Virus record (IMG/VR): IMGVR_UViG_3300008119_000039
Span: 1 to 64,000 of that record
Strand: one strand, 5' to 3'
Source: a virus
Length of the DNA: 64,000 nt
Shown one piece after another: positions 1 through 64,000 of this stretch. How positions within the stretch are numbered: position 1 is the stretch's first letter; each line of letters opens with the position of its first letter. A program made the position numbers and the translations under genes. The notes beneath the pieces are model-generated. The model did not search any database, was not told where the DNA came from, and worked only from the letters and a program-made list of their open reading frames with translations.

Positions 1-291
1 TTCTATAATTACATGGCGAAGTTCCCAAATGCAAAACAACAAACAATGTGGGCACGTGGGTCATTGGATCAGATGGCAATAGATTCTCTAGCAGTTAAAT
101 TTGACTTAGAAGAAATTACAGGGTATAATGTATGGAGGGATGTTAGAACGGCAGTCGATATCCTATACGGAACTACTAATGGATACGTTGAAGTAGTGCA
201 CCCACTATTTTCTAGACACGAAGTTATCAAGCATCATCCTGTTCACGACTGTGCCCTTGACGCAATGCAATTAATGTATGGAAAACAATAA
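1..291 (+). CDS. 3' part of DEDDh 3'-5' exonuclease (T4 DexA-like), truncated by window edge
   Basis: WARGSLD, RDVRT and HHPVHDCALDA motifs resemble DexA-type exonucleases; directly upstream of the polymerase. Confidence 0.65.
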   Translation, partial: FYNYMAKFPNAKQQTMWARGSLDQMAIDSLAVKFDLEEITGYNVWRDVRTAVDILYGTTNGYVEVVHPLFSRHEVIKHHPVHDCALDAMQLMYGKQ

Positions 292-2780
292 TGATTTTTT
301 ATTCGCACGTATTCCCATTCGGCAACAAAATGTGTGTCCGTGGGTACGAGAATGGTAAACCCTTTCAACGCAAGATTGACTTTTATCCAACTCTGTATGT
401 AAACGCAAAGACTCCAAACACTGAGTGGGCTACTCTCACAGGGCAAGCTGTTGAAGAAATCAAACCTGGAACAGTAAAAGAAACACGAGAGTTTGTCAAA
501 CAGTATGAAGATGTCAGTGGCTTTGACATCTATGGTAATACCAACTACGTTTGTCAATACCTTAGCGACACTTATGAAAGTGATATTCGTTGGGACATGG
601 AACAGATCAAAGTGTTTACCATTGACATTGAGACTGCCACTGAGTCAGGATTCCCAGATATTAAATCAGCCAATGAAGAGATCCTATTAATCACGATTAA
701 AGATTTGCAGTCCAAGCGTATCATTACGTTTGGATCACGTGCATTTGTTCATGGTCGTGATGATGTAATCTACGTTCATTGTAAAGACGAACTGCACCTG
801 CTCAAAGAGTTTATGATTTGGTGGCAGCAAAACTACCCAGATGTTTTAACTGGTTGGAATATTAACTTCTTTGACGTGCCGTATTTAATCAAGCGTGTTT
901 CCCGTGAACTTGGCGAAACCATCGCCAATAAGTTTTCACCATGGGGTTATATCAATGAGCGTAAGATATTTGTTAAAGGTAACGAAGAAATCTCCTACGA
1001 CATTCATGGAGTTTCCCAGCTAGACTATCTTGACTTGTATAAAAAGTTTACTTATCAAAAGCAAGAGTCTTATCGTCTTGATTACATTGCACAAGAAGAA
1101 CTCGGTGATGCCAAGAAAGAAAATCCAGGTGATACGTTCAAAGACTTTTATAATGATCACTGGCAGCAGTTTGTTGAATATAACATCCACGACGTAGAGT
1201 TGGTTGATAAACTTGAAGACAAGATGCGACTAATTGAGTTGTGCCTAACTATGGCGTACAACGCAAAGATTAACTATGAAGATGTGTTCTCTCAAGTACG
1301 TATGTGGGATGCCATTATCTACAATCACTTGCGTAAGAAAAAGATTGCCATTCCAACAAAGACTGGTTCAAGTAAGAATGAACAGTTTGAAGGTGCGTAT
1401 GTAAAAGATGTTTTGGTTGGTGGTCATAAATGGGTAGCTTCCTTTGACTTGAACTCACTGTATCCGCATTTGATTATGCAGTATAATATCTCACCAGAAA
1501 CTCTTACCTCAGAAAAGATTAGCGTAACTGTTGACAAATTGCTGAACAAAGAAGTTGATACATCATATGCCAAACGTAGAGATCTAGCATTAACTGCCAA
1601 TGGTTGGACATATCGCAGAGACGTCAAAGGGTTTATGCCTGAGTTAATGGAAAAGATGTATGCCGATCGTTCAAAGTTTAAAAAGCAGATGCTTAAGATT
1701 GAACAAGAATATCAAAACGACAAATCCAAGAAAGATCTTCTCAAAGAGATTAGCCGACTGAACAATCTACAGATGGCTATGAAGATTGCACTGAACTCTG
1801 CTTATGGTGCCATGGGTAATCAGTACTTCCGATACTTTGATATTCGTATGGCTGAAGGCATTACTACCAGTGGTCAACTATCCATTCGTTGGATGGCGAA
1901 CAAACTAAACGCATTCTTGAACAAAACTCTCAAGACTGAAGGTAAAGACTTTGTTATTGCGATTGACACTGACTCAATCTATCTTACGCTTGAGCACTTG
2001 GTTGAGAAAGTTTGTGAAGGTAAAGATACTGCCGCAAAGATTAAGTTTATGGACAAGATCTGCGAAGAAGTCTTTCAACCATTCATTGATCAAGGTTATC
2101 AAGAACTAGCTGAGTATATGAACGCATACTCGCAAAAGATGATTATGAAGCGTGAGGTGCTGGCTGACAAAGGTATCTGGACTGCCAAGAAACGATATAT
2201 CCTTAACGTGCATAACTCTGAGGGTGTTCAATACGCAAAGCCCAAGCTAAAGGTAATGGGTCTTGAGATGGTTAAGTCAAGTACTCCTGCAGCAATTCGT
2301 GATAAGCTACGAGAATCTATTGATGTAATTCTTAAAGGTAATGAAGCTGACTTGCACGCATACATTGAAACATTCCGTGCCGAGTTTAACCAAATGCCTG
2401 TTGAAGCCATTGCATTCCCTCGTGGTGTTAATGGCTTGCGTCAGTATGCTGGTTCTCCGATCTATTCAAAAGGTACACCGATTCACGTGCGTGGTTCTCT
2501 GTTGTATAATCACTACGTTAAAAAGTTTGGACTAGATAGAAAGTACCAGCTAATTAAAGAAGGTGAGAAGATTAGGTTTATCTACGTCAAGAAACCAAAT
2601 CCATTTAATGAGGATGTCATTGCATTCCCGCAATCTATTCCTAAAGAGTTTGGACTTGAAGAGTTTATTGATTATGAACTGCAGTTTAAAAAGACTTTCC
2701 TTGACGCAATGCAAACTGTAATTGAACCACTTGGTTGGAAAGTTGAACATCAATCATCATTGGAAGACTTCTTTGGATAA
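291..2780 (+). CDS. 43: Family B DNA polymerase (T4 gp43-like)
   Basis: Exo motif DIET; polymerase motifs DLNSLYP, KIALNSAYG, IDTDS; 829 aa, no intein-sized insert. Confidence 0.98.
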   Translation: MIFYSHVFPFGNKMCVRGYENGKPFQRKIDFYPTLYVNAKTPNTEWATLTGQAVEEIKPGTVKETREFVKQYEDVSGFDIYGNTNYVCQYLSDTYESDIRWDMEQIKVFTIDIETATESGFPDIKSANEEILLITIKDLQSKRIITFGSRAFVHGRDDVIYVHCKDELHLLKEFMIWWQQNYPDVLTGWNINFFDVPYLIKRVSRELGETIANKFSPWGYINERKIFVKGNEEISYDIHGVSQLDYLDLYKKFTYQKQESYRLDYIAQEELGDAKKENPGDTFKDFYNDHWQQFVEYNIHDVELVDKLEDKMRLIELCLTMAYNAKINYEDVFSQVRMWDAIIYNHLRKKKIAIPTKTGSSKNEQFEGAYVKDVLVGGHKWVASFDLNSLYPHLIMQYNISPETLTSEKISVTVDKLLNKEVDTSYAKRRDLALTANGWTYRRDVKGFMPELMEKMYADRSKFKKQMLKIEQEYQNDKSKKDLLKEISRLNNLQMAMKIALNSAYGAMGNQYFRYFDIRMAEGITTSGQLSIRWMANKLNAFLNKTLKTEGKDFVIAIDTDSIYLTLEHLVEKVCEGKDTAAKIKFMDKICEEVFQPFIDQGYQELAEYMNAYSQKMIMKREVLADKGIWTAKKRYILNVHNSEGVQYAKPKLKVMGLEMVKSSTPAAIRDKLRESIDVILKGNEADLHAYIETFRAEFNQMPVEAIAFPRGVNGLRQYAGSPIYSKGTPIHVRGSLLYNHYVKKFGLDRKYQLIKEGEKIRFIYVKKPNPFNEDVIAFPQSIPKEFGLEEFIDYELQFKKTFLDAMQTVIEPLGWKVEHQSSLEDFFG

Positions 2781-3324
2781 TATTCGTATCATTAAAACAG
2801 GAATCAATGTTTCAAAGATTTTGAAACAGTTGCAAGAATATCCACAAGATTGGGGTTCTCAGAAAAGCATTGAAGGTGTTAAAGACTTAACCAAAGATTA
2901 TGATGCTTTAAAATTCTTACAAATGGATGTTGGTGCTTTGCAATTAGTTATGGGTGTTGTTTCCAGCAAAGAACAATTTGTTGGAGATAGTGAAATCTCT
3001 AGACCAACACCAGCATATGAAAGACACACAGAAGTCGTTAGATTCTTAAAACGAAATTTTAAGAAATTTGACAGATGTGGATTTTTGTCATTGCCGATAG
3101 GTGGTATTGTCGGTCAGCATATTGACATTGGTAGTTACTATCAAACCAGAGATAGATACCATCTTGCAATTCAAGGCACATACATATACACAGTTGGTGG
3201 TGAATCTGTTACAGTTGAACCTGGAACTCTACTTTGGTTCAACAATAAACTACCTCACGGAACGCAAAACACTGGAGATTGTGTTCGCATAACATTTGTG
3301 TTTGATGTACCTCACAAGAAATAA
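2773..3324 (+). CDS. 2OG-Fe(II) oxygenase, Asp/Asn beta-hydroxylase-like
   Basis: HID...RYHL...WFNNKLPH...RITFVFD facial-triad pattern; probable TTG start overlapping the polymerase stop. Confidence 0.75.
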   Translation: MDNIRIIKTGINVSKILKQLQEYPQDWGSQKSIEGVKDLTKDYDALKFLQMDVGALQLVMGVVSSKEQFVGDSEISRPTPAYERHTEVVRFLKRNFKKFDRCGFLSLPIGGIVGQHIDIGSYYQTRDRYHLAIQGTYIYTVGGESVTVEPGTLLWFNNKLPHGTQNTGDCVRITFVFDVPHKK

Positions 3325-3327
3325 AAC

Positions 3328-3356
3328 TTTACTTATATACATATATCACGTATAAT
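3328..3356 (+). promoter_or_regulatory. sigma70-type promoter for uvsX
   Basis: TTTACT-17 bp-TATAAT in the intergenic gap. Confidence 0.7.
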
Positions 3357-3384
3357 AGTTATTGAAACTCAACGAAAGGCTAAA

Positions 3385-4455
3385 ATGGGCATTCTAGATA
3401 AAATTAAAAAGAACAGTACGATTAAAGAATCTGCTATTCTATCACAATCAAAGTTCTTTCAAAAGAAAGATATGATTCCTACTTCAGTACCAATGATCAA
3501 TGTGGCATTGAGTGGTCGTTTGGATGGTGGTTTAACTCCTGGACTTACAATGTGGGCTGGTCCAAGTAAACACTTTAAGACAGCATTTTCTTTGTTAATG
3601 GCAAAAGCATATATGGAAAAGTATGCTGATGCTGTTTTGCTATTCTATGATTCAGAGTTTGGTACACCACAGTCTTACTTTGATTCGTTTGGTATTGATA
3701 CTGAGCGTGTCATTCATACCCCAATCACTGACGTTGAAGAATTGAAGTTTGATATTATGAATCAGCTTGGTGGTATTGAACGTGGTGAACACGTAATTAT
3801 CGTTGTAGATTCTATTGGTAACTTGGCTTCAAAGAAAGAAGTTGAAGACGCATTAGACCAAAAGTCTGTTGGTGATATGACTCGTGCAAAACAAATGAAG
3901 TCATTGTGGCGTATGGTTACTCCGCACTTAAACCTTAAAGATATTCCTTGTGTGGTTGTGAATCATACTTATATGGAAATTGGTTTATATCCAAAAGCTA
4001 TCGTTGGTGGTGGTACTGGTTCTTACTACTCTGCTGACAATATCTTTATTCTTGGTCGTCAGCAAGAAAAGGATGGCACCGAAGTTGTTGGATACAATTT
4101 TATTATTAACGTAGAAAAGTCAAGATATGTGCGAGAAAAATCTAAAATCCCTGTTAGCGTATCTTTTGATGGTGGCATTAGCCGTTGGTCTGGTTTGCTT
4201 GACGTTGCTCTTGAATCTGGACATGTCATCAAACCTAGCAATGGTTGGTATCAAAAGGTAGATGTAGAAAGTGGTGAGATGGACGATAAGAAATATCGCA
4301 TCAAAGAAACTGATACCAAAGAGTTTTGGATGCCAGTTCTAAAGCAGAAATCTTTTATTGATTTTGTCAAAGGTAAGTACACAGTTGCATCTAGCGATAT
4401 TTTAAAAGACGAAGACATCGATGCAGAACTTGCAGCAATTGATGATGAAGAATAA
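3385..4455 (+). CDS. uvsX: RecA-like recombinase UvsX
   Basis: GPSKHFKT P-loop, YDSEFG, VVDSIGNL; T4-like gene order. Confidence 0.95.
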   Translation: MGILDKIKKNSTIKESAILSQSKFFQKKDMIPTSVPMINVALSGRLDGGLTPGLTMWAGPSKHFKTAFSLLMAKAYMEKYADAVLLFYDSEFGTPQSYFDSFGIDTERVIHTPITDVEELKFDIMNQLGGIERGEHVIIVVDSIGNLASKKEVEDALDQKSVGDMTRAKQMKSLWRMVTPHLNLKDIPCVVVNHTYMEIGLYPKAIVGGGTGSYYSADNIFILGRQQEKDGTEVVGYNFIINVEKSRYVREKSKIPVSVSFDGGISRWSGLLDVALESGHVIKPSNGWYQKVDVESGEMDDKKYRIKETDTKEFWMPVLKQKSFIDFVKGKYTVASSDILKDEDIDAELAAIDDEE

Positions 4456-4774
4456 ACCTTACGTTGTCGTTGAAAACAAAGAAGGGTTTGATGCGATAAA
4501 GTTGACCGAAAATCCGTTTGATGGTATAATTTATACTTACGGTAGAGTTTCTTTTGATGAAGATGAAACAACTGGGTATATCAAACTTAAATTTGATTAC
4601 GAGATTTTAGATTATGCGGATAAAGGTTTAAGTGATAAAAAACCATTTGAAAAATACATTGGTGATATATTGCAAGAACTTATTCGTGAAGGTATTGAAA
4701 ATAACAATTTAACATACGCAGGTGGTATTGATGAGAATAGAACAGGCGATCCTATCGAACCTGATTCACAATGA
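4442..4774 (+). CDS. 40: Head vertex assembly chaperone (gp40-like)
   Basis: Size, acidic composition, GIIYTYG..LKFDYEI; conserved position between uvsX and 41. Confidence 0.7.
   Translation: MMKNKPYVVVENKEGFDAIKLTENPFDGIIYTYGRVSFDEDETTGYIKLKFDYEILDYADKGLSDKKPFEKYIGDILQELIREGIENNNLTYAGGIDENRTGDPIEPDSQ
4502..4530 (+). promoter_or_regulatory. Internal sigma70-type promoter upstream of the helicase
   Basis: TTGACC-17 bp-TATAAT. Confidence 0.55.
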
Positions 4775-6128
4775 GGAATATTGCCGCAAGGTAGTCCCTC
4801 ATTTAAAGAAAGAGTATTTCGCTGATAGAAAAGAAGCAGCAATCGTTATGATTCTGCTTAATTTCTTTGAGCAATACAATAAGCCAGCAAGTCCTGATAT
4901 TTTACAGATTGAATTATCTAATCTTAAAGGGTTCACGGATAAAGAGATTCCTGAGATGCAGGAATACGCCAAGACTTTACAAGCTGATGTTGCTACCAAT
5001 CAAGATTGGTTGATTGAAAATAGTGAGAAGTTTTGTAAAGATCGTGCCGTGTATAATGCCATTCTAGATTCAATTAAGATTATTGACGGTAGAGATAAGG
5101 TACATACTCAAGACGCCATTCCAACAATTCTTTCTGAAGCACTTGGTGTGTGTTTTGATAATCACGTTGGTCACGATTACTTACAAGATGCTGAATCTCG
5201 ATTTGACTTTTACCATAGAGTTGAAGAAAAGGTGGCTTTTGATCTTGAGATGTTTAACAAGATTACCAAAGGTGGATTGTCCAAGAAAACCTTAAACATT
5301 GCCCTAGCTGGTACTGGTGTTGGTAAGTCACTCTTTATGTGTCACGTTGCTGCTGGTGTTCTTATGCAAGGTAAGAATGTTCTATACATTACTCTAGAAA
5401 TGGCTGAAGAACGTATCGCTGAACGTATTGACGCAAACTTGTTGAATCTTACTATGGATGAACTAAAGGTAGTTGATAAAGATATCTTTGATTCACGTCT
5501 AGCAAAGATCGCCAATAAAACCAAAGGTACGTTGATTGTAAAAGAATATCCTACTGCAAGTGCACATGCTGGTCACTTCCGTGGATTGCTTGAGGAACTT
5601 AAATTGAAGCGTGAGTTTACGCCAGATATTATTATGATTGACTATCTTAATATCTGCGCATCTTCCAGAATGAAGCAAGGTGCAAATGTAAACTCTTATA
5701 CATATATTAAGGCTATTGCTGAAGAACTACGTGGACTTGCTGTTGAGTATAACGTACCTATTCTTAGTGCAACTCAAACTACAAGATCTGGTTTTACTAA
5801 TTCAGATCCAGGACTTGAAGATACTTCAGAGTCATTTGGTTTGCCAGCAACTGCTGACTTTATGTTTGCCTTAGTGAGTAATGAAGAACTCGAGCAGTTG
5901 AATCAGATTATTGTAAAGCAGTTAAAGAATCGTTATAACGATCCAGGTTTTTATAAACGATTTGTTATTGGTATTGATCGCAGCAAAATGAAACTGTATG
6001 ACGTTGAGATCTCGGCACAAAGCGGATTATCTGATGCAGGTACTAAAGACGATAAGCCTATGTTCGATAAAAGTGAATTTGGTAAACGTATACATAATGA
6101 AGAACAATTTAGTGGATTTAAGTTTTAA
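4731..6128 (+). CDS. 41: Replicative DnaB-like helicase (gp41)
   Basis: AGTGVGKS Walker A, ITLEMAEE, IDYLNI, ATQTTR, KNRY. Confidence 0.97.
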   Translation: MRIEQAILSNLIHNEEYCRKVVPHLKKEYFADRKEAAIVMILLNFFEQYNKPASPDILQIELSNLKGFTDKEIPEMQEYAKTLQADVATNQDWLIENSEKFCKDRAVYNAILDSIKIIDGRDKVHTQDAIPTILSEALGVCFDNHVGHDYLQDAESRFDFYHRVEEKVAFDLEMFNKITKGGLSKKTLNIALAGTGVGKSLFMCHVAAGVLMQGKNVLYITLEMAEERIAERIDANLLNLTMDELKVVDKDIFDSRLAKIANKTKGTLIVKEYPTASAHAGHFRGLLEELKLKREFTPDIIMIDYLNICASSRMKQGANVNSYTYIKAIAEELRGLAVEYNVPILSATQTTRSGFTNSDPGLEDTSESFGLPATADFMFALVSNEELEQLNQIIVKQLKNRYNDPGFYKRFVIGIDRSKMKLYDVEISAQSGLSDAGTKDDKPMFDKSEFGKRIHNEEQFSGFKF

Positions 6129-6137
6129 GGAGCCAAA

Positions 6138-7445
6138 ATGGTAAAAGTTATTGTAGCAGAAAACAAATATGATGCAAAACACATGTTGGGTCAATTTCCA
6201 ACTGAAGCAGATTACGATCTTTTAATTGAAGAAGATATGGACGTTTATATGCCAGAAGTTCCAGGACATCCTGAACTGACATATACCGAAGAACGTATTG
6301 TTCTTAAGTTTCGTAAGAATTACTTTACAAAAGAACAGCAAGAGCAAGCATACGTTGGTTTGAGAGAAGCTGCTGTTGAATCTCAGAATCGTGGTATTGC
6401 TGCTGGTCCACGTCAAGGTTCATTGGGTAATCGCCAGTGGGTAACAGACTACGAATATGATATGCTTGACGTATTCTTAAAGCCAAGTGAAAACTTGTTT
6501 GGTGACGATCCAGTTGAAGTTGTTCGCAATAAACATAAAAATATTGCTGCCAATGCTTCTAATCGTGCACGTGTTTGGTCAGTTGATGGTGTCAAGAAAG
6601 AGAACTTTGTATTTGACACTTGGGTTGATACTGTTCGTAAACTGACACCCGATGCTGCCAAAGCAGAAGCAGAACGTGTAGCTGAAGATCTTATCTGCGC
6701 AACAACTTACGCAAACTCAGTTCACTCTGGCATTGCTGGTTGGTTCGATAGATATCCACGCATTCCTTATGGTCGTGCCACAAGTTATACTCGTGACAAC
6801 TTTGACAAGTTTAAGATGGCCTTTCCTTTCTTACAAACTCTATCACAGGGTTTTAAAGAATTGTTACCGTGGAGATATGGCAATCAAATGGCAGCAGCAA
6901 ATAAACTAGATCCAAACTATTTGGTTCCAGGTACGCCATTTACTACCATTACCGTAAACAAAACTTTCCGTACTGCTTGCCATTATGATGCTGGCGATCT
7001 AACAAGTGGATTGTCTAATCTACTGACTCTTTCAAACACTGGTAACTATTCTGGTTGTTACTTGGTTGCACCTGAGTATCGTGTAGCGGTTAATGTGCGT
7101 CCAGGAGATTTGTTGTTGATTAATAACCACGAAGTTATGCACGGAAATACTGAAATTAAAGTGCACGATGAAATCTCAGAACGTATTAGCTTGGTTTGCT
7201 ACTTCCGTGAAAAGATGCTTGAGTTGGGTTCAAAAGAGTATGAAGATACTCGTTTCCAATTCGTTGAAGATCGTCGTAAGAATAAAGAACATCCAGAGAA
7301 CAGAGCATTGTGGAATGGCGTATCTCCAGGTATGTGGGAATCAGATGAGTGGTATGATTACCTACGCAGCAAACTTGGTGAAGAACAACTGGTGAAGTAT
7401 CATCCAGAATCACAAAAGGCTAACTCACTAGAAAGTTTCTTCTGA
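6138..7445 (+). CDS. TET/JBP-family 2OG-Fe(II) dioxygenase (5-methylpyrimidine oxidase candidate)
   Basis: FTTITVNKTFRTACHYDAGD (HxD), HGNT, RISLVCYFRE (2OG-binding Arg) pattern of phage TET/JBP proteins. Confidence 0.8.
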   Translation: MVKVIVAENKYDAKHMLGQFPTEADYDLLIEEDMDVYMPEVPGHPELTYTEERIVLKFRKNYFTKEQQEQAYVGLREAAVESQNRGIAAGPRQGSLGNRQWVTDYEYDMLDVFLKPSENLFGDDPVEVVRNKHKNIAANASNRARVWSVDGVKKENFVFDTWVDTVRKLTPDAAKAEAERVAEDLICATTYANSVHSGIAGWFDRYPRIPYGRATSYTRDNFDKFKMAFPFLQTLSQGFKELLPWRYGNQMAAANKLDPNYLVPGTPFTTITVNKTFRTACHYDAGDLTSGLSNLLTLSNTGNYSGCYLVAPEYRVAVNVRPGDLLLINNHEVMHGNTEIKVHDEISERISLVCYFREKMLELGSKEYEDTRFQFVEDRRKNKEHPENRALWNGVSPGMWESDEWYDYLRSKLGEEQLVKYHPESQKANSLESFF

Positions 7446-8122
7446 TGTGTGCCGTCATTGGAGCCATCCTGCAGAAACCAACTCTGCAGGATTTTGATAT
7501 GTTACATCGTGTATTCCTAGAGTCCAAGATTCGTGGTATGCACGCAACTGGAATATCTTATGTCAAGAATGACCGAGTTGTTACTGAGAAGCACCCTGTA
7601 CCTGCCAATGAGTTTCCTTTTAATTTTGCAGAGTATGTTAATGAAGATGGGAATCTCTACCTTATTGGTCACTGTCGTTACAGCACTAGCGATCTTGAGT
7701 ATAATCAGCCAATTGGTAATGATTTACATTCAATAGTTCACAATGGAGTTATCACTCAAGAACTACCAGAACGTTGGAAAGAATTGTATAATTATGATTG
7801 TGAAACAAAGAACGATAGCGAGTTAGTCCTACACTCGCATTCGCCACTTGAAGAGTTTCCTGATATGTCTATGGGTGTTTGTGAATTAACCAACGATAAG
7901 AAGCTACTTGCGTATCGTAACGGCAAGCGACCATTATACTTGACTAGTATTTCAAATGGATGTATAATTACTTCTACTGCTGATATTCCTAAACGTGCAG
8001 AAGTAGAAGGATTCCCTATTAACCTTTTACCAAACCACTATACTACATTTGATAGTGAGTTGGCTATGACTATTGAAAAGGTTAATATTGATGCTGTTGA
8101 TTACCAACTTATAGGTGACTGA
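7445..8122 (+). CDS. Class II (Ntn) glutamine amidotransferase
   Basis: N-terminal MC nucleophile, RG.HATG, GHCRYST, HNGVI, NDSE, RPL. Confidence 0.85.
   Translation: MCAVIGAILQKPTLQDFDMLHRVFLESKIRGMHATGISYVKNDRVVTEKHPVPANEFPFNFAEYVNEDGNLYLIGHCRYSTSDLEYNQPIGNDLHSIVHNGVITQELPERWKELYNYDCETKNDSELVLHSHSPLEEFPDMSMGVCELTNDKKLLAYRNGKRPLYLTSISNGCIITSTADIPKRAEVEGFPINLLPNHYTTFDSELAMTIEKVNIDAVDYQLIGD
7940..7968 (+). promoter_or_regulatory. Internal sigma70-type promoter upstream of the amidoligase
   Basis: TTGACT-17 bp-TATAAT. Confidence 0.5.
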
Positions 8123-8997
8123 TGAACTATCCAAAAGAAAAATTTACATACGGTATGGAAATAGAGTGGGGTGATGTTCCTCGCTCTTTTTCAATTCCAG
8201 AACATCTTGGTACTTGGGAATACTCCGAGCGAGATATTATTAACCTACGTGATCCATACAAAAATGTATGTGCAGATCCATTGGGTGAAGATCCTCCATT
8301 TGGTGGCGAGATTAATACCAAGCCAACTCGTACTTGGGCTGGTCAAGTAGAACGATACTTTGAACTGCAGAAACTATTTACTGATGCTGGTCATCCACCA
8401 ACAGTAGGTGTTACTGCCCATACACACATTCACTGTCGCATTCCTGGATTGCGTGACGACATCGATGCACTAAAGCGACTAACCAAATATATTAAAGATA
8501 ACCAAACAACAACAGTTGATCGTGTTTATGGTTTCTATGACCACAATCAAATGAAAGGTGCCAAAGGTGCCAAGATGTATTTGAAGTTTGATGGTGGTCG
8601 CACTATGCCAGATTATATGAGTGATAACATTATCAATCTAGCCACTGACTTCAATTCTTTTATTAAGATGCACGCTGCAGGTAAAGATGGCGTTTCAATG
8701 GGTAGACCATTTCGTTATGCCATTAATATGTATGCACTGAAACATATTGATACTGTAGAGTTTCGTTTATTCCGTGGCACGTTGGATAAAGTAGAATTGG
8801 AATCTTGCTTTCGTTTCGTTGAAGACTTTCTTGATGCTGCATTAAATGATGGTGCCAGTGTAGATGATCTAATCAATACCAATGGTTATACGTTTCCACC
8901 AATGCAGTGGGATCTTGCTCAATTCATTGGATGGGAAAAGACAAAGCACCCAGAAGATCGTGGTGAGAAAGTGAGAACTCTTGTTGAGGTTGAGTAA
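8122..8997 (+). CDS. Putative amidoligase (COOH-NH2 ligase, glutamine synthetase-like fold)
   Basis: GMEIEW, GGEINT, HTHIH, RYAIN, TVEFRLFRGT motifs. Confidence 0.75.
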   Translation: MNYPKEKFTYGMEIEWGDVPRSFSIPEHLGTWEYSERDIINLRDPYKNVCADPLGEDPPFGGEINTKPTRTWAGQVERYFELQKLFTDAGHPPTVGVTAHTHIHCRIPGLRDDIDALKRLTKYIKDNQTTTVDRVYGFYDHNQMKGAKGAKMYLKFDGGRTMPDYMSDNIINLATDFNSFIKMHAAGKDGVSMGRPFRYAINMYALKHIDTVEFRLFRGTLDKVELESCFRFVEDFLDAALNDGASVDDLINTNGYTFPPMQWDLAQFIGWEKTKHPEDRGEKVRTLVEVE

Positions 8998-9532
8998 ATG
9001 TTCACGTGATGATTTTGTAAATAGTATATCTACTGACAAGGGAGATAACTTTGCAAAAACATTTGTTGCTAAAGCAGATATGCAAGATCAATGGGAGTAT
9101 TGTATCGGTGCTTGGGATGGTAACGAATTAACAGCTGCAATTATAACTACCATATCCAAAAATAAACCCCACGTGGCTAACCTGCAACTCTTACATACCT
9201 TTGTAAAACACCGAGGAAAGGGAGCTGCCAGGATCCTATGCGAGGACTCTTTAAAGCGTGCTAGAGCGTCTGCAGCGACTTACTTTAGGGTATCCTCAGA
9301 GAAGTCTGCCGTAGGCTTCTACGAGCGTCTAGGGTTCCGATTCTGGGGTTCCCAAAAGAGTGGTTGTCAGCTGTCCATCTTTAGGATAGGGGGAGATACC
9401 TTCCTACAGGGCGACTACGACCTTTCCGACATGACCATCAATAAAGCGGTCAACCGTAAGGGTAAGGGAGGTTGTACGACCCTCTACGACCTTGCTACGA
9501 GCCAAATAGGGGTCAAATTAGATCAAATTTAG
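8981..9532 (+). CDS. GNAT-family acetyltransferase
   Basis: HRGKGAA acetyl-CoA motif A and AVGFYERLGF motif. Confidence 0.85.
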   Translation: MLRLSKCSRDDFVNSISTDKGDNFAKTFVAKADMQDQWEYCIGAWDGNELTAAIITTISKNKPHVANLQLLHTFVKHRGKGAARILCEDSLKRARASAATYFRVSSEKSAVGFYERLGFRFWGSQKSGCQLSIFRIGGDTFLQGDYDLSDMTINKAVNRKGKGGCTTLYDLATSQIGVKLDQI

Positions 9533-9533
9533 C

Positions 9534-9562
9534 TTTACTTTAATTGCAAAATAGGGTATAAT
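9534..9562 (+). promoter_or_regulatory. sigma70-type phage promoter with TTAATTG spacer motif
   Basis: TTTACT-TTAATTG...-TATAAT, 17-bp spacer. Confidence 0.75.
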
Positions 9563-9589
9563 AAAGGTTGGACAATTGAGGAATTTATT

Positions 9590-9889
9590 ATGACACACTT
9601 GAGAAAAGAAAATTTAGCTGTTGTTACAAGAGAAATCGCAAAAGACCATTGGGTTGCAAACTTAGATGGAACTAAATCAAGAGCAGTTTCTTGGTGTAAG
9701 ACTTGTAGAGTTTATAAACCATTGACTGCATTTTATTTGAAATCAAAAAGTACAAGAAAACATAGCAATCATGTCAGAGGTGATTGTTGTATTTGTTTTG
9801 ATGAAAAGGTTAAATCATCAAGAGAGATACGAGAAGACTTACAAGCACAAAAATCATTAGGTAAAATCTTTCAGATAAATGGATTATAG
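9590..9889 (+). CDS. Small zinc-finger protein
   Basis: CKTC...FY...CCIC; GAGG RBS. Confidence 0.6.
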   Translation: MTHLRKENLAVVTREIAKDHWVANLDGTKSRAVSWCKTCRVYKPLTAFYLKSKSTRKHSNHVRGDCCICFDEKVKSSREIREDLQAQKSLGKIFQINGL

Positions 9890-10898
9890 GCTACAACAAA
9901 ATCGCAGAGAAGCATTCATACGCTGGTACGCATGGTCATTGAAGTATGATGATTGCGACCCAGCAGTATGGGCAACTAACTATATAAACGATCGTTACGA
10001 ACATAACGACGAGCAGAAACTTTGGTTGTGTTGGTTATATGGTAATACATACTATCTGCCAACTGCTTGGGTATTGATGAACGAGTTTCCCGACTATGAG
10101 TTGGCAACTGTTGATCGTATGACTCAATGGAATACTGCTAATTATAAACGTCTACGTTATCAGACTGACACAAAATGGAACAAGGGGCATCTTCCAACCA
10201 TGTTCGCATCGTATCAACAATTCATTGGTGGAAGAACACAAAGGGACAGATTGGAAAGTTATTATGGAAACACTGAGAAGGACAACTTTGATAACTTGTG
10301 GGAAGGCATTAAGTCTAGCTTGCATAAGTTTGGTCGTTACAGTACTTGGTTTTATCTTCAGCATCTTAAGCATACCTCTGGTGTTCGGATCGATCCTACT
10401 TCTCTCATGCTGGACGATTATGATGGCTCTCGCTCTCATCGTAATGGATTACTTTATGCCCTCGGACAAGAAGACAGTGTGGATAGAAAACTCACTGCAG
10501 TGGAGTATGCAAATCTTGAGTCACAAGCCCAAGAGATTCTTGCAGAGACGAAAGCAAGATTTCCAGAACTCGCATCGTCTATAGATTACTTTACAATGGA
10601 AACCTGCCTTTGTTCGTATAAGAAAATCTTTAGAGAACACCACGGCAGATACCTTGGGTATTACCTAGATCGTCAAGCTGAGGAAATTATTAAAGTTGAA
10701 GGTGATGGATGGTATGGTATTGATTGGGATGTGCTGTGGCAATCCCGAGAAGAAACTATTGATTTACGTCTAGATCACAAGCGTGGTATAGATAAAGAAA
10801 AGTTTAAGTATTTTACCAATACAGGTAAAATGGATAATCTTGAGTGGATGTTTGATGATGAACAGCGACAAGCTATTGGACTAGAGGAATTTTTATGA
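9879..10898 (+). CDS. Amino acid:DNA transferase-like protein (aGPT-Pplase2, HhH-glycosylase fold)
   Basis: WLCWLYG, KFGRYSTWFYLQHL, METCLCSYKK motifs; adjacent to a P-loop kinase. Confidence 0.75.
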   Translation: MDYRLQQNRREAFIRWYAWSLKYDDCDPAVWATNYINDRYEHNDEQKLWLCWLYGNTYYLPTAWVLMNEFPDYELATVDRMTQWNTANYKRLRYQTDTKWNKGHLPTMFASYQQFIGGRTQRDRLESYYGNTEKDNFDNLWEGIKSSLHKFGRYSTWFYLQHLKHTSGVRIDPTSLMLDDYDGSRSHRNGLLYALGQEDSVDRKLTAVEYANLESQAQEILAETKARFPELASSIDYFTMETCLCSYKKIFREHHGRYLGYYLDRQAEEIIKVEGDGWYGIDWDVLWQSREETIDLRLDHKRGIDKEKFKYFTNTGKMDNLEWMFDDEQRQAIGLEEFL

Positions 10899-11434
10899 GA
10901 AAATTGATTGCAGTTGGTGGTTCTCCAGGAACAGGTAAAACTACCTTGTTCCGTAAATTTATGGAAGGTAAAACTTGGGAGAGAGTTGAGCCCAAGAAAA
11001 TGTTACCTGCACTCTACTGTGCCGAGTTAGATCTTTACATTCTAGGCAAGTACGAAGATGGTGAAACATTCGCTGGAACAGATCGTTTAAGTATGGCTGT
11101 TCAACCAGTGGCTCAACAGTTCGTTAAGGAAACTACGTCAAATATCTTATTTGAAGGCGATCGTATCTTTAACCAGTCTTTCCTAGAATTCTCTATGGAG
11201 TTACCCGATACCGATCTACAAGTGATATTCCTAAAGGTTCCCAAGGAAATGCTTGAGCAAAGGTATAAGGATCGTGGATCCGACCAATCGGAGATATTCC
11301 TAAAGGGTCGTAATACTAAATATAATAACCTATTGTCAAATTTTGAGTTGATGCCGTACATTACTGAGTTTGTGAACACTAACTTAGAGGAGCAGGGGAA
11401 AGTTCTAACCTTTTTAGAAGGTCAATTAGGGTAA
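10895..11434 (+). CDS. P-loop nucleotide kinase (5hmU-DNA kinase-like)
   Basis: GGSPGTGKTT, LGKY...GTDRLS, LFEGDR; coupled to the aGPT-Pplase2-like gene. Confidence 0.75.
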   Translation: MRKLIAVGGSPGTGKTTLFRKFMEGKTWERVEPKKMLPALYCAELDLYILGKYEDGETFAGTDRLSMAVQPVAQQFVKETTSNILFEGDRIFNQSFLEFSMELPDTDLQVIFLKVPKEMLEQRYKDRGSDQSEIFLKGRNTKYNNLLSNFELMPYITEFVNTNLEEQGKVLTFLEGQLG

Positions 11435-11454
11435 GGATAGGACTTTCTAGGATT

Positions 11455-12162
11455 ATGAATTACCTAGAAACCGCAGACTTCAATTGGATGGAAATGCTCA
11501 ATTTCTATGAGCAACCATTTAGAGCTAAACTCATTCCATCAAAAGTATGGAGAGATCTCGACAAGTATAAAAACGATAGCGTTGGTTTAGCCAACTATAC
11601 TAAAAAGTGGCGTACCAAAATAGAGTTTAGAAAAGCACCATCTGCAGCAAAGGTTTGGAAAACCTACGCATCAATCGGTGGTGAATATTCCCCAGATGAA
11701 CGTCAGTGTGCCTTACAAATCTACACACTGGACTTTGATAAGTTTCCATTCACCAAGGTATCTTGGGATAGATTTAAGTATCGCTTTATTCAAACTCTGA
11801 TGCACGAGTTGATTCACTTTATGCAGTACGATCGTCGTGGTGACGAGTGGAGCAATTACGTATTACCGCATAAGAAAGTTGGTCACATTAAGAAAGATGC
11901 TGAGCGTAGATATCTTTCTGAGTTTGATGAGATACAAGCATACGCTCATTGCATTTATCTAGACTTTAAAATGTTTCGCCCAAGATTAGAGATAGAAACT
12001 TTACTTGGCAGAGCGGGACAATATACAGATTCAAAGACTTTACATTACTTCCTAAAGACATTCAACTACGACTACAAGAATAACGCTGCGATTCCAAAGA
12101 TAATGCAGCAGATTATCAAGTGGGACAACAAGTATCAACGATACGCCAACAAGCCTAAATAG
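11455..12162 (+). CDS. HExxH zinc metallopeptidase-like protein
   Basis: MHELIHFMQ...EIQAYA; ACTAAATA late-like motif at 11315-11322. Confidence 0.55.
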   Translation: MNYLETADFNWMEMLNFYEQPFRAKLIPSKVWRDLDKYKNDSVGLANYTKKWRTKIEFRKAPSAAKVWKTYASIGGEYSPDERQCALQIYTLDFDKFPFTKVSWDRFKYRFIQTLMHELIHFMQYDRRGDEWSNYVLPHKKVGHIKKDAERRYLSEFDEIQAYAHCIYLDFKMFRPRLEIETLLGRAGQYTDSKTLHYFLKTFNYDYKNNAAIPKIMQQIIKWDNKYQRYANKPK

Positions 12163-12181
12163 TAGTCTAATAGGATTACTA
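12154..12181 (+). promoter_or_regulatory. T4-type late promoter plus RBS-sequestering hairpin
   Basis: CCTAAATA at 12154-12161; TAGTAGTCT/GGATTACTA stem covers the GGA RBS and the A of ATG 12181. Confidence 0.6.
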
Positions 12182-13501
12182 TGGCAACAGATTATTCAAA
12201 ACTAGCAACATCAGCCAAGAAGATGGTAGATTATCTTTCTACCAAAGGTATCAAGGTATCTTTAAAATCTTCAAGATATAAAAACTGTTGGTATAACTGC
12301 AACAGTTACTGACCTAACTCCCACAGAAGAAAAAGCAATTTCTGGTAAGTACAAAGCCAAGCTAATGACTCTTACCAAAGTTCTTGGTACTATTGCCAAG
12401 GGTGAAACCTTTTACATTGTAAATACCTATACTGAAAAAGGTACGCTAAAAACAAAAGAGTTAGCACCAGAAAAGTTTAATCTAACTACTAGCAAATACA
12501 CAACACTAGAATCTCTGGATAAAGCTGTATTGACTGGTATTAAAGAAAACGCTACCCTACCATCAGATATTAAAGTTGTGCTAACAGAATTATATAAAAC
12601 AGTTAGCACAAACAAAAACCCCAAAGACATTATTCCAATGACTACTCCAGCCAAGAAATCACTTGCTGGAGTTAAGCCACAAGACAAACAAGCTATTGGT
12701 AAAGACTTTGGTGAAGTTCTTTCTATGCGTTGGTATTTAACTCAACCATTTGCTTCCACTTGGCAACAAGCATTCTTTTCAGATATTAGTAATGAAGCAT
12801 TGGTAGACTTTGTTGTTATGAAAAAATCTGGCAAAGAAACTATTCGTACTGACATATCAGCAAAGTTTGAAGCAGGTGCTGCACCATCTATTGGTGCCAT
12901 TGTTACTAATATTGATAAAGTTTATAAAGCTCCAAACAAAGATGAAGCCATTGTAATTAATGTGCTAAAAGCATTGGCTGGCGAAAATGATAATACATCA
13001 ACTAAGATTTTAGCTGCCATGAAATCTCTTAATCTGCCAGCGTATACCACACTAAAGAAAACTATTGGTGCCAAAGGTAACTTTACTATTCAAGATATTT
13101 CTGCACATATTCAACAGATTGCCAAAGTAGGTAAAACTGATAAGGCTAGAATTAAATTATTTAAATCTACATATGAAGAGTTTTATAATGTTCTTGGTAA
13201 AAACGCAAGCGATGATTCTGTTAATATTGTAATGACACCAACTACATATAAAAAGTATTATTCATTGGTAATGGCACCAATGGGTTATGCCCTAGTTGAT
13301 TATATGAATAAACAACCACAGTATCAAGAAGTGTTAAATAAGATTAGTCAGTATATGAAAACCGAGCAAGTATACTTAAATTTCTCTGGTGATAACCTAG
13401 AGTTTAAAAAGAAACTGTTTTCAAAGGCTGAGTTTAAATTTGCCTACGGAGCCAACGCTAAAGACTCCGACAACACAGGCATCAAGTTCTCTATGAAATA
13501 A
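12181..13501 (+). pseudogene. Frameshifted hypothetical protein, possibly PD-(D/E)xK nuclease-like
   Basis: ATG 12181 frame stops at 12312; the +1 frame is open from about 12281 to 13501; DFGE...VDF...ISAK motif. Confidence 0.5.
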
Positions 13502-13562
13502 CCCTCAATTTCTGAGGGGATTACATAAATCGCTTGACTTTAATTGCAAGATAAGGTATAAT
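13501..13562 (+). promoter_or_regulatory. Stem-loop plus sigma70-type promoter cassette
   Basis: ACCCT-N9-AGGG hairpin, then TTGACT-TTAATTG..-TATAAT (13534-13562). Confidence 0.75.
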
Positions 13563-13568
13563 AAAGGT

Positions 13569-14798
13569 ATGAAGTTGAAAAGTTTAAAGGGTTTTATAGT
13601 CGAAGAAAAGAATACCCACATGGAACATCTAGAAGATCTAGTGTTCAATGAAGGTACAGTCGGCACTCAAAAAGCCATCAACTTTATCAAAGACCTCCGT
13701 GATATGTTGGCAGGTCACAGCAAAACTAAAATCTCAGCCACGGTAAAGTGGGATGGTGCACCAGCTATCTTTGCTGGTATCGATCCAAGAGATGGCAAGT
13801 TCTTTATCGCCAAAAAAGGTGTATTCAATAAAGAGCCAAAGATTTATAAAACTGCCGCAGAAATTGATGCTGATACAGATGGCGATCTAGCCGCAAAATT
13901 CAAAGTTGCTCTTACTGAGTTTAAGAAACTTGGTATCAAGTCTGGTGTGTATCAAGGCGATCTAATGTTTACCAAATCTGACTTAAAGAAACAAGTCATT
14001 GATGGCGAGTCATACATTACCTTTCACCCAAACACTATTGTGTATGCTGTTCCAGAAAACAGCGACCTAGCCACGAAAATCAAGAAAGCAAAGATTGGTG
14101 TTGTATGGCATACTACCTATACTGGAACTTCATTTGAAACAATGAAAGCATCCTTTGGTAAAGGTATTGTTGAACACTTAACAGCTTCACCAAGTATCTG
14201 GATGGATGATGCCACATATAAAGACTACTCTGGCACTGCTTCTTTTACTGCCGATGAAACCGTAAAACTAAATTCTATTATTACCGCAGCCCAAGCTAAA
14301 TTAAATAGTATTACGCCAGCAGCTTTAAATGCCATAAGTCAAAATGAAGAATTGTTAATTCAGATTAAAACATACAACAATACAAAGATTCGTTCTGGTG
14401 AGGGATTCGCAAATACCAAAGAACACGTTAAAGGATTGTTTGATTATATCCACGCTAAACTAGAACCAAAGCAAAAAACCGAAAAGGGTAAAGCTGCTGG
14501 TGAAGCAAAACGCAAAGAAATATTAAAATACTTTGCTGAGCATAAACCAAGTGATGTTCAAGCAATCTTTGATCTAGTCAATATTCTTACCGATGCCAAA
14601 GAAATGGTTGTCACAAAGATGAATCAAGCTGGTCATATTTCTACGTTTCTTAAAACTGCAAGCGGATTTAAAACAACAAGCGTTGAGGGATTTGTTGCCA
14701 TTGATAGATTGAAGGGTGGTGCTGTTAAAGTTATTAACCGCATGGAATTTAGTCGTTCAAATTTCTCTGCTGACATTATCAAAGGGTGGCAAAGATGA
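13569..14798 (+). CDS. Conserved T4-like phage protein with ATP-dependent ligase/nucleotidyltransferase-like motifs
   Basis: TVKWDGAP (KxDG), YQGDLMF, VEGFVA, KVINR; capsid-targeting-like N-terminus KSLKGFIVE. Confidence 0.65.
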   Translation: MKLKSLKGFIVEEKNTHMEHLEDLVFNEGTVGTQKAINFIKDLRDMLAGHSKTKISATVKWDGAPAIFAGIDPRDGKFFIAKKGVFNKEPKIYKTAAEIDADTDGDLAAKFKVALTEFKKLGIKSGVYQGDLMFTKSDLKKQVIDGESYITFHPNTIVYAVPENSDLATKIKKAKIGVVWHTTYTGTSFETMKASFGKGIVEHLTASPSIWMDDATYKDYSGTASFTADETVKLNSIITAAQAKLNSITPAALNAISQNEELLIQIKTYNNTKIRSGEGFANTKEHVKGLFDYIHAKLEPKQKTEKGKAAGEAKRKEILKYFAEHKPSDVQAIFDLVNILTDAKEMVVTKMNQAGHISTFLKTASGFKTTSVEGFVAIDRLKGGAVKVINRMEFSRSNFSADIIKGWQR

Positions 14799-15133
14799 AA
14801 TATATTTTAGTAGCTGCACTATTTTTAAGCGGATGTTCAGTAATATTACCAGTTAAACACGACCCAGCATTATTCAATAATCTAGTTGAAGTTAAGGTTG
14901 CTGTTGATAAACTAAATTGTGAAAACAAAGACTGGTTAGATGCGCAAAATAAAATTACACATCTAAGAGTTTATACTGAATTGAGAAAAGACCCACAAGC
15001 AAATTCTGTGGTTCAACTTGGTGAAGCGATCGAAAAGGCAAAACAATCTAACAACAAGACGTTTTGTGAGTCTATTTTAAGAATCAATAAGACTCGCATT
15101 GACGTTATCGCAGACGCATGGAGAGGCAGATGA
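14795..15133 (+). CDS. Lipoprotein
   Basis: Signal peptide with lipobox LSGC. Confidence 0.7.
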   Translation: MKYILVAALFLSGCSVILPVKHDPALFNNLVEVKVAVDKLNCENKDWLDAQNKITHLRVYTELRKDPQANSVVQLGEAIEKAKQSNNKTFCESILRINKTRIDVIADAWRGR

Positions 15134-15363
15134 TTCTAGAAGAATTAAGAGAAGTGGCTGGAGTAGGTGGACCTGCTGCACAATTAGCCAATGAACTATT
15201 GGTATTAGCCGATAAAAAGGCTATTGGTGAGTTAAGTCAAGAAGAGTTTGAGTATCTAGTTAGAGAAATCGCTGATATACGTGCTCAACAGGATTTAGCC
15301 AATGATGAGATTGCTTGTCGTTGGATCGTTGCTGCTGCCCAAGCTATTATTTCTGTGGTGTAG
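15130..15363 (+). CDS. Hypothetical protein
   Basis: ATGA overlap with the upstream gene, GGAG RBS. Confidence 0.65.
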   Translation: MILEELREVAGVGGPAAQLANELLVLADKKAIGELSQEEFEYLVREIADIRAQQDLANDEIACRWIVAAAQAIISVV

Positions 15364-15376
15364 GAGATAGAGAAAA

Positions 15377-15384
15377 GCTAAATA
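15377..15384 (+). promoter_or_regulatory. T4-type late promoter
   Basis: GCTAAATA about 35 bp upstream of the ATG. Confidence 0.6.
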
Positions 15385-15418
15385 ATAGGTTGAAACTACA
15401 ATTTTATAGATGGATTAA

Positions 15419-17887
15419 ATGAAGAAATACAGACAATTAATAAAAGAACTTCCTACAAAGAAAGTAGTGTTTGCCTTTGGTCGGTTCAATCCACCGACAA
15501 CAGGTCACGAATTGCTTGTAAAGACAGTCAAAAAGCTGGCTAGCACTGGTAGTGCTGACCACGCCATCTACGCTTCAAAAACTCAAGATGCTAAAAAGAA
15601 TCCACTCTCAGTGGATAAAAAAGTTCAGTACCTTGGCAAAATGTTCCCAAGCACAAAGTTTGTGGCTGCCAATCAAAACGTAAGAACTTACATCGAAGCA
15701 GTTAAAGAACTCAATAAAAAATACAAAAACCTTGTTATGGTCGCAGGTAGTGACCGTGTTCAAGCGTATCAAGAATTACTAAACAAATACAACGGCAAAG
15801 AATTTCACTTTGATACTATCGAAGTAGTATCTGCAGGTGAGCGTGATCCAGACGCAGATGATGCTTCTGGCATGTCTGGAACAAAGATGCGTAGCTTAGC
15901 TTCAAAAGGAGATTATTCTTCTTTCAAGAAAGGGTTGCCCTCAACCTTACGTGATATTGACGGTAAGCGTTTGATGAATGATGTGCGTTTAGGTATGGGC
16001 ATTGAAGCTATCAAAGAACAAGTTCGTTTTGACGTTGATGCTTTACGTGAGGAATTCTTCAAAGGTAAGATTTACACAGTTGGTCAATTTGTTGAGTCAG
16101 ACAATCAACGTTACGAAATCATTGATCGTGGTAGCAACTATCTTGTGCTAGTAAACAGCACAGGAGAAACTTGTAAGAAGTGGATTCAAGATGTTACTTT
16201 ATCTGAAGACCAATTACAAGAAGATGTTACAGGTGGACCAGCCCCAGAGCAAATTACATTTAAAGGTTACACAACTAAAAACTTTGGCAGAACTGCTGAT
16301 GCAGCCAAAGCGTTTCAAGATACAATCGCTCGTGCTTCAGAAAAAGATCCAGTGGCAGTTTTGAATGCGTTAAAGTCAACTGACACTTATATGGGTATTA
16401 ATGATCGTCACATTGCTGGCGAAGAATTAACTGACGCTGAGATTACTCAGTGGAAAGAAGCTAGAGTTAAAGCACAAGAATCATTGGCTCGTGTTGGAGA
16501 ATTTATGCATCATATGGATTACTTCCATACGCATGAACACGAACTAGAAGGTCTATTAACCAATTTCAAAGATAGCGGTAAAGGCGAATTTATGGAAGCA
16601 TTATCAGATAAGACATTACGTCCAACAGACAAGATTAAAGTTGCACGTATTATTGCTACTATGCTGGGAGTTGATAAAGTTGAAGCAACTGCAAACCCAG
16701 AGTTGTTGGTCAATACTGCATTGCGCAGAATTAAGACCAAGACATTAAATCCTGAAGCACTTAACATTGTAAATAAGATGTTGGCTTTGGCAAACGAAAT
16801 GGGCATCGATTACGATACAAATCTTATCCCACAGAAATTACAAGTTACGGAAGATGCTTCTGTAGTTGAGTTTGATCCAAAGAAAACGAATAATATCGCT
16901 CAAGGTATTATGACGTTTGATGATTACCAAAAGCTAAAACGCATGACCAATAAAGCTGGACACAGTCTTGGTCACGAAGATAATGATACATTGCGCAAGA
17001 TGAAAGTCAAGCACATGACTGAAGCCAGTGCACTGGAAAGATTCCGTGCCGCAGCTGCTGAGCGTGAAAAGAAACACGATGAGATTGAGCGTAAGCGTAA
17101 AGAAGATGCAGCAAAAGGCAAAGAAAATATGTCTGGTGCCATTGATCGTTTGGAAAAACACCTAAACAAAGAAGAAACTATTCAAGAAGATGAATTAGCC
17201 ACTTCTGATTATAAGTTATCCGCCAGTGGTCGTAAAATTCGTGCTCATCGTATCAAAGTTGGCGACAATAAAAAAGATGATGTGGAAGATATGAAAGAAG
17301 AAGCTGATATGTCTCACATTGAAGACCATAAAGATCAGCAAGAGAAAAATATCGAAGACCAGTTAATGGCTGAGTTAGATTTAACTGACGAGCAAATTGA
17401 TCACATTGTTGATTCTGCTCAAGAAGATGACTTTATCGAAGAGTATGATGATGAAGAATTATCTATTGTTGATGAAGACAGTGGCGAAGAAATCCCAGAA
17501 GAAGAATACACTGGTGTCAATGAAGAAAAACTAATGGAAGTTCTATCCAAAGTAGAACGCATCCGTGCTCGTTTACGTTTTGCTAAAACCAAAGGCAAGC
17601 GTGAGCGTAAAGCACAAATTGCCCTAAGAACACGTTCGACAAATGCTGTTGCAAATAAACGTGCACGTCGTTTGGCAATTAAGTTAATGAAGAATCGTTT
17701 ACTGCGTGGTAGAGATGCCAACAAAATCTCCATTGGTGAGAAAGAACGCATTGAACGTATAATCCAAAAACGTAAAGTTATCGTTGGACGTATTGCTTTA
17801 AAGTTAGTACCACGCATCCGTCAGATTGAGAAGTCACGTTTATCACATACTAAATTTACAAAAGGTGCACCAAATGTTGCGTTTTAA
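15419..17887 (+). CDS. Cytidylyltransferase-like (HIGH family) domain fused to long charged modular C-terminus; probable capsid-internal protein
   Basis: FAFGRFNPPTTGH, VAGSDR, SAGERDPD, MSGTKMR; N-terminus MKKYRQLIKE resembles the T4 capsid-targeting sequence. Confidence 0.8.
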   Translation: MKKYRQLIKELPTKKVVFAFGRFNPPTTGHELLVKTVKKLASTGSADHAIYASKTQDAKKNPLSVDKKVQYLGKMFPSTKFVAANQNVRTYIEAVKELNKKYKNLVMVAGSDRVQAYQELLNKYNGKEFHFDTIEVVSAGERDPDADDASGMSGTKMRSLASKGDYSSFKKGLPSTLRDIDGKRLMNDVRLGMGIEAIKEQVRFDVDALREEFFKGKIYTVGQFVESDNQRYEIIDRGSNYLVLVNSTGETCKKWIQDVTLSEDQLQEDVTGGPAPEQITFKGYTTKNFGRTADAAKAFQDTIARASEKDPVAVLNALKSTDTYMGINDRHIAGEELTDAEITQWKEARVKAQESLARVGEFMHHMDYFHTHEHELEGLLTNFKDSGKGEFMEALSDKTLRPTDKIKVARIIATMLGVDKVEATANPELLVNTALRRIKTKTLNPEALNIVNKMLALANEMGIDYDTNLIPQKLQVTEDASVVEFDPKKTNNIAQGIMTFDDYQKLKRMTNKAGHSLGHEDNDTLRKMKVKHMTEASALERFRAAAAEREKKHDEIERKRKEDAAKGKENMSGAIDRLEKHLNKEETIQEDELATSDYKLSASGRKIRAHRIKVGDNKKDDVEDMKEEADMSHIEDHKDQQEKNIEDQLMAELDLTDEQIDHIVDSAQEDDFIEEYDDEELSIVDEDSGEEIPEEEYTGVNEEKLMEVLSKVERIRARLRFAKTKGKRERKAQIALRTRSTNAVANKRARRLAIKLMKNRLLRGRDANKISIGEKERIERIIQKRKVIVGRIALKLVPRIRQIEKSRLSHTKFTKGAPNVAF

Positions 17888-18809
17888 AGAATACATCTCA
17901 GAAGTAAAGACATGTAACTGTTGGAATGGTTACAAGCGTGTTCCAGGAACTAAGCCATGTGAGCCAGGTTCTTGTGTTAAAGAATCTGCCATTGCTGAAG
18001 GTGGTCTCTGGGATAATATCCACGCTAAACAAAAACGTATTAAGGCTGGTTCTGGTGAACGTATGCGCAAACCTGGAAGCAAAGGTGCTCCAACTGATGC
18101 TGCGTTAAAAGCATCTCAAAATGAAGAAGTTGAACAGATTGATGAGTTAGATACAAAAACTTTAAAATCTTATGTTAATAAAAATCTAAAGTCTAATGAC
18201 ACTAGCTCTAAAAGAGATACTGGATTGTATACAGCGACTAATAAAATTGCTAAAACACAAGCAACTTCAACATTAGATAAAAAAGTTAAAACACTTGGTA
18301 ACACATCAGCAAGAGATCATAAAAATCCATATGAGTATGAAGCATCTCGTTCTGAATTAAAGAACAGAGGATCTCATAATTTTGCAGGACGCAAAACTAA
18401 AACTGAAGAAGTTGACCTAGAAGAAACAACCCCATACTACAACAAACCATCTTTTCTAAAGAAGATGTCTCGTATTGCTAAACAAGAACGCCAAGCACGT
18501 GAAAAAAAAGAAGCCGAAGCTAAGAAACCAGTTAAAGAAGAAACTATGGATGAAGCAGCCATCGATGCTAAAGGGCACAAAAGTTCTACTGGTGGTTTAA
18601 CTCAAAAGGGACGTGATGCATACAATGCTAAAGGTGCTAATCTACAAGCACCAGTAACTACCCCACCATCAAAGTTAAAAGCTGGCAGCAAAGCATACAA
18701 TCGTCGCAAGTCTTTCTGTGCTCGTATGAGTGGCGTTGATGGTCCAATGAAAGATGAAAAGGGTCGTCCGACTCGTAAAGCACTAGCACTACGTAAATGG
18801 AATTGTTAA
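17874..18809 (+). CDS. Modular basic polyprotein, probable capsid-internal protein
   Basis: MLRFKEYISE N-terminus; linkers EEVEQIDE, EEVDLEE, EETMDE; C-terminal RRKSFCARM...ALRKWNC module. Confidence 0.75.
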   Translation: MLRFKEYISEVKTCNCWNGYKRVPGTKPCEPGSCVKESAIAEGGLWDNIHAKQKRIKAGSGERMRKPGSKGAPTDAALKASQNEEVEQIDELDTKTLKSYVNKNLKSNDTSSKRDTGLYTATNKIAKTQATSTLDKKVKTLGNTSARDHKNPYEYEASRSELKNRGSHNFAGRKTKTEEVDLEETTPYYNKPSFLKKMSRIAKQERQAREKKEAEAKKPVKEETMDEAAIDAKGHKSSTGGLTQKGRDAYNAKGANLQAPVTTPPSKLKAGSKAYNRRKSFCARMSGVDGPMKDEKGRPTRKALALRKWNC

Positions 18810-18810
18810 T

Positions 18811-19260
18811 ATGGATGAATTGAAATTATCTCTTAAAATAACATTAGCAAATACATTTTTAATGTATTTCAAAACACAATCCTATCACTGGAATGTTGAA
18901 GGTATGTTCTTCCCGTTGTTCCACGATTTCTTTGGTGAACTTTACCAAGAAGTCTACGGAGCAGTTGATCCTCTTGCAGAAGAAATTCGTGCACTTGATG
19001 ATTACGCTCCGATGTCTCTTGACGAGTTGCACAGTACTGCAACTGTTAAAGAAGATGTAGTAAGACCAGTACTCATAAGAGATATGCTGGAAAACTTGCA
19101 ACAAGCTAATCAAGAAGTCTTAGATAGCCTAAATAAAGTGTTCGATCTAGCAACAGCAGAAAAAGAGCAAGGACTTGCTGATTTTGCTGGCAGCAGAATA
19201 GATGCCCATAAGAAACATGCTTGGATGATTCGTTCAAGTCTAAAAAAGATAGAGGAATAA
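18811..19260 (+). CDS. dps: Dps/ferritin-like DNA protection protein
   Basis: HWNVEG..F..FH..F.ELY, D.LAEEIRAL, HKKHAWMIRS. Confidence 0.9.
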   Translation: MDELKLSLKITLANTFLMYFKTQSYHWNVEGMFFPLFHDFFGELYQEVYGAVDPLAEEIRALDDYAPMSLDELHSTATVKEDVVRPVLIRDMLENLQQANQEVLDSLNKVFDLATAEKEQGLADFAGSRIDAHKKHAWMIRSSLKKIEE

Positions 19261-19261
19261 T

Positions 19262-21133
19262 ATGAATTTTAAAACATTTTTAGAGACTGTTAATAAGTCT
19301 GACATTCCAGCGTACTTACGCAAGAATGATAAGATGACCACTAAAGATCTAGAAAAAGAACGTACACAGAATCGTTCCCATCCAGAAACTATTAAAAAGA
19401 TTAATGGTACTCAGATGGAAGAAGTTGAACAGATCGATGAAAAGTCTGAACAAGCTAAACGTAATAAGACCATGAAGAATATGATGGACGCATCTCGTGG
19501 TGCACGTTATAAAGTTCAGAACAAACTAAGTGGTGATGATGTTCGTGACTGGGACGGTAAACATCCTACTCCAAGAGCACAAAACGTAGCAATTGGTCGT
19601 GCCTTGCGTAATGAAGACGCTGAACAAGTAGACGAAGGACGTATGAAAGCCATCGCAACAAATGCTCAAGAAACAGATCGTTTAAAGAAAAAAGATGATG
19701 TTCCATTCGATGGTCCATACACTAAGACTCCAGCAACTACAACAGACAAGTCTGGTGCAGTTCATACAGCTATGAGTCGTGCAAAGCACTTGGCTAAACA
19801 AGCAATGAAGAATGTTAAAGAAGAAGCTGAGGTTTTAGACGAACTGCGTCCACTAACTTATATGTCATATCACAATAAAGCTACCGCAATAGGACGAGAT
19901 GGAAAAAAAGCATTTGACAAAAGTGGTAAAGACCGATCTACTAATATTGCAAAAGCAGATAAGCGAGTGATCGACGCTGTCCATGGAAGGGGACCTCTGC
20001 CTAAACTATACCCAACTGCTAAGAAAACTACACTAGGTAAGAAAGCACAAGCTGCTATTCGCTCTGATGCTAAGTGGAATGAAGAAGTTGAATTAGAAGA
20101 AGGTTACGATAAATCTTCAGAGCATCATAAAAATGCTCGTAAAATGGCAAAAGACTATGATGGTAAAGCAACTTTTCATCCCAATGGTCACGCTGAAGTA
20201 AGAATGCGTTCAATAGTTCATGGGTATAGCACTCTTAATCCGAAAGGAACTACTTTAATGTCTGGTGAAGATTTGGCCAATCGTGCTTGTAAGGAACATG
20301 GTAAAGGTAAAGTTCAAGGTAATGTAGTTCACTTCAAAGAAGAAAAAGACGAACAAGAGTATGGTTATGAAGGCGATATGGCTTTGAATCAGTTGGCAAC
20401 GCTAACACGTTGCGCTGAAATGATTAAAGATACACTAAAGCCAGATACTGATTTGCCAGAGTGGGTTCAGTCTAAGATTACTCTTGCCACTGATTACATT
20501 CAAACTGCAGCTGACTATTTGTATTCTGAGTCTGAAGTTAATGAGGGCTACTACGAAAAGCCAGCATCAGCATATCGCCGTAAAGGTGACGAAGTGAGAG
20601 ATCCAACTCCAGTTGCTCCAGTTCCAGCTAAGAAGTATATCAAAGGTACACCTGAGAATAAAGCAGCAAGAGCAGCAAGCAAGCCAATCAATGGTATGCC
20701 AACTAATGTAAAGTCAGAAGAACTTAAAGGCAATCAACACAAGATTGATAAAAACAAGAATGGTAAGATTGATGCCCATGACTTTAAGTTACTGCGTAAA
20801 GAAGAGCAGTCTAAAGAACAATTTGAAAACGGAGAATTGGAAACAATGTCAAAATCATACAAACAATTTGTTGAATCATTAAACGAAATTAAAATGTCAG
20901 ATTTGCCATCGCGTAAAATAAGTGGTTCAAGCTACGGTGCTCAATACCACGATTCAGAAGGCGATGATGAAGAAGAAAAACCAAAAGCTAAACCAGCAGC
21001 AGATGCTGTAAAGCGTGGTCGTGGTCGTCCAGCAGGTGCTAAATCTGGTGCACGTCAAAGTGGCTCTGCCGTTAAGTCAAAGAATGGCGCAGACTACACT
21101 GGTTATAAATTACACTTACCAAATAAGAACTAA
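19262..21133 (+). CDS. Modular basic polyprotein, probable capsid-internal protein
   Basis: MNFKTFLE N-terminus; about 9 modules separated by acidic linkers; EF-hand-like DKNKNGKID and AT-hook KRGRGRP. Confidence 0.75.
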   Translation: MNFKTFLETVNKSDIPAYLRKNDKMTTKDLEKERTQNRSHPETIKKINGTQMEEVEQIDEKSEQAKRNKTMKNMMDASRGARYKVQNKLSGDDVRDWDGKHPTPRAQNVAIGRALRNEDAEQVDEGRMKAIATNAQETDRLKKKDDVPFDGPYTKTPATTTDKSGAVHTAMSRAKHLAKQAMKNVKEEAEVLDELRPLTYMSYHNKATAIGRDGKKAFDKSGKDRSTNIAKADKRVIDAVHGRGPLPKLYPTAKKTTLGKKAQAAIRSDAKWNEEVELEEGYDKSSEHHKNARKMAKDYDGKATFHPNGHAEVRMRSIVHGYSTLNPKGTTLMSGEDLANRACKEHGKGKVQGNVVHFKEEKDEQEYGYEGDMALNQLATLTRCAEMIKDTLKPDTDLPEWVQSKITLATDYIQTAADYLYSESEVNEGYYEKPASAYRRKGDEVRDPTPVAPVPAKKYIKGTPENKAARAASKPINGMPTNVKSEELKGNQHKIDKNKNGKIDAHDFKLLRKEEQSKEQFENGELETMSKSYKQFVESLNEIKMSDLPSRKISGSSYGAQYHDSEGDDEEEKPKAKPAADAVKRGRGRPAGAKSGARQSGSAVKSKNGADYTGYKLHLPNKN

Positions 21134-21148
21134 CTAAGGGGAATTAAA

Positions 21149-21418
21149 ATGGCACTATGGTCAAATACAGACGCAGAAGGCAGCAAACCAAAATATCTAA
21201 ACACTGCTGGTAAAGCAGCTGTTGAAGGTATCTCTGCAGCAGAAGCAGCAATTGCAGCAAACAAAGCAAAGGGTGTTGCTCATGCTGGTTGGGTTACTAC
21301 TCGTACTTATACTGATGCACAAGGTCGTACTCGCAACAAGACTGAAGTTCTAGTTGCTATGGGTTCAATGACTGGCGATGATAATACTGATGATACTACT
21401 ATTGGTATTGATGCCTAA
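21149..21418 (+). CDS. Hypothetical (possibly virion) protein
   Basis: AGGGG RBS; MALW...HAGWV...KTEVLVAM pattern. Confidence 0.65.
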   Translation: MALWSNTDAEGSKPKYLNTAGKAAVEGISAAEAAIAANKAKGVAHAGWVTTRTYTDAQGRTRNKTEVLVAMGSMTGDDNTDDTTIGIDA

Positions 21419-21457
21419 ATAGTAGTAATGAGGGGAGATTGGCTCCCCTCTCGTTTT
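21414..21457 (+). terminator. Late promoter motif followed by GC-rich hairpin (terminator or 5' stabiliser)
   Basis: CCTAAATA 21414-21421; GAGGGGAG-attgg-CTCCCCTC 21430-21450 followed by TCGTTTT. Confidence 0.55.
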
Positions 21458-21465
21458 ACGATTGA

Positions 21466-21849
21466 TTGGAAATGAGAGAACCTTTGAGTGAAAATAACTT
21501 TCTTCTACATGCTATGCATCACTATGATAATCCGCAGTGTTCTAACATAGAAGAGTTTGAAGATGATTTAAAGAAGTTTGTTTATCTTAAGAAACTAATA
21601 TATCGTTATAAGAATGTTGGTGAGTTAAGAGAAAGATTAATCTTAAATCATATAATTGTTCTCTACAATATTTTTGGCGATGAAACAACTCGTATGTTGT
21701 TTCATAAGATTGAAGAGCCATTGTGGCCACAGTTAGTCACGTTTTTGGTTTATCTTAATCGTATGCCTGAAAGCGTACCTGAGTATGGAATTACCTTGGC
21801 AGATATTAAACTAGACGAAACTATTATTGCTGTATTAAGGAAGATATGA
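21466..21849 (+). CDS. Conserved T4-like hypothetical protein
   Basis: YDNPQC..EEFEDDL..LILNHIIVLYNIFG. Confidence 0.75.
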   Translation: MEMREPLSENNFLLHAMHHYDNPQCSNIEEFEDDLKKFVYLKKLIYRYKNVGELRERLILNHIIVLYNIFGDETTRMLFHKIEEPLWPQLVTFLVYLNRMPESVPEYGITLADIKLDETIIAVLRKI

Positions 21850-22379
21850 GTAGGTTAGTAGACAATCTTATTGCATACCGAATTCTGTCAATGCTTATCA
21901 AACCATTTTCAGAAACAAGTGCATACCAATTGGGTATTATCGATGATAAAGGTAAGAACCTAAAGAAGAGCAGCACACTCACAACTACCAAAGAAAAAGA
22001 CGCATACACATATTTACATCGTTTGGTGTTTAATATGAAAAAGATTATCAATCGTCTTCCAGGTGGTGAGTCAAAGCTAAAGAATTTAGTTAGTGCGTTC
22101 TTTCTAGTAAAAGAATACTACGAAACAAACGATCGTTCATTATCACTTATGGAAGAACGATATAATACACTACTGGAAAAAGTAAGTAAATATAATTTAA
22201 CTCTAGTTGAAGAAGAAATGCTTATTGTTGAATTTCTTGAGCGTGGTATTATATTAGAAGATGGTGTGGCAAATGTTACTGGTGCTGCTGTTTCAACAGA
22301 TACTCCTGCTCCATTGAAGAAAGATATTAAAAAGTATAAACAGATCGCTAGAAGAAAAATTCCAGTAGAGGTTGCATAA
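21846..22379 (+). CDS. Conserved T4-like hypothetical protein
   Basis: AYQLGIIDDKGK..AYTYLHRLVFNMKK; translationally coupled. Confidence 0.7.
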   Translation: MSRLVDNLIAYRILSMLIKPFSETSAYQLGIIDDKGKNLKKSSTLTTTKEKDAYTYLHRLVFNMKKIINRLPGGESKLKNLVSAFFLVKEYYETNDRSLSLMEERYNTLLEKVSKYNLTLVEEEMLIVEFLERGIILEDGVANVTGAAVSTDTPAPLKKDIKKYKQIARRKIPVEVA

Positions 22380-22822
22380 TGTGGATGTTGAGTTTTATTC
22401 CAGACGCAATACTACTCTGGACAATTCATATTATATTGATAGCTGGTGTAATTGGTGTTGCTGCATCATACACAGTATTTAAATTTCCATTTATAAATCG
22501 TTATCGTTTACCAATTCAAATAATTTCATTTCTGTTGGTAGTTGTTGGTATCTTCTTTGAAGGTAGTTATGCAACAGAGAAAAGCTGGCGTGATCGTGTA
22601 GCGGAATTACAAGAAAAAGTAGCAAAAGCAGAAGCCCAGTCTAAAGTAGCAAATGAAAATATAAAAACTGTCTACGTAGACAAAGTAAGAATTGTTAAAG
22701 AACAACAAGTAGTTGTTCAAGAAAAGATTAAAACTGTTGAATTAAAGATTGATTCACAGTGTAAAATAACTGCGGATACCGTTGATATTTTAAACGAAGC
22801 AGCAAAGGGTAGTAAGAAATGA
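22379..22822 (+). CDS. Inner-membrane spanin (Rz-like)
   Basis: N-terminal TM helices, coiled coil, C-terminal Cys; followed by a lipoprotein gene. Confidence 0.65.
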   Translation: MWMLSFIPDAILLWTIHIILIAGVIGVAASYTVFKFPFINRYRLPIQIISFLLVVVGIFFEGSYATEKSWRDRVAELQEKVAKAEAQSKVANENIKTVYVDKVRIVKEQQVVVQEKIKTVELKIDSQCKITADTVDILNEAAKGSKK

Positions 22823-23079
22823 AACTCTTGTTACTTATTCCTGCAGTTCTTTTAACTGGATGTTTGGTCACTCCAGTTAAACAAAACTTTCCTGAAGTAC
22901 CACCTGAAATTATGATAGCATGTCCTGACCTAAAAACTGTGGAGCCAACTGAAAAACTATCTGAAGTTTTGAAAGTTGTTGTCGATAACTATGGGCAATA
23001 TCACGAGTGTCGTGCCAAAGTAGATGCATGGCTAGAGTGGTATAAAACCCAGAAACAAATTTTTAAGACTGTAAACTAA
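22819..23079 (+). CDS. Outer-membrane spanin lipoprotein (Rz1-like)
   Basis: Lipobox LTGC, Pro-rich PEVPPE..CP, NY..Y.EC. Confidence 0.7.
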   Translation: MKLLLLIPAVLLTGCLVTPVKQNFPEVPPEIMIACPDLKTVEPTEKLSEVLKVVVDNYGQYHECRAKVDAWLEWYKTQKQIFKTVN

Positions 23080-23080
23080 G

Positions 23081-23437
23081 ATGGAACTACCAGAAAGACT
23101 CGCTAAATTGGAAGCACAAGTAGAAACAATAAAAGAGGATGTCAAAGAATTGAAGCACGATATCAAAGAAGTGCATTCTCGTTTGACTACTTCAAACAGA
23201 GAAATCGTGGACAAGATTGACGATATGCAAACACGTATTGAACACAAGATGCAAGCTAATGCAAAGATCAATCAAGATCAACACGAAGTCATTCGTAAAG
23301 ATGTCGTTGAAGATCTAGAAAGAATGAATACCCGTGTTTCTGCATTGGAACAGTGGAAGTGGTATGTAATCGGTGGTGCTGCTGTTGCAGGGTTTGTTCT
23401 TGGACACATCAACGAGATCGCAAACTACATAAAATAA
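23081..23437 (+). CDS. Coiled-coil protein with C-terminal TM (holin/XhlA-like candidate)
   Basis: ERLAKLE coiled coil, WKWYVIGGAAVAGFVL TM; next to the spanins. Confidence 0.5.
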   Translation: MELPERLAKLEAQVETIKEDVKELKHDIKEVHSRLTTSNREIVDKIDDMQTRIEHKMQANAKINQDQHEVIRKDVVEDLERMNTRVSALEQWKWYVIGGAAVAGFVLGHINEIANYIK

Positions 23438-23489
23438 ATTTTCTTTTTATTATGAATCAGAGTAAAATTGTTACTCTTGTGGGGTTATT

Positions 23490-24512
23490 ATGCTATACAT
23501 TGACAACAAATTTGCAAGTATTCTTGGATCACGTCTAAGAAACTTTAAACAAAAAAACGATTATCTGTGGAACTATTCTTGCCCAGTATGCGGGGATAGT
23601 TCTAAGAATAAATTAAAGGCACGTGGATACATCTACCGTAAAGGTTCTGATTTATTCGTTCGGTGTCATAACTGCAACTACGGTTCAAATCTTGGTAGCT
23701 TAATCAAGTATGTAGATGCTAAACTTTATGATGAGTACGTTCTTGAACGCTACAAAGGTGGTGCTAGTAAACACAACGCACACAAAGATGTGGCAGCAAT
23801 CCTCCCAGAAGAAACCCCAGAAGTATTTCTAGAAGATGCTATTCTAGAGAGTTTGGCTCGCCTAGATACGTTAGACATCACACACCCTGCTGTAAAATAT
23901 TTAATTAAAAGAAAGATTCCAAAACAATATTGGAATCTACTTTATTTTGCACCTAAGTTTAAAAAGTTTACCAACTCAGTAACACCTAAGTTTCAGGAAC
24001 CAATTGAAGGTGATCATCCAAGAATGATCATTCCGTTTTTTAACCCAGCAGGTAAATGTTTTGCTTATCAAGGTAGAGCGTATGGCGATGAGCAACCCAA
24101 GTACTATACAATTAAAGTTGATGAAACACAGGAGAAAATATATGGACTCGATCGCTTGGATTATAGCAAACGCATATACGTTGTTGAAGGACCAATTGAT
24201 TCGTTATTCTTACCGAATTCAATTGCTGTTTCAGGAGCAAGTTTTGATACCCCTACTATTCGGCAGTTACTTACTAATGCAACGATTGTAATGGACAATG
24301 AACCCCGCAATAAAGATATAGCAAGACAACTTGAAAAATATATCGATTTGGGGTATAATGTAGTTATGTATCCTGATTCAGTTCAGGAAAAAGATATTAA
24401 CGATATGGTTTTATCGGGTAGATCGCCTGATGAAATTCTAGAACTCATAAATACCAATACCTTCACTGGTATGGAAGCGAAATTAAAATATGCGAATTGG
24501 AGAAAGAATTGA
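23490..24512 (+). CDS. 61: DNA primase (gp61)
   Basis: CPVCGDS...CHNC zinc finger; VEGPIDS and DNEPRN..KDIND TOPRIM motifs. Confidence 0.95.
   Translation: MLYIDNKFASILGSRLRNFKQKNDYLWNYSCPVCGDSSKNKLKARGYIYRKGSDLFVRCHNCNYGSNLGSLIKYVDAKLYDEYVLERYKGGASKHNAHKDVAAILPEETPEVFLEDAILESLARLDTLDITHPAVKYLIKRKIPKQYWNLLYFAPKFKKFTNSVTPKFQEPIEGDHPRMIIPFFNPAGKCFAYQGRAYGDEQPKYYTIKVDETQEKIYGLDRLDYSKRIYVVEGPIDSLFLPNSIAVSGASFDTPTIRQLLTNATIVMDNEPRNKDIARQLEKYIDLGYNVVMYPDSVQEKDINDMVLSGRSPDEILELINTNTFTGMEAKLKYANWRKN
24331..24359 (+). promoter_or_regulatory. Internal sigma70-type promoter upstream of thyX
   Basis: TTGAAA-17 bp-TATAAT. Confidence 0.5.
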
Positions 24513-25189
24513 AAGTCAATTTAATTAGTTATAGTAAGCCCTCCATTACCATGTATGAAGAAGGTCTCAAAGATGCTCAAGAACTCATAGCTTATTGCGC
24601 ACGAGTTTCTAATCCAAGCAATCAATTTAATGTTGAAACAGCTGACAAGCTAATTCGTTATCTAATTAAACACAAACACTGGTCACCACTAGAAATGGTT
24701 AGTGCTTGTCTCGAAATTGAAACAACTCGAGATATTGCTCGCCAAATTTTACGCCATCGCTCTTTTAGTTTTCAAGAATTCAGCCAACGCTACGCAGATC
24801 CAACTAAGGACTTATCATTTGTCTTAAGAGAAGCAAGACTCCAAGACGAAAAGAATCGTCAAAATAGTGTAGAGTTACCAGCCACAATTGCTGGGCAGAA
24901 TATTGCTGAAGAGTGGTATGCTAGACAAAGAGAAATTCTAGCATTAGTGACAAAAACGTATGACTGGGCAATCTCACAAGGTATTGCTAAAGAACAAGCA
25001 AGAGCAATTCTACCAGAAGGAAATACAGTTAGTCGTTTATACATGAACGGTACACTGCGTAGTTGGATACACTACATCGAGTTGCGCAGTGGTAATGGTA
25101 CACAAAAAGAACATGTGGAAGTAGCAAGGGAATGTGCTAAAGTTATTGCTGAAGCATTTCCAATGTCTACGGATTTTATTAATCAATAA
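24509..25189 (+). CDS. thyX: Flavin-dependent thymidylate synthase
   Basis: RHRSFSFQEFSQRY ThyX motif, HWSPLE, EQARAILP; probable TTG start. Confidence 0.95.
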   Translation: MKVNLISYSKPSITMYEEGLKDAQELIAYCARVSNPSNQFNVETADKLIRYLIKHKHWSPLEMVSACLEIETTRDIARQILRHRSFSFQEFSQRYADPTKDLSFVLREARLQDEKNRQNSVELPATIAGQNIAEEWYARQREILALVTKTYDWAISQGIAKEQARAILPEGNTVSRLYMNGTLRSWIHYIELRSGNGTQKEHVEVARECAKVIAEAFPMSTDFINQ

Positions 25190-25208
25190 GAAATATAACA
25201 GGAAGTTT

Positions 25209-27008
25209 ATGGAAAATATTGTGCATGGCATAAAGGTTGATTATTCTCGTGATGCGTTGTTTGACGAACTAGGAAGAATAAGATTAAAAGAAAGTTACAT
25301 GAAAGATGACGAAACATCTCCTCAAGAAAGATTTGCTTTTGTTAGTAGTAAGTTTGGTAGTGATCCTGCCCATGCTCAAAGGTTGTATGACTACTCCAGT
25401 AGACACTGGTTGTCTTATTCTACCCCAATCCTCAGTTTCGGGAGGAGTAAACGTGGTTTGCCGATCTCATGTTTTTTAAATTATATTGAAGATACAGCGG
25501 AGGGTTTAGTTGATAATCTTAGTGAAACTAATTGGCTTAGTATGCTTGGTGGTGGCGTTGGTATCGGTTTTGGTATACGTTCGGCAGACGATAAGAGCAC
25601 TGGCGTTATGCCGCACCTCAAGATGTACGATGCATCAAGTTTGGCTTATCGCCAAGGTCGTACTCGTCGTGGATCTTATGCTGCTTACCTTGATATTAGT
25701 CATCCAGATATTATAAATTTCTTGGAGATGCGTAAACCAACAGGTGACCAGAATATGCGTTGCTTGAACTTGCACCATGGTATTAACATTCCAGATGCAT
25801 TTATGGAATTAGTTGAGCAATCTATGATTGACCCAAATTTCGATGACTCTTGGAATCTAGTTGACCCAGCATCAAACGAAATTCGTGAAACTGTTTCAGC
25901 CAAAGAAATGTGGCAACGTATTCTAGAAATGCGTATGATGACAGGTGAACCATACATACACTTTATTGATGAATCAAATCGTAAACTTCCACAGTGGTTA
26001 AAGGATAAAGGTTTAAAGGTTCATCAATCAAATCTATGTTCAGAGATTATTCTACCAACAGATGAAAAGCGTACTGCTGTTTGTTGCTTGTCATCACTAA
26101 ACTTGGAGTATTACGATGAGTGGAAAACAGATCCTCTTTTCCTTGCTGATATTGCAGAAATGCTTGACAATGTTCTTCAGTATTTTATTGATAATGCACC
26201 TTCCACCATCAAAAGAGCTAAATATTCCGCCATGCGTGAGCGAAGTATCGGCATCGGTGCGTTGGGTTGGCATGCCTACTTGCAGAAAAACAAGTTACCT
26301 TGGGAATCACCAATGGCAATTGGTCGCAACAAACAAATCTTTACACACATAAGAGGAAAGTTAGATGAGGCAAACAAATTATTGGGATCTAAGCGTGGTG
26401 AAGCGTTGGACGCAGTGGGTACTGGGAATCGCTTTAGTCATCTTATGGCTATTGCTCCCAATGCTTCTTCTTCCATTCTCATGGGCAATACTAGTCCTAG
26501 TATTGAACCTTACCGTGCCAATGCTTATCGCCAAGACACTCTATCGGGTTCTCACCTAAATAAAAATCGCTTCTTAGATATTATTATTCAAGAAGAATCC
26601 CAGAAAAATAAAGAAGGTTGGGCAGATGATGTTTGGCGTAGCATTATTGCCAATGATGGTTCTGTTCAGCATCTCGATTGGATGGATCAGTGGACTAAAG
26701 ATGTTTATAAAACATCAATGGAGATTGATCAGCGTTGGGTAGTTCAGCATGCTGCAGATCGTCAAGAGTTTATTGACCAAGCCCAATCACTAAACGTATT
26801 CTTCAGACCAGACTCACACATTAAATACATTCATGCTGTTCACTTTATGGCTTGGAAATTAAAGCTAAAGACGATGTACTACTGCCGTTCTGATAAGATC
26901 GCAAAAGCGGATAAAGTTAGTAAGCGTATTGAACGTGAGGTTATCAAAGAAATCAATCTCCATGCACTAACTGGTGACGCAGATACTTGCTTAGCCTGCG
27001 AAGGATAA
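25209..27008 (+). CDS. nrdA: Class I ribonucleotide reductase alpha subunit (short, no ATP cone)
   Basis: ISCF, SNLCSEI, VCCLSS, APNASSS, YYCR, C-terminal CLACEG. Confidence 0.95.
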   Translation: MENIVHGIKVDYSRDALFDELGRIRLKESYMKDDETSPQERFAFVSSKFGSDPAHAQRLYDYSSRHWLSYSTPILSFGRSKRGLPISCFLNYIEDTAEGLVDNLSETNWLSMLGGGVGIGFGIRSADDKSTGVMPHLKMYDASSLAYRQGRTRRGSYAAYLDISHPDIINFLEMRKPTGDQNMRCLNLHHGINIPDAFMELVEQSMIDPNFDDSWNLVDPASNEIRETVSAKEMWQRILEMRMMTGEPYIHFIDESNRKLPQWLKDKGLKVHQSNLCSEIILPTDEKRTAVCCLSSLNLEYYDEWKTDPLFLADIAEMLDNVLQYFIDNAPSTIKRAKYSAMRERSIGIGALGWHAYLQKNKLPWESPMAIGRNKQIFTHIRGKLDEANKLLGSKRGEALDAVGTGNRFSHLMAIAPNASSSILMGNTSPSIEPYRANAYRQDTLSGSHLNKNRFLDIIIQEESQKNKEGWADDVWRSIIANDGSVQHLDWMDQWTKDVYKTSMEIDQRWVVQHAADRQEFIDQAQSLNVFFRPDSHIKYIHAVHFMAWKLKLKTMYYCRSDKIAKADKVSKRIEREVIKEINLHALTGDADTCLACEG

Positions 27009-27010
27009 AA

Positions 27011-27199
27011 ATGGATGCCTATGACATTGCGGATAAAATTAAAAAGTATTGGTGTGCAGTAGTTCCAAAGAACTCTGGTGAAATTACTAAAACAAATAAA
27101 AAAATCAGAGTAGTTGTTAATACTGACGAAGGTTATCGTGAAGTTGTAGGTGTTTATATCAAAGATGATATGATAGAACTAACATTGGACAAGGAATAA
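27011..27199 (+). CDS. Small hypothetical protein between nrdA and nrdB
   Basis: AAGGA RBS, 62 aa. Confidence 0.6.
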   Translation: MDAYDIADKIKKYWCAVVPKNSGEITKTNKKIRVVVNTDEGYREVVGVYIKDDMIELTLDKE

Positions 27200-27200
27200 G

Positions 27201-28190
27201 ATGGTAAAGACTAAAACAAAAATGACAGATGAACGTAGCTACTTTAAGCCGTTCAACTATCCATGGGCATACGAAGCATGGTTAAAGCACGAACAAGCAC
27301 ATTGGTTGCACACAGAAGTACCAATGATGGAAGACGTTAAGCAATGGAAGAAAAGTTTAACACCACACGAGAAAACATTCTTGACAAACATCTTTCGTTT
27401 CTTTACGCAAGGTGACATTGACGTAGCTGGTGGATATGTAAAGAACTACTTACCATACTTCCCACAACCAGAAGTACGTATGATGCTAATGGGTTTTGCT
27501 GCACGTGAAGCACTACACATTGCTGCGTATTCACATCTAATTGAAACACTTGGTTTACCTGAGATTACATATTCTCAGTTTATGGAATACCAAGAGATGA
27601 AAGACAAGCACGATTACGTTCTTGATATTTCTTCTAAGAATGGCACTATTGAATCAACTGCTACTCACATTGCGGTATTCTCTGCCTTTACTGAAGGTAT
27701 GCAATTATTCTCTTCATTCATTATGTTGTTGAACTTCCCACGTCATGGATTGATGAAGGGGATGGGACAGATTGTTACTTGGAGTATTGTTGATGAAACA
27801 ATGCACGCTGAGAATATGATGAAGTTGTTTAAAGAATACATCAAAGAAAATCCAGAGATCTGGGGTGATGATCTAAAAGGTAAGATTTATACAATCGCTG
27901 AAAAGATGGTTCAGTTGGAAGATAAGTTTATTGATCTGGCATTTGCTGAAGGCGAGATGCGTGATCTTAAGCCAGAAGATGTTAAGACTTATATTCGTTA
28001 TATCGCAGATCGTCGTTTAATTGGTCTTGGTATGAAAGGTATCTTTAAAGTTAAAAAGAATCCACTACCATGGGTTGAAGAAATGATCAATGCACCTGTT
28101 CACGGTAACTTCTTTGAGAATCGTGTAACAGATTACGCTAAAGGTGCATTGTCTGGTTCTTGGGATGACGTTTGGGGAGCAGCTGCTTAA
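27201..28190 (+). CDS. nrdB: Ribonucleotide reductase beta subunit
   Basis: FFTQGD, EALHIAAY, TEG, DETMH, NFFENRVTDY. Confidence 0.95.
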   Translation: MVKTKTKMTDERSYFKPFNYPWAYEAWLKHEQAHWLHTEVPMMEDVKQWKKSLTPHEKTFLTNIFRFFTQGDIDVAGGYVKNYLPYFPQPEVRMMLMGFAAREALHIAAYSHLIETLGLPEITYSQFMEYQEMKDKHDYVLDISSKNGTIESTATHIAVFSAFTEGMQLFSSFIMLLNFPRHGLMKGMGQIVTWSIVDETMHAENMMKLFKEYIKENPEIWGDDLKGKIYTIAEKMVQLEDKFIDLAFAEGEMRDLKPEDVKTYIRYIADRRLIGLGMKGIFKVKKNPLPWVEEMINAPVHGNFFENRVTDYAKGALSGSWDDVWGAAA

Positions 28191-28855
28191 TGTTAGAAAC
28201 TATATGTGACACAATGCTGGATGCTTACAAGCGTAACTGGATTACCAGTCGTGACGGTAATGTAAGCATTCGACATCACGATCGTGATCATTTTTATATT
28301 ACGCCAAGTGGTGTGCGTAAGCAGACTATGCAGCCTGATCAGTTTAAAAAGATTATAATTAAACCACCAATGTCGTGGAATGAACCAAAGACTGGATTGA
28401 TTGCAGAACGCTGGGGATGGAAAGAAGATAATTATACTGAGATCAGTGGAAATTTAAAACCTAGTGGAGAAATCCCATTACACTTTGGTTTACAAAAACA
28501 AATGGGTCAACACAGTAATGATGTTCGTGTAGTTATGCACTTTCATCCAACTTACTGTGTTGCTGCTATGCACGCTGGTATTGAACTGGGTGATATCGCA
28601 AATGATTTCCCAGAACTAAGTAGATATACTAAAGTAGCAAAGAATGTGCCTGATGTTCCACCAATCTCTCAAGAATTAGCTGATCACTGCCATCGTAACT
28701 TGGAGTTAGATGATAGCGGTAATATCGCATATGATATTGTTGGTATTAAGGGACATGGAGTAGTTTCCATTGACACTAGCCCATGGCGTGCTTATGAACA
28801 CATTGAACGTCTTGAACACATTTGCAAGATAGTACTTGCATCTAGAAAATACTAA
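28190..28855 (+). CDS. Class II aldolase/adducin-family protein
   Basis: DGNVS, ITPSG, PSGEIPLH, HFHP, GHGV. Confidence 0.85.
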   Translation: MLETICDTMLDAYKRNWITSRDGNVSIRHHDRDHFYITPSGVRKQTMQPDQFKKIIIKPPMSWNEPKTGLIAERWGWKEDNYTEISGNLKPSGEIPLHFGLQKQMGQHSNDVRVVMHFHPTYCVAAMHAGIELGDIANDFPELSRYTKVAKNVPDVPPISQELADHCHRNLELDDSGNIAYDIVGIKGHGVVSIDTSPWRAYEHIERLEHICKIVLASRKY

Positions 28856-28866
28856 AAGGTAGAAAT

Positions 28867-29016
28867 ATGACAACAAAAGTATTTGAATGTGAATCATGTG
28901 GAACTTCAGGAAAGATAGTTATCAAAGGTACTGATACTCAGTACGAAGATATTGTCTATTGCCCGATTTGTTCCGCAGACATTTACGAAGAAGAGGACTT
29001 AGACACAGAAGACTAA
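28867..29016 (+). CDS. Small zinc-ribbon protein (49 aa, not in ORF track)
   Basis: MTTKVFECESCG...YCPICS with acidic tail. Confidence 0.7.
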   Translation: MTTKVFECESCGTSGKIVIKGTDTQYEDIVYCPICSADIYEEEDLDTED

Positions 29017-29043
29017 ATAGATGTTTACATCTATGAATTAGTC
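29011..29043 (+). promoter_or_regulatory. Late promoter embedded in a long hairpin upstream of the GIY-YIG gene
   Basis: ACTAAATA 29012-29019; GACTAA-ATAGATG/CATCTAT-gaa-TTAGTC stem. Confidence 0.6.
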
Positions 29044-29045
29044 TA

Positions 29046-29471
29046 ATGTGGTTATATAATAACGAACAACTTAATGAGTTACCAGAAGATTGCGTTGGAT
29101 TTGTTTATCTAATAACAAATCTAACAAACGATCGTAAGTACATCGGTAAGAAACTTGCTAAGTTTTCAAAAACCAGTACCAAAACAGTTACACTTAAAAA
29201 TGGTACTAAAAAGAAAAAAAAGATTCGTAGTAAAATTGATTCCGATTGGTTAGAATACTACGGATCAAGTATTGAATTAAATAAAGACATTGAAACTTTG
29301 GGAAAAGAACATTTTACCCGAGAAATTTTATATTTCTGTAAGTCAAAGGCTGAGTGTTCTTACGTTGAAGCACGAGAACAGTTTAGTCGTAGAGTTTTAG
29401 AATCAACTGAATATTATAATGGACAAATCTCAGTACGAGTACACGGATCACACATCATAGGTAAGGTATGA
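29046..29471 (+). CDS. GIY-YIG endonuclease (endonuclease II/DenA-like)
   Basis: GFVYLITN...KYIGKK...YYGSS...E...YYN; single domain. Confidence 0.85.
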   Translation: MWLYNNEQLNELPEDCVGFVYLITNLTNDRKYIGKKLAKFSKTSTKTVTLKNGTKKKKKIRSKIDSDWLEYYGSSIELNKDIETLGKEHFTREILYFCKSKAECSYVEAREQFSRRVLESTEYYNGQISVRVHGSHIIGKV

Positions 29472-30472
29472 CAAAAATACTTTTTATAACAGCAATAGCA
29501 TTATCAGCTTGTGCAGCTTATTACTCTGTAATGGGCTTGCTTGCTATTTTCTCAGCAGCTGTTATTCCAATTCTTATTATGGGTTCACTACTAGAAGCTG
29601 CAAAACTTGTAGTAGCTTCTTGGCTCTATCGTTCGTGGAAAGAAATTCCATTAATAATGAAGTCTTATTTCACCTCAGCATTAGTTATTTTGATGATACT
29701 AACTTCGATGGGTATCTTTGGTTATCTATCGAAAGCACACCTAGATCAAGCAGTCCCAAGTGGGGATGTTGCTTCAAAGGTATCAATACTTGATGAGAAA
29801 ATAAAAACAGAAAAAGATAACATAGATGTCGCAAGAAAACAAATCAAACAACTTGATGATCAAGTGGACCAAACGATCGGAAGAAGTTCTGACTCGCAAG
29901 GAGTGGAGAGATCTCTACAGATTAGACGAGGACAGCAAAAGGAAAGAACCGCACTTCTTGCTGAAATTGGATCAGCTCAAACCAGAATCGCCAGATTAAA
30001 TGAAGAACGTGCACCAATTGCTGCTGACTTAAGAAAAGTTGAAGCTGAGGTTGGTCCGATTAAATATATTGCTGCGTTAATCTACGAAGACACTGCATCA
30101 GAAGATGTGCTAGAAAAAGCAGTTCGTTGGGTTATTATTATGATTGTTTTGGTATTTGACCCACTGGCTGTTTTACTATTGGTAGCAGCAAACTGGCAAA
30201 TGCGTAAAGATTCTGAGATCATCGTACAATCTGAAGAATTACCTGAACCACAACCTCTACAACCCAAGCCAGAGCCAGAGCCATTACCAGAAGAAAGTAA
30301 GAGTATAATCTCTAACTTCTTTCGTAAGCCTAAAGAAGACACGTCAACATTAGAAGTCTTTGAACACGCCACAACTAAGAAAGTTATAAACTTAAAAAAT
30401 GAAGCTGTGGTGAATGATCAGATTCAAATAGAACTTACACAAGAAAAACCTCCTAGACCACCTTTAAGGTAG
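29468..30472 (+). CDS. Membrane protein with coiled coil
   Basis: Three N-terminal TMs, EVGPIKYIA, FDPLAV TM, Pro/Glu tail. Confidence 0.75.
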   Translation: MTKILFITAIALSACAAYYSVMGLLAIFSAAVIPILIMGSLLEAAKLVVASWLYRSWKEIPLIMKSYFTSALVILMILTSMGIFGYLSKAHLDQAVPSGDVASKVSILDEKIKTEKDNIDVARKQIKQLDDQVDQTIGRSSDSQGVERSLQIRRGQQKERTALLAEIGSAQTRIARLNEERAPIAADLRKVEAEVGPIKYIAALIYEDTASEDVLEKAVRWVIIMIVLVFDPLAVLLLVAANWQMRKDSEIIVQSEELPEPQPLQPKPEPEPLPEESKSIISNFFRKPKEDTSTLEVFEHATTKKVINLKNEAVVNDQIQIELTQEKPPRPPLR

Positions 30473-30489
30473 TGTAAAACATAATTAAC

Positions 30490-30497
30490 CCTAAATA
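30490..30497 (+). promoter_or_regulatory. T4-type late promoter
   Basis: CCTAAATA upstream of a three-gene secreted-protein operon. Confidence 0.6.
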
Positions 30498-30553
30498 ATA
30501 TTAGAGTGAACGCAATACCTCGTTATTTTCCGTATAACTAAAAAGGTTTAAAA

Positions 30554-31027
30554 ATGACCAAAAAGATCGCTACAGCGGTGCTTTTTGTCATGTATTTGTC
30601 TTCTGCGATGGCTGATCCCATCGTGACTGATTCGACTAGTAGAAGTACAACTGATTCTACTTCAAATAGCACTACAACAGTAAAATCCCCTCCACCAACA
30701 GCAGTGGCTCCAGCAATCACGATTATTAATAGTGATGTTTGCGCTGTAGCTGTATCTGGTGCAACTCAAACTCAAATTCTTGGTATCTCCTTTGGTGCCA
30801 CGATGACTGATAAGAATTGCGAAAGATTAAAGTTAGCTCGTTCCACATATGATATGGGTATGAAGGTAGCAGCAGTTGCTATTATGTGCCAAGATGAAAG
30901 AGTCTTTACAGCAATGATGAATGCTGGAACACCATGCCCAGTAGATGGTAAAATTGGTGAGCAAGCCAAGAAAATCTGGGAAGACAATCCTGATCGTCAA
31001 CCACAAAAAGTCAAGAGTAAAGACTAA
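30554..31027 (+). CDS. Secreted Ser/Thr-rich, Cys-containing hypothetical protein
   Basis: Signal peptide AMA-DP, SPPPTA, four Cys. Confidence 0.7.
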   Translation: MTKKIATAVLFVMYLSSAMADPIVTDSTSRSTTDSTSNSTTTVKSPPPTAVAPAITIINSDVCAVAVSGATQTQILGISFGATMTDKNCERLKLARSTYDMGMKVAAVAIMCQDERVFTAMMNAGTPCPVDGKIGEQAKKIWEDNPDRQPQKVKSKD

Positions 31028-33232
31028 ATGAGATTTTGGGTATTAGTGTTTTTGGTTGTTGGCTTGGTTGCACTCACACCAAGAGCTAAAGCACAAACTC
31101 CAATAACATCACAAAACATTCTAACACCAACAGTTGATGCATGGACTGGTTCTGTTGCAGGACAAAATGGTGGATACTCTGGTGGTGGTAATGGACCAGC
31201 ATTTAATGCAGGAACAAATACTTTAATTTTTGGATATACAACTGCAACAGCAACTCAAAGAATCACTGCTGAAGCATTTGCTATTCAACACGCATTAGAT
31301 TTGTCCAACTCTGGTATTAAAATTAATGGATATAATTATTCATGGCAGATTAATAATTCTGGTGAGCAATCTGGAACTTTGACTGGACAGGTAAATTTGT
31401 TAAGAGGTACTAGTGTTTTAAGAACTGACATCTATAATTACAATACTCCAACGAATGGTTTTCAGTTATACTCTGGCACTCAAACTTTTGTTAATCAAGA
31501 AAGTATGCTTGCTGGTGATTCAATGACACTTTCGTTTACTGGTAAAGATAGTAGATTCTGGGCAGGTTATTATGGACCACAAGTTCGTAATCCATCAATT
31601 ACATTAAACTATACTACTGATCCGTGCGCAGGCAATCCAGCATATTCACCATCGTGTTCAGGATATAACACAGTAGTAACCAGTCCAAATTTATTAACTG
31701 GAATGACTGGACCACAAGCATATGCTATCAACCAAGCATTATCCAATGCTGGTGCTGGCGCAATGATACATGGTTTTAATTATGGATATGACTATAGCGT
31801 AGCTGGAAGAACATGTTCCTTTTTTGATTTGTTTGGTTTTTGTTTAACAGGTTGGCAGTATTCAGATGCAGGAGTTGCCACTGTTATTACAGACAGTAAT
31901 AATTCTACTATCTACAGTTCATCTAATACACACAATGGTGGTGATAATGGAACTTTTGGAACATATAGTAAACAATTTAGATTTGGAACTTCCAGACAAA
32001 TAACTACACTTGGTGGCTTTGCTATGGCACCATGGACTAGTGGAAATGCCAGCATAACAAATATGTATAGCAATGCGGTATATACAGCAGATCCTTGTTT
32101 AGATCCTCTATCTTCACCATCATGTTCAGGTTATGCTGCAGCATATTTCACTCAACAATGTACTGCTAATCCTCTGTATAATTCTGCATGTCCTGGATAC
32201 GCACAAGCATATTTTACTCAACAATGTACTGTCAATGCAATGTTTGATCCTGCATGTCCTGGATACGCATCGGCATATCTAACATATCAATGTTCAATCA
32301 ATCCATTGTATAGCACCACATGTGCTGGATATGCAGAAGCCTATAAAACTCAACAATGTGCATTGGATGGATTATATGATAGAACTTGTACAAACTATGC
32401 AGACGCATATGCTAGAAAATATGTAATAGGTATTCCATCTTCTGGAACAATAAGCTATGGACCAGCTGATTCAAGATGCACAGTTGGTTGTGACACATCC
32501 AATACCCTAAACACAAATGCTGGACCAGCTACATCAGGCTATTCTGGTCCAGGTGCCACTAATGTATCAACAACACAGCCAGTAACTTCGATTAGTAACT
32601 CAGGACAAATTTCTACTGGTGTTGCTGTTACTAATGATAGTAACGTGAACGCTGTAATTGCAACTCCAAAAATGGATGGACCAGCTGCATCTACTGGCAA
32701 TAGTCCTGTTGCCTCATCAATGAATTCGCCTGGACCAGCTGCATCAGGATCTTCAACCCAAACAGCAAATGCTGGACCCGCCACTAGACAAGAACAAAAA
32801 TCAGAGGATAAAAGAGATGATGCTCCGAAAGGCACTGGAGGCAACAATTCGCCACAGACTACTAATACTGCTCAAGCGTCATCTGATAAACCAGCAGCAC
32901 CAACTGCTCGTCAAGCAATCCAAGAACGAAGAGAAGCTGCAGCAAAAGCTGAAGCAGTAGAAAAAGGTAAAAACCTTGCCAATGAAATGGGTAAGGCATC
33001 TGACATGGAATCACAAAAACAAGTTCAGAATGTAGTTATTCAAGCAATGGGGTTTACACCTGGATTTGATACATACGGTAAAGCAATGTTACCAGATGTT
33101 GCTGGATATAAACCATATTCAGTTTATAACAATCAAAAAACTATTGATAATCGTGCTAACCTAAGAATGTTTGGTGGCACTGATCGCATACATAACGAAA
33201 TGGTAAACTCACAATATAACAAAGGAAATTAA
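31028..33232 (+). CDS. Large secreted protein with Cys-rich tandem repeats
   Basis: Signal peptide; repeated C..NP.Y...C.GYA.AY..QQ units; low-complexity linker. Confidence 0.75.
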   Translation: MRFWVLVFLVVGLVALTPRAKAQTPITSQNILTPTVDAWTGSVAGQNGGYSGGGNGPAFNAGTNTLIFGYTTATATQRITAEAFAIQHALDLSNSGIKINGYNYSWQINNSGEQSGTLTGQVNLLRGTSVLRTDIYNYNTPTNGFQLYSGTQTFVNQESMLAGDSMTLSFTGKDSRFWAGYYGPQVRNPSITLNYTTDPCAGNPAYSPSCSGYNTVVTSPNLLTGMTGPQAYAINQALSNAGAGAMIHGFNYGYDYSVAGRTCSFFDLFGFCLTGWQYSDAGVATVITDSNNSTIYSSSNTHNGGDNGTFGTYSKQFRFGTSRQITTLGGFAMAPWTSGNASITNMYSNAVYTADPCLDPLSSPSCSGYAAAYFTQQCTANPLYNSACPGYAQAYFTQQCTVNAMFDPACPGYASAYLTYQCSINPLYSTTCAGYAEAYKTQQCALDGLYDRTCTNYADAYARKYVIGIPSSGTISYGPADSRCTVGCDTSNTLNTNAGPATSGYSGPGATNVSTTQPVTSISNSGQISTGVAVTNDSNVNAVIATPKMDGPAASTGNSPVASSMNSPGPAASGSSTQTANAGPATRQEQKSEDKRDDAPKGTGGNNSPQTTNTAQASSDKPAAPTARQAIQERREAAAKAEAVEKGKNLANEMGKASDMESQKQVQNVVIQAMGFTPGFDTYGKAMLPDVAGYKPYSVYNNQKTIDNRANLRMFGGTDRIHNEMVNSQYNKGN

Positions 33233-33233
33233 A

Positions 33234-33734
33234 ATGGCAGAGGAAATTAAAGACGTCAATAAAAAGATTGACGAAGCAGAAGCAGCAGTAAAGAAGTATG
33301 CAAGTAAAGATACTGTAATTAGTATTGGTGGTTACGAATTTACACCTGCAAAACTAATGGTAGCTGCAACATTAGTATCATCTATTCTTGGTGGTTTATA
33401 TGGTGCGTTTGAAGTCTATAAAGATTATCAGGGTATGAAGAAAAAGATTGCAGAATATGTTTCACCAGATTTAGCAGAAGTTTATAAAAAGCTAGATGTT
33501 ATTCAAGTAGAGTCTGGTAAAACTGCTGAGTATACTCGTGATATCAAGAACGATCTTAAAAATGACATTCGTCGTTTAGAGTCAGTTGTTGAGCAAGTAG
33601 AGCGTTCAGCCAAACAATCTGCACGTGAATCAAGCGAATCGCAAAAAGAACAAGAGCGTGAACTACGTCAATTACGTAAAGAAATCGATACTAAGATCCA
33701 AAGAGCGTTAGACAACCCATTATCGAATAAATAA
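33234..33734 (+). CDS. Single-TM coiled-coil protein
   Basis: TM segment followed by heptad-rich region ending ALDNPL. Confidence 0.7.
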   Translation: MAEEIKDVNKKIDEAEAAVKKYASKDTVISIGGYEFTPAKLMVAATLVSSILGGLYGAFEVYKDYQGMKKKIAEYVSPDLAEVYKKLDVIQVESGKTAEYTRDIKNDLKNDIRRLESVVEQVERSAKQSARESSESQKEQERELRQLRKEIDTKIQRALDNPLSNK

Positions 33735-33743
33735 CCTTTCTAG

Positions 33744-33840
33744 ATCAATGACTTACGAAAACCCTACTGCTAGTAGGGTTTTTCAACATTTAGCTTTACT
33801 TTTATTTGACTTTAGCGTATAATAACTGTGTTAGGGTTGA
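33744..33840 (+). promoter_or_regulatory. Terminator-like stem-loop plus sigma70-type promoter cassette
   Basis: AACCCTAC-TGCTA-GTAGGGTT plus T-run; TTTACT(33795)-17-TATAAT(33823); blocks shared with 61137-61214. Confidence 0.75.
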
Positions 33841-33854
33841 AAAAGGAACTTATT

Positions 33855-34016
33855 ATGATACGATTTATTATTGGTCTACTGTTGACCTTTGGTGCTGTTG
33901 GTGGTTTGGATAACGATCCAGATGCACCACTGTTGGTATTGACTTTGATTGCCGTGATTGGCTTGGGGTTGATGCATTCTGGTGTGCATGCTCTTGGGAG
34001 AAACAATAATGAGTAA
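33855..34016 (+). CDS. Small membrane protein
   Basis: AAGGA RBS, two hydrophobic segments. Confidence 0.6.
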   Translation: MIRFIIGLLLTFGAVGGLDNDPDAPLLVLTLIAVIGLGLMHSGVHALGRNNNE

Positions 34017-34221
34017 AATGGCTGAGTTAGCGTTAGACATTGAAGAGTTGTTGGCTGAAGGTATGTCACCAAAGTTTGTTGCAGTTACACTGAACTGTCC
34101 GATTGAAATGGTTTATGATACCATTGAACAACTTGAGTGTTTAGAATTAGAAAAGCAGTATGAAATGTTGTCATATGATGAAGAGATGGCAAATGACGAT
34201 GCACAATATTATGGAGCTTGA
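34009..34221 (+). CDS. Small acidic hypothetical protein (HTH-like)
   Basis: GGAG RBS; IEELLAEGMSPKFVAVTL.CP. Confidence 0.6.
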   Translation: MSKMAELALDIEELLAEGMSPKFVAVTLNCPIEMVYDTIEQLECLELEKQYEMLSYDEEMANDDAQYYGA

Positions 34222-34222
34222 T

Positions 34223-34525
34223 ATGATTATTACTTACAAAGAAGCACAATTAGCAACTGAACATTTTGATAAGAGTCATGGATCGTTTTTCGATCGTGGT
34301 TCTGCAGATTCTTACTACCATCGTCCACGTGACCCACATCGTGGTGGTGTTGGTGGTATGTCTGGTCCTAGAATTGATGCTGTGCGTGAAAATAAACTTA
34401 AACCTAGAGATCCAATAGCAAAGGATCTACGTACTCCCAAATACCGAATGCGTGTAGTTGAGAGTAAGGTTAAGTACACACGCAAATCCAAACACACAAA
34501 GGACAATTATGGACAATACTTATGA
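34223..34525 (+). CDS. Hypothetical protein, possibly a fusion of two small genes
   Basis: FDRGSADSYY module joined to PRDPIAKDLRTPKYRMRVV module. Confidence 0.5.
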   Translation: MIITYKEAQLATEHFDKSHGSFFDRGSADSYYHRPRDPHRGGVGGMSGPRIDAVRENKLKPRDPIAKDLRTPKYRMRVVESKVKYTRKSKHTKDNYGQYL

Positions 34526-34757
34526 AATAGGCAGAGGTGGTGCTCTTACTACTGTTAAGATTAAAGACTACCCATACGATGTTGTTGAGTTTACCATTAC
34601 CAAATATCTTGCTGATGAAAAAGGTAGGGAGATTGTCAACAGCGGATACACCACATTCTTTTCCAATAAAGAATTCGTAGATTTTTTCACACCAATTGTA
34701 AATGACTTGAAAGCGAGATTTGATAATGCAAACAATGCCAGCAAACCAAACACCTGA
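34509..34757 (+). CDS. Hypothetical protein
   Basis: AAGGA RBS, coupled ORF. Confidence 0.6.
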   Translation: MDNTYEIGRGGALTTVKIKDYPYDVVEFTITKYLADEKGREIVNSGYTTFFSNKEFVDFFTPIVNDLKARFDNANNASKPNT

Positions 34758-34987
34758 ATTTAAAACTTGGCTCAAAGGACTACTAGTCGATGAAAATACA
34801 AAAGATCTGTGCGTTGTGTTTACCAAGAAAGATGGTACTGAGCGAGAACTATTCTGCACACTCGATGAAAGCAGAATCCCCTCAGCCAAACTTCCAAAAG
34901 TCCAAGAAAGTGGCTCGGTTGTTAGAAACTTCAGCGATGAGTCAGCCAGAGTGTTTGACACAGAAAGTAAGGTTTGAACTATCATGA
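34726..34987 (+). pseudogene. WYL/Sm-like SH3 protein, apparently truncated or frameshifted
   Basis: VVFTKKDGTERELFCTL...RVFDTE then stop at 34977; KVRFELS tail in another frame. Confidence 0.5.
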
Positions 34988-35181
34988 ATAATACTATGTT
35001 AACAATCGGTCTTTTGTTGGTTGCAATTGCTGCAGTAATTGGTATGCCTATTGCCCTTATCTGGGCACTCAATACCTTATTCCCTGTGTTGGCAATTCCA
35101 TACGGCATTGAAACTTGGTTGGCTGCATTTATTATTCCAGCTGCATTTAAAACTGAATTTTCGTTTAAACAGAAAGCATAA
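34984..35181 (+). CDS. Small membrane protein
   Basis: IWALNTLFP.L.IPY..ETWLA. Confidence 0.65.
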   Translation: MNNTMLTIGLLLVAIAAVIGMPIALIWALNTLFPVLAIPYGIETWLAAFIIPAAFKTEFSFKQKA

Positions 35182-35183
35182 TT

Positions 35184-35462
35184 ATGAGTATTTCCTCAAT
35201 TGAAGATCGTAAAAAGATTTTTGGTGCCATCCGTGAGATTAGTAATTCTATGGTTCGCATCGAAGCAGAACGTGATCTAATCAAAGACATCGTGAAAGAT
35301 GTTTCTGATAATTATCAACTTTCTCGTAAAGTTGTAAATAAGATGGCTAAAGTTTATCATAAACAATCACTATCTCAAACTGTTGCTGAACACGAAGAGT
35401 TTGTAGACATGTATGACCAAGTAACCAGTGCGAATAATACCAACACTGCACCCAACCCATAA
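35184..35462 (+). CDS. dsbA: T4 DsbA-like dsDNA-binding protein
   Basis: EISNSMVRIEAERDLIKDI..KMAKVYHKQ. Confidence 0.8.
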   Translation: MSISSIEDRKKIFGAIREISNSMVRIEAERDLIKDIVKDVSDNYQLSRKVVNKMAKVYHKQSLSQTVAEHEEFVDMYDQVTSANNTNTAPNP

Positions 35463-36030
35463 GTACAAGTTACTTTATGTTTCTGGATACGCTCAGGAGG
35501 GTGATGGTACATTCGATGCTTTATTCTCAAAGACAACTATAACAGATAATTTTAAAGAACTTTTCTATAAAAATGAAATAGAAACATATGCGTGTGAGTT
35601 TAGTAAAACAGACACGCATTTTTCAGTGTATCATAAATGTAGAGAATTTGTTATAAAGAATAAAATTGATTTTGTCTTTGGTTTTTGCTATGGATCGTTT
35701 CCGTCTTTATACTCTGCCATAGATAGTAGTGTAAAAGGTGTTATTCTTTTAGATACTTCTACTATTCCTCCTGTTTGGTCTAATCGGGGAATTACCTCAA
35801 ACTTAACAAAACCAATTCCGCCAATTAAACTGGATAGTATAACATGTCCTGTTAAATTATTTTATTCAGAGTGGGGAGTTAATAATAAGATTAATACCTT
35901 TAATAAATTACAAACTGAGTTTATTAAAACACTTGACGTTGAAGTCATCCCAAATAGTACACATGCTATTATGCTTGAACCACAACGATATATCTTAATG
36001 GATAAAATAATGGAGTTTATAAATGCTTGA
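35428..36030 (+). CDS. Alpha/beta hydrolase with Cys nucleophile elbow
   Basis: GFCYG, VKGVILLD, I.CPV, IPNSTH. Confidence 0.65.
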   Translation: MRIIPTLHPTHKYKLLYVSGYAQEGDGTFDALFSKTTITDNFKELFYKNEIETYACEFSKTDTHFSVYHKCREFVIKNKIDFVFGFCYGSFPSLYSAIDSSVKGVILLDTSTIPPVWSNRGITSNLTKPIPPIKLDSITCPVKLFYSEWGVNNKINTFNKLQTEFIKTLDVEVIPNSTHAIMLEPQRYILMDKIMEFINA

Positions 36031-36841
36031 CTATCCAGCTTGGAAAAATGGTAAGTACTGTAAAGTTAAAGATCTGACCGTATCAGTTCTTGATTTTGGT
36101 TTGATTCATTGTGATGCTACATATGATGTTCTTGCCGTTAAAAATGGCGAGATACAAAATCTCGAAGCACACCTGAGTAGATTTATTAACAGTTCACAGG
36201 GGTGGCGCATTCCAGTTGAATACTCTGATAATGATATTGAGATTGTAATTCAAACACTGGTGGCTATTGCTCCAACTGATGATCTATTAGTTTGGATTGG
36301 TTTAACACGTGGAACACCTACATCTGGCAATCCAAGAGATCTAGACAGTTGTAAACCTAATTTGTTTATATACGTTAAACCTTACTATGGTTTCAACAAG
36401 GATAACACAGCAACTGTTTGTTTGGCTAAACAATTACGCAATACTGCCATTGATCAAACAATGAAGAACTTTGCATGGAATGATTTAAACCTTGCACAGT
36501 GGGAAGCAATTGATCGTGGTTATGATACAGCTGTGCTAATAGACCATAGAGGTTTCTTAACTGAAGGTCCAGGATTTAATATGGGTATTGTCCGTGACGG
36601 TAAAGTTTATGCCCCAAAGCAAAATCGCCTGGAAGGCACAGTTATGAAACTTGTTGAACAGTTATGTGTGGAAAATAACGTACAGTTTAGTTGGGCTGCA
36701 ATATCACCTGAGGATTGTCTTGATGCAGATGCTATGTTTTTAACATCAACTGCTGGTAATGTTATTGCAGTAAAGTGTTTTGAAAATAAATATTTTAATG
36801 ATAATGAGATTTTAAAATGGTTACAACAGAAGTTAGTCTAG
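36023..36841 (+). CDS. Class IV PLP aminotransferase (IlvE/D-amino acid aminotransferase-like)
   Basis: HLSRF, KN lysine motif, TEGPGFN, LEGT, ADAMFLTSTAG. Confidence 0.85.
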   Translation: MLDYPAWKNGKYCKVKDLTVSVLDFGLIHCDATYDVLAVKNGEIQNLEAHLSRFINSSQGWRIPVEYSDNDIEIVIQTLVAIAPTDDLLVWIGLTRGTPTSGNPRDLDSCKPNLFIYVKPYYGFNKDNTATVCLAKQLRNTAIDQTMKNFAWNDLNLAQWEAIDRGYDTAVLIDHRGFLTEGPGFNMGIVRDGKVYAPKQNRLEGTVMKLVEQLCVENNVQFSWAAISPEDCLDADAMFLTSTAGNVIAVKCFENKYFNDNEILKWLQQKLV

Positions 36842-37614
36842 AACAAAACAAACATCTATTATTCCTACTACCAGGACAAAGTTTATCGCCACGTGTTTTC
36901 TGGGATTTTAAACTACCAGATGGTTACACGCATATAGATTATTTTCTTGCAGCAGGTATAGATGTAATCTTATTTGATCCATGCGGTTATGGAGAGAGTA
37001 CTGAGAATTATCAGTACGATAGGCTTGGGTATGCAGACCAGATTGAATCTGCAATCAAAGAACTTAAGAAAGAATATGTTTCTAAAACTGTATTTGGTTT
37101 CTCTACATCAACTGCTCCTGCATTGATTGCTGGTGAGAGAGGTTTATTTGATAAAGTTATTATTCATAGTCCATCTGTTCGTATGGATAAACGGTATTAT
37201 GTTGAGTTTGACACTGAGCACTTTGAGACTGGTATCGAAAAACTTAAAAAAGAAAGACTTGAGAAGATTAGTGATAAGTTGATTGGTACACCAAATAGAA
37301 TTGACGGATGGGAGCAAAAGATTGTTGACGTTATTGGCAGCACTACTTGGAAAGTTCCATCGCAACCTGTTTATGATATAAACAATTACTGGGTTGATAC
37401 AGGACAGTTAGGGTTCGATCCTGCAAAGGTTCCACCGATCTTAAGCATTATTGGTGAGTATGACTATGAATCAACCACAGGTGGTTATGATACCTTTAAG
37501 GAACTATTCCCTCAATCCAAGGAAGTCATTATTCCTCAGTCTACCCATTTTTCTATGTGGGAAAATTCCTCTGCCCTAACTCGTTTGGAGATGATCCAAT
37601 GGGTCTTGCAATAA
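36817..37614 (+). CDS. Alpha/beta hydrolase
   Basis: FDPCGYGES, GFSTS, GEYD, IPQSTHF. Confidence 0.75.
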   Translation: MVTTEVSLEQNKHLLFLLPGQSLSPRVFWDFKLPDGYTHIDYFLAAGIDVILFDPCGYGESTENYQYDRLGYADQIESAIKELKKEYVSKTVFGFSTSTAPALIAGERGLFDKVIIHSPSVRMDKRYYVEFDTEHFETGIEKLKKERLEKISDKLIGTPNRIDGWEQKIVDVIGSTTWKVPSQPVYDINNYWVDTGQLGFDPAKVPPILSIIGEYDYESTTGGYDTFKELFPQSKEVIIPQSTHFSMWENSSALTRLEMIQWVLQ

Positions 37615-37677
37615 CCCTCAAAACCGTAAGGGAATGATCAAAAATACCTTGCCTTTAATTCAAAGGTAGGGTATAAT
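37614..37677 (+). promoter_or_regulatory. Stem-loop plus sigma70-type promoter cassette
   Basis: ACCCT-N10-AGGG; TTGCCT-TTAATTC..-TATAAT (37649-37677). Confidence 0.7.
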
Positions 37678-37705
37678 AGTTATATTAAATGGAGGTTATT
37701 GACCT

Positions 37706-38842
37706 ATGGCTGTAAATACTGCAAAACGTAAAGCTGCGATTGAGAAAGCAGATCGCATTATGAAGGGTGTTGAGGTTCAACTCAATCCTGAAACATATCA
37801 ACGTGACTTGATATGTGGTTTGAATTACTACAACGCAAATCACGATGACAAAGACAAGAAGAAGTGGTTCATCTCTCACTACGCTAAGATTGATAAGAAA
37901 TTAGCAGTTGAGATGTTGAAGATCGATGAATACCAATTTAGGTATGCTGGTATTCTTGCACGTCTTCAAGATGGTGGTTCTGTCCTTCAAGAAAAGGAAA
38001 TGAATTACTACAATGAACGTGTAGAGTTCTTGAAGTCTCAGATTGGTGCTCGTCAAAAATCCCAAGACAAACAAGACAAGAAAGATGCAGATGCTGCCAA
38101 AGAAGCACTGCCATCAAATGTAATTTCAATCCAACAACGTATGGAAGATAAAGCCCATGACTTGGCTGGTGAGATTGAAGGTGCGATTGATGACTTTATT
38201 CTTGCTGGTTGCAAGTCAGAATTTTCAACAAAGAATTATCTGTTGGCGAATCAAGTGGCTGGACCAATTGCTAAACGCATTGGAGAGTTGTTTGAGGGTA
38301 CTGCCAAAGAACTTAGAGAAGCGATTGAAGGTACTGATGAGCAATTGGTAGAAGGTTATTCACACTTAAACAAACGAGAGCTAAAACGATTCTTAGAGTT
38401 TGTTGAAACTATTATTGCTGATTGTCAGCAGATGGTTCAAACAGCCAAAGTGAATCGTGCACCACGTAAGCGTAAAGAAATTTCTCCTACAAAGCAAGTT
38501 GCTCGTATGAAGTTCTTGCGTGAATTTACAGAACTTGGCTTGAAGTCAGTACCACCTACTAACATTATTGGTTCTGCAGAAGTCTGGGTGTATAATACCA
38601 AATACCGTAAACTACAAAAGTATGCTGCGGAAAGTGGCACTATTGCAGTCAAGGGAACTACCTTGATTGGTATTAGTTTGAAAGATTCTGTTTCGTTTAC
38701 ACTACGTAAACCAGAAGAATTCTTCAAGGGATTGTCTATGGGTAAACGTGCATTGAGTAATGCACTCAAAACCCTAAAGACTAAACCAGCTGTACCAAAT
38801 GGTCGTGTGAATGAAGAATGTATTATCTTGGGAGCATTTTAA
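37706..38842 (+). CDS. Conserved T4-like hypothetical protein
   Basis: GGAGG RBS; LNYYN...WVYNTKYRKL..TLRKPEE..NGRVNE. Confidence 0.75.
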   Translation: MAVNTAKRKAAIEKADRIMKGVEVQLNPETYQRDLICGLNYYNANHDDKDKKKWFISHYAKIDKKLAVEMLKIDEYQFRYAGILARLQDGGSVLQEKEMNYYNERVEFLKSQIGARQKSQDKQDKKDADAAKEALPSNVISIQQRMEDKAHDLAGEIEGAIDDFILAGCKSEFSTKNYLLANQVAGPIAKRIGELFEGTAKELREAIEGTDEQLVEGYSHLNKRELKRFLEFVETIIADCQQMVQTAKVNRAPRKRKEISPTKQVARMKFLREFTELGLKSVPPTNIIGSAEVWVYNTKYRKLQKYAAESGTIAVKGTTLIGISLKDSVSFTLRKPEEFFKGLSMGKRALSNALKTLKTKPAVPNGRVNEECIILGAF

Positions 38843-38844
38843 TT

Positions 38845-39735
38845 ATGATTTTAGTTGACTATTCGCAAGTTGCTCTCAGCAACATTCTATCTTTCCAGCG
38901 TGAGTTGAAAGGAAGTGACTCTGAAGTAAAGAACTTGATTCGTCACGTTACCCTTTCTACTTTGAAATCATACAAGAAGAAGTATGGTAAAGAGTATGGC
39001 GAACTTGTTATTTGTTGCGATGGACGCAAGTACTGGCGTAGAGAAATCTTCCCACACTACAAAGCTGGTCGCAAGAAATCCCGTGAAGCCAGTGAACTAA
39101 ACTGGACATTGATCTTTGATACACTATCAGAAATGCGTGAAGATATTGCAAAGCATTTTCCATATAAAGTTATTCATATCGATCGTGCTGAAGCTGATGA
39201 TATTATTGCAGTTCTTGCTAAGTGGACTCAGACCAATGACCTAGTTCAACAAGGATTGGTTGAAGACCCACAAAAGGTTTTAATTCTTTCTTCTGATGGT
39301 GACTTTATCCAACTGCAAAAGTTTGATAACGTGACACAATGGTCACCGATGCAAAAGAAACAGATCAAAGCCAATGCTCGTGAACTACACGAAAAGAAAA
39401 TCACCCACATCGTTAAAGCTGGTGATGATGGCATTCCAAATATCTTTAGTAAAGATGATGTGTTTGTTATTGGTGAACGACAGAAAGTTTGCTCAGCAAA
39501 ACGTCTTGCTGAGTTTATTGAGAATGGGTATGATGCATGTAAGAATGATGATGAACGTCGCAACTGGCACCGTAACGTACAGTTGATTGACTTTGATTAC
39601 ATTCCAGAAGACGTTTCTACGCAGATCATAGATACATATACAAAGTACAAAACAACTGGCGACAAGATGTCAATTATGCAATATCTTATTGACAACAAGT
39701 GTCGTTTACTTTTAGACGAGCTGGAGGACTTTTAA
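38845..39735 (+). CDS. rnh: T4 RNase H (5'-3' exonuclease, FEN family)
   Basis: ILVD, YWRREIFPHYKAGR, EADDII, SSDGDFIQL, DGIPN. Confidence 0.92.
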   Translation: MILVDYSQVALSNILSFQRELKGSDSEVKNLIRHVTLSTLKSYKKKYGKEYGELVICCDGRKYWRREIFPHYKAGRKKSREASELNWTLIFDTLSEMREDIAKHFPYKVIHIDRAEADDIIAVLAKWTQTNDLVQQGLVEDPQKVLILSSDGDFIQLQKFDNVTQWSPMQKKQIKANARELHEKKITHIVKAGDDGIPNIFSKDDVFVIGERQKVCSAKRLAEFIENGYDACKNDDERRNWHRNVQLIDFDYIPEDVSTQIIDTYTKYKTTGDKMSIMQYLIDNKCRLLLDELEDF

Positions 39736-40202
39736 TGGCAACAAAATATATCACTGAAATCTTAGACGATATCAATTCTGATCCTACTAAGATTGTTAAT
39801 TACAAAGAAAATGGAGCATTGCGTTTGGTTCTAGAACACGCATTTGATCCAGCAAAGAAATTTATCTTGCCTGAGGGTAGTCCTCCATATAAAGAAGACA
39901 CAGCACCTCAAGGTATGAATCCTTCTAATCTTCATATGGAAGCCAAGAAGCTATATGTGTTCTGTCGTGCAGATCTAAATCCTGTTCGCAGAGAAAGTCT
40001 TTTTATTCAATTGCTTGAGAACAGTCACCCAAGTGAAGCCAAGCTATTGCTTGCAGTCAAAGATCAAAAGCTAACTAAGATGTATCCTAAAATTACACAT
40101 AAGTTAGTCAGTAATACTTGGTCTGTTATTCCTGCTCCAGTTGCAAAGGAGAAAAAGGTAACAAAAAAAGAACAGGCTCCAGAGAATGGAGCAAGTGCCT
40201 AA
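39735..40202 (+). CDS. Conserved T4-like hypothetical protein
   Basis: LPEG.PPY...RESLFIQLLE..HP.EA; conserved position after rnh. Confidence 0.75.
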   Translation: MATKYITEILDDINSDPTKIVNYKENGALRLVLEHAFDPAKKFILPEGSPPYKEDTAPQGMNPSNLHMEAKKLYVFCRADLNPVRRESLFIQLLENSHPSEAKLLLAVKDQKLTKMYPKITHKLVSNTWSVIPAPVAKEKKVTKKEQAPENGASA

Positions 40203-40226
40203 CTGCAAGATATCAAGAATCTTTAC

Positions 40227-40255
40227 TTGACAAAATAAAGAAATTGCTGTATAAT
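40227..40255 (+). promoter_or_regulatory. Consensus sigma70 promoter
   Basis: TTGACA-17 bp-TATAAT. Confidence 0.85.
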
Positions 40256-40284
40256 TATATTATGAAGCGTGTGAAAGGTTAATA

Positions 40285-40608
40285 ATGAAATCATTAATTA
40301 TGTTATCCTGTGTTGTTGCAACGAATGCCATGGCACTGGACTTTGATACAGAGTGGGCTAGGTATGCCAGTGATTTTGAAAGACTAAAACAAAAAACTGT
40401 TGTGGCTACAAAATCTACTGGTATTGAAGTTACAGATAAGTCTACTAAATTGCCTGAGAAAACTACTCAGATGAATGTATTACAGCAAGTTGACCCTAAG
40501 TCTCCTGAGAGATTGGGGTATAATTTGTCAGATCCAATTATGCGGGATCGTGTAATAGACGCATATAACAAACCCAATGCAGTAGTTTATTCTGTAACCT
40601 TGAATTGA
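40285..40608 (+). CDS. Secreted hypothetical protein
   Basis: Signal peptide ending AMA. Confidence 0.6.
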   Translation: MKSLIMLSCVVATNAMALDFDTEWARYASDFERLKQKTVVATKSTGIEVTDKSTKLPEKTTQMNVLQQVDPKSPERLGYNLSDPIMRDRVIDAYNKPNAVVYSVTLN

Positions 40609-40619
40609 AAGTATATATT

Positions 40620-41159
40620 ATGAAAAAAGTAATCCTAGCAGTTGCGGTTCTCGCACTATCAGCATGCAGTTCAACAAAACTAACTGATGCTGGTCAATCC
40701 TCAGATGCAGTTAAGTATACACAAGACTTTGGTAAAGTTGAAGTTACATTCAACGACAAGGGTGAGTGGGAATCTCTTAAGTCATCTGCAACATCTTCAG
40801 TGCCAATTTCTGTTGATGCTGGTCTTGAACAAGGTATGAATGTAGCACTTATGCGTGCTAAACGTAATATCGTTGAGTTTATTAATCAGGATCTAAAATC
40901 AAAAACAACCACAGATACAATTACCAAAGCACTTGAGAAAAACATATCGGATGACGATGCTAAATCTAAACAAAAAGCTGCAGATATTGCCAGTGAGATC
41001 ACTGAAAAGATTGCAGTTGAATCGAATGGTATCTTAAAGGGTATTTACATTGTTGAGCGTAAAATATCCCAAGATTCTAAAACTGTTGTTGTTACAGTGC
41101 AAGTTGACAAACGATCTATGAATGCAGCAAGTCAACTACGTGTAGCTATGGGGAACTAA
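40620..41159 (+). CDS. Lipoprotein (LPP20-like)
   Basis: Lipobox LSAC; A.MRAKRNIVEFI. Confidence 0.65.
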   Translation: MKKVILAVAVLALSACSSTKLTDAGQSSDAVKYTQDFGKVEVTFNDKGEWESLKSSATSSVPISVDAGLEQGMNVALMRAKRNIVEFINQDLKSKTTTDTITKALEKNISDDDAKSKQKAADIASEITEKIAVESNGILKGIYIVERKISQDSKTVVVTVQVDKRSMNAASQLRVAMGN

Positions 41160-41160
41160 T

Positions 41161-41289
41161 ATGAAATCATTTATTCTAGGAACGATCTTTGGTTTAGTTT
41201 TGGCAACTGTTGGCTTCAGTGGAATTGCTAAAATTTTAGATCGAGGTATAGATACAGTTAAAACCCATTCAGAACAACTGGCAAAGTAA
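41161..41289 (+). CDS. Small membrane protein (42 aa, not in ORF track)
   Basis: MKSFILGTIFGLVLATVGFSGIAKILD; fills the gap between two genes. Confidence 0.6.
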   Translation: MKSFILGTIFGLVLATVGFSGIAKILDRGIDTVKTHSEQLAK

Positions 41290-42290
41290 TGAAATATACA
41301 TTGCTGGCACTTTCTTTAGTTGCGAGTTTATGTAGTGCAGAAGAAGTTGTTACCACAGGATACGGTAATACGTTTGAATCTGCACTACGTAATGCAAAAA
41401 TCTCAGCAATAGCAAAGGTTACTGGAACGTGGATATCAAGTGAGCATTTTGTCAAGAATGGTGCACTAACTGAGGAAATTGTTCAGTACAATGGTGGTGT
41501 CATTAAGAAGTATGAGGTTCTTTCGTATCACAATAATGAAGTTAAGATCAAAGCTGATGTTGATGTTGTAAAAGATAATAGAGTTGGAACTAAGTCTAAA
41601 GATATTCCAACTGAAATGCGCAATACTTTACTTGAGCAACAACAAAATCGTGATAAGATTCAAAAAGCTGTAAAGTTTCTTGATAGTAAATCCAAGGCAA
41701 TGAACCTGATGACACGAGATGTGTCTTACAATAATAAAGGTTCTATTACTGAGGTGACTATTAAAGGAACTATATCGTGGACACCTAAGTGGATTTCTGA
41801 TACAACTACGCTTGGTAAAACCATAGATGTATATGGCAGAGTTAATCGTGATACACATGAAAGAGTTTCTGGAAGTATTATCAATGCTGCATACAATACA
41901 CCAGTAATGTTACCTGCGTTATTTTTATATGGATTGACTAAACCTGAATCCTTGGAATTATCAGATCAAAATCAATTATGTTTCGTGAATGATTCATGTT
42001 ACGTAACAGGTGTTCCTTTCACAATGTTTGATAGTGATATACGTGTGATAGTTGAGGGTTCCAGAGATAAAGAAAAGATTTACAATACTGTAATTAAATT
42101 TAGAGATACTAATCTGTATGAAATAATTGCAGCAGGTGACGAGAAGCGAAGTTGGTTTGGAACTCGTATAACATACAATAACCCAACAGTGCAGATTAAT
42201 ACTAACACGCAGATGAATGTAACATTCTCTTTTGTGTTAGATACAAAGAAGTTGTCGGAAATTGATAAGTTTGACTTTGTTATTAACTAG
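41289..42290 (+). CDS. Secreted/periplasmic protein (LPP20/FlgT-N-like N-terminus)
   Basis: Signal peptide; VVTTGYG..ESALRNA..AI. Confidence 0.6.
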   Translation: MKYTLLALSLVASLCSAEEVVTTGYGNTFESALRNAKISAIAKVTGTWISSEHFVKNGALTEEIVQYNGGVIKKYEVLSYHNNEVKIKADVDVVKDNRVGTKSKDIPTEMRNTLLEQQQNRDKIQKAVKFLDSKSKAMNLMTRDVSYNNKGSITEVTIKGTISWTPKWISDTTTLGKTIDVYGRVNRDTHERVSGSIINAAYNTPVMLPALFLYGLTKPESLELSDQNQLCFVNDSCYVTGVPFTMFDSDIRVIVEGSRDKEKIYNTVIKFRDTNLYEIIAAGDEKRSWFGTRITYNNPTVQINTNTQMNVTFSFVLDTKKLSEIDKFDFVIN

Positions 42291-42299
42291 GAGATAATT

Positions 42300-42800
42300 A
42301 TGCCAAATTGGTGTGATAATATAGTGACTTTGCGTCATTCAGATAAAAGTAAAATTGATGCTCTAGAGCAAGAATTGTTGAAAGAAGATCCTTCAGTATT
42401 TAACTTGCTACAACCAAGACCAGCTGATCAAGAAGAAAATTGGTATGACTGGAATGTAAGTAATTGGGGAACTAAGTGGGATGCTAGTGTTCATGATTGG
42501 GGTCGTGATGATGATAATGAAATTTGGATTTCATTTGATTCCGCATGGTCACCACCAACAACATTATATGAATTCTTACTAGAATCTGGTTGGGATGTCA
42601 GTGCATATTACCATGAGGGTGGTGTGGGATATTGTGGTAAATTCACAACAGAAGATGGTGATGAATGCTACGAGTATGATATGAGTGATAGATCTAGTAT
42701 TGAAGAACTCCCTGAAGACATTGAAAATTACGCTGGTCTTTTAGACTACCACGATGAATGTGTAGCCAATGGAGACTTTGATGAAGCAAAAGTGGGTTGA
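42300..42800 (+). CDS. YubB/Api92-like ferredoxin-fold protein
   Basis: MPNWC, WYDWNVSNWGTKWD, FDSAWSPP. Confidence 0.75.
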   Translation: MPNWCDNIVTLRHSDKSKIDALEQELLKEDPSVFNLLQPRPADQEENWYDWNVSNWGTKWDASVHDWGRDDDNEIWISFDSAWSPPTTLYEFLLESGWDVSAYYHEGGVGYCGKFTTEDGDECYEYDMSDRSSIEELPEDIENYAGLLDYHDECVANGDFDEAKVG

Positions 42801-43230
42801 TGCATTTATGGATACAGCTGAGAGATTTGCTCAGCTATCCAGTGCGAAACGATTGAAGGTAGGTTCGGTAGTTGTAAAAGACAATCGTATCATCTCAATC
42901 GGATACAATGGTATGCCTGCTGGGTGGGACAACTCATGCGAAGAAGTCATTGAGGTTCATGAAGATGGTGGAGTTGTAACTAAGACAAAAGATGAGGTAA
43001 TTCATGCTGAAGCAAATGCTATTCTCAAGTTGGCACGTGATGGTGAATCAGGCAATGGTTCCATTTTATTCTGTACTCATGCTCCTTGCGTACAATGTGC
43101 TAAATTAATCCACGGAGCAGGCATAAGTAAGATGTATTACCGAGATTCATACCGTGACGAACTTGGTATAGATTTTTTAAAGAAGTGTAATATTGAAGTT
43201 ATTAAGATAAAGGAAATAGAAAATGAGTAA
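42781..43230 (+). CDS. cd: dCMP deaminase
   Basis: GYNG, HAEANA, PCVQC zinc motifs. Confidence 0.9.
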   Translation: MKQKWVDAFMDTAERFAQLSSAKRLKVGSVVVKDNRIISIGYNGMPAGWDNSCEEVIEVHEDGGVVTKTKDEVIHAEANAILKLARDGESGNGSILFCTHAPCVQCAKLIHGAGISKMYYRDSYRDELGIDFLKKCNIEVIKIKEIENE

Positions 43231-43663
43231 AAATTTAAAAGGTACAATTACCGAGCAATCTTTAAAAGATGCATTCGCTGGTGAATCAAAAGCTAATCGT
43301 CGCTATTTGTATTTTGCAAACATGGCTGATATTGCTGGTGCACAAGATGTTGCATCAGTATTCCGTCACACAGCTGAAGGTGAAACTGGTCATGCCCATG
43401 GTCACATGGAGTATTTGATCGCTGGTGGTAGTGGAGATCCAGAAACAGGTTTACCTGCAGGTGATGTGGTTCAAGCATTGGAAAGTGCCATTGCTGGTGA
43501 GACACACGAGTATACAGATATGTATCCAGGTATGGCTAAAGCTGCACGTGATGAAGGTTTTGACGAGATCGCCGATTGGTTCGAGACTTTAGCTAAGGCA
43601 GAACGTAGTCACGCTAACAAGTTTACCAAAACATTGGCAGCGTACAAAGCAGAACAAGCCTAA
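43223..43663 (+). CDS. rbr: Rubrerythrin/erythrin (no rubredoxin domain)
   Basis: AFAGES.ANRRY, ETGHA, GETHEY..MYP, AERSHA. Confidence 0.9.
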
Positions 43664-43671
43664 AATAGTTA

Positions 43672-44235
43672 ATGACAACTACTAAACACGAGTGGTGGGC
43701 AACCCCAGTTTGGGAAATTGAAACTGGGTTTGACTCAACCTTTAATAATGAGTTATTGGTAGAAATTGAAAAGTGTAAACCACCAACAAATCCTTATATG
43801 TTTAACATATGGGATTATAATACACCAAATATAACTACACTAAAACAAAAGATACTTTCTGCTGCAAAAGAAAATGCATCACCTTATTTGGGACAGGCTT
43901 ATACATTTAATCCAATAATGTCACGTGGTTGGGTTAATCGTCAGCATCCTGGAAATTCTCTTGCACTACATAATCATGGCGATGCGATGTTGGCTTGCAC
44001 ATATTACATAAAAACTCCAAATAATAGCGGAGACCTTCAGCTAGTAGATCCACGTGGTGGCGTTAATTGGGATTTAATTAGAGAAGGTAATGTTATGGGC
44101 ATTAAATATAAACGCATAAAACCAACTGAAGGTAAGCTGGTTATGTTTCCTGCATTTTTAGTGCACATGGTAGAGCTAAATAAAAGTCAAACTACTAGGA
44201 TTAGTTTGGCTACTAACATTTATACAGGGAATTAA
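43672..44235 (+). CDS. 2OG-Fe(II) oxygenase (phage HxH-type)
   Basis: HNH..YY..DPRGG..FPAFLVH..RISLA. Confidence 0.8.
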   Translation: MTTTKHEWWATPVWEIETGFDSTFNNELLVEIEKCKPPTNPYMFNIWDYNTPNITTLKQKILSAAKENASPYLGQAYTFNPIMSRGWVNRQHPGNSLALHNHGDAMLACTYYIKTPNNSGDLQLVDPRGGVNWDLIREGNVMGIKYKRIKPTEGKLVMFPAFLVHMVELNKSQTTRISLATNIYTGN

Positions 44236-44236
44236 A

Positions 44237-44911
44237 ATGAAACAATGGGTTGATTATCAATTAAAAAATCAAGTGCGTAACTGGGACTGGGAAAAGCGAG
44301 TTTACAAAATAGAAAATGTATCTCCAGTTCTTGGCGAACACTTCGATCAAATCGTGAATGGTATTGAAGATGGTTCAATTCCAACCAAATTTGAAAACGT
44401 ATTCTTTAATAAAGATTACATCGCAAGAACTGCAGCAAGCACCAATGGTGATGTCAGTGAAAACGATTTTAGAACTTGGTTGCTTGAGTACGCAGATTTA
44501 ATGTCTGGTCATGGTCACAATTATACTACCAACTTTGGTCCACACACCGAAGAAATTAATAAGAAATTTGCTGAGTTTTATAAACTAAAACTAGAAACAG
44601 TTTCTGCTAGAATTCAAATTGAAAAACCTGGACAATACTTTGTCGTTCATATGGATCGCCAGCGTTATAAAAAATGGACTTTAGATGAAGAAGTTGTTTA
44701 CGATAAAGTTCGTGATCAACATGCGCACGATATCTTTATTACATTCTTAACTGATCAACAGCTTGGTCAGAATTTTACTTTTGGATTGAATGCTATTAAT
44801 TGGAAGAAGGGTGACACCTTTACTTTTGAACATCAAAGTATCCCACACTACACTTCCAATGTTGGATATCATCCAAACTATATACTTGTTGTAACTGGCG
44901 AAAAGATTTAA
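44237..44911 (+). CDS. Putative 2OG-Fe(II) oxygenase-fold protein
   Basis: PGQYFVVHMD...WKKGD...PHYTSN. Confidence 0.6.
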   Translation: MKQWVDYQLKNQVRNWDWEKRVYKIENVSPVLGEHFDQIVNGIEDGSIPTKFENVFFNKDYIARTAASTNGDVSENDFRTWLLEYADLMSGHGHNYTTNFGPHTEEINKKFAEFYKLKLETVSARIQIEKPGQYFVVHMDRQRYKKWTLDEEVVYDKVRDQHAHDIFITFLTDQQLGQNFTFGLNAINWKKGDTFTFEHQSIPHYTSNVGYHPNYILVVTGEKI

Positions 44912-44920
44912 GGAAAAAAA

Positions 44921-45814
44921 ATGAAAAAGTTTTTATTTATTGTATTGATGGGCATTTCTAGTATTGCATCTGCAACCCAGCAAGTTCCAAGTCTATGGGC
45001 ATTTAACATTGCCAACACTCAAGGCACTTACTATCGTGCATTGCTTGAACAAGCAAATCAGAATCAAACAAAGTATCAATTCATCCCTGAGCATAAGCCA
45101 GGAGCAGGTGGTTCTATTGCTGCTGGGTATGTAAACAACAGCGATCGACTTACACTACTTGGTACTGCTGCAGCATTTTTTGTTCGCCCACATTTATACG
45201 ATAATGCTGGTTATACCTTTGATCAATTCAAACCTGTATATCTTATTGCAAATAGTCCTGTGGCGTTGACATCAAAGAGTAAAGATTTAAAAACAATTTT
45301 AGCTCAAAAGAAAATTTCAATTGGCACTGCTGGTCCTGGATCTGGAACTCACCTTTATGCATTAAAGTTTAAGGCTCGCCACCCAAACAAAGACATATTA
45401 GTAGTTCCATACAAAAGCAGCACAGAAGCAATTCAAGATGTTCTTGGTGGTCACATTGACTTAGCGTATGAATTTCTTGGTGATGCTGAAGCCAAGGGTG
45501 TTAAAGTCTTGGGTACTACTGGCACAAAAAAGATTAAGAACTATCCATTGTTAAAAGATATGGGATATCCAGATAATGCACAACTTATTGGAATCTATCA
45601 CATCTTAGTTAAGAAAGACGTTTCTGATGAAGTCGTTAGAGAACTACGAGAAATTTTCAATGAAGCAGAAAAGTCAGTAAGATTTCAAGAGTTGTATAAA
45701 TCTGACTCGTCATTTAAACCTGTATTAAAAACTGATAAAGATTACACTGATTGGTACAATAATACTATCAAAACAAATAGATCTCTTATTACACCAGATA
45801 TGAAACTAGACTAA
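44921..45814 (+). CDS. Bug/TctC-family periplasmic binding protein
   Basis: Signal peptide; KPGAGGSIA, GPGSGTHL, VPYK, DVLGGHID. Confidence 0.85.
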   Translation: MKKFLFIVLMGISSIASATQQVPSLWAFNIANTQGTYYRALLEQANQNQTKYQFIPEHKPGAGGSIAAGYVNNSDRLTLLGTAAAFFVRPHLYDNAGYTFDQFKPVYLIANSPVALTSKSKDLKTILAQKKISIGTAGPGSGTHLYALKFKARHPNKDILVVPYKSSTEAIQDVLGGHIDLAYEFLGDAEAKGVKVLGTTGTKKIKNYPLLKDMGYPDNAQLIGIYHILVKKDVSDEVVRELREIFNEAEKSVRFQELYKSDSSFKPVLKTDKDYTDWYNNTIKTNRSLITPDMKLD

Positions 45815-45820
45815 GAACAC

Positions 45821-46630
45821 ATGAACGATTCTGATAAGATAAAAAACTGGATCAGAAGTAAAGATCCAGTTTTACAAATTACCCAATGTAAAGATATATT
45901 GGGTAAGATTTTTAATCCTCAATATAGATCAAACAATCCCGTGCACGCCACGGATATGTCAAAACCATTTCATTTTTTAATTGATATAAAAACCAATAGG
46001 ATTATGCTGGCTACGCATAATTCCGAATTGATTAGAATACTATCAAGAATACCAAATACATTTCAAGTTTATAATATTACTGTTAGCCAAATACCTGGAT
46101 GTAAAGACTGGAAGCTAAATGAACATTTTGATTTTGAGTATCCTTGGAATTCAAAATCACTAGACGTTCAATTCTTTATCAATGCTAGCGAACTTGCTGT
46201 AGAACCACTAACTTCTGATCAGATCTATTATTATTTTCTAATTCAACAAAAAGCTGTTTTGATAAGTGTAATATTAGCCATTCTTGAATCTATGAGATTG
46301 GATTGCAATGTTAGCGACAATACATATCAAGAATCAATATACCGAGAGAAGTATGAGCAAGCATTAAAAGTTATTGAGAATAATATTTTTCACGATTATG
46401 AAAATGAATATTATTATGTTACTGACTGGGCTTCTATTAAAGAATTAGATTTGGTTTCTGCAGCAAGAGATATTAAACTCAATCACGATTTACTACACCA
46501 TAGACTGTCTAAGATAGAATATGCTAGACTTATGTTTATTGACAAGATACGTAAAGAAGAAACTCTAAGCAATTTACCTGTAATTCTAAAAGAGTTTAGA
46601 ATGTTTAACTTTGGATATTTAAAATTATGA
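45821..46630 (+). CDS. Hypothetical protein
   Basis: 269-aa AT-rich ORF coupled to the next gene. Confidence 0.65.
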   Translation: MNDSDKIKNWIRSKDPVLQITQCKDILGKIFNPQYRSNNPVHATDMSKPFHFLIDIKTNRIMLATHNSELIRILSRIPNTFQVYNITVSQIPGCKDWKLNEHFDFEYPWNSKSLDVQFFINASELAVEPLTSDQIYYYFLIQQKAVLISVILAILESMRLDCNVSDNTYQESIYREKYEQALKVIENNIFHDYENEYYYVTDWASIKELDLVSAARDIKLNHDLLHHRLSKIEYARLMFIDKIRKEETLSNLPVILKEFRMFNFGYLKL

Positions 46631-47766
46631 ACAACATTATCGCATATAATAGTGTTTATTATTTTGATAGAGAGTTTAGTGAAATATACCCTCAGCTATC
46701 ACATATGAACGATGTTAGATTGTTTGGTGGATTATTTTATCTTTATGCTAGAAATATGTCTATCAATGATAGAACAGAAACTATCCAGATACCATTGAAA
46801 ACAACAGTGCTTGATTACTGTAGGTTGCCAAAATTTGAAGTTAAAGATATTGACTTCGAACTTATTTGTAATAATAGAGCAAGATTGTTAATGGATCAAG
46901 CTAAACAAGGCAACCGTAAAATAGCAATTATGTGGAGTGGTGGCGTAGACAGTACACTAATTGCTACATCATTATTGAAAACTTGTACTAAAGATGAGCT
47001 AAAAGAAAACTGCGTAGTATTACTTTCTCAAGATTCTATTATTGAGAATCCAGCTTTTTATGATAAGCATATACTACCAAACTTTGAACTGATGGCAGCA
47101 AATAACTTTGCTCACATAATGGGCAACGACAAATACTTATATGTAACAGGCGAAGGTAATGACCAATTATTTGCCAGCTTGTTTGTAATTGAAGCATTTA
47201 AGGTTTTTCATAAAGATCCTGAAAGTCCATATAAAGAAATTTCAGATAGTCTTATGATTCCATTCATACAACATAGAACTTCTTTTAATGAAAAAGATTC
47301 TACAAAGTTGTATAGAATCTTAGAGAAACTTTGTGTAGCATCCCCAGTTAAAATTCAAACTCCGTATCAATTTTTCTGGTGGTGTAATTTTGCATTGAAG
47401 TGGCAAAATGTATATGTTCGTTCTATGTTGTTTAGTCATCCAATAAATCGAAACAATATTAAACCTGAGATTAACTATACTACGTTTTTCCACAATGATG
47501 AGTTCCAGCAATGGACTATGAATACTGTAAACAAGCATGGTAGAATAGGTAAAGATGATACCAACCATTCTTATAAAGAAGTGTGTAAAGAGATCATATA
47601 TGAATATGATGGTAACTTAGATTACAGAAAGAATAAAAATAAGTATGGTAGTTTCGGTAAAGTTATTATGAGTAAACACGCATCTAACTTTGTATTGGAA
47701 GATATATCGTTTTACAAGGATATTGATTTTATGGAAATGTATAACCCCATAAACGATTTCGTATAA
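46627..47766 (+). CDS. PP-loop adenylating enzyme (asparagine synthase-like ATP pyrophosphatase)
   Basis: MWSGGVDST, TGEGNDQLF. Confidence 0.7.
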   Translation: MNNIIAYNSVYYFDREFSEIYPQLSHMNDVRLFGGLFYLYARNMSINDRTETIQIPLKTTVLDYCRLPKFEVKDIDFELICNNRARLLMDQAKQGNRKIAIMWSGGVDSTLIATSLLKTCTKDELKENCVVLLSQDSIIENPAFYDKHILPNFELMAANNFAHIMGNDKYLYVTGEGNDQLFASLFVIEAFKVFHKDPESPYKEISDSLMIPFIQHRTSFNEKDSTKLYRILEKLCVASPVKIQTPYQFFWWCNFALKWQNVYVRSMLFSHPINRNNIKPEINYTTFFHNDEFQQWTMNTVNKHGRIGKDDTNHSYKEVCKEIIYEYDGNLDYRKNKNKYGSFGKVIMSKHASNFVLEDISFYKDIDFMEMYNPINDFV

Positions 47767-47769
47767 ATA
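47762..47769 (+). promoter_or_regulatory. T4 late promoter consensus
   Basis: TATAAATA ending 5 nt before the iscU ATG. Confidence 0.65.
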
Positions 47770-47774
47770 GAGTT

Positions 47775-48164
47775 ATGGCATACTCAGATAAAGTAATAGA
47801 TCACTACGAAAACCCACGAAATGTGGGTTCTTTCTCCAAAGAAGAGGAAGGTGTAGGAACAGGCATGGTTGGCGCACCAGCGTGTGGCGACGTGATGAAA
47901 CTTCAAATTAAGGTGGATGCAGATGGCATTATTAGAGATGCTCGTTTCAAGACATATGGCTGCGGTTCAGCAATCGCCAGTTCGTCGCTGGTTACAGAGT
48001 TGGTTAAGGGTATGCACATTGATGCTGCTAGTAGCATATCTAACTCTGAAATCGCACAAGAACTAGCCTTACCTCCAGTAAAGATTCACTGCTCAATCCT
48101 AGCAGAAGATGCCATCAAAGCAGCAGTTGCAGATTATAAAGCAAAGAATGATAACACTAACTGA
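47775..48164 (+). CDS. iscU: Fe-S cluster scaffold IscU
   Basis: MAYSDKVIDHYENPRNVG, APACGD, GCGSA, LPPVKIHC. Confidence 0.97.
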   Translation: MAYSDKVIDHYENPRNVGSFSKEEEGVGTGMVGAPACGDVMKLQIKVDADGIIRDARFKTYGCGSAIASSSLVTELVKGMHIDAASSISNSEIAQELALPPVKIHCSILAEDAIKAAVADYKAKNDNTN

Positions 48165-48468
48165 GATTGCAGCAGCAAAGATTACATCTCATCTATCTAA
48201 AAGAAAAACTGGAATTGGAATTAGGTTAGGTGTTAGAACAACAGGGTGTTCTGGCTTGGCTTACATTTTAGAATACGCTGACAAGTTGGAAGATACAGAT
48301 GTTGTTTATGAAGATCGTGGCATAAAATTGATTGTCGATCCAAAAAGTTTAGTATACCTAAGTGGAATGATAGTTGATTATGTACGAAATGGTCTGAACG
48401 AAGGATTTGAATTCAGTAACCCAAATGAACGTGACCGATGTGGTTGCGGAGAAAGTTTCAGGATATGA
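48148..48468 (+). CDS. iscA: A-type Fe-S carrier IscA
   Basis: TTGCSGLAY, GLNEGF, CGCGESF. Confidence 0.92.
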   Translation: MITLTEIAAAKITSHLSKRKTGIGIRLGVRTTGCSGLAYILEYADKLEDTDVVYEDRGIKLIVDPKSLVYLSGMIVDYVRNGLNEGFEFSNPNERDRCGCGESFRI

Positions 48469-48770
48469 TAACAATCACAGAAAACGCTACTGCTAAAATT
48501 ACAGACTTGCTGGCTGAACACCAAGAACCATACATGCGCATTTCAGTTAAGGGTGGTGGATGTTCAGGTTTCTCATACGCATTTGGTTTTGAGTCACTTA
48601 AAGATGAAAGTGACTTTGAACTCGGTACAGTTCTTGTAGATTCTATGAGCATGCAATACTTGCAGGGTGGTACTGTTGACTATACTGAGGACTTGATGGG
48701 TGCTGCATTTAAAGTGTCTAATCCAAACGCAACTTCTACTTGTGGTTGTGGCTCCAGCTTTGCAGCATAA
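48465..48770 (+). CDS. erpA: A-type Fe-S carrier ErpA-like
   Basis: GGGCSGFSY, VDSMSMQYL, NPNATSTCGCGSSF. Confidence 0.85.
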   Translation: MITITENATAKITDLLAEHQEPYMRISVKGGGCSGFSYAFGFESLKDESDFELGTVLVDSMSMQYLQGGTVDYTEDLMGAAFKVSNPNATSTCGCGSSFAA

Positions 48771-48775
48771 AATAC

Positions 48776-48804
48776 TTTACTTTAATTCAATAAAGGTGTA
48801 TAAT
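48776..48804 (+). promoter_or_regulatory. sigma70-type promoter of the tRNA cluster
   Basis: TTTACT-TTAATTC..-TATAAT. Confidence 0.75.
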
Positions 48805-48952
48805 TCTTACGTGAACTCGAAAATGATATCCTTAGGTAATAAGCATCTACCACTACTAAGTGGTTGGGGATGTCCACACCCACAGTATACATTTGCGATT
48901 GAGTTAGATAGTGGGGTTCTGTAAATGTCTCAATATAACTAAGGAGAAACAT

Positions 48953-49000
48953 ATGTCAGTAGAAGAATATTGGAAATGGATTCACGATAACGTACAATAA
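48953..49000 (+). CDS. Candidate 15-aa peptide MSVEEYWKWIHDNVQ
   Basis: Strong AAGGAG RBS at 48941. Confidence 0.4.
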   Translation: MSVEEYWKWIHDNVQ

Positions 49001-49006
49001 AAATTT

Positions 49007-49091
49007 GCGACTGTGGTGAAATAGGTAGACACAAGAGACTTAAAATCTCTCGCTGCAGAGCGTACCAGTTCGATTCTGGTCAGTCGCACCA
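49007..49091 (+). tRNA. tRNA-Leu(TAA)
   Basis: Cloverleaf, AGAGA-CT-TAA-AA-TCTCT, long variable arm, CCA. Confidence 0.95.
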
Positions 49092-49096
49092 AATTT

Positions 49097-49173
49097 GTCT
49101 CGTTAGCTCAGTTGGATAGAGCAACAGCCTTCTAAGCTGTGGGTCAGGAGTTCGAATCTCTTACGAGACGCCA
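49097..49173 (+). tRNA. tRNA-Arg(TCT)
   Basis: ACAGC-CT-TCT-AA-GCTGT, TTCGAAT, CCA. Confidence 0.95.
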
Positions 49174-49180
49174 AGTTGTT

Positions 49181-49255
49181 GGGCTGATAGCTTAATGGTA
49201 AAGCGTTCGACTCATAATCGATTGAGTGAGAGTTCAATTCTCTCTCAGCCCACCA
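49181..49255 (+). tRNA. tRNA-CAT (elongator Met or Ile2)
   Basis: G1-C72 paired acceptor, CT-CAT-AA loop, CCA. Confidence 0.85.
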
Positions 49256-49733
49256 CTACTTTAATTGGGAAAGGTTTTCTAGAGTTTGCGTATTCTTTTG
49301 CAAAAGGAACTGTTGAGCAACCATTTGTTTCGTCGCATTTGCCAGCGAATCGCTCGCATGTATTTGTAAGACAGTTAGTTAATTGCCTTACAGGTAATCC
49401 AGTTATAATGTTTATAACTTCTACTTTTGAAAGTATTTTATTTTGTTGATTCCAAACTCTTGCCTCATCTCTAATGAGTTCAGTAGAATCTACGTAATCA
49501 ACAAAGAAATCTCTGGCATAAGTAACAGTTTTAAATATACCTAGTTTTGTATGAAGAACATAGTTGTCTTCTTCATCTCGTTCTCGAGTGACTTCTAATT
49601 TATGTTTAAAGAAATACTTTTTATTTTTAATCAGTAAGTTTTGCATTAATGTGTTCATTTCTTGAACATCACCAACGTCACGATGAAAAAGATCTTCTTT
49701 TGTGTTTATAAGTTTCATTGATAAAAGATACAT
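49245..49733 (-). CDS. Hypothetical protein on the reverse strand within the tRNA array
   Basis: 162 aa, GGAG RBS on the minus strand, fills the tRNA-free gap; Cys-rich C-terminus. Confidence 0.65.
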   Translation of the reverse strand: MYLLSMKLINTKEDLFHRDVGDVQEMNTLMQNLLIKNKKYFFKHKLEVTRERDEEDNYVLHTKLGIFKTVTYARDFFVDYVDSTELIRDEARVWNQQNKILSKVEVINIITGLPVRQLTNCLTNTCERFAGKCDETNGCSTVPFAKEYANSRKPFPIKVVVG

Positions 49734-49754
49734 ATTTCTCCCAAGTAGTTTTAT

Positions 49755-49831
49755 GTGGGTGTGCTGCTGAATGGTTAGGCGACGGATTGCAAATCCGTTT
49801 TATGCAGGTTCAAGTCCTGTCACCCACTCCA
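49755..49831 (+). tRNA. tRNA-Cys(GCA)
   Basis: ACGGA-TT-GCA-AA-TCCGT, U discriminator, CCA. Confidence 0.92.
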
Positions 49832-49840
49832 AAATAATAT

Positions 49841-49869
49841 TTTACTTTAATTCACTTTTAAAGTATAAT
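49841..49869 (+). promoter_or_regulatory. sigma70-type promoter within the tRNA cluster
   Basis: TTTACT-TTAATTC..-TATAAT. Confidence 0.75.
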
Positions 49870-49890
49870 TGTATTTAGTTAGTTATTAAT

Positions 49891-49966
49891 GCTCGGTTCG
49901 TCTATCGGTCTAGGACACTGCCCTTTCACGGCAGGAAGAGGGGTTCGATTCCCCTACCGAGTACCA
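49891..49966 (+). tRNA. tRNA-Glu(TTC)
   Basis: CTGCC-CT-TTC-AC-GGCAG, CCA. Confidence 0.93.
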
Positions 49967-49967
49967 T

Positions 49968-50052
49968 GGAGATGTAGGAAAATTGGTAACCCCAGCTGAC
50001 TGTAAATCAGCCACCTCTGGTATTGTTGGTTCAAGTCCAGCCATCTCCACCA
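49968..50052 (+). tRNA. tRNA-Tyr(GTA)
   Basis: GCTGA-CT-GTA-AA-TCAGC, long variable arm, CCA. Confidence 0.92.
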
Positions 50053-50053
50053 A

Positions 50054-50267
50054 ATCTCGTCGGTAGCAAACGTGATTGCTATAGCTTACTCAGTTTCATC
50101 GAGTCGGAGGTGGTCATCCGTAAAGCAGAGTGCCCAGTATTTTCCAGGAAAAATACATAAAAGGGAGTCCGAACCACTGGATAGAACTGTAACTATCAAG
50201 AGATCAAAACACAGTGACAGAGTGTGCAACTCAAGTAGGGGCGATGTGGAAGTTGTAGCCTACACCA
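50054..50267 (+). ncRNA. Candidate structured ncRNA with two pseudoknots and a 3' ACCA
   Basis: Several hairpins, two loop-distal pairings, GTAGG/CCTAC stem followed by ACCA; lies between tRNAs. Confidence 0.65.
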
Positions 50268-50273
50268 AATTAT

Positions 50274-50347
50274 AGCGGATTAGAGAAACGGTATCTCGGA
50301 AGTTTCATATGCTTCAGTTGTTGGTTCGATTCCAGCATCCGCAACCA
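50274..50347 (+). tRNA. Initiator-like tRNA-Met(CAT), atypical anticodon arm
   Basis: A1:A72 mismatch, GAAGT-TT-CAT-AT-GCTTC, CCA. Confidence 0.8.
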
Positions 50348-50364
50348 AACATAAGTAGTAGTGA

Positions 50365-50448
50365 GCGCAAGTGGTGGAATGGTATACACGCTGGTCTTAG
50401 AAGCCAGTTCCGAAGGGATTGAGAGTTCGAGTCTCTCCTTGCGCACCA
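50365..50448 (+). tRNA. tRNA-Leu(TAG)
   Basis: CTGGT-CT-TAG-AA-GCCAG, long variable arm, CCA. Confidence 0.95.
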
Positions 50449-50475
50449 AATAACAATAACTGAAAGAGGTTAATC

Positions 50476-50652
50476 ATGGCAACAAAAGGTGGTAATCAAA
50501 AAACTCGTAAAGCAGATCCAATGAAAACCAAGACTGGCAAAGATCGTCTTGGTCCATTAAATGTTGCACAGTTGACTGCATTAAAAGAAAGAACTTCTCA
50601 TAAGAAAACAATTGCCAAGATTCAAAAAGAAATAGATCGTAAATCAAAGTAA
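50476..50652 (+). CDS. Small basic protein (58 aa, not in ORF track)
   Basis: GAGGT RBS; MATKGGNQKTRKADPMKTKTGKDRLGPLN... Confidence 0.65.
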   Translation: MATKGGNQKTRKADPMKTKTGKDRLGPLNVAQLTALKERTSHKKTIAKIQKEIDRKSK

Positions 50653-50677
50653 AGAATATTCCGCAGTAGTTTAGTTT

Positions 50678-50753
50678 GCCCCAGTAGCTCATTTGGTAGA
50701 GCAACTGATTAGTAATCAGTAGGTGGGCGGTTCGAATCCGTCCTGGGGCACCA
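50678..50753 (+). tRNA. tRNA-Thr(AGT)
   Basis: GCCCCAG/CTGGGGC acceptor, ACTGA-TT-AGT-AA-TCAGT, CCA. Confidence 0.9.
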
Positions 50754-50757
50754 ATAT

Positions 50758-50831
50758 GTCTCGATGGTGTAATGGCAGCATAAGTGTCTCCAAAACACTT
50801 GGTTGGGGTTCGAGTCCCTATCGGGATGCCA
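50758..50831 (+). tRNA. tRNA-Trp(CCA)
   Basis: AGTGT-CT-CCA-AA-ACACT, G discriminator, CCA. Confidence 0.9.
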
Positions 50832-50836
50832 AATAT

Positions 50837-50910
50837 GCAGGTAAGCCTAAGGTGGGACGCCAGCCTTCCAAGCTGCGCTGAGTGGAGTTCGATTCTCCCT
50901 ACCTGCTCCA
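50837..50910 (+). tRNA. tRNA-Gly(TCC)
   Basis: CAGC-CT-TCC-AA-GCTG, U discriminator, CCA; atypical D arm. Confidence 0.85.
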
Positions 50911-50930
50911 ATTTTTTAATGGAGTGTAAT

Positions 50931-51413
50931 ATGAAACGTATCGACATCGATGAAGTAAAACAATTCATCGAAGCACAGAGTCCCAGCACTAAGATCTATA
51001 TCGGTGGTGACTCTGACAGATTTCTTATCGGAAAAGATTGGTACGCAGATTACACACTTGCCATTGTTGTTCATATTAATGGTAATAATGGATGTAAAAT
51101 ATTTGGCGAAGTTCATCGTGAGCGTGACTACGACCAGAGAAGAGATAAACCACGTATGCGTTTAATGAATGAAGTTTATAAGATTGCTGACTTGTATTTA
51201 AAATTACATGATGTATTAGAAGATCGTCAGGTAGAAGTACACCTAGATATTAACCCAAACGAAATGTATGGTTCGTCATGCGTTATCAATGAAGCAGTTG
51301 GATATATTCGTGGAATGTGCAACGTAATTCCAATGGTTAAACCAAATGCATTCGCTGCTAGTTACTGTGCAGATCGTATGAAACAAATTATGTCTGACCG
51401 TAAGGCAGCATAA
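50931..51413 (+). CDS. RNase H-like YkuK-family protein
   Basis: IYIGGDS, RLMNEV, EVHLDIN, KPNAFAAS..AD. Confidence 0.8.
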   Translation: MKRIDIDEVKQFIEAQSPSTKIYIGGDSDRFLIGKDWYADYTLAIVVHINGNNGCKIFGEVHRERDYDQRRDKPRMRLMNEVYKIADLYLKLHDVLEDRQVEVHLDINPNEMYGSSCVINEAVGYIRGMCNVIPMVKPNAFAASYCADRMKQIMSDRKAA

Positions 51414-51416
51414 ATA
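51409..51416 (+). promoter_or_regulatory. T4-type late promoter
   Basis: CATAAATA upstream of the oxygenase island. Confidence 0.55.
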
Positions 51417-51439
51417 TATACATTGATAACTGAGGTGAT

Positions 51440-52174
51440 ATGAAAACATATAGTGTTGAAACTTACGATGACTTGATACCTGACGATCTTAGATGGAGAG
51501 TCTGGGAATATATTCAAAATCAAACATTTCATGCTACCCGCAAAGATGTGTCCTACCCAACTCCTGGACACATCATTCACTATAAACCTATCGATAACAA
51601 GAAAGAATATCTTGACGATAGCGTACCTTCAGTAAACAATCAATACATGCATCGTTGTGTCTTTGGCGATTCCGAAAATGAATTGTTGTTTAAACACAAA
51701 GTTATACACGAACTTTGGAAAACAATAAACAAGTCTACAGGTAACAAGTATGAGATAGCTGGAGACCAAGAAGGTATTGCAGATACTCCACCAAGATTGG
51801 CTCGTGTTTATTGTAATGCTCAACCAGAAGAAACTATTAAACGAAGTCATGGCATACATAGAGATACCATTGACCTAGATGAAACAAAACATTTCACATT
51901 AATGTATATTGCCAATCTACATTGGTATCCAACATGGATGGCAGAAAATGTTTTTTATTCAGAAGATGCTAGTACAAGTGATAATCAAATCTGGCAACGT
52001 GGTTACGGACAATCTCGAGGTTTCCCTGTTGGATGGCCATATAAAATAGTTTCTCCTGTTGCTGGACGTGTAATCATTTATGACGGAAGAGCATTGCATA
52101 CTACAAAACCATGTGCCCCATGGGCTGACGAAATGCGTTATGCTGTAATTTTTAGAATTCGTGAAAAGGATTGA
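51440..52174 (+). CDS. 2OG-Fe(II) oxygenase
   Basis: HRD...GRVIIYDGRALH...RYAVIF. Confidence 0.75.
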   Translation: MKTYSVETYDDLIPDDLRWRVWEYIQNQTFHATRKDVSYPTPGHIIHYKPIDNKKEYLDDSVPSVNNQYMHRCVFGDSENELLFKHKVIHELWKTINKSTGNKYEIAGDQEGIADTPPRLARVYCNAQPEETIKRSHGIHRDTIDLDETKHFTLMYIANLHWYPTWMAENVFYSEDASTSDNQIWQRGYGQSRGFPVGWPYKIVSPVAGRVIIYDGRALHTTKPCAPWADEMRYAVIFRIREKD

Positions 52175-52175
52175 T

Positions 52176-52868
52176 ATGGAATCTATGGAACAAAAACCAA
52201 TTACTTATGTAAAACATAATGATGAGGTTATTGATGAAGTACACAATCTCTGGCAAACTCCAGTAATTACTGCCAGACCATTTAGTGAAGACTTTATCTG
52301 TCAACTAGAAGAAGATGTAAAGTATCTGTTAAAACCTGGAGCACCTGCCACACTAAACAAAACTAATATCTGGGAATTGCCTGATCTACCTGATAGCTTT
52401 AGGGAAGTAGAGAAAAAGTTTATCGAACTAACAGACAAGTACTATCGTCCACTAACAGAAATGCCCTTACCACCACTGTACTGTTCAAAGGGTTACTTCA
52501 GAGATATTAAACAGAATAGTATATATCGTATTTCACCACATAAGCATGCTCAGACATTGGGTGTTGGTATAATCTATCTTACTGTGCCAAAACGCAATGC
52601 TGGTAATCTAGTTTTACTGGACCCTCGTGGTGGCGTTATGTGGCACAATCAATTCACGCCATTTAAACGTATTGCTGTTGAGCGTGGTTTGCTGGTTATT
52701 CATCCAGGATATCTCGTACACTTTGTGGAACCAACTGATTATGACAACGCTAGATATGATTATAGAAATGCATTGGTTTCTAATATTCACTGGAAGCACG
52801 CTGACTTTATTAAAGAACTTGAAAAGAATGAAGAATCCGTTTTTAAAATGGGGAGCATAGAAGTATGA
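52176..52868 (+). CDS. 2OG-Fe(II) oxygenase (paralog of 43672-44235)
   Basis: HKH..IYL..DPRGG..HPGYLVH..RNALVSN. Confidence 0.75.
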   Translation: MESMEQKPITYVKHNDEVIDEVHNLWQTPVITARPFSEDFICQLEEDVKYLLKPGAPATLNKTNIWELPDLPDSFREVEKKFIELTDKYYRPLTEMPLPPLYCSKGYFRDIKQNSIYRISPHKHAQTLGVGIIYLTVPKRNAGNLVLLDPRGGVMWHNQFTPFKRIAVERGLLVIHPGYLVHFVEPTDYDNARYDYRNALVSNIHWKHADFIKELEKNEESVFKMGSIEV

Positions 52869-53509
52869 TAAAGGTTAATATACCTCCTAGAAAAAAATCA
52901 AATCCTGGGGATACTGTAGAAACAGAATTTCTTTTTAAAATTTTGCCAGATTTACCACATCCACCTGAAGAGTTATTGCGTCAAAACTTAGCCACAAATA
53001 AACACAATAACATACCACAAATTCCGCACTTTGATGGATTCAAACGGGAAGATGGACAAACTGTTTCTCCAGAAATCAAAGCGTGGTTGTGTCCAGATAA
53101 TTTAGATAAATGGGTACAGGACAATATTGGTCCAACCAATCGTGGATTGATATATCGTAAAGTCTTGATTCAAGATGATAAGAAATTTTACCCACCACAT
53201 ATAGATGTAAATCGTAAATTTGTTATGCTCTATAATTTGGTGGATTCGGGTGGTGAGTTTTGTTACTGGCAAGAAAAGAACTTGCCTGTTATAAGAAGTA
53301 TGCTAACTCGTGCTATGTGTTTTGATTATTCACAATTAACATTGATTGAGAAGTTTGTTCCACCAGTTAGAACTTGGTACCTAACTAATGTTCAAGCATT
53401 ACACAGTGTTGAGAACTTATCTGCAGTTAGAGAGAATATTCAGTTTAATCTTGAGCCATGGGATCCGTTGGTAGTTGAACATTTAAAACCTATTAATAGA
53501 AATGTTTGA
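52865..53509 (+). CDS. Putative 2OG-Fe(II) oxygenase-fold protein
   Basis: PPHID...LHSVEN...RENIQ. Confidence 0.6.
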   Translation: MIKVNIPPRKKSNPGDTVETEFLFKILPDLPHPPEELLRQNLATNKHNNIPQIPHFDGFKREDGQTVSPEIKAWLCPDNLDKWVQDNIGPTNRGLIYRKVLIQDDKKFYPPHIDVNRKFVMLYNLVDSGGEFCYWQEKNLPVIRSMLTRAMCFDYSQLTLIEKFVPPVRTWYLTNVQALHSVENLSAVRENIQFNLEPWDPLVVEHLKPINRNV

Positions 53510-54236
53510 GCAGTTTATTGAATCCGATGTTAGGAAGACTAGATTACATTTACCTGTAAATGAAGAGTCTGTTAGTAAAAAACTAACTGCCATGCTACCC
53601 AGCGATATAATTGATAATGCTACTATTTTAGATTTAGGATGTGCAACAGGTTCAGCTGGACATTGGTGCAATTTAAACAAATGTAAAAGTTATACTGGTG
53701 TAGAATTACAAGATAATTATTATAGAACAGCAAAACAGCTTTTACCAGATTCAGAAATCGTACAGAGTGATGTAATTGAGTTTTTAAAAACCACAGATAG
53801 AAATTGGGAAGTTGTAATTGCCGCTGGTTTATTGCATGGTGTGTTCAATCCATTTGAAATCATTTCATTGATAGACAAAGTAGCTACTGATTATATTATC
53901 ATTGAAAATAATGAAACAGTTGAAGGTAAAATTCCAAGCATTCATTTCCGCAAAACCAATATGGTTAATGATACCGATATGAATAATCCCTACTATGGAT
54001 ATGCTACTTATATTGGTAGTTCTGCTCTTGAGTTTATTATGAATGAATATGGTTGGGTGGGTACTAGAGTTTATCCTGAAGAACTAATTAATGGAATAGA
54101 TCCATATCACCACAAAACAGTTTTTGATCCTAGTATTCCTGAACACGTACATAGATACATATACATCTTTCAAAGATCTAATACCATAAAGCAATCACTT
54201 GAGCATTTAGTAAGGAATTCAAATGTGGAAGTTTGA
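53502..54236 (+). CDS. Class I SAM-dependent methyltransferase-like protein
   Basis: ILDLGCATG, YTGVE, AGLLHG. Confidence 0.8.
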   Translation: MFEQFIESDVRKTRLHLPVNEESVSKKLTAMLPSDIIDNATILDLGCATGSAGHWCNLNKCKSYTGVELQDNYYRTAKQLLPDSEIVQSDVIEFLKTTDRNWEVVIAAGLLHGVFNPFEIISLIDKVATDYIIIENNETVEGKIPSIHFRKTNMVNDTDMNNPYYGYATYIGSSALEFIMNEYGWVGTRVYPEELINGIDPYHHKTVFDPSIPEHVHRYIYIFQRSNTIKQSLEHLVRNSNVEV

Positions 54237-54840
54237 TAAGGAAGTTGCTGATAGATTTGAAACTGAGGCTATAAACAATATTCCAGATTACCATCGTGTA
54301 ATTGATATGTGTGTAGATATAGCCAAGCAAAAAAGGTTTTCTAGCGAAATAAATGTAGTTGACGTTGGCAGTGCACTTGGATTCACTGTTGATAGATTTA
54401 TCAATGCTGATTATCCTTACACATATGGTGTTGAGTCCAGTGCAGATATGATTGAAAAATCTTTACATAAAGATAAAATTTTTATGTCAAACACATTCCC
54501 AGTTATGCCAGTTGAATTTGTAATGGCTAATTGGACTCTGCACTTTGTAAAAGAACGCAAACAGTATATACAAGACATATACAATAATATGACTGGTGGT
54601 GTGTTTATACTATCAGAAAAAACTACACAGACCAAAGAAGTGAAAGAGTTGTACTATAACTTCAAGATAGCTAATGGTGTCTCTGAAGAATACATAGCAA
54701 AGAAAGAACAGCTACTACAGGGATTTATGGATTTGTACCCAGTAGATTGGTACATACAAACCTTAACTGACGTAGGGTTTAAAAACATACAGATTATAAA
54801 TGCAAGATACGGATTTGTAACTTTCTATTGTGAGAAATAA
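54223..54840 (+). CDS. CmoA-like carboxy-SAM synthase/methyltransferase
   Basis: WKFD.EVA.RF..IPDY, DVGSALG, NWTLHF, LSEK. Confidence 0.7.
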   Translation: MWKFDKEVADRFETEAINNIPDYHRVIDMCVDIAKQKRFSSEINVVDVGSALGFTVDRFINADYPYTYGVESSADMIEKSLHKDKIFMSNTFPVMPVEFVMANWTLHFVKERKQYIQDIYNNMTGGVFILSEKTTQTKEVKELYYNFKIANGVSEEYIAKKEQLLQGFMDLYPVDWYIQTLTDVGFKNIQIINARYGFVTFYCEK

Positions 54841-55328
54841 TGAGATATCATTGTCTAAAAGAATTTGCAAATATACCATTTCATGTGGTTGAAGAAGCTA
54901 AACGTGCCACATATGAAATGGGTAGATACCCAAATGTACTAAAAGCTGGATCATCATTTAATCACAGTTCAATTATGAAATCACTGCGTAAACAATTTGG
55001 TGATAATGTTGGTGGTATATACATAAAAAATAATCCTTGGTCATTTTATGACTGGCACATCGATATGAATAGACAATGTTCTATAAATTGGTTATTAAAA
55101 ACCAATTCAAATGCACTGACATTACATCGAGAGAAAACTGAACCCGAAAGATTAAACTCTATAATATATAACATATTTCCAGTCGAATACGTTTTATATA
55201 AACCAACTATTATGGACACTACAGTAGAACACTGCGTAATCAATTCTTCAGATGAAGAACGAATCATATTCAGCGTTAGTTTAGATGTTCCTTTTAATGA
55301 TGTGAAAGGATTCCTCAGTGTGGTTTAA
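54840..55328 (+). CDS. Putative 2OG-Fe(II) oxygenase-fold protein
   Basis: WHID..RQCSIN...EHCVIN...RIIFS. Confidence 0.6.
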   Translation: MRYHCLKEFANIPFHVVEEAKRATYEMGRYPNVLKAGSSFNHSSIMKSLRKQFGDNVGGIYIKNNPWSFYDWHIDMNRQCSINWLLKTNSNALTLHREKTEPERLNSIIYNIFPVEYVLYKPTIMDTTVEHCVINSSDEERIIFSVSLDVPFNDVKGFLSVV

Positions 55329-55578
55329 CAATCATCTAAAAGAAGCTGCACTTTACTCCAGAACTAAGACTGGCGTAAAGTTTTATTTCATTCATATGAT
55401 ATGGGCAATACACTTGGCTAGTTTACTATTTGTGTGGTCATTACTTATGATAGTACATGCCATTGTACCGCAGTTAGTTGGGTTTGTAGTTATAGATAAA
55501 ATGATAAACTTACTAAAAAATCTTAAAACAAAACATCCTGATGATCCTATACTATCTAAAATAAAATTTGATGAGTAG
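55318..55578 (+). CDS. Small membrane protein
   Basis: HLKE...YFIH...IVHAIVP. Confidence 0.6.
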   Translation: MWFNNHLKEAALYSRTKTGVKFYFIHMIWAIHLASLLFVWSLLMIVHAIVPQLVGFVVIDKMINLLKNLKTKHPDDPILSKIKFDE

Positions 55579-56272
55579 ATACGAAATAACTAGAGTTGGC
55601 TTACCAATTACACGTGCCACGGTAACTGATGAGTTTTTAGATATAATTACAGAACTTAAAAGCAATCCAAAATCTATTGCAATAACAGTTAGTGATGATT
55701 CTAAAAACGCACCAGAAGGTTATCGCATACTGGAACAAAACGGTATAACCTACACTAACATTGATGTTTGGGAATCTGATAGAGATCCAGTTAAGGCAAC
55801 TCTAAAGTTACTAAGTACGTTAAAGCAAATGCACAGTGAGTTGTTGTTTGACCATGTTATGTTATTTACACCTGGAAATCCATATATTGATGATGCAATT
55901 ACCAAAGTGTTATTGTCTGCGTATGACGATATAAAAGTTGTTACAACAAAAAGTGCCGCAGAAATTAGCAGTGATGTTATTATAGAACTAACCAATCGTA
56001 ATACTATAATCCGAAATTATTACGACGACTTTGTGTTGATGTTAAATCCAACCATAGATAGATCTCGGGTGAATATTTTTAGTTGTTTACAAAATCTATA
56101 TAATGTAGATTTACGCACAGTGATAACTACCTTACAACCTACCAAGGTAATAACGGTAACCATAGGTGCAGAAACTATTACGAAGCAGTATACGTATGAA
56201 GAGATCCTAGAATGTAGTGACACACTATCCAGCAGCGATACTACGTATACATTTGGGTTTATATTTGACTAA
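55571..56272 (+). CDS. Tetrapyrrole-methylase-fold-like protein
   Basis: RVGL...VMLFTPGNPYIDD...IKVVTTKSA weakly resembles class III methylase motifs. Confidence 0.45.
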   Translation: MSRYEITRVGLPITRATVTDEFLDIITELKSNPKSIAITVSDDSKNAPEGYRILEQNGITYTNIDVWESDRDPVKATLKLLSTLKQMHSELLFDHVMLFTPGNPYIDDAITKVLLSAYDDIKVVTTKSAAEISSDVIIELTNRNTIIRNYYDDFVLMLNPTIDRSRVNIFSCLQNLYNVDLRTVITTLQPTKVITVTIGAETITKQYTYEEILECSDTLSSSDTTYTFGFIFD

Positions 56273-56281
56273 GGAGAAATT

Positions 56282-56476
56282 ATGACAGAACCACTATCAT
56301 TTAAAGAGCAATGGGAAGCAAAGAAGCTACTCAAGAAGTCAAAGAAGAAAGCACGCAATAATGCCATGAAGGAACACGGCATGACCAAAAGCGAAGCTAC
56401 CTCGGCAGTTAAAAAAGCAGTAGGTCGCATTGCTTCAAACAAACCAACCACACGTTCAGCTGGTAGAGGTCGATAA
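56282..56476 (+). CDS. Small basic protein
   Basis: AAGGAG RBS; Lys/Arg-rich. Confidence 0.65.
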   Translation: MTEPLSFKEQWEAKKLLKKSKKKARNNAMKEHGMTKSEATSAVKKAVGRIASNKPTTRSAGRGR

Positions 56477-57354
56477 TGCGTTTATTTGTTATGGTGGTAT
56501 CGCTGCTATTAAGCACAGTAGTTACAGCCCAAGAAACTGTGCGTATCTATAGTCCGTACTCAGCAACGCATTCTGGTACGCCAGCAATGTACCGTATTAT
56601 TGAAGAAGCCAATAAGTCTCAGAACATCTATAAGTTTATTCTTGAGTTCAAACCAGGTGGTAACCAGATTATTGCTCTGAAAGCCATGGACGAAAACAGT
56701 CTAGGTATTATTGCACCTGCATTCGTTGAGAACGTAAACAAAGGTGCTATCAAAGAAGAATACATTCCCATTCATACCATCGGTGACGCATGCTGGGTAG
56801 TTATTACCAATGGTTCAATTAAGGGCATCAAGGAACTAACAGTTGGTGGTGTGGGTTTTGGTAACTCGGCTCACCTAACTGGTTTATCCATGGGTGAAAA
56901 GTACGGATTTGCAGTTCGATATATTGTTTTTAAATCCAACAACGATGCTCTGGTAAATATGGCAGGCAATAATGGCGTAACTATGGTTGTTGATCGTTGG
57001 GAAGCATATGAAGCAATGAAAACCAAGAATCCAAATCTAGAAGCATTCGCAGCATCTTGTCCAACCAGATTACCCCAAGCACCAAAGTTAAAGACACTGG
57101 CAGAAATGGGAATCCGTGCACCATACGTATTTAACATTACAGTTGCACCAAAGTCAATGGATTTTGTAAAGCGTAGAGTTATTGGCATTATACTAAACGA
57201 TGCTCAGAACAAAGTTGGAGCAGATGAGATATTCAAGATCTCAGGTATGAAGATACCAAAAGAATCTCCTGAGCAATTCTATACAAAATCAATTAATACG
57301 GTACGCACGCTACAAGATAAGTATCGTAAAGAAATCGAGGAAGCCAGTCGATGA
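56476..57354 (+). CDS. Second, divergent Bug/TctC-family periplasmic binding protein
   Basis: Signal peptide; EFKPGG, GFGNSAHL, RLPQAP..TLAEMG. Confidence 0.7.
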   Translation: MRLFVMVVSLLLSTVVTAQETVRIYSPYSATHSGTPAMYRIIEEANKSQNIYKFILEFKPGGNQIIALKAMDENSLGIIAPAFVENVNKGAIKEEYIPIHTIGDACWVVITNGSIKGIKELTVGGVGFGNSAHLTGLSMGEKYGFAVRYIVFKSNNDALVNMAGNNGVTMVVDRWEAYEAMKTKNPNLEAFAASCPTRLPQAPKLKTLAEMGIRAPYVFNITVAPKSMDFVKRRVIGIILNDAQNKVGADEIFKISGMKIPKESPEQFYTKSINTVRTLQDKYRKEIEEASR

Positions 57355-57461
57355 GATGTTGTAATGATAACTGCCGTCAGGGAAGAGATTGCCCAGTTCG
57401 TAGGTATAACGAAAGGTATCTAGACCTGTTCCGATGGCTACGATCCCTATTCCGTAAATAA
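57351..57461 (+). CDS. Small Cys-rich peptide (36 aa, not in ORF track)
   Basis: MRCCNDNCRQGRDCPVR; ATGA overlap with the upstream gene. Confidence 0.55.
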   Translation: MRCCNDNCRQGRDCPVRRYNERYLDLFRWLRSLFRK

Positions 57462-57523
57462 CCCTACTTTTAGTAGGGTTTTTTCATAAATCGCTTGCCT
57501 TTAATTGCAAAAAGACCTATAAT
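57461..57523 (+). promoter_or_regulatory. Terminator-like stem-loop plus sigma70-type promoter cassette
   Basis: ACCCTACT-TTT-AGTAGGGT plus T-run; TTGCCT-TTAATTG..-TATAAT (57495-57523). Confidence 0.75.
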
Positions 57524-57553
57524 AGTCTTATGATGAATGAAAAGGAAATAAAA

Positions 57554-57754
57554 ATGTTTGAAACTTGTGTGAGTCAGTTGGTTAAGATGCATCTTGGCAA
57601 TGAGTACCATCGTACCGAGTGGTGCAATGGTACGCTGTTTGTTGAGTGTACCATCGCTGAAGCTGTCTCGGTGGAAACGATGTTGTTGAAGCGTAAAATC
57701 GGTGGCATCATTATGTCTCGTGTTGGAAATGAAACGGCATACGACTTTGTTTAA
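57554..57754 (+). CDS. Hypothetical early protein
   Basis: AAGGA RBS directly after the promoter. Confidence 0.65.
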   Translation: MFETCVSQLVKMHLGNEYHRTEWCNGTLFVECTIAEAVSVETMLLKRKIGGIIMSRVGNETAYDFV

Positions 57755-57962
57755 TACTGTACTGGAATGGTTGGCAACGATCGTAACTATCGGTGCCGCA
57801 ATCGCAACTGCCCAGTCAATGGATCCTCTAAACATCTATCTGTTTAATCTTGGTTCAATCTTGTGGTTGATCTGGGCAATACGAATCAAGAAACCCTCAC
57901 TGATAGTTGTCAACGTTGGATTGCTGTTGGTTTATTTTTACGGAGTAGTGGTAAGGATATAA
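57702..57962 (+). CDS. Small membrane protein (start uncertain)
   Basis: EWLAT...PLNIYLFNLGSILWLIWA; three hydrophobic segments. Confidence 0.55.
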   Translation: MASLCLVLEMKRHTTLFNTVLEWLATIVTIGAAIATAQSMDPLNIYLFNLGSILWLIWAIRIKKPSLIVVNVGLLLVYFYGVVVRI

Positions 57963-57965
57963 ATA
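57958..57965 (+). promoter_or_regulatory. T4 late promoter consensus
   Basis: TATAAATA ending 5 nt before ATG 57971. Confidence 0.65.
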
Positions 57966-57970
57966 GTGGT

Positions 57971-58762
57971 ATGCTTAAAACATACCGCACCATCTTCATC
58001 TCCGATGTTCATCTTGGTACTCGTGACTGTAAAGCAGACGCACTGAATAACTTTCTGAAGCACAATACCTGTGATACTCTCTACCTCGTTGGAGATATCA
58101 TTGATGCTTGGAAAATCAAACAAAACAAGTGGAGATGGAAACAGAGCCACACCAACGTAGTTCGTCGTGTTCTAGGACATGCAAAGCGAGATACGAGAGT
58201 GGTTTATGTTGCAGGGAATCACGATGAGTTTTTAAGACCAATGATACCCTATGGATTTTCCTTTGGTCTGGTTGAGATAAAAAATCAAACCGAACACATT
58301 GGTGCCGATGGCAAACGATATCTCGTGACTCATGGCGATCTGTTTGATGGAATTACTCGACTGGCTCCATGGTTGGCATTTCTTGGTGATAAGTTATACG
58401 ATCTAGTCCTAGACTGGAACTCTCGTTTTAATTGGGTTCGTCATAAGCTGGGTTTTGGATACTGGTCGCTGAGTAAATACCTAAAGAATAGAGTGAAGAA
58501 GGCATCGGACTTTATGTTTCAGTTCGAAAGAAATCTGGCAACATATTGCAAGAAACGTGGTTATGATGGTGTGATCTGCGGACATATACACCATGCGGAG
58601 ATAAAAGAAATCGATGGTGTGGTATACATGAACGATGGCGACTGGGTTGAGTCAATGACTGCTCTGGTTGAACATCACGATGGTCGTTGGGAAATTATAA
58701 CATGGACGAAAACAAGTGATAAAAATATTGATAGTGACGGACAATCTACCAGACCAGATTAA
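57971..58762 (+). CDS. LpxH-like metallophosphoesterase, PlcP-type phospholipase C candidate
   Basis: ISDVHLG, GDIID, GNHD, HGD, GHIH, NDGDWVES. Confidence 0.8.
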   Translation: MLKTYRTIFISDVHLGTRDCKADALNNFLKHNTCDTLYLVGDIIDAWKIKQNKWRWKQSHTNVVRRVLGHAKRDTRVVYVAGNHDEFLRPMIPYGFSFGLVEIKNQTEHIGADGKRYLVTHGDLFDGITRLAPWLAFLGDKLYDLVLDWNSRFNWVRHKLGFGYWSLSKYLKNRVKKASDFMFQFERNLATYCKKRGYDGVICGHIHHAEIKEIDGVVYMNDGDWVESMTALVEHHDGRWEIITWTKTSDKNIDSDGQSTRPD

Positions 58763-59696
58763 TGGTGTTGTTACCACGTTCAAAAATCTGGAAGATTACG
58801 CTACTCGTGATGGGTATAGCATTGTTTATCTTGATCCCAGGAAGTTCCCTTATTTTAATGCTGTGGGCTATCCTGAAGTTAAGATCTCACTCCCCATTGG
58901 TATTGGTAAAAAGATTGAAGCGATACATGCGGATCATATTCACATCGCCACAGAAGGTCCAATAGGTCTAGCTGCTAGACTGTATCTGGATCGAAAAAAG
59001 ATACGCTACAACACTAGCTATCATACAAAATTCCCTGAGTTCCTGAAGCAAATCTATGGCATTCCAACGTCATGGACGTATGCCTATGTTCGCTGGTTTC
59101 ATAAGCACTCTGGAATAGTTCTTACCACCACAAAGACCATGGTCAACGATCTAAGAGACAATGGATTTGATGGTAATATTATTCCTTGGACTCGTGGTGT
59201 CAATCGTGCCAATCTACAACCGAATCAACATCGCATTGAAAGTGACATTCCAAGAGTTCTCTACGTTGGTCGTGTATCAAGAGAAAAGAATCTGGATGCT
59301 CTTTGTAGACTTACAGACTATCATATACGTATTGTTGGTGATGGTCCAGATCGTACCAGACTAGAGAAAATGTATCCTCACGTGAAGTTTCTTGGATATA
59401 AGTCTGGATCCGATCTAGCCAATGAGTACCATAATAGTGATGTTTTTGCATTTCCAAGTAAGACTGATACCTTTGGAATTGTCATTATTGAAGCACTATC
59501 TCTTGGCACTCCAGTTGCTGCGTATCCAGTTCCTGGACCAATAGATATACTTACCCCCAATAGTGGCGTAATGGACGATGAGTTAAAGATTGCAATAGAT
59601 CGAGCACTACTATTAAATAGAGCGACAGTCCAACAAGAATCAACTCGATGGACGTGGCTAGAATGTTGGAATATATTTAAAAGGAATCTGGTATGA
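58716..59696 (+). CDS. GT4 glycosyltransferase, Agt-like glycolipid synthase candidate
   Basis: KILIVTD..QINGVV, HIATEGPIG, YVGRVSREKN, FPSKTDTFGIVIIEA. Confidence 0.85.
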   Translation: MIKILIVTDNLPDQINGVVTTFKNLEDYATRDGYSIVYLDPRKFPYFNAVGYPEVKISLPIGIGKKIEAIHADHIHIATEGPIGLAARLYLDRKKIRYNTSYHTKFPEFLKQIYGIPTSWTYAYVRWFHKHSGIVLTTTKTMVNDLRDNGFDGNIIPWTRGVNRANLQPNQHRIESDIPRVLYVGRVSREKNLDALCRLTDYHIRIVGDGPDRTRLEKMYPHVKFLGYKSGSDLANEYHNSDVFAFPSKTDTFGIVIIEALSLGTPVAAYPVPGPIDILTPNSGVMDDELKIAIDRALLLNRATVQQESTRWTWLECWNIFKRNLV

Positions 59697-59929
59697 ACAC
59701 GCAAATCGGAGACAATCTATTCTCAGCGGAAGAGATCCACTCGGACAAAGGATATACCCTATCCACTCACGAGAAACAAGCCCAATTTGCCAAGAAACGA
59801 GATGATTCTCTGGAAGAATACCGTAAGCAAGCCCAAGAACTATGGAATGATTCCTGCACATCCCAAAGAAAACCAAAGGAAGAGAAGTGCCCTTGGGATA
59901 ATTGGAAAGCAAGTAGAGATATTGTATGA
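59693..59929 (+). CDS. Hypothetical protein
   Basis: Coupled ORF. Confidence 0.5.
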   Translation: MNTQIGDNLFSAEEIHSDKGYTLSTHEKQAQFAKKRDDSLEEYRKQAQELWNDSCTSQRKPKEEKCPWDNWKASRDIV

Positions 59930-59948
59930 ATAACCAAAAGGAAGAAAA

Positions 59949-60143
59949 ATGCTAAGAGATCGTAAATTACTGGTAGAAACAGAAATCACCAAACTAACTG
60001 ATACAGCTGCACATATGTATCTAGATGCTATGGTATCCGTAAGTACCCTAAACCCAGAGTATCATGACATCCGAGAAAGAATTACGGATCTACAACATGA
60101 GCGTAAGATGATTCAGCTACTACTGGACAAAGGTCATCAATGA
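59949..60143 (+). CDS. Hypothetical protein
   Basis: AAGGA RBS. Confidence 0.55.
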   Translation: MLRDRKLLVETEITKLTDTAAHMYLDAMVSVSTLNPEYHDIRERITDLQHERKMIQLLLDKGHQ

Positions 60144-60442
60144 AACCTAAAATAGTGGCAATATTACTGGCAATACCTCTATTGGTATACGCTCAGTCAA
60201 TTATCATAGAAAAACCCCTACAGTGTCTTCCAACAGACCAAGTACTAAGAGAATTAACTAGAGAATATGCAGAGCAGATCGTATGGCATGGTGTAGGAGT
60301 GGATCAAGAATTACGTAGATATGGTCTCTGGGTAAACGAAAGTAGCAAGACTTGGACACTGGTACAGTTTGATGAAACAATAGCTTGTATACTGGGAGCA
60401 GGTAGTACAAGTACTGAGGTATTCTACGGTCCAAAGATATGA
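60140..60442 (+). CDS. Secreted hypothetical protein
   Basis: Signal peptide; KP..C...TWTLV..ACILG.G. Confidence 0.65.
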   Translation: MKPKIVAILLAIPLLVYAQSIIIEKPLQCLPTDQVLRELTREYAEQIVWHGVGVDQELRRYGLWVNESSKTWTLVQFDETIACILGAGSTSTEVFYGPKI

Positions 60443-60455
60443 TCCTATAACAGAA

Positions 60456-60728
60456 ATGATACACTATTACTTACTTTCCGCAATACTTGAAATCCTTGGA
60501 TGCCTGTTATTCCTAAGAGGAAACTACGCTATATCAATCCCAGTGTTAATACTATTTGCTTGGAGTTTAACCTTACAACCGTATGAGCCAGCCAAGGCAT
60601 ATGTAATCTACGGTGGAATCTATATCTTATGCTCTGCTATATTTGCAACTATAAGTGGAACGATACTAAGTCCAAGAGATATTGCAGGGATATCACTACT
60701 ATTAATTGGTGTGCTACTAATGCTATAA
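60456..60728 (+). CDS. ynfA: YnfA-like small membrane protein (DMT superfamily)
   Basis: EILGC, LFAWSLTLQP, AYVIYGGIYI, DIAG. Confidence 0.65.
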   Translation: MIHYYLLSAILEILGCLLFLRGNYAISIPVLILFAWSLTLQPYEPAKAYVIYGGIYILCSAIFATISGTILSPRDIAGISLLLIGVLLML

Positions 60729-60792
60729 ACAGGCATCATCGCAGTAGTCTAAAAACACACTTTGTCTTTATACGCCCATCTTTACACACATA

Positions 60793-61089
60793 ATGCCAGA
60801 AAAACGCCAACGAAAATATCCTGCCAAGAAATGCCCCACGTGTTCTGCTGTATTCTCCAAGCAAGGCAAGTACTGTTCTAGGGCATGCGGCAACTCTCGT
60901 ACCTTTACGCCAACGTACAAGGCAAAGGTCTCTAATAGCATCAAGCAAAAGATGATAGATGATCCTGAGTTTCGAGAAGCAGCCATTGCCAAGATCCTTC
61001 CTGATATACCCATCCCACCCCAAGTAGAAGCACCTATCGGTCTCAACCAGTTCGTCTCGGATGGTGACCTATGGACCGAGATAGACTAG
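60793..61089 (+). CDS. Zinc-finger protein
   Basis: CPTC...YCSRACGNSR. Confidence 0.65.
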   Translation: MPEKRQRKYPAKKCPTCSAVFSKQGKYCSRACGNSRTFTPTYKAKVSNSIKQKMIDDPEFREAAIAKILPDIPIPPQVEAPIGLNQFVSDGDLWTEID

Positions 61090-61107
61090 ATTTGCAAGAA
61101 AATAAAC

Positions 61108-61259
61108 TTGCCTTTTACTTGCCGTAGAGGTAAACTAACTGTGTTAGGGTTGATCGGTAGTAATCCCTCCAGTAGTTGAGGGTTATTTTCCCTTTCTAAA
61201 TCAATGACTTACGAGTGTGCAAGAAATCGCTTTACGTTAATTCGTTTTCGTCGTATAAT
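61108..61259 (+). promoter_or_regulatory. Tandem sigma70-type promoters separated by a stem-loop
   Basis: TTGCCT-17-TAAACT (61108-61136); CCCTC..GAGGG hairpin 61165-61182; TTTACG-17-TATAAT (61231-61259). Confidence 0.7.
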
Positions 61260-61265
61260 TCTCTT

Positions 61266-62192
61266 ATGATGAATAAAAACGTGAAAGAAAACTCTGTGAA
61301 ATCCAATATCTCTTTTGACTCTGCTTCTGGTAAATTTGTTGGTACTGTAAACGGTAAAGTTGTGGTTCGTTCCAAGTATGAATCCGCTGTTAAGGATCGT
61401 ATCTCCGAACTGTCTGGTTCTATCGCTATCGCCCAAACAGCCCTTGACGAAAAGAACGAAAAGTACGGTATCAATGAGCGATTTGGTTTCGTTGAGAAAT
61501 TAGTGACTATGGTTGCCAATGGTGTTCAGCCCTCAGCTGTGATTACTGGTGAAGGTGGATTGGGTAAGACTTATACTGTTACCAAAACTCTTGAAGCCAA
61601 TGGTCTCAAGGATATCTCTGATCTTGCTGACTTTCAAGTTGGTAGTATCATTAACACTCGCAAGTGTTTTACCTTTGTTAAGGGGTATTCTACTGCAAAG
61701 GGTCTCTATCGTACACTCTTTGAGAATCAGAAAAGCACCATTGTGTTTGATGACTGTGATGCTGTTCTTAAAGATCCAGTTGCTCTTAACATTCTTAAGT
61801 CGGCTCTTGATTCTTACGGTAAGCGTATCATTAGCTGGAATGCTGATATGCGTGATGATGATCTCCCACGTAGCTTTAACTTTGAAGGTCGGGTCATCTT
61901 TATCTCTAATATGCCTCAGGACAAGATTGATCAAGCGATTCGTTCACGTAGTATGATGATTGATCTCTCTATGAGTCTGACACAAAAGATTGATCGTATG
62001 GAACACATTGCTCTGTCCGCCGAGTTCCTGCCTGAGTATGATGCTGAGATCAAGAAGGATGCTCTCGGCTTGATTCGTGAGATCAAAGATGACTGCAAAG
62101 AAATCTCTCTGCGTACACTTATCTCTGTTGCCAAGGTTCGTGCCAGTAACAAAGACTGGAAAGATCTGGCTACTTATATGTTGACTGCGTAA
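61266..62192 (+). CDS. AAA+/P-loop ATPase
   Basis: GEGGLGKT Walker A, IVFDDCD Walker B, FISN sensor, AIRSRS arginine finger. Confidence 0.85.
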   Translation: MMNKNVKENSVKSNISFDSASGKFVGTVNGKVVVRSKYESAVKDRISELSGSIAIAQTALDEKNEKYGINERFGFVEKLVTMVANGVQPSAVITGEGGLGKTYTVTKTLEANGLKDISDLADFQVGSIINTRKCFTFVKGYSTAKGLYRTLFENQKSTIVFDDCDAVLKDPVALNILKSALDSYGKRIISWNADMRDDDLPRSFNFEGRVIFISNMPQDKIDQAIRSRSMMIDLSMSLTQKIDRMEHIALSAEFLPEYDAEIKKDALGLIREIKDDCKEISLRTLISVAKVRASNKDWKDLATYMLTA

Positions 62193-62197
62193 TAAAG

Positions 62198-62545
62198 AAG
62201 TCTTAATGGAGGGATATCCGTGGCAAGACTTTAAACTAGCCAAAACAGCAGTCTACATCTACAGGTCGTTGCGTCCTTTGACTGAGAGACTATAAAGAAA
62301 GAGTCATAAACTGATGCAGTCTATTTTTGCTTGTTACAGACTATAAAGAAAAACAAGCACTAATTTGAACACAGTAGATAGCCTAGAGCAATTGGTGTAC
62401 TGGGCAGAGCTAGATGAGATTAGCTGTGTGTCCGATGCTGCTAGGATTCTTAAGGGGTATCGCTTAGGGGGTCAGGTTTAAAACGATGACTTTAGAGCAC
62501 GGGTCCCCTTTCTTGGTTTATTGGGGTATGGTATTATCCCCCATC
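62198..62545 (+). ncRNA. Candidate structured RNA: three tandem H-type pseudoknots plus further hairpins
   Basis: Three AGTCT/AGACT stems, each interleaved with a different second stem; ORF-free region. Confidence 0.6.
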
Positions 62546-62641
62546 ATATAATATCATCCCTAAGAAAAAGTTAATGACTTTGATTTCGTTTCTCGGTGAA
62601 AAATCGCCCGTATATTTTTTTGTGAAAAAGGTTCGATAGAT

Positions 62642-62743
62642 ATGATTGCATTCTACATTGTCATTGGGTTTCTCTTGGCACAACTTATTGTTGGTTTGAT
62701 TATCACTCTCTGTATTCGTAAGTGGGGTATCTATGTCTCTTGA
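62642..62743 (+). CDS. Small TM peptide (33 aa)
   Basis: MIAFYIVIGFLLAQLIVGLIITLCIRKWG. Confidence 0.45.
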   Translation: MIAFYIVIGFLLAQLIVGLIITLCIRKWGIYVS

Positions 62744-62918
62744 AAAGGTTGCTAATATGAATGAGTATTATAGGTATCTAGATAAACTCCGTAAGAGTGG
62801 CGTTATTAATATGATGGGAGCGAGTGTGTATCTTCAGCGGGATTTTGGTCTCTCTAGGGTAGAAGCTAGGACTGTACTAAAATCGTGGATGGAACAATAT
62901 AGGAGTTGTTATGAATAA
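62733..62918 (+). CDS. Hypothetical protein
   Basis: YLDKLRKSGVINMMGA..YL..FGL..EAR..L..WM. Confidence 0.7.
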   Translation: MSLEKVANMNEYYRYLDKLRKSGVINMMGASVYLQRDFGLSRVEARTVLKSWMEQYRSCYE

Positions 62919-63177
62919 ATTGAATGAACATCTAGGAGGATTGGTTATTCCTCACGAGGTGGCAGATGGCATTGTTCTTGCAGTAATGAGAGATCAGCTG
63001 GATTATCTGTTACGAGAACAGCGTTGGTTTGAATGTCCAGACGCAGATCGCTTCGCTCTGGAAGGAGAGTATGGATATAGAATGTGGGTGCATCCTGATG
63101 ACTATGCAAAGAATCGAGATGAACTAATCCCAGCCATTAGGATAGTGATAGCTTACTTTGGAGGTCAGCATGAGTGA
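62911..63177 (+). CDS. Hypothetical protein
   Basis: AGGAG RBS. Confidence 0.6.
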   Translation: MNKLNEHLGGLVIPHEVADGIVLAVMRDQLDYLLREQRWFECPDADRFALEGEYGYRMWVHPDDYAKNRDELIPAIRIVIAYFGGQHE

Positions 63178-63273
63178 TGCAGATCTATGGATTGTTGCGT
63201 ACTACCTATTGGGATTATTCTTACTTGCTTCCGCTGTGGGAGTAATTCTCAATAGATTGGTGCGTTCTTTGTT

Positions 63274-63302
63274 TTGACTTTTATTAAGATTGCGAGTATA
63301 AT
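63274..63302 (+). promoter_or_regulatory. sigma70-type promoter
   Basis: TTGACT-17-TATAAT, about 7 nt before ATG 63310 (leaderless candidate). Confidence 0.7.
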
Positions 63303-63309
63303 TAATAGT

Positions 63310-63558
63310 ATGAGTACACTTAAAGAACAATTTGAAAAGCGAGATGCTGACAAACCACTAGCAAAGTGGGTATACGGAGATCGTGTATCTGGCAAGGTCG
63401 GTGGAATTCCTGTAATTGGATCTGTTATCCGAGAAGATTATAATGAGAGTGGGATAGTCTTGTGTCATCTGGATCTACCCATTAATGTTAATGGTGAGTA
63501 TGTGCACGTGGTAAAAGTCCCTGCTAAGGGTATGAAACGATTAAAGGTGATAGAATGA
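63310..63558 (+). CDS. Hypothetical SH3-like protein
   Basis: GDRVSGK..IPVIGSV..HLDLPI. Confidence 0.6.
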   Translation: MSTLKEQFEKRDADKPLAKWVYGDRVSGKVGGIPVIGSVIREDYNESGIVLCHLDLPINVNGEYVHVVKVPAKGMKRLKVIE

Positions 63559-63773
63559 ACAACAATCAACTAATCCAGATCTCCGCTGAGATTGATAACT
63601 TTTTAATTAAGCTGGCAACTGAGAATGAAGTTCCTGCTCTTAATTTAACAGCTGTAGTTCTTGCACGTCTTGCAATTATGTGCGATGATCTAGAATGCCG
63701 TGATGATATGAATAAACTTTTAACAACTGTGGCTACTGTTAATAAACAAGTACCCCATGCAACTTTACAGTGA
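63555..63773 (+). CDS. Hypothetical protein
   Basis: Coupled ORF, AAGGTG RBS. Confidence 0.6.
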   Translation: MNNNQLIQISAEIDNFLIKLATENEVPALNLTAVVLARLAIMCDDLECRDDMNKLLTTVATVNKQVPHATLQ

Positions 63774-63780
63774 GAATTAA

Positions 63781-64000
63781 ATGAAAATCGCAATTTGCTC
63801 AGACGTGCATTTAGAGTTTGGACAACTACACTTGGAGAATACTCAAGATGCTGAAGTACTTATTTTATCTGGTGATATTTGTACTGCTTGCGATATTCGT
63901 GTTACCGATAGCATTCTTTCTAGTGCTAAAACTGATCGCTATCTTGAGTTTTTTACTGCTTGCTCTCGGAACTTCCCTCATGTTGTTTATGTTATGGGTA
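63781..64000 (+). CDS. Calcineurin-like metallophosphoesterase (5' part, runs off the window)
   Basis: MKIAICSDVHLEFG...LILSGDI...VVYVMG. Confidence 0.85.
   Translation, partial: MKIAICSDVHLEFGQLHLENTQDAEVLILSGDICTACDIRVTDSILSSAKTDRYLEFFTACSRNFPHVVYVMG

Follow-up and report, generated by a model that had tools for sequence, protein, structure and literature searches.

The six-enzyme operon analysed here belongs to an uncultured T4-like freshwater phage, and we read it with considerable confidence as an operon for post-replicative thymidine hypermodification that follows the pathway proposed below. We are slightly surer still that it serves DNA thymine hypermodification in general, and we give a little less than an even chance to the particular order of steps in which ammonia is passed to the amino-acid:DNA transferase (AADT). 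To judge from the gene sequences, the side chain would most likely be nitrogen-bearing, acylated and built on thymine already in DNA. Thymidine hypermodifications shield phage DNA against cleavage by restriction and CRISPR nucleases, and their study is a source of new DNA-modifying enzymes.

Gene clusters of this type have already been published (Lee 2021, PMC8989533; O'Toole 2026, PMC13229309), in line with the remark of the initial annotation that similar neighbourhoods had been predicted. What we add is the modular island in which the operon lies, the fusions of the glutamine amidotransferase (GAT) to AADT and the polymerase-like tails.

Gene order, enzyme families and proposed pathway

The window is the 64,000-nucleotide stretch that was analysed, taken from an 84.5-kb record. 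Its six enzyme genes occupy 6138-11434 on the plus strand with stops and starts that overlap or abut, and a DnaB-like helicase identified with Pfam lies directly upstream, so the coupled arrangement after a helicase that had been described from the letters is confirmed (Table 1). The curated Pfam cut-offs are passed by five of the six ORFs, the amidoligase being the exception.

Table 1. Coordinates of the operon genes, the two candidate clamp-binding tails and other genes discussed
Feature	Position	Strand	Evidence
Family-B DNA polymerase ending SSLEDFFG	291-2780	+	phrog_262 E=0
TET/JBP dioxygenase, 435 aa; probable DNA thymine hydroxylase	6138-7445	+	PF12851 E=5e-26
TET C-terminal tail NSLESFF; candidate sliding-clamp-binding motif	7422-7442	+	resembles DNA polymerase tail
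Stand-alone class-II (Ntn) GAT domain, 225 aa	7445-8122	+	PF13522 E=7e-9
Divergent Amidoligase_2 / COOH-NH2 ligase, 291 aa	8122-8997	+	homologues match PF12224
GNAT acyltransferase, 183 aa; start codon listed as TTG	8981-9532	+	PF13673 E=1e-11
99-aa ORF	9590-9889	+	weak HNH PHROG match E=7e-4
AADT (formerly aGPT-Pplase2, clade 2), 339 aa	9879-10898	+	PF18724 E=4e-22
AADT C-terminal tail GLEEFL	10878-10895	+	resembles DNA polymerase tail
Probable 5-hmdU DNA kinase of the P-loop type, 179 aa	10895-11434	+	PF18751 E=4e-8
Flanking gene with HExxH motif, 235 aa	11455-12162	+	in 39/39 spanning loci
ThyX thymidylate synthase	24497-25189	+	PF02511 E=2e-44

The dioxygenase scores 91.3 bits against Tet_JBP (cut-off 34.9; 93.8 bits in a six-frame search). 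Four of its residues, H282, D284, H335 and R349, do not vary across 25 homologues and line up with the metal and 2-oxoglutarate (2OG) residues of TET2, so that the HxD...H iron triad and the 2OG-binding arginine are present. The GAT (GATase_6, 36.2 bits, cut-off 27) starts with Met-Cys, and C2, R78, N100, G101 and D124 are invariant among 45 distinct sequences; we take these to be the equivalents of the PurF/GlmS nucleophile and glutamine-site residues. In the GNAT (Acetyltransf_10, 45 bits, cut-off 23.6) the stretch HRGKGAA at residues 77-83, with R78 and G81 invariant in 13 relatives, fits the acyl-CoA-binding R/Q-x-x-G-x-G/A stretch.

All six family assignments of the initial annotation are borne out, that of the amidoligase through its homologues. 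Alone it reaches 12.6 bits against Amidoligase_2 (cut-off 22, E=0.12), over its last 33 residues only, so this family call does not hold on the protein's own sequence. However, in an exhaustive phmmer search 47 of 80 aligned homologues match the family at E<=0.001 (best 3.7e-13), fused homologues reach 42.6 bits, and G11, E13, E15, E63, R198, E213 and R215 are invariant in the homologue alignment. The fusion partners are 5-hmdU DNA kinase, GNAT, GATase and TET-associated glycosyltransferase (TAGT) domains.

The kinase matches Ploopntkinase3 (33.4 bits, cut-off 27) and carries the Walker A motif GGSPGTGKTT with G8, G9, P11, G12, G14, K15 and T16 invariant. It has no match at E<=0.01 to PF18748 or PF18747, the Pfam families named 5-hmdU DNA kinase, of which Ploopntkinase3 is a sibling, and its homologues are paired with AADT at the left ends of mycobacteriophage genomes. 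The AADT scores 79.6 bits against ADDT (cut-off 26.2), which together with the Tet_JBP score bears out the profile matches expected of the two ORFs. Its E241, T242 and C245 are invariant with the SKML-39 (ViI-like) and Cygsa01 homologues, and from the motif C245 and E241 would be the essential cysteine and neighbouring glutamate of PMC8989533. That paper describes the kinase and AADT mechanism and lists glycine, serine, putrescine, mercaptoethanol and borohydride among the AADT nucleophiles.

The pathway we propose would begin with hydroxylation of DNA thymine to 5-hydroxymethyluracil (5hmU) by the TET/JBP enzyme, an activity known for the phage superfamily. The kinase would phosphorylate the new hydroxyl, as its family and its pairing with AADT suggest. 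In the mechanism described for the M6 and ViI homologues (PMC8989533), which would apply here, Cys245 attacks C6 with the assistance of Glu241, the phosphate leaves and a nucleophile adds to the exocyclic methylene. This nucleophile would be ammonia freed from glutamine by the Ntn GAT, giving 5-aminomethyl-dU. Finally, the amidoligase could use ATP to join a carboxylate, possibly an amino acid, to the amine, and the GNAT could acylate the product; in most relatives another GNAT alone takes the place of this pair, which would lead to 5-acetylaminomethyl-dU.

The closest known systems share much of this scheme. The metavirome clusters of Lee et al. combine TET_JBP, 5-hmdU DNA kinase, aGPT-Pplase2/AADT, amidoligase and glutamine amidotransferase in combinatorial permutations, with TET_JBP standing in for a dUMP hydroxymethylase as here (PMC8989533). 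The roles of GAT and amidoligase are stated as open in that paper, and its available sections give no role for either and no clamp-type tails, both of which we propose here. Pseudomonas phage PaMx11 makes 5-acetylaminomethyl-dU with gp49 kinase, gp46 glycine:DNA transferase, gp47 FAD lyase and gp48 acetyltransferase (PMC8989533). As in PaMx11, a kinase, a clade-2 AADT and a GNAT are present here, and the predicted 5-aminomethyl-dU intermediate would then be N-acylated. However, PaMx11 draws its 5hmU from the nucleotide pool and unmasks the amine from glycine with the flavin lyase (PMC8989533), whereas this operon has no flavin enzyme and has TET, GATase and amidoligase instead.

The 99-aa ORF, which was missing from the gene list of the initial annotation, is probably a remnant or a small mobile nuclease gene outside the pathway. 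It is absent from this site, between GNAT and AADT, in all 80 related loci; an HNH/EndoVII or ParB_N gene stands there in relatives, and the one match to the ORF lies at the far end of locus L064. The contigs of one run (X1) break at this site. The phage is a common one: across 13 studies, 18 DNA runs contain the cassette nearly whole, and 13 of these runs carry a freshwater or lake-water label.

Modular island and the proposed roles of GAT and amidoligase

We compared the 39 loci that span TET to the 235-aa flanking gene. That gene, whose SprT-like match is weak (E=0.06), borders the variable island in every variant. The island is modular, with interchangeable modules in one slot: GAT-GNAT2-AADT-c9-kinase in 21 loci, GAT-amidoligase-GNAT-AADT-kinase in nine, TAGT in five and two genes of unknown function in four. 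GAT, AADT and kinase are all present in 30 loci and all absent from nine, and the amidoligase-GNAT pair (variant A, nine loci) alternates with the alternative GNAT, GNAT2 (variant B, 21 loci). Every alternative module would act downstream of a hydroxymethyl base. In the trees, the window AADT is sister to one AADT of the amidoligase-less variant B (support 99/95) and the window GAT falls inside a variant-B clade (support 96/84), which indicates that amidoligase and GNAT were swapped onto a shared core.

The GAT domain is N-terminal in all seven fused (long) homologues, three of them joined to AADT, two to amidoligase (P0392 and P0335) and two to GNAT2, although fusions of operon-adjacent genes may be frameshift artefacts of gene calling. 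The GAT-AADT fusions favour glutamine-derived ammonia feeding AADT; the other two types fit glutamine-dependent carboxylate amidation equally well.

The main alternative is the version put forward in the initial annotation. It is identical up to 5-phosphomethyl-dU, after which AADT would add a free amino acid, GAT and amidoligase, working together with glutamine, would amidate the carboxylate of the side chain to a carboxamide, and its amine would be acetylated by the GNAT. Every characterised clade-2 AADT named in PMC8989533 uses an amino acid or polyamine, with glycine in M6 and PaMx11 and serine in ViI. Additionally, the GAT and amidoligase genes are adjacent with a one-base overlap, the GAT-amidoligase fusions fit this version, a homologue of the amidoligase lies near an Ntn aminohydrolase in the 7-deazaguanine cluster of Vibrio phage 2.275.O, and the pair recurs in LUZ24/tf-like phages. 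However, 21 of the 30 GAT-bearing loci have GAT, AADT and kinase together but lack the amidoligase, and three of the seven fusions join GAT to AADT. The clustering of the window AADT and GAT with those of amidoligase-less relatives also argues that transferase specificity is independent of the amidoligase. We therefore consider this alternative unlikely. Judged from these natural drop-outs and fusions, a GAT serving AADT fits better than a GAT-amidoligase pair for amidation, and amidoligase with GNAT fits better as an exchangeable tailoring pair.

A second alternative, which we find decidedly improbable, is that GAT, amidoligase and GNAT act off DNA. They could make a small-molecule donor for AADT, such as an amino-acid amide or acylated amine, or take part in modifying peptides or the cell wall in an unrelated process, a role proposed for LUZ24-like phages. 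Iyer et al. are said to have treated the GAT-II and Amidoligase_2 module of LUZ24/PaP3/tf-like phages in 2009. As annotated in NC_017971 that module consists of GAT-II, Amidoligase_2, COOH-NH2 ligase, ATP-grasp and GGCT. It resembles the operon in pairing an Ntn amidotransferase with Amidoligase_2 in a phage early region, and differs in its long GAT and in lacking TET, AADT and kinase; its chemistry is read as directed at peptides or the cell wall, and in PMC11945000, as far as its available sections go, it is taken for a peptidoglycan-modification module. The lack of a polymerase-like tail on GAT and amidoligase would also suit an off-DNA role, but GNAT2 and most variant-A GNATs do bear one. 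The fusions weigh against it as well, since amidoligase homologues are joined to 5-hmdU DNA kinase domains (P0244, P0259, P0262, P0288 and P0305) and to TAGT (P0363), and GAT to AADT. Across the 39 loci, GAT, amidoligase and GNAT genes occur only inside the island.

These relatives form a natural dissection set, with TET plus glycosyltransferase only, the core plus one GNAT, and the core plus amidoligase and GNAT. Together with the fusions, this set can narrow the open role of GAT and amidoligase to a few reconstitution tests.

Thymine as the likely substrate

The phage encodes ThyX, as had been noted, which makes phage dTMP, so the phage DNA is built with T. The 84.5-kb record and all three complete relatives (160-164 kb) contain no thymidylate-synthase-family hydroxymethylase (PF00303), no C5-methyltransferase (PF00145) and no ParB (PF02195). 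The absence of a hydroxymethylase that had been seen in the window thus extends beyond it. Taken with the presence of ThyX, these absences make post-replicative thymine oxidation the likely starting point. Phage enzymes of the 5mYOX superfamily hydroxylate T in DNA to 5hmU, and an absent neighbouring C5-methyltransferase is the criterion by which O'Toole et al. predict T-dioxygenases (PMC13229309). The earlier proposal that TET/JBP supplies 5hmU after replication is strengthened by the gene absences and by this activity of phage enzymes, and the substrate is likely to be T in DNA rather than 5-methylcytosine (5mC).

The opposite case, in which TET oxidises 5mC from a host or undetected phage methylase and cytosine is hypermodified as in clade A/B phage TET pathways, is very improbable, since PF00145 was not found in the record or the three complete relatives, 5hmU is the only base with which AADT and its kinase are known to occur (PMC8989533) and the same neighbourhood criterion predicts a T-dioxygenase, although 5mC oxidases exist in the superfamily and in vitro 5mC is oxidised by 5mYOX97 and 176 as well (PMC13229309).

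The nearest published neighbourhoods are those of clade C1, the 'ParB-dependent' 5mYOX enzymes, where as here a T-dioxygenase with a C-terminal extension has GATases, P-loop kinases and AADTs among its linked genes and no neighbouring C5-methyltransferase (PMC13229309). However, the ParB neighbour that marks clade C1 is missing: ParB_N was not found in the record or the three complete relatives. Some clade C1 enzymes were reported to be inactive in E. coli without ParB (PMC13229309), which weighs against the pathway we prefer. Five related loci do hold a ParB_N protein; it sits at a homing-endonuclease hotspot, has by eye a GIY-YIG-type-looking N-terminal motif, and gave an hhalign probability of 0.07% against TET. 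The window TET is also longer than the ParB-independent homologues of about 290-300 aa (PMC13229309), having an extra 170-residue N-terminal region and the polymerase-like tail. Its core (residues 173-374) is common to short podophage TETs, and residues 1-172 occur in T4-like phages only.

Polymerase-like tails and possible docking on the sliding clamp

The C-terminal tails of TET and AADT resemble that of the DNA polymerase (SSLEDFFG, NSLESFF and GLEEFL), and L431, F434 and F435 of the TET tail are at least 90% conserved. A strict tail motif, defined after the TET and AADT tails had been seen, matches five of 232 ORFs of a complete relative against 0.07 expected; the five include polymerase, TET and AADT. 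It also matches the baseplate hub and head-tail adaptor. The motif is carried by 42 of 50 GNAT2 and five of five TAGT proteins, as well as most variant-A GNATs, and in C48C1, DLP6 and Cr30 the tails of TET and polymerase vary together. The window GNAT ends in KLDQI, the kinase, GAT and amidoligase have no polymerase-like tail, and the gp55 homologue has no tail motif. Podophage TETs also lack the tail, and one of them adjoins a ParB gene.

The polymerase tail shared by TET, AADT, GNAT2 and the glycosyltransferase suggests docking on the sliding clamp, and from these peptides we give an even chance that TET and AADT in the window, and the alternative GNAT and glycosyltransferase in relatives, dock on a gp45-type clamp. 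The clamp gene is not in the 84.5-kb fragment and was seen only in a near-identical complete relative. A precedent is the T4 alpha-glucosyltransferase, which binds gp45 (Sommer 2004, confirmed by pull-down in PMC13216743, as far as its available sections go). Here too a base-modifying enzyme of a T4-type phage would be held on the replication clamp, but the putative docking is read from C-terminal peptides only and would involve several enzymes of one pathway. If the tail does bind the clamp, this would account for how a post-replicative pathway reaches the whole 160-kb genome, and for ParB being unneeded in this phage group, where the clamp would carry TET and AADT without a ParB activator.

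A combined scenario is offered tentatively, and we consider it somewhat unlikely as a whole. Modification would be coupled to replication, the non-homologous TET, AADT, GNATs and TAGT each having acquired a polymerase tail, with the gp45 clamp replacing ParB. Ammonia from GAT would go straight into AADT for one-step formation of 5-aminomethyl-dU, and the amidoligase would then build a chemically undescribed, amide-linked and acetyl-capped side chain.

The operon, its active sites and the origin of 5hmU

The sequence comes from a T4-like phage. Its IMG/VR viral record is 84.5 kb long with an estimated completeness of 53%, and the window covers the first 64 kb. The initial annotation had described a six-enzyme DNA hypermodification cassette at 6138-11434, and this observation is real, since the ORF layout and the family assignments of the ORFs agree. 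Seven ORFs lie directly 3' of the helicase with ends that overlap or nearly touch, and the cassette is very probably a thymidine hypermodification operon, well conserved and of a published kind. Scans for promoters and terminators in 5900-12500 did not stand out from shuffled sequence (16 vs 19.7 and 6 vs 3.3), and cultured phages gave no megablast match to the cassette.

Features of the operon and its surroundings in the window
Feature	Position	Strand	Length	Match or remark
Family-B DNA polymerase	291-2780			phrog_262; upstream of cassette
Cupin/2OG-Fe(II) oxygenase	2722-3324			between polymerase and uvsX
UvsX recombinase	3385-4455			upstream of cassette
DnaB-like helicase	4722-6128			directly before TET
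Tet_JBP dioxygenase (TET)	6138-7445	+	435 aa	E=5e-26
Ntn glutamine amidotransferase (GAT)	7445-8122	+	225 aa	GATase_6, E=7e-9
Amidoligase candidate	8122-8997	+	291 aa	no Pfam match at E<=0.01
GNAT	8981-9532	+	183 aa	E=1e-11
Small ORF	9590-9889	+	99 aa	weak HNH PHROG match
Amino-acid:DNA transferase (AADT)	9879-10898	+	339 aa	ADDT (formerly aGPT-Pplase), E=4e-22
Kinase	10895-11434	+	179 aa	Ploopntkinase3, E=4e-8
HExxH gene (MHELIHF)	11455-12162		235 aa	weak SprT-like match (E=0.06), the sole family hint
ThyX	24497-25189			

The expected active-site residues are in place. In TET the residues H282, D284, H335 and R349 are invariant among 25 homologues and line up with the residues of human TET2 that bind iron and 2OG; a search of solved structures gave weak TET2 matches only (E=0.008). 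GAT begins Met-Cys, and its C2, R78, N100, G101 and D124, which we take to be the glutamine-site residues of PurF and GlmS, are invariant in 45 distinct relatives. The Walker A motif of the kinase is also invariant, as are E241, T242 and C245 of AADT in an alignment with the ViI-like (SKML-39) and Cygsa01 homologues at 29% identity. Lee et al. (PMC8989533) report that a conserved Cys and the adjoining Glu are essential in M6 gp51 and ViI gp247.

Neither a protein of the thymidylate-synthase family, to which the dUMP and dCMP hydroxymethylases belong, nor a C5 DNA methyltransferase was found in the 84.5-kb record. Because this record is a fragment, both searches were extended to the complete genomes (160-164 kb) of three relatives, among them G001, whose TET is 97% identical to that of the window; each family was found in 0 of 3, while control genomes matched as expected. 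With ThyX present, thymine is then the only 5-methylpyrimidine that the phage is seen to make, and the economical reading is that 5hmU would come from TET oxidation of thymine in DNA. The initial annotation had proposed such post-replicative oxidation from ThyX and from the lack of a visible hydroxymethylase in the window, and the wider search leaves this proposal standing. O'Toole et al. (PMC13229309) predicted T-dioxygenases from the lack of a neighbouring C5 methyltransferase.

Exchange of modules and the partner of the amidotransferase

Scanning IMG/VR with the TET protein gave 317 confirmed relatives, and the loci of the best 80 (69-97% identity) were compared by tblastn of the window proteins and clustering of all ORFs. 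The related loci share a fixed frame of uvsX, helicase, TET, a variable module and the conserved 235-aa gene. The full distance from TET to that gene is present in 39 loci (38 fetched, plus that of the window), while 42 others are broken off by contig ends short of one of these two bounds and were left uncounted. The most frequent module (variant B, 21/39) holds GAT, GNAT2 (213-226 aa, Acetyltransf_1; L020:11100-11780, for example), AADT, a small protein c9 and the kinase, with GNAT2 doubled in three loci, an extra 2OG oxygenase in two and a radical-SAM enzyme in one. The window type (variant A; GAT, amidoligase, GNAT, AADT, kinase) is found in 9/39, a TET-associated glycosyltransferase alone (variant C; PF20691, E=5e-19) in 5/39, and two genes of about 335 and 150 aa (variant C') in 4/39. 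Marker genes alone place 73 of the 81 sources, with 19 in A, 43 in B, 5 in C and 6 in C'. Among the spanning loci, those with any one of GAT, AADT and kinase have all three (30/30), and the others have none of them (9/9); some GNAT is present in all 30, and the amidoligase occurs solely with its own GNAT. The genes are thus co-conserved, though in a modular way.

Several observations accompany this comparison. In all 39 spanning loci the variable island ends at the 235-aa gene, whichever module it holds; as a speculation, a DNA-protein crosslink protease would make sense beside enzymes that make covalent DNA adducts. The two-gene module (L019:11320-12773, L016 and L064, for example) has no Pfam or PHROG match and is a candidate for a third, undescribed 5hmU tailoring route. 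In the variant-B relative L061 (6881-8392) a 503-aa radical-SAM enzyme lies between AADT and kinase and recalls, by analogy, the isomerase step of M6. Cupin/2OG-Fe(II) oxygenase genes are scattered in the phage group, and besides that of the window (see the table) one (L091:2170-2820) adjoins the clamp gene (L091:1501-2160) and one follows TET in two relatives (L055:1676-2287). Among cultured phages, Caulobacter phage Cr30 (KF301602.1, 51794-60681) encodes homologues of TET (45% identical) and, at a distance of about 7 kb, of the kinase (40%, E=3e-36), with an annotated inositol-1-phosphate synthase and many hypotheticals between them, and may hold another TET-initiated pathway. A homologue of the kinase is also found in 301 Mycobacterium phage records. 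The 23 listed, Colbert and Orion among them, all have it as gene 1 under the annotation 'adenylate kinase' or 'terminase small subunit', of which the 'terminase' label is probably wrong; gene 3 of VioletZ is an AADT homologue.

The identity of the amidoligase becomes apparent from its relatives. The 291-aa protein by itself matches Amidoligase_2 at E=0.12. Against 1.84 billion representatives, exhaustive phmmer searching gave 294 relatives at E<=0.001, and in an alignment of 79 near-full-length relatives with the window protein (n=80) 47 of the sequences match Amidoligase_2 at E<=0.001 (best 3.7e-13) and G11, E13, E15, E63, R198, E213 and R215 are invariant. In a domain scan of ten longer relatives it was fused to a GNAT and a 5-hmdU DNA kinase domain (P0244), to 5-hmdU DNA kinase 2 (P0259, P0288 and, with a GNAT as well, P0262), to a GATase (P0335) and to a phosphatase with a TET-associated glycosyltransferase (P0363). 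Judged by these sequences, the family is a divergent Amidoligase_2 branch living with DNA-base-modifying enzymes. Sequence and profile searches of solved structures with the amidoligase gave no match, and tblastn of cultured phages gave two matches only. In Vibrio phage 2.275.O (MG592671.1, 332034-337242) a homologue of the amidoligase (28% identical, E=6e-10) adjoins the 7-deazaguanine genes QueF-like, queuosine biosynthesis protein and GTP cyclohydrolase I and is near an Ntn 'nucleophile aminohydrolase', which hints that the amidoligase/Ntn pair may also tailor other modified bases.

A stand-alone glutaminase needs an acceptor enzyme, and since 21 of the 30 loci lack the amidoligase, the acceptor there must be AADT, GNAT2, c9 or the kinase. 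The window AADT is sister to a variant-B AADT (tree support 99/95), the window GAT falls within a clade of six variant-B GATs (96/84), and the A/B label requires at least two changes on each tree. The trees thus show the swap between amidoligase plus GNAT and GNAT2 as having taken place on a shared core, and the transferase sequences do not set loci with the amidoligase apart from those without it. Seven longer GAT homologues were found, all with GAT at the N-terminus, as its Cys nucleophile requires; three are fused to AADT (P0395 with 11 member sequences, P0396, P0397), two to the amidoligase (P0392, P0335) and two to GNAT2 (P0393, P0394), although fusions between operon neighbours could be gene-calling artefacts. 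The AADT intermediate is reported to accept the glycine amine, the serine hydroxyl, putrescine, mercaptoethanol and hydride (Lee et al., PMC8989533). Taking the amidoligase-less loci, the shared-core trees, the fusions and this breadth of nucleophiles together, we tentatively favor glutamine-derived ammonia as the nucleophile and 5-aminomethyl-dU as the core product. GAT would free ammonia from glutamine for use by AADT, and GNAT2 would acetylate the resulting 5-aminomethyl-dU to the base known from PaMx11, reached by another route. In the window variant the ATP-dependent amidoligase would instead join a carboxylate to 5-aminomethyl-dU, and GNAT would cap the product. The order first proposed, in which an amino acid is installed and GAT and amidoligase then amidate its carboxylate, draws support from the GAT-amidoligase fusions and from the Ntn aminohydrolase near the Vibrio phage homologue; we regard it as a live rival of lower probability.

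ParB and the polymerase-like tail

Neighbourhoods of GATase, kinase and AADT have been tied to a ParB-dependent subclass of T-dioxygenases (O'Toole et al., PMC13229309). ParB_N is absent from the 84.5-kb record and from the three complete relatives. A fused ParB in the N-terminal region of TET was rejected (hhalign probability 0.07% against the relatives' ParB_N protein, with shallow profiles), and an ESM Atlas search with TET residues 1-200 gave TET-like leads only, at a low score (0.81). In five related loci a 431-aa ParB_N protein, with a GIY-YIG-like motif seen by eye at its start, lies between GNAT and AADT. This junction (window 9532-9889; L006:13464-14000; L032:9127-10422) holds different small or nuclease-type genes by relative, among them the 99-aa ORF of the window, an HNH/EndoVII gene in a 97%-identical relative and 192-197-aa ORFs without an assigned function in L042 and L052, and it is a breakpoint for contigs of a freshwater metagenome run. 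The junction is thus probably a hotspot for homing endonucleases and not the home of a ParB activator.

A C-terminal peptide is shared with the polymerase. A loose motif for this tail is found in 4 of the 131 ORFs of the 84.5-kb record, namely DNA polymerase (SSLEDFFG), TET (NSLESFF), AADT (GLEEFL) and the baseplate hub. A strict motif is found in 5 of the 232 ORFs of a complete relative (polymerase, TET, AADT, baseplate hub and head-tail adaptor) against 0.07 expected from composition, the motif having been drawn from the TET and AADT tails themselves. Across the 80 loci the tail is carried by all common TET variants, by AADTs (GLEMFT, GLEIFA and others), by 42/50 GNAT2 (PSLEEFL.) and by 5/5 glycosyltransferases (NTLDEFFG), and more weakly by most variant-A GNATs. 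It is absent there from GAT, the amidoligase, c9, the ParB_N protein and the radical-SAM enzyme, and the kinase ends in another conserved peptide, FLEGxF/L. In T4-like phages further removed, the tail of TET follows that of the polymerase (polymerase and TET, respectively: ATLEDFFG and ISLEEFFV in C48C1, ATLDSFFA and ATLGDFFV in DLP6, ADLSSLFD and TGATLF in Cr30). The tail is missing from the short TETs of podophages, of which that of HTVC112P adjoins a ParB-like gene, and from the 478-aa TET homologue in cyanophage S-CBWM1 (139 kb).

T4-type polymerases hold the gp45 clamp by a C-terminal peptide, and the complete relative encodes a gp45 homologue (phrog_223, E=1e-72). Clamp binding beyond the polymerase is reported for gp33 and gp55, which carry the motif on a linker (PMC7892883), and for T4 alpha-glucosyltransferase, which binds gp45 (PMC13216743). 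Docking of the tailed enzymes on the clamp has, in our view, an even chance of being correct; against it, two structural proteins share the tail, the gp55 homologue lacks it and the window GNAT ends KLDQI. These structural proteins, the baseplate hub (phrog_150) and the head-tail adaptor (phrog_211), with coordinates G000:C1:77085-77804 (-) in the full record and 94424-95161 in the complete relative G001, end LQSFF and LDMFLG, either by chance or as the same peptide used in assembly. In 80 relatives the DnaB-like helicase ends in a conserved peptide of its own, (F)xGFKF, which may also serve in docking.

Relation to published clusters and occurrence

As the initial annotation had said, similar neighbourhoods were already predicted, and clusters of this type have been published. 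Lee et al. (PMC8989533) describe metavirome contigs without a dUMP hydroxymethylase in which TET_JBP lies beside kinase and AADT genes, with co-associated amidoligases and amidotransferases whose function they leave unknown, and O'Toole et al. (PMC13229309) added the biochemistry of phage T-dioxygenases. Compared with the published description, the TET of the window is long (435 aa) and ParB-less, its phage group has shared polymerase-like tails, and a clean natural drop-out set surrounds the window version. In the literature searched we found no paper assigning the amidoligase a role in phage hypermodification and none on clamp tails of hypermodification enzymes. The gene set itself will not surprise a specialist, but it leads to two testable mechanistic proposals, ammonia channelled to a DNA transferase and clamp tethering instead of ParB, and the roles of the amidotransferase and amidoligase become directly testable.

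One raw-read run (X21) gave no matching reads in the roughly 3% of it examined. Half or more of the words sampled from the cassette were found in each of 18 DNA runs from 13 studies, most of them labelled freshwater or lake, and one of these DNA runs (X1) covers all of the stretch with few differences, at a word depth of about 100x. Contigs 90-97% alike from two RNA libraries, which can also contain DNA, cover 12/30 and 15/30 bins.

Follow-up and report, generated by a model that had tools for sequence, protein, structure and literature searches.

Judged from its sequence, the phage represented by the window (the whole 64,000-nucleotide stretch analysed, from IMG/VR record IMGVR_UViG_3300008119_000039) is an uncultured freshwater relative of T4 that carries small swappable modules, mostly basic, behind T4-style head-loading tags. 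ORF1 (17874-18809) and ORF2 (19262-21133) are built of 25-95-aa modules in chains with acidic linkers between them, and the tail of the upstream cytidylyltransferase gene (ORF0, 15419-17887) belongs to the same system. The chain proteins probably enter the capsid as cargo and are divided there at the motif of the head-maturation protease. We consider it likely that ORF0, ORF1 and ORF2 encode precursors of capsid-internal cargo which are loaded by a leader, cut at the linkers by an S77 protease and subject to module swapping. Such chains, with a leader and joints of the form hydrophobic-x-Glu (h-x-E), would be a variation on the internal-protein system of T4; no published description of phage head-cargo polyproteins jointed by protease sites was found in the literature. 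The features of the locus are as follows.

13534..13562, + strand: promoter-like site of sigma-70 type (TTGACT-17-TATAAT), 11/12 consensus matches, a consensus match only
13569..14798, + strand: phrog_455 protein (409 aa) with a variant leader (MKLKSLKGFIVEE), candidate further cargo protein
15419..17887, + strand: ORF0, with leader MKKYRQLIKE, cytidylyltransferase/NMNAT-like domain (PF01467, phrog_3041), variable modular tail and conserved acidic-then-basic C-terminus
17874..17903, + strand: ORF1 leader MLRFKEYISE, resembling the T4 capsid-targeting sequence (CTS): aromatic 4 and 7, Ile 8, Glu 10
17904..17999, + strand: ORF1 module A, 4-Cys peptide (residues 11-37, V-K-E end), and mini-linker SAIAE (38-42)
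18000..18146, + strand: ORF1 module B, basic peptide GLWDNIHAK..., phrog_16028, with linker EEVEQIDE (18123-18146)
18147..18425, + strand: ORF1 module C (residues 92-184), with linker EEVDLEE (18405-18425)
18426..18554, + strand: ORF1 module D (residues 185-227), double-site end V-K-E / ETMDE
18555..18809, + strand: ORF1 module E, a folded three-helix mini-domain of net charge +14 (DUF6321, residues 228-311), plus stop codon
18811..19260, + strand: Dps/ferritin-like gene without a leader, between ORF1 and ORF2 (context)
19262..19441, + strand: ORF2 module F, preceded by the short leader MNFKTFLE (19262-19285) and closed by linker EEVEQIDE (19418-19441)
19442..19843, + strand: ORF2 modules G (61-125, linker EDAEQVDE) and H (126-194, double site V-K-E / EAEVLDE)
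19844..20341, + strand: ORF2 modules I (195-280, linker EEVELEE, 20081-20101) and J (281-360, F-K-E end)
20342..20545, + strand: ORF2 module K, acidic helical unit (net -8), phrog_32745, V-N-E end
20546..20845, + strand: ORF2 modules L (429-487) and M (EF-hand-like loop, 488-528)
20846..21133, + strand: ORF2 internal leader-like MSKSYKQFVE (529-538), module N with AT-hook-like GRGRP (539-623), and stop codon
21149..21418, + strand: 89-aa relative of phrog_613 'head protein'; the counterpart in S-SCSM1 (ORF95) has a virion-protein annotation
21430..21450, + strand: terminator-like hairpin, end of the unit

The promoter-like site, which has a hairpin (13502-13518) directly 5' of it, is likely the start of a transcription unit containing the cargo genes. 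ORF1 is taken from the ATG at 17874, where its homologues begin; the longest-ORF call starts further upstream, at TTG 17826. Both ORFs are as the initial annotation described them, with the starts MLRFKEYISE and MNFKTFLE and the internal MSKSYKQFVE at ORF2 residues 529-538, and all eight linkers that it listed are in place: EEVEQIDE (residues 84-91), EEVDLEE (178-184) and EETMDE (222-227) in ORF1; EEVEQIDE (53-60), EDAEQVDE (118-125), EEAEVLDE (187-194), EEVELEE (274-280) and SEVNE (424-428) in ORF2. For its interpretation we obtained independent support for each element and contradiction for none.

The proposal that the leaders are capsid-targeting-like is supported by their match to the T4 CTS at residues 4 and 7, which according to the account in PMC9026906 are needed for targeting, and at residues 8 and 10, needed for processing. 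The T4 leaders are MKTYQEFIAE (ipII and ipIII) and MKTFKEFT (ipI). Module proteins of related loci begin with the consensus M[KLI][ST]FK[EQ][YF][LI]xE, e.g. MLSFKQFIAE and MKTFKEFTE. In the window, MLRFKEYISE (ORF1) and MKKYRQLIKE (ORF0) fit all four mapped CTS positions, and MNFKTFLE (ORF2) is a shortened variant (F3, F6, E8). In the sibling genome G001 (161,882 bp, complete), the 4/7/8/10 pattern together with a form one residue shorter, a pattern set after the data had been seen and its short form written to fit ORF2, retrieves five Met-starts on both strands, three of which are the homologous genes; the homologue of ORF2 is caught by the short form only. T4 IPI, IPII and IPIII have no BLASTP match at E 0.01 in the G001 proteome, which lowers the case for homology of the cargo and not of the system, because these proteins are known to be hypervariable.

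Leaders and linkers have the same kind of ending. The 76 distinct contexts that precede six module families, which are related by descent and so do not count as independent events, have Glu at P1 in 68, a residue of the set LIVMF at P3 in 71 (L 35, I 27, V 5, F 2, M 2) and both in 67, against a background of 2.5% of positions for h-x-E in 140 chain proteins. The residue at P2 is not fixed (D, E, K, A, S, Y, F, L and others). In T4-class loci the motif precedes DUF6321 in 52 of 53 distinct contexts; the fit is weaker for families M (28/48) and L2 (6/15), whose boundaries, like those of K, were set after the data had been seen. Within the window, the h-x-E sites fall inside leaders or linkers in 8/8 cases in ORF1 and 10-11/12 in ORF2, and C-terminal modules have no acidic linker. 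A strict form of the linker matches six times among the 131 called genes of the contig, always in ORF1 or ORF2, and four times among the 230 genes of G001, always in the two homologous genes.

In gp23 of G001, VFTE|A aligns with FLTE|A of T4. None of the canonical substrates of G001 (gp22, gp23, gp67-like, gp68-like) contains the extended acidic motif, which therefore goes beyond what the protease requires. The absence also fits an alternative which we regard as unlikely, namely that the proteins are packaged but remain uncut between modules, losing at most the leader, so that the linkers would act as flexible spacers that balance charge along internal proteins of the beads-on-a-string type. 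Structure prediction bears on this point: the ORF1 model has a pTM of 0.29 with pLDDT below 50 at three of four junctions and 88.4 for DUF6321 predicted alone, and the helix predicted for the B/C linker suits an uncut chain, as does the fact that MS of S-SCSM1 and S-CREM2 reports presence only. A spacer does not readily account for linkers in which P1 and P3 are the only constant positions and all others, P2 included, vary, nor for the identical module start found after either a leader or a linker, at which the stand-alone forms of podoviruses also begin. The linker forms moreover co-occur with the S77 protease. PF03420 (Peptidase S77) was found in 5/5 records with leader or linker forms and is absent from 3/3 records of 100% completeness that have Met-start forms or fusions without h-x-E. 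The conserved P1 Glu and P3 hydrophobic residue, the interchangeable leader and linker ends and this co-occurrence thus support release of the modules at maturation.

G001 encodes a gp21-type prohead protease (PF03420, E 1.7e-38). No S77 protease is seen among the listed ORFs of at least 100 aa in the last 20 kb of the phage's own 84.5-kb partial contig; because this contig lacks head genes, we infer the protease of the phage from its sibling. In the T7-like phages HTVC168P and KBS-P-1A, modules B and E occur as leaderless basic genes in the interval between scaffold and capsid, and module B is found by itself, in the same interval of T7-like phages, as a gene of 49-51 aa.

The initial annotation proposed that modules are shuffled at the linkers, and this is seen both against G001 and across 160 related loci. 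G001 is ~92% identical in nucleotide sequence, yet its module sets and orders differ, with breakpoints at linkers. Its ORF1 homologue is 126 aa long (leader, A, E), its ORF2 homologue has other modules in another order, and the ORF0 tails differ by insertions of 272 and 53 aa at linkers; at one breakpoint a 183-aa insert is flanked by two V-K-E codons. The 160 loci comprise 65 multi-module orders. Nucleotide identity between ORF2 and its G001 homologue stops at 19411, and metagenome contigs from three of four runs end at 19410, at the linker; in the same metagenome samples linker 23-mers are joined to other modules.

The linker DNA had been noted as recurrent. The 23-mer has two exact matches, at 18123 and 19418 (0 in 100 shuffles). 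The sequence at 20081, described as a variant of the same 23-mer, has more than three mismatches to it, and is instead identical at 20 of 22 positions to the EEVDLEE linker DNA at 18404 (family D13). Near-identity of linker DNA in two genes (22 of 23 nt), the contig ends at 19410 and the joining of linker 23-mers to other modules would also be expected if linkers were kept mainly as recombination sites for cassette exchange and h-x-E were a by-product of repeated codons. We give this very little credence: many linkers (ELLE, ALYE, IKE, VNE, LQE) are alike in P3 and P1 only, at the DNA or the residue level, leaders end the same way, and exchange at the DNA level is in any case compatible with cleavage.

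MS studies of virions found the cytidylyltransferase/NMNAT protein in S-SM1 (PMC3037559), S-SCSM1 (PMC9602691) and S-CREM2, in the last together with the neighbouring ORF155, 156 and 160 (PMC10665884); as reported there, the authors of the S-CREM2 and S-SCSM1 studies allow that abundant non-structural proteins may co-purify with virions (PMC10665884, PMC9602691). These phages share with the window the NMNAT/cytidylyltransferase family and the gene order of 15419-23490. In the S-SCSM1 record the syntenic ORF89-93, 95 and 97 are labelled virion proteins; ORF89 and ORF92 have KEEVE-x-h-DE linkers and ORF91 starts MKSFLQFLKE. The available text of the three papers treats such proteins as unexplained virion-associated proteins and makes no mention of leaders, linkers or processing.

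The cargo genes sit among replication genes, between helicase and primase/RNR genes. No late-promoter box ATAAATA lies at 13-24 kb of the window, and CTAAATA is not enriched there. These neighbours, the missing late box and the sigma-70-type promoter at 13534 would suit cytoplasmic early or middle proteins that stay outside the capsid, their N-terminal helix and acidic linkers having another role, e.g. as nucleic-acid chaperones or in host takeover. Such a role is highly unlikely given that virions of three cultured cyanophages yielded syntenic homologues, that the T4 CTS and the leader are nearly identical and that T7-like phages hold the modules between scaffold and capsid genes; T4 IP genes likewise lie outside the head cluster.

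In the preferred reading, that of capsid-internal cargo, the ~10-residue leader, as a homologue of the T4 CTS, would bring the precursor to the prohead and into its scaffolding core. As sequence conservation suggests, a gp21-type S77 protease would then cut after the Glu of hydrophobic-x-Glu, both where the leader ends and in each linker. The separate small proteins, mostly basic, would remain associated with the packaged DNA and would probably be delivered into the cell along with it. The acidic 5-7-mer may be excised, because many linkers are double-sited (h-K-E, then E-x-E-x-h-D-E), and until then it may neutralise the basic modules. Modules would be movable since the same mature N-terminus follows any leader or linker, and they may be inserted, lost and moved among the three genes via recombination at ~25-30 nt of linker DNA. 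The turnover itself is evident from the genome comparison; recombination would be its mechanism.

The proteins resemble IPI, IPII, IPIII (and Alt) of T4 in the ~10-residue leader (aromatic 4 and 7, hydrophobic 8, Glu 10), in the hydrophobic-x-Glu cutting motif (here known as a motif alone), in the S77 prohead protease of the genome (here that of G001) and in small, mostly basic, hypervariable cargo encoded away from the head gene cluster. Unlike T4, with one cargo per leader, they have 2-10 modules per leader with further sites between, modules move among genes, and the mature IPs have no sequence similarity to the cargo (no BLAST match of ipI, ipII or ipIII in G001). In the giant phages phiKZ, 201phi2-1 and SPN3US, as described in PMC5694885 and PMC9026906, gp21-like proteases cut many head proteins, inner-body and ejection proteins among them, after Glu at short motifs, often at several sites per protein. 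According to these accounts, long propeptides are removed there from large proteins at A-x-E/S-x-E type motifs, whereas here P3 is L/I/V/F/M and leaders have 8-10 residues; the same accounts present neither chains of small exchangeable modules nor a T4-type 10-residue leader. Polyvalent proteins, as outlined by Iyer et al. 2017 (PMC5512222), combine several unrelated units in one polypeptide that is co-delivered with DNA and released by proteolysis. In that outline they have large enzymatic or anti-restriction domains and an embedded peptidase; the modules here have 25-95 aa and no peptidase domain, and cutting would occur in trans by the prohead protease.

If the cargo reading is true, the rule of a leader and h-x-E joints would predict the internal, probably injected proteome of very abundant aquatic phages, the relatives of cyanomyoviruses, pelagimyophages and Melnitz. 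The repeated appearance of NMNAT/cytidylyltransferase and neighbouring hypothetical proteins in virion proteomes would then have an explanation. The reading would also supply a catalogue of small autonomous modules for DNA-binding, toxicity and counter-defence screens, define a fast-evolving cassette locus whose turnover is traceable in metagenomes, and suggest a natural multi-cargo counterpart of the T4 packaging vector. More tentatively, and taken jointly somewhat doubtful, any small protein behind a CTS leader or h-x-E linker in T4-like aquatic phages might be taken into the prohead and emerge with a defined N-terminus, the acidic spacer serving as a charge mask that is cut out; the three cargo genes would swap modules faster than the genome gains 8% nucleotide divergence, from a pool common to T7-like phages, which hold it as free-standing genes in the scaffold-capsid interval. 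That pool would then be a large unexplored reservoir of injected proteins, including DNA-condensing peptides and counter-defence factors.

Candidate roles of the modules are neutralisation of DNA charge or DNA condensation, and early interference with the host or its defences. The label 'effector or DNA-binding' given to them in the initial annotation is a guess, since DUF6321 is the sole named family among the modules and none has a known function. DUF6321 (PF19846) is found in ORF1 residues 235-309 (E 7e-24, 84.7 bits against a gathering cut-off of 28.5), and its BFVD fold matches are DUF6321 proteins without exception. Neither a peptidase nor a large enzymatic or anti-restriction domain came up when the full-length proteins and ten individual pieces of them were scanned against Pfam. 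As to the module types named earlier, the 4-Cys peptide stands, while the EF-hand-like loop of module M (EF-hand_1, 17.1 bits against 25.4, E 0.004) and the AT-hook of module N (AT_hook, 11.1 against 17.4 bits, E 0.43) fall below Pfam thresholds and are resemblances only. The two 'L..T..SY..K' units, noted as related, are indeed members of a widespread module family (29 junction contexts). Module A is present in 31 ORFs of related loci and module M in 82; J occurs in one other ORF and I in none. Module K is a small stand-alone gene in Synechococcus myoviruses. With regard to the Dps/ferritin-like gene, another phage has a Dps domain and DUF6321 within one protein.

ORF1 (311 aa, from the ATG at 17874 to 18809) and ORF2 (623 aa, 19262 to 21133) are chains of modules (A–E and F–N respectively) joined by acidic linkers that end in h-x-E (hydrophobic-x-Glu, positions P3-P2-P1); both reading frames and every linker named in the initial annotation are present as described there. 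The recurrence of linker DNA also holds, with two exact copies of a 23-nt sequence against none in 100 shuffles, and a second pair, at 18404 and 20080, is identical at 20 of 22 positions. A strict linker pattern has six matches, confined to these two genes among the 131 called on the contig; in G001, a complete sibling genome, its four matches are confined to the homologues of the two chain genes (2/230). Net charge is +27 for ORF1 and +17 for ORF2, and the predicted pieces are mostly basic (DUF6321, module E, +14), K being acidic. Modules at a protein C-terminus finish in a basic tail, and there the acidic linker is missing. DUF6321 is the sole family named by Pfam in the chain proteins, and ten separate pieces gave nothing above the Pfam cut-off; the EF-hand-like loop and AT-hook proposed initially are visible as resemblances, but their Pfam scores fall under the cut-off. 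A tblastn search with ORF2 matched just one 65-aa module, in five Synechococcus phage records. In the phages Melnitz and HTVC008M, chain proteins at the syntenic position carry EEVELDE and EEIEIDE. With no modifying enzyme adjoining the genes, and with modules that are folded or large, a RiPP-type multi-core precursor was rejected.

On sequence grounds, the chain proteins are probably packaged in the capsid as cargo polyproteins and cut by the prohead protease at leaders and linkers, and the initial interpretation along these lines is supported in silico. The T4 internal-protein system supplies the same parts, as far as the available text of PMC3012670 describes it; unlike that system, each leader here serves several cargo units, which are joined at additional sites and exchanged rapidly. 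The resemblance to giant-phage head proteins and to polyvalent proteins is one of analogy, not identity. No earlier description of such polyproteins, nor any of DUF6321, was found in the literature searched, and as far as that literature goes the use of leader and joints for multiple cargo with rapid exchange is new.

In the T4 capsid-targeting sequence, residues 4 and 7 are assigned to targeting and residues 8 and 10 to processing, according to the accessible part of PMC9026906. The T4 proteins begin MKTYQEFIAE (ipII and ipIII) and MKTFKEFT (ipI). ORF1 (MLRFKEYISE) and ORF0 (MKKYRQLIKE), the neighbouring cytidylyltransferase/NMNAT-like enzyme with a modular tail, fit all four T4 positions, and the ORF2 leader is a shortened form. 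Module-bearing proteins of 160 related loci carry the same type of leader, some near-identical to T4 (MLSFKQFIAE, MKTFKEFTE). G001 was scanned at every Met on both strands with two patterns, the long 4/7/8/10 form and a form one residue shorter that was written to fit ORF2. The two patterns together gave five matches, three of which fall on neighbouring genes homologous to ORF0, ORF1 and ORF2, the first two matched by the long form and the last by the short form alone; the others are a site 217 residues inside the RNR small subunit and a 116-aa ORF. This genome-wide scan replaced a control (51/939) whose set held further leader-bearing genes of the same loci, and a looser regular expression, which matched 25 of the 230 G001 genes, was discarded.

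The window and G001 proteins were divided by index into 25 modules, which were then mapped onto all ORFs of the 160 loci. Six module families with a clear conserved start give 76 distinct upstream contexts, with Glu at P1 in 68, one of LIVMF at P3 in 71 and both in 67; because the contexts are related by descent, these counts measure constraint, not independent events. P2 varies (D, E, K, A, S, T, Q, Y, F, L or N), and the background frequency of the h-x-E triplet is 2.5% of positions in 140 chain proteins. The fit is poorer for families M (28/48 contexts) and L2 (6/15); the boundaries of M, L2 and K were set after inspection. Identical module starts are found behind a leader or a linker (leader-E|AAVDAKG and ...ELDE|AAVDAKG; leader-E|ALKGNQHK and ...VDE|ALKGNQHK). 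All eight h-x-E triplets of ORF1 and 10-11 of the 12 in ORF2 lie inside the leader or linkers, and since several linkers hold two such sites, an acidic 5-7-mer could be cut out. The cuts predicted for ORF1 would fall after residues 10, 37/42, 91, 184 and 222/227. The strict linker motif was not found in canonical head substrates, so the whole acidic motif is not claimed as a recognition site; that these substrates do not need it counts against the reading as protease-cut cargo.

The model of whole ORF1 (pTM 0.29) has pLDDT below 50 at residues 41-44, 168-186 and 219-226, which coincide with three of the four junctions, and the B/C linker comes out as a helix. DUF6321 alone is predicted as a confident fold (pLDDT 88.4) of three helices with two invariant Cys. 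Foldseek found no match to this model in the PDB at E ≤ 0.001, and the ESM Atlas returned nothing but DUF6321 clusters. A mosaic alignment of ORF2 (100 rows) had a mean column identity of 5% and was set aside.

In G001 the Peptidase S77 gene (gp21-type prohead protease, 103975-104628) is located between gp68-like and gp22, and gp23 reads VFTE|A where T4 has FLTE|A. The protease family PF03420 is present in all five records with leader or linker forms (G001, G007, G008, G009, G010) and in none of the three with the other forms that are rated 100% complete (G002, G003, G011), a tally that leaves out three further negatives, 34-58% complete and uninformative. In T4-class loci an h-x-E ends 12-14 residues before the invariant GGL of DUF6321 in 52 of 53 distinct contexts; T7-class and some unclassified loci have a Met start at the same place, or a fusion without h-x-E. 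In HTVC168P and KBS-P-1A, two cultured T7-like phages, modules B and E exist as genes of their own that lack a leader; the products are very basic, 49-85 aa long, and the genes lie between those for scaffold and capsid. In HTVC168P a 35-aa gene, about half Lys (2403-2510), comes just after the scaffold gene and precedes the separate genes for B and DUF6321; this resembles a small group of polybasic peptides associated with the head. The 84.5-kb contig, of which the window is the first 64 kb, has no head genes, which counts against the cargo-polyprotein reading. G001 also has a 143-aa gene (103542-103973) flanked by gp68-like and the protease, and a 161-aa paralogue of it (151007-151492), inserted between the ORF1 homologue and Dps and missing from the window; the pair may reflect duplication of a head-associated protein into the cargo region.

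The ORF0 enzyme family was found by MS in virions of S-SM1 (PMC3037559), S-CREM2 (PMC10665884) and S-SCSM1 (PMC9602691), as reported in the text available for each; S-CREM2 virions also yielded the products of ORF155 and ORF156, the genes that come next, and of the Lys-rich ORF160. Beside ORF160 is a DUF7207 gene, an arrangement shared with the window. The S-SCSM1 record tags the entire syntenic block (ORF89-93, 95, 97) as virion protein; ORF91 begins MKSFLQFLKE, and ORF89 and ORF92 hold KEEVENVDE and KEEVELDE. The authors of the S-CREM2 and S-SCSM1 studies caution that abundant proteins may co-purify (PMC10665884, PMC9602691), and the accessible portions of the three papers make no mention of leaders, linkers or processing (PMC3037559, PMC10665884, PMC9602691). 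The 69-aa 'virion protein' ORF93 of S-SCSM1 (8511-8720) has a leader-like TFKEFLEYIE at its C-terminus, which could be what is left of a cargo gene that was fused or split.

The window and G001 are 83-93% identical in nucleotides, with breaks confined to the inside of ORF0, ORF1 and ORF2. G001 ORF1 has 126 aa (leader, A, E); its counterpart in the window carries an insert of 183 aa, modules B, C and D, placed between two V-K-E codons. The ORF2 proteins have F, the H core, L1 (at a different place in the order), L2-M and N in common; G, I, J and K are seen in the window only and P, Q and R in G001 only. G001 ORF0 has two additional inserts, of 272 and 53 aa. Across the 160 loci, 346 distinct module-bearing ORFs reduce to 76 module orders, 65 of which have at least two modules (141 ORFs), and modules move between the ORF0, ORF1 and ORF2 types. 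The comparison of orthologues thus bears out the module exchange at linkers proposed at the outset, and BLAST segment ends accumulate there. Among four freshwater metagenome runs, one from each of four studies, three have contigs that stop at 19410, at a linker, and linker 23-mers run on into other modules; both fit linkers as branch points, though with sides under 30 nt at 85% likeness the joints are not assignable to this phage. The F/G linker stretch (19411-19435) is unbridged by the listed contigs of the four runs, which counts against the polyprotein reading, and may be a chimeric join in the window's assembly. The remainder of ORF1 is confirmed by a record spanning 17400-19410 (2 differences) and that of ORF2 by one spanning 19436-21400 (1 difference).

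Three features mark the surrounding region:
13502-13562, hairpin, then a near-consensus sigma-70 promoter (TTGACT-17-TATAAT) at 13534
18811-19260, Dps/ferritin-like gene without leader, between the two chain genes
21430-21450, GC-rich terminator-like hairpin, 7.9 kb downstream of the promoter

The promoter and the terminator-like hairpin apparently bracket one unit, comprising a phrog_455 gene, two small ORFs, ORF0, ORF1, Dps, ORF2 and an 89-aa head-protein relative. ATAAATA is strongly depleted in the window (7 sites where 23 would be expected; none of 100 shuffles had fewer than 7), with no site within 13-24 kb; for CTAAATA the count is 11 and the expectation 15. The sigma-70-type promoter and the lack of a late-promoter box nearby count against a capsid cargo. 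The coding strand carries six of the seven ATAAATA sites, a bias that would follow if the motif were reserved as a late-promoter signal. The DUF6321 fold is matched by a 679-aa BFVD entry named Ferritin/DPS domain protein, so a chain may at times include Dps.

The window, from an uncultured freshwater phage, encodes T4-type replication proteins (gp43 polymerase, UvsX, gp41 helicase, gp61 primase, RNR) and 10 tRNAs. Megablast with 15000-22000 found no cultured phage at the DNA level; by the cytidylyltransferase domain the nearest cultured relatives are Methylophilales phage Melnitz, Pelagibacter phage HTVC008M and cyanomyoviruses. G001 (IMG/VR; 161,882 bp, direct terminal repeats) is ~92% identical to the contig across the shared backbone. 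The stretch 17400-21400 is present at 0.89-0.99 of sampled words in 20 freshwater or lake metagenome runs of 13 studies (2019-2025), two of these labelled fungus metagenome, so the phage is widespread and persistent.

What the first reader, a model, noticed from the sequence alone, without database searches (positions are those of the whole stretch)
50054..50267. ~215-nt double-pseudoknot RNA ending in an acceptor-like stem plus ACCA inside the tRNA array
Seen pairings: ATCTC(50054)/GAGAT(50200) closing stem; TAGCAA/TTGCTA; ACTC/GAGT; a CGGA/TCCG hairpin whose loop GTGGT can pair with ACCAC(50173); GTATTTT/AAAATAC; a GATAG/CTATC hairpin whose loop ACTGT can pair with ACAGT(50211); GAGT/ACTC; and terminal GTAGG/CCTAC followed by ACCA. 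It is spaced like a tRNA gene, so it is probably processed as a stable RNA. It has no cloverleaf and no tmRNA-like ends. It is analogous in position to T4 species 1/2 RNAs. Inference: a tRNA-mimic, decoy or aminoacylatable ncRNA.
Basis: partly seen in the sequence, partly recalled or inferred. Interest (0 to 1): 0.72.

Follow-up and report, generated by a model that had tools for sequence, protein, structure and literature searches.

The report
Uncatalogued folded RNA in phage tRNA array
The 215 bases between two tRNA genes of this uncultured freshwater phage are a real gene for an intricately folded non-coding RNA that recurs in other phages' tRNA clusters and matches no catalogued RNA family; its job is unknown, and its tRNA-like ACCA tail is not a conserved feature.

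Summary
Observation confirmed. On this sequence alone the fold is no better than chance (MFE z +0.24). Pattern scans found 11 further distinct full-length homologues (59-86% identical) in tRNA arrays of uncultured phages. On the 12-sequence alignment 94.5% of pair cells are paired (31-41% when partners are slid), and 27 of 58 pairs show compensatory changes. Both proposed pseudoknots are fully complementary in 12 of 12, each with one covarying pair. Nested alternatives fit equally well.

There is no Rfam match, no tRNA or tmRNA call, no conserved ORF, and no similarity to T4 rnaC/rnaD or to 50,697 GenBank phage records. A covariance model also matches a shorter "type B" form end to end in 9 of 100 related loci. 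That form shares the 5' and 3' domains but not the core. This scan has noted the wider family before on other DNA (e1-5337221, e1-6076567).

Interpretation partly supported. It is most likely a stand-alone RNA cassette, co-transcribed with tRNAs and released by tRNA processing. The tail is ACCA in only 4 of 12 members (ACCG in 5, A-rich in 3), so an aminoacylatable tRNA mimic is unlikely. Function unknown. The complete genome of the closest relative I found lacks it.

The parts
50053..50267 (+). Whole RNA gene (type A member of the family). It starts at the first base after the CCA of tRNA-Tyr and ends with ACCA, 6 nt before tRNA-Met.
   Evidence: Covariance model R1 matches 50053-50270 at 246.5 bits. 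The profile HMM matches 50054-50269. It is present once in the held record.
50054..50058 (+). P0 5' strand (AUCUC); pairs with 50200-50204 (GAGAU). Alternatively its CUC pairs with GAG at 50220-50222.
   Evidence: 88% of cells paired on A2, with 1 pair changed on both sides. Type B keeps it with a compensatory change (AUCCC/GGGAU in L033). RNAalifold prefers the CYC/GRG alternative.
50063..50082 (+). P1 hairpin, 7 bp, with conserved loop ACGUGA (RCGUKA in the family).
   Evidence: 100% paired. 5 of 7 pairs changed on both sides on A2 and 7 of 7 on A3 with type B included.
50088..50104 (+). P2 hairpin (ACUC/GAGU).
   Evidence: 97.9% paired; 3 of 4 pairs changed on both sides.
50105..50120 (+). 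P3 hairpin (CGGA/UCCG) with G-rich loop GGUGGUCA; loop bases 50109-50114 form the 5' strand of pseudoknot 1.
   Evidence: 3 pairs are invariant. The 4th is paired in only 2 of 12 members, this window among them.
50173..50178 (+). 3' strand of pseudoknot 1 (ACCACU), facing loop 50109-50114.
   Evidence: 6 pairs, 100% paired in 12 of 12. One covarying pair, U-A in 8 and C-G in 4. Nested alternatives fit both strands equally well, with one-sided changes only.
50133..50165 (+). P4: invariant CCC/GGG base (50133-50135 with 50163-50165) and a variable 7-bp hairpin (50137-50143 with 50150-50156), apical loop CCAGGA.
   Evidence: 7 of 7 hairpin pairs changed on both sides. The hairpin is exchanged even between members 91% identical overall. 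The apex holds a perfect 6-nt palindrome in 6 of 12 members.
50180..50197 (+). P5 hairpin (GAUAG/CUAUC) with invariant loop AACUGYAA; loop bases 50186-50190 form the 5' strand of pseudoknot 2.
   Evidence: 96.7% paired; 4 of 5 pairs changed on both sides.
50211..50215 (+). 3' strand of pseudoknot 2 (ACAGU).
   Evidence: 5 pairs, 100% paired. One covarying pair, U-A in 10 and C-G in 2 (L173, L174). A competing nested pairing, CRCUG 50175-50179 with CAGUG 50212-50216, is also possible.
50216..50232 (+). Conserved GACAGRGU block and small hairpin P7 (GAGU/ACUC); start of the 3' domain shared with type B.
   Evidence: 91.7% paired with one-sided changes only. GACAG and CUCA are invariant in 18 of 18 aligned rows.
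50235..50263 (+). Terminal helix P6 (GUAGG/CCUAC) with internal loop GG/UAG and inner hairpin P6b (loop GUGGAA).
   Evidence: 4 of 6 pairs changed on both sides on A2 and 5 of 6 on A3. GGGC and GUAGC are nearly invariant across types A and B.
50264..50267 (+). ACCA tail.
   Evidence: ACCA in 4 of 12, ACCG in 5 of 12, AAUA in 2 and AAAA in 1. Only the first A is kept in all 12.
49968..50052 (+). Upstream tRNA-Tyr(GUA), whose 3' processing would set the RNA's 5' end.
   Evidence: ARAGORN and Rfam.
50274..50347 (+). Downstream tRNA-Met(CAU), whose 5' cut by RNase P would free the RNA's 3' end.
   Evidence: ARAGORN and Rfam. The role of RNase P is inferred.
49841..49869 (+). Promoter-like site TTTACT-17-TATAAT before tRNA-Glu; a possible start of the Glu-Tyr-RNA-Met-Leu transcript.
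   Evidence: 10 of 12 consensus matches. Sites in the region are not enriched (11 found, 7.1 +/- 3.7 in shuffles). No terminator-like site in 48600-51500.

Best explanation
Window 50053-50267 is the gene of a roughly 215-nt non-coding RNA. It belongs to an uncatalogued family of structured RNAs that sit as single-copy cassettes inside the tRNA arrays of uncultured freshwater phages. These include relatives of the T4 superfamily of about 160-170 kb and at least one 358-kb phage. Shown: the family exists, is conserved at 59-86% identity, and keeps seven helices by compensatory change. It has about 100 invariant positions, many of them in unpaired joining strands. It has no conserved reading frame. 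It comes in two forms that share a 5' domain (P1-P3) and a 3' domain (GACAGRGU, P7, P6) around different cores. Inferred: it has no promoter or terminator of its own, so it is transcribed with the neighbouring tRNAs and cut out by the enzymes that mature them. RNase P, cutting at the 5' end of the next tRNA, would free its 3' side. 3' maturation of the preceding tRNA would free its 5' side. The terminal helix plus the A(CC) tail most likely acts as a stop for 3' trimming, that is, as an end-protection signal shared with the tRNA cassettes, and not as an amino-acid acceptor. The compact, probably doubly pseudoknotted core then acts in trans by binding a partner that is not yet known. It may act as a dimer through the self-complementary loop of P4.
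For: Homologues: pattern scans gave 11 further distinct full-length members in viral and metagenome contigs. All lie in tRNA arrays. Structure: 94.5% of cells paired against 31-41% when slid, 27 of 58 pairs with double changes, and 0 of 500 shuffles as high. With type B added, 93.9% paired and 32 of 47 pairs changed, though that alignment is fitted to the model. Not coding: only this window (+ strand) and L160 (- strand) have a stop-free frame; the other 10 have stops in all six frames. Not a known family: Rfam shows only tRNAs at gathering level and nothing in the element at E<=10. Ten homologous loci gave only tRNA and GOLLD among the 150 rows shown. Cassette behaviour: the flanking tRNAs differ. 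They are Tyr>Met here, Tyr>Asp in L164/L168/L169/L176/L177, Ser>Ser in L160, Ala>Glu in L163, and Arg(tcg) with no close tRNA downstream in L174. An RNA-library contig carries the identical element behind a tRNA-Asp-like 3' end. Copy number: one per record. The complete 161.9-kb genome of the closest relative I found (neighbouring RNase H-like protein 94% identical) has none. Family breadth: model R1 matches type B end to end in 9 of 100 related loci, E 1e-12 to 1e-14. Presence in RNA libraries: contigs of 4 runs from 4 studies cover 50050-50256, 50078-50256, 50071-50221 and 50069-50252 with 0 differences. No terminator-like site occurs in 48600-51500. P4 apex palindromes (CCAUGG, CCGCGG, CUGCAG) occur in 6 of 12 members.
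Against: No experiment shows a discrete transcript, its ends or its stability. The RNA-library data are assembled contigs, which cannot show ends or strand, and DNA can be present in such libraries. The single-sequence fold is not better than chance. The 12 members fall into only about seven lineages, and eight are 81-99% alike. Each pseudoknot's single covarying pair could therefore reflect one or two events. Nested alternatives are compatible with the same letters. The closing stem fails in L160, L163, L173 and L174. In L173 and L174 no tRNA follows closely, so release by RNase P cannot be general. Five of 12 members, this one included, have the imperfect loop CCAGGA, and L160 has no palindrome, so dimerisation is not general either. 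No partner protein or target was identified. A close relative does without the RNA, so it is accessory.
Confidence: 0.62

Rival explanations
1. tRNA mimic or decoy. The terminal helix plus ACCA is recognised like an acceptor end (by RNase P, the CCA-adding enzyme, a synthetase or an anticodon nuclease). The RNA is charged, or it soaks up a tRNA-directed host factor.
For: The helix followed by an unpaired A is kept in 12 of 12 members, and ACC follows in 9 of 12. The RNA sits where a tRNA (Asp) sits in relatives. From my own knowledge, T4 rnaD also ends in CACCA, which I read in the record.
Against: CCA is complete in only 4 of 12 members. L163, L173 and L174 end AAUA/AAAA, although tRNAs in the same arrays encode CCA. 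There is no T-loop GTTCRA and no cloverleaf. ARAGORN and the Rfam tRNA/tmRNA models do not match. The terminal helix has 5-6 bp interrupted by an internal loop, not a 7+5 bp minihelix.
Confidence: 0.1
2. Cis-acting processing or spacing element of the tRNA operon. The fold exists only to guide or pace nuclease cuts and so set the yield of the neighbouring tRNAs, and it has no trans function.
For: It always abuts the CCA of an upstream tRNA-like end. The domains conserved between types A and B are the two ends, next to the cut sites. No terminator or clear promoter of its own.
Against: About 100 invariant positions and a conserved complex core are far more than an insulator hairpin needs. Most tRNA junctions in the same arrays have 2-10 nt spacers and need nothing. 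The neighbouring tRNAs differ between members.
Confidence: 0.12
3. Ribozyme or ligand-binding RNA. The invariant joining strands and the two pseudoknots form an active site or pocket, for example for self-cleavage at its own boundary or for sensing a metabolite.
For: There is a high density of invariant unpaired nucleotides (AGAGUGCCCA, AAGGGAGUCCGAACC, AACUGYAA, GUGACAG) next to covarying helices. That pattern is typical of ribozymes and riboswitch aptamers (my own knowledge).
Against: No match to any ribozyme or riboswitch model in Rfam 15 at E<=10. There is no downstream gene to regulate. Type B lacks the type A core altogether, so the core is not essential to the family.
Confidence: 0.07
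4. Non-functional filler: decayed tRNA genes or recombination debris left in a polymorphic slot of the array.
For: The slot after tRNA-Tyr is highly polymorphic in relatives, with 4 to 667 nt and several unrelated inserts. A close relative lacks the element. The MFE is not unusual.
Against: It is conserved at 59-86% identity across at least seven lineages, with compensatory changes in 27 of 58 pairs. It occurs in unrelated array contexts and in a 358-kb phage. There is no residual tRNA signal.
Confidence: 0.02
5. A small protein gene (the 67-codon GTG frame at 50072-50275).
For: The frame is open in this window.
Against: It is not open in any of the other 11 members. P4 differs in length by 4 nt between close relatives, which would shift the frame. 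No Pfam hit. There is no ribosome-binding site, and the frame overlaps the next tRNA.
Confidence: 0.01

Closest known systems
Phage T4 rnaC and rnaD (species 1 and 2 RNAs) of the T4 tRNA region
   Same: Small non-tRNA RNAs encoded head to tail with tRNA genes on the same strand of a T4-type phage. In the T4 record they lie at 70908-71171, next to tRNA-Arg. rnaD ends in CACCA. Their function is still unknown (passages read in PMC3014915, and PMC9697503).
   Different: No sequence similarity: the type A profile against the 5-kb T4 tRNA region, with all filters off, gives only one chance hit at E=30 outside rnaC/rnaD, and R1 gives no match in it. They are shorter (139 and 119 nt against about 215). 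rnaC ends in a T-arm-like GGGTTCGAATCCC, which this RNA lacks.
The freshwater-phage tRNA-array RNA family noted earlier in this scan (e1-5337221; also e1-5788556, e1-5791222 and others)
   Same: The type B elements of my related loci share short words with those notes. My type A model matches type B end to end. The 5' hairpins, the 3' domain and the array location are the same. A self-complementary loop was noted there, and I see one at the P4 apex in 6 of 12 members.
   Different: This window carries type A. It has a different, longer core (P4, P5, two candidate pseudoknots) that I did not find in type B. I could not see the earlier alignments, so identity of the two families is inferred from shared words and from my own model.
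GOLLD RNA (Rfam RF02032) and ROOL RNA
   Same: Phage-borne structured RNAs of unknown function, often near tRNA islands (passages of PMC12286853). GOLLD lies in the same arrays as two type A members: L173 1600-2061 and L163 2226-2690. They assemble into RNA-only complexes, which makes the palindromic P4 loop here worth testing.
   Different: They are several times larger (many GOLLD members exceed 800 nt, per the same passages). There is no Rfam match at the element. This window has no GOLLD.
YrlA / bacterial Y RNA (Rfam RF02553)
   Same: A structured RNA with a tRNA-like feature that can be phage-borne. It was named as closest known by the earlier follow-up e1-5337221.
   Different: No RF02553 match. 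No Ro60/TROVE and no RtcB gene in the held 84.5-kb record, which is only 53% complete. No T-arm/D-arm module was recognised.
tmRNA and viral tRNA-like structures
   Same: Pseudoknots combined with a helix-plus-CCA end.
   Different: ARAGORN finds no tmRNA. The best tmRNA_permuted score is 16.2 bits against a gathering score of 47, and it lies mostly on tRNA-Tyr. The Tymo_tRNA-like hit (19.3 against 40) lies on tRNA-Glu/Tyr. There is no tag frame, and the 5' and 3' ends do not pair into an acceptor stem.

Membership tests
tRNA (RF00005) | Cloverleaf with acceptor stem formed by the 5' and 3' ends, plus D, anticodon and T arms | tested here: not met
   ARAGORN tRNAs in the window, none in 50053-50273. 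cmscan at E<=10 gives no tRNA match inside the element.
tRNA-like acceptor minihelix | Terminal helix followed by a discriminator base and CCA | tested here: not met
   Helix plus unpaired A in 12 of 12 members, but CCA in only 4 of 12 (ACCG in 5, AAUA/AAAA in 3). The helix has 5-6 bp with an internal loop.
tmRNA (RF00023, RF04321) | tRNA-like domain from paired ends, plus a tag reading frame and pseudoknots | tested here: not met
   No ARAGORN tmRNA. Best tmRNA_permuted score 16.2 bits against a gathering score of 47, overlapping tRNA-Tyr.
T4 rnaC/rnaD stable RNAs | Sequence or structure homology to T4 species 1 or 2 RNA | tested here: not met
   nhmmer --max of the A2 profile on T4 69000-74000 gives only E=30, outside rnaC/rnaD. 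R1 has no match in L182.
T4 rnaC/rnaD stable RNAs | Encoded within the tRNA operon, same strand, butt-joined to tRNA genes | tested here: met
   It starts 1 nt after the CCA of tRNA-Tyr and ends 6 nt before tRNA-Met. The T4 layout was read.
T4 rnaC/rnaD stable RNAs | Accumulates as a discrete stable RNA in infection | not testable with these tools
   Only contigs of RNA libraries were available. They show presence without differences in 4 runs of 4 studies, but no ends and no strand.
Scan's tRNA-array RNA family (type A + type B) | 5' AUCYCG + P1 hairpin with RCGUKA loop + P2 + P3 | tested here: met
   Present in all 12 type A members and in the 5 distinct type B rows aligned by R1. P1 is 100% paired, with 7 of 7 pairs changed on both sides.
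Scan's tRNA-array RNA family (type A + type B) | 3' domain GACAGRGU-P7-P6 with GGGC...GUAGC internal loop | tested here: met
   Iterated nhmmer converges on 26 hits (17 distinct) among 181 sequences searched. The blocks are invariant in 18 of 18 rows.
Scan's tRNA-array RNA family (type A + type B) | Same family as the earlier reports e1-5337221 and others | tested here: inconclusive
   Type B shares 10-15 of 48 short words with eight earlier findings. I could not see their sequences or alignments.
YrlA / Y RNA (RF02553) | Model match, and a Ro60 (TROVE) gene nearby | tested here: not met
   No RF02553 match. PF05731 has 0 matches in the held record, which is 53% complete.
GOLLD (RF02032) | Match to the GOLLD model | tested here: not met
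   No match in the window. GOLLD is found elsewhere in L173 and L163, apart from the element.

The most novel reading that the evidence does not exclude
The RNA is the type A form of a modular phage RNA. Its conserved ends dock it to the tRNA-maturation machinery. Its exchangeable core and self-complementary P4 loop let it assemble into an RNA-only dimer or higher complex, in the way GOLLD and ROOL do. That complex would capture a host tRNA-directed factor such as an anticodon nuclease, a tRNA-modifying enzyme or a repair enzyme. This would make it an RNA-based counter-defence or tRNA-pool manager encoded among the tRNAs it protects.
Probability: 0.1. Interest if true: 0.8.

Novelty: new variant of a known kind. 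Interest (0 to 1): 0.55.

Why it matters
Stable non-tRNA RNAs inside phage tRNA operons have been known since T4's species 1 and 2 RNAs, and they are still unexplained (PMC3014915, PMC9697503). This element shows that such RNAs are not curiosities of single phages. It is a conserved, complex-fold family with an alignment, a testable secondary structure and a covariance model. It occurs in at least seven lineages of uncultured freshwater phages and comes in two forms that swap their cores. It behaves as a mobile cassette in a polymorphic slot. That gives natural presence/absence pairs, for example this contig against the complete genome behind L003, for asking what the RNA does. About 100 invariant nucleotides around two candidate pseudoknots make it a good candidate for structure determination and for partner pull-downs. 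It also corrects an attractive but weak inference: an ACCA after a helix inside a tRNA array need not mean tRNA mimicry.

Tried and rejected
1. Direct similarity searches failed. blastn of 50040-50290 against 50,697 GenBank phage records found no match. The same was true for a type B member and for L163. Megablast of 44000-56000 hit only tRNAs.

2. Relatives fetched through neighbouring proteins (L002-L102) held no copy by blastn or nhmmer with the single sequence. This first suggested an orphan. Profile and covariance searches later found type B in 9 of these loci.

3. An exact 26-mer scan of viral contigs found nothing.

4. A loose pattern (ACTGTA...GTAGG...CCTACACCA) gave 56 stretches that I judged chance matches. 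The exception is L135, which shares the 5' hairpin style and a helix-ACCA end. R1 did not match L135 at E<=1, so I leave it out of the family.

5. The genome-contig scan gave two hits (Brevibacterium, a Bordetella MAG) that R1 does not match. I found no prokaryotic copy with that one strict pattern, which does not show absence.

6. L162, L166, L171 and L175 are chance pattern matches in other sequence and were dropped before alignment. L165 and L170 (same as L163), L172 (same as L164) and L178 (same as L173) are duplicates and were counted once.

7. Read depth: the coding flanks 49700-49767 and 50482-50700 had no cover in the four RNA-library runs, while the tRNAs and the element did.

8. The shared contig end at 50256 in X15 and X16 overlaps contigs that begin at 50227 by 30 nt. 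I read this as an assembly-graph break, not an RNA end.

9. One X16 contig joins 50055 to 50272, skipping 216 nt, but has 6 differences in 54 nt. I read it as a relative without the element, not as excision.

10. Ro60/TROVE and RtcB were not found in the held record, which is 53% complete.

11. The coding reading was rejected.

12. By eye I compared the conserved strands with what I recall of RNase P RNA, HDV-like ribozymes, K-turns, sarcin-ricin loops and T-loops. I saw no convincing match. None of this was tested by a tool and I make no claim from it.

13. Literature. Searches (terms: phage, tRNA array, non-coding RNA, pseudoknot; rnaC, rnaD, bacteriophage T4, stable RNA; phage, tRNA cluster, structured RNA, covariation, metagenom) gave no paper describing this RNA among the listed titles and abstracts. 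For PMC10690425 I read only passages. It predicts 8,495 candidate structured RNAs of 29-151 nt from IMG/VR.
Full report
**What is there.** The stretch lies in a tRNA array on the + strand of an 84.5-kb IMG/VR contig, estimated 53% complete. ARAGORN and Rfam agree on ten tRNAs between 49007 and 50831. The element fills the 221-nt gap between tRNA-Tyr (49968-50052) and tRNA-Met (50274-50347). The phage has a gp43-type DNA polymerase about 55% identical to those of T4-like cyanophages. Its relatives are uncultured phages of 160-175 kb with 24-33 tRNAs in an array.

**Checking the observation.** This sequence alone gives no sign that they exceed chance. The minimum free energy is -48.7 kcal/mol against -49.7 +/- 4.1 for shuffles, z = +0.24. 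Rfam gives nothing in the element even at E<=10. The weak tmRNA_permuted and Tymo_tRNA-like rows lie on the neighbouring tRNAs.

**Finding relatives.**
- BLAST against GenBank phages found nothing.
- The 101 loci fetched through neighbouring proteins showed no similarity to the element. The flanking tRNAs matched well, and relatives have tRNA-Asp, or Asp plus other inserts, at this place.
- A look-up in this scan's earlier notes pointed to a look-alike "between two Ser tRNAs" ending in the same helix plus ACCA (e1-6076567).
- I turned its described features into patterns. A first loose pattern returned chance matches. A tighter one found L160, which is that look-alike (65 of 65 words).
- Blocks conserved between the window and L160 then gave L163, L164, L167 and L168 in viral contigs. 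They gave L169, L173, L174, L176, L177 and L179 in metagenome contigs.
- After dropping chance matches (L162, L166, L171, L175) and duplicates (L165, L170, L172, L178), there are 12 distinct full-length sequences. They are 59-86% identical to the window and fall into about seven lineages.
- A genome-contig scan with one strict pattern gave two chance matches only.

**Structure.**
- 94.5% of 696 cells form standard pairs, against 30.6-40.8% with partners slid.
- 27 of 58 pairs have changes on both sides, against 5-10 when slid.
- The covariation score is 0.412, against 0.03-0.10 when slid. 0 of 500 shuffles reach the observed pairing or covariation score.
- P1 (5 of 7 pairs), P2 (3 of 4), P4 (7 of 7), P5 (4 of 5) and P6 (4 of 6) carry the double changes.
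- P3 has three invariant pairs. P7 and the CCC/GGG base of P4 are invariant or change on one side only.
- Pseudoknot 1 (loop of P3 with ACCRCU) is complementary in 12 of 12, with one covarying pair (U-A in 8, C-G in 4).
- Pseudoknot 2 (loop of P5 with RCAGU) is complementary in 12 of 12, with one covarying pair (U-A in 10, C-G in 2).

Two cautions apply. First, the C-G variants sit in the divergent lineages, so each may be one or two events. Second, RNAalifold's nested alternatives (GGGYG with GUGCC, and CRCUG with CAGUG) tolerate the same letters through G-U pairs. The double pseudoknot is therefore the better-supported reading, but it is not proven.

The closing stem AUCUC/GAGAU holds in the eight close members and in type B, where L033 has the compensating AUCCC/GGGAU. 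It fails in L160, L163, L173 and L174. In those members a CYC/GRG pairing with the GACAGRG block is possible instead.

**A wider family.** The A2 profile gave weak partial hits. Iterating on the 3' domain converged on 26 hits, 17 of them distinct. The covariance model R1 built from A2 then matched these loci over its whole length: 9 of 100 related loci, E about 1e-12 to 1e-14. The 9 are L010, L024/L026/L027, L029, L033 and L070/L071/L075. In the model alignment these "type B" RNAs (185-200 nt) share three things with type A:
- the 5' AUCYCG,
- P1 (with its RCGUKA loop), P2 and P3,
- the 3' GACAGRGU-P7-P6 domain with the GGGC...GUAGC internal loop.

Between these domains type B has an unrelated core. 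With type B included, 93.9% of cells pair and 32 of 47 pairs show double changes. That alignment is fitted to the model, which favours it. Type B shares short words with eight earlier findings of this scan, among them a followed-up report of an undescribed RNA family in freshwater-phage tRNA arrays (e1-5337221). The superfamily has thus been noticed before on other DNA. The type A core in this window is the new part here.

**Context and behaviour.**
- The RNA is single-copy in the held record and in the records behind L160, L167 and L024. The complete 357.6-kb record behind L163 has one full copy plus a distant 3'-domain relative.
- The complete 161.9-kb genome behind L003 has none. Its neighbouring RNase H-like protein is 94% identical to the window's. 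The RNA is therefore accessory.
- Flanking tRNAs vary: Tyr>Met here, Tyr>Asp in five members, Ser>Ser, Ala>Glu, and Arg with nothing close downstream. One RNA-library contig has the identical element behind a tRNA-Asp-like end.
- In relatives the slot after tRNA-Tyr holds anything from 4 nt to 667 nt, including at least one other unrelated RNA-like family of about 126-132 nt.
- I read the array as a string of exchangeable cassettes.
- The region has one good promoter-like site before tRNA-Glu and no terminator-like site. Co-transcription with the tRNAs is therefore inferred.

**The ACCA question.** After the terminal helix the first base is A in all 12 members. The next three are CCA in 4 (window, L160, L164, L167), CCG in 5, and AUA or AAA in 3. 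Type B tails are ACUU, ACUA, UCCU and AUCU. A CCA end is thus not a family feature, and aminoacylation or CCA-dependent mimicry is unlikely as the general function. From my own knowledge, 3' exonucleases that mature stable RNAs, RNase T in particular, are stopped by a duplex and by terminal C residues. I propose that helix plus ACC is an end-definition signal of the kind the neighbouring tRNAs use. This is an inference.

**Expression.** Twenty runs from 15 studies hold part of the stretch, six of them RNA libraries. I laid four RNA libraries from four studies. Contigs with no difference cover 50050-50256 (X15, depth figure 288), 50078-50256 (X16), 50071-50221 (X17) and 50069-50252 (X18, two contigs). 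These are assembled contigs. They show that the sequence is in RNA libraries. They do not show that it is transcribed, and they do not show where the RNA ends.

**Coding and other rivals.** The 67-codon frame open in this window is closed in the other 11 members, and it has no Pfam match. T4 rnaC and rnaD, read from the T4 record, are analogous in place but unrelated in sequence. Their function is still unknown according to passages of PMC3014915 and PMC9697503. GOLLD occurs in the arrays of two type A carriers but not here. Passages of PMC12286853 say that GOLLD and ROOL lie near tRNA islands and form RNA-only assemblies. This is why I flag the P4 apex. It is a perfect 6-nt palindrome in 6 of 12 members (CCAUGG in two separate lineages, CCGCGG, CUGCAG). 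It is the imperfect CCAGGA in 5, this window included, and there is none in L160.

**Verdict.** This is a real, conserved, complex-fold non-coding RNA gene. It is a new structural variant (type A) within an uncatalogued family of phage tRNA-array RNAs. Its function is unknown. It is most likely released by tRNA processing and acts in trans. The tRNA-mimic reading is not supported. Confidence that it is a genuine structured RNA family is about 0.9. Confidence in the full mechanism as stated is about 0.6.

Noticed in passing
window 50836-50911 (+): Cloverleaf-looking tRNA-Gly(UCC)-like sequence ending in CTCCA, directly after tRNA-Trp. Neither ARAGORN nor Rfam at gathering level calls it. Relatives have tRNA-Gly(tcc or gcc) at this place.
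   Followed up: no
window 49245-49733 (-): 162-codon ORF on the opposite strand, splitting the tRNA array between tRNA-Met and tRNA-Cys. No Pfam or PHROG match and no DNA similarity in 101 related loci. Possibly a mobile insert.
   Followed up: partly
window 50476-50652 (+): 58-codon ORF with a Shine-Dalgarno sequence, inside the array between tRNA-Leu and tRNA-Thr. Relatives occur in 20 viral loci. No family match.
   Followed up: partly
L007 6622-6747, L011 5084-5215, L021 6911-7036, parts of L063 and L066: A different insert of about 126-132 nt (ending ...CGGCTAAAGTTCGTAATGCCAC) occupies the same Tyr>Asp slot in other relatives. Further unrelated inserts of 84, 101 and 181 nt also occur there. 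The slot is a hotspot for small RNA-like cassettes.
   Followed up: no
L003 7993-8143: 150-nt spacer between tRNA-Glu and tRNA-Tyr, closed by a 16-nt inverted repeat (TTAGTTTAGTGTTATC ... GATAACACTAAACTAA). It looks like another structured RNA.
   Followed up: no
L173 1600-2061 and L163 2226-2690: GOLLD RNA (RF02032, 227 and 198 bits) lies in the same tRNA arrays as two type A members. In L173 it encloses a tRNA-Asn.
   Followed up: no
L163 40-225 (-), L135 4618-4760 (+): L163 holds a second, distant relative that shares the 3' domain (R1 24 bits, positions 163-211) and a CCCGGUUUA-hairpin 5' end. L135 has the same style of 5' hairpin and a helix-ACCA end, but R1 does not match it.
   Followed up: partly
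window 50050-50256, RNA-library contig X15 record 7: The identical element (0 differences in 207 nt) is preceded in that sample by a tRNA-Asp-like 3' end instead of tRNA-Tyr. This is a rearranged array variant.
   Followed up: no
window 50274-50347 (+): The downstream tRNA-Met(CAU) has an A at position 1 that does not pair with position 72 in the Rfam alignment. Another first-reader note (e1-6121935) discusses it as an unusual initiator-like tRNA.
   Followed up: no
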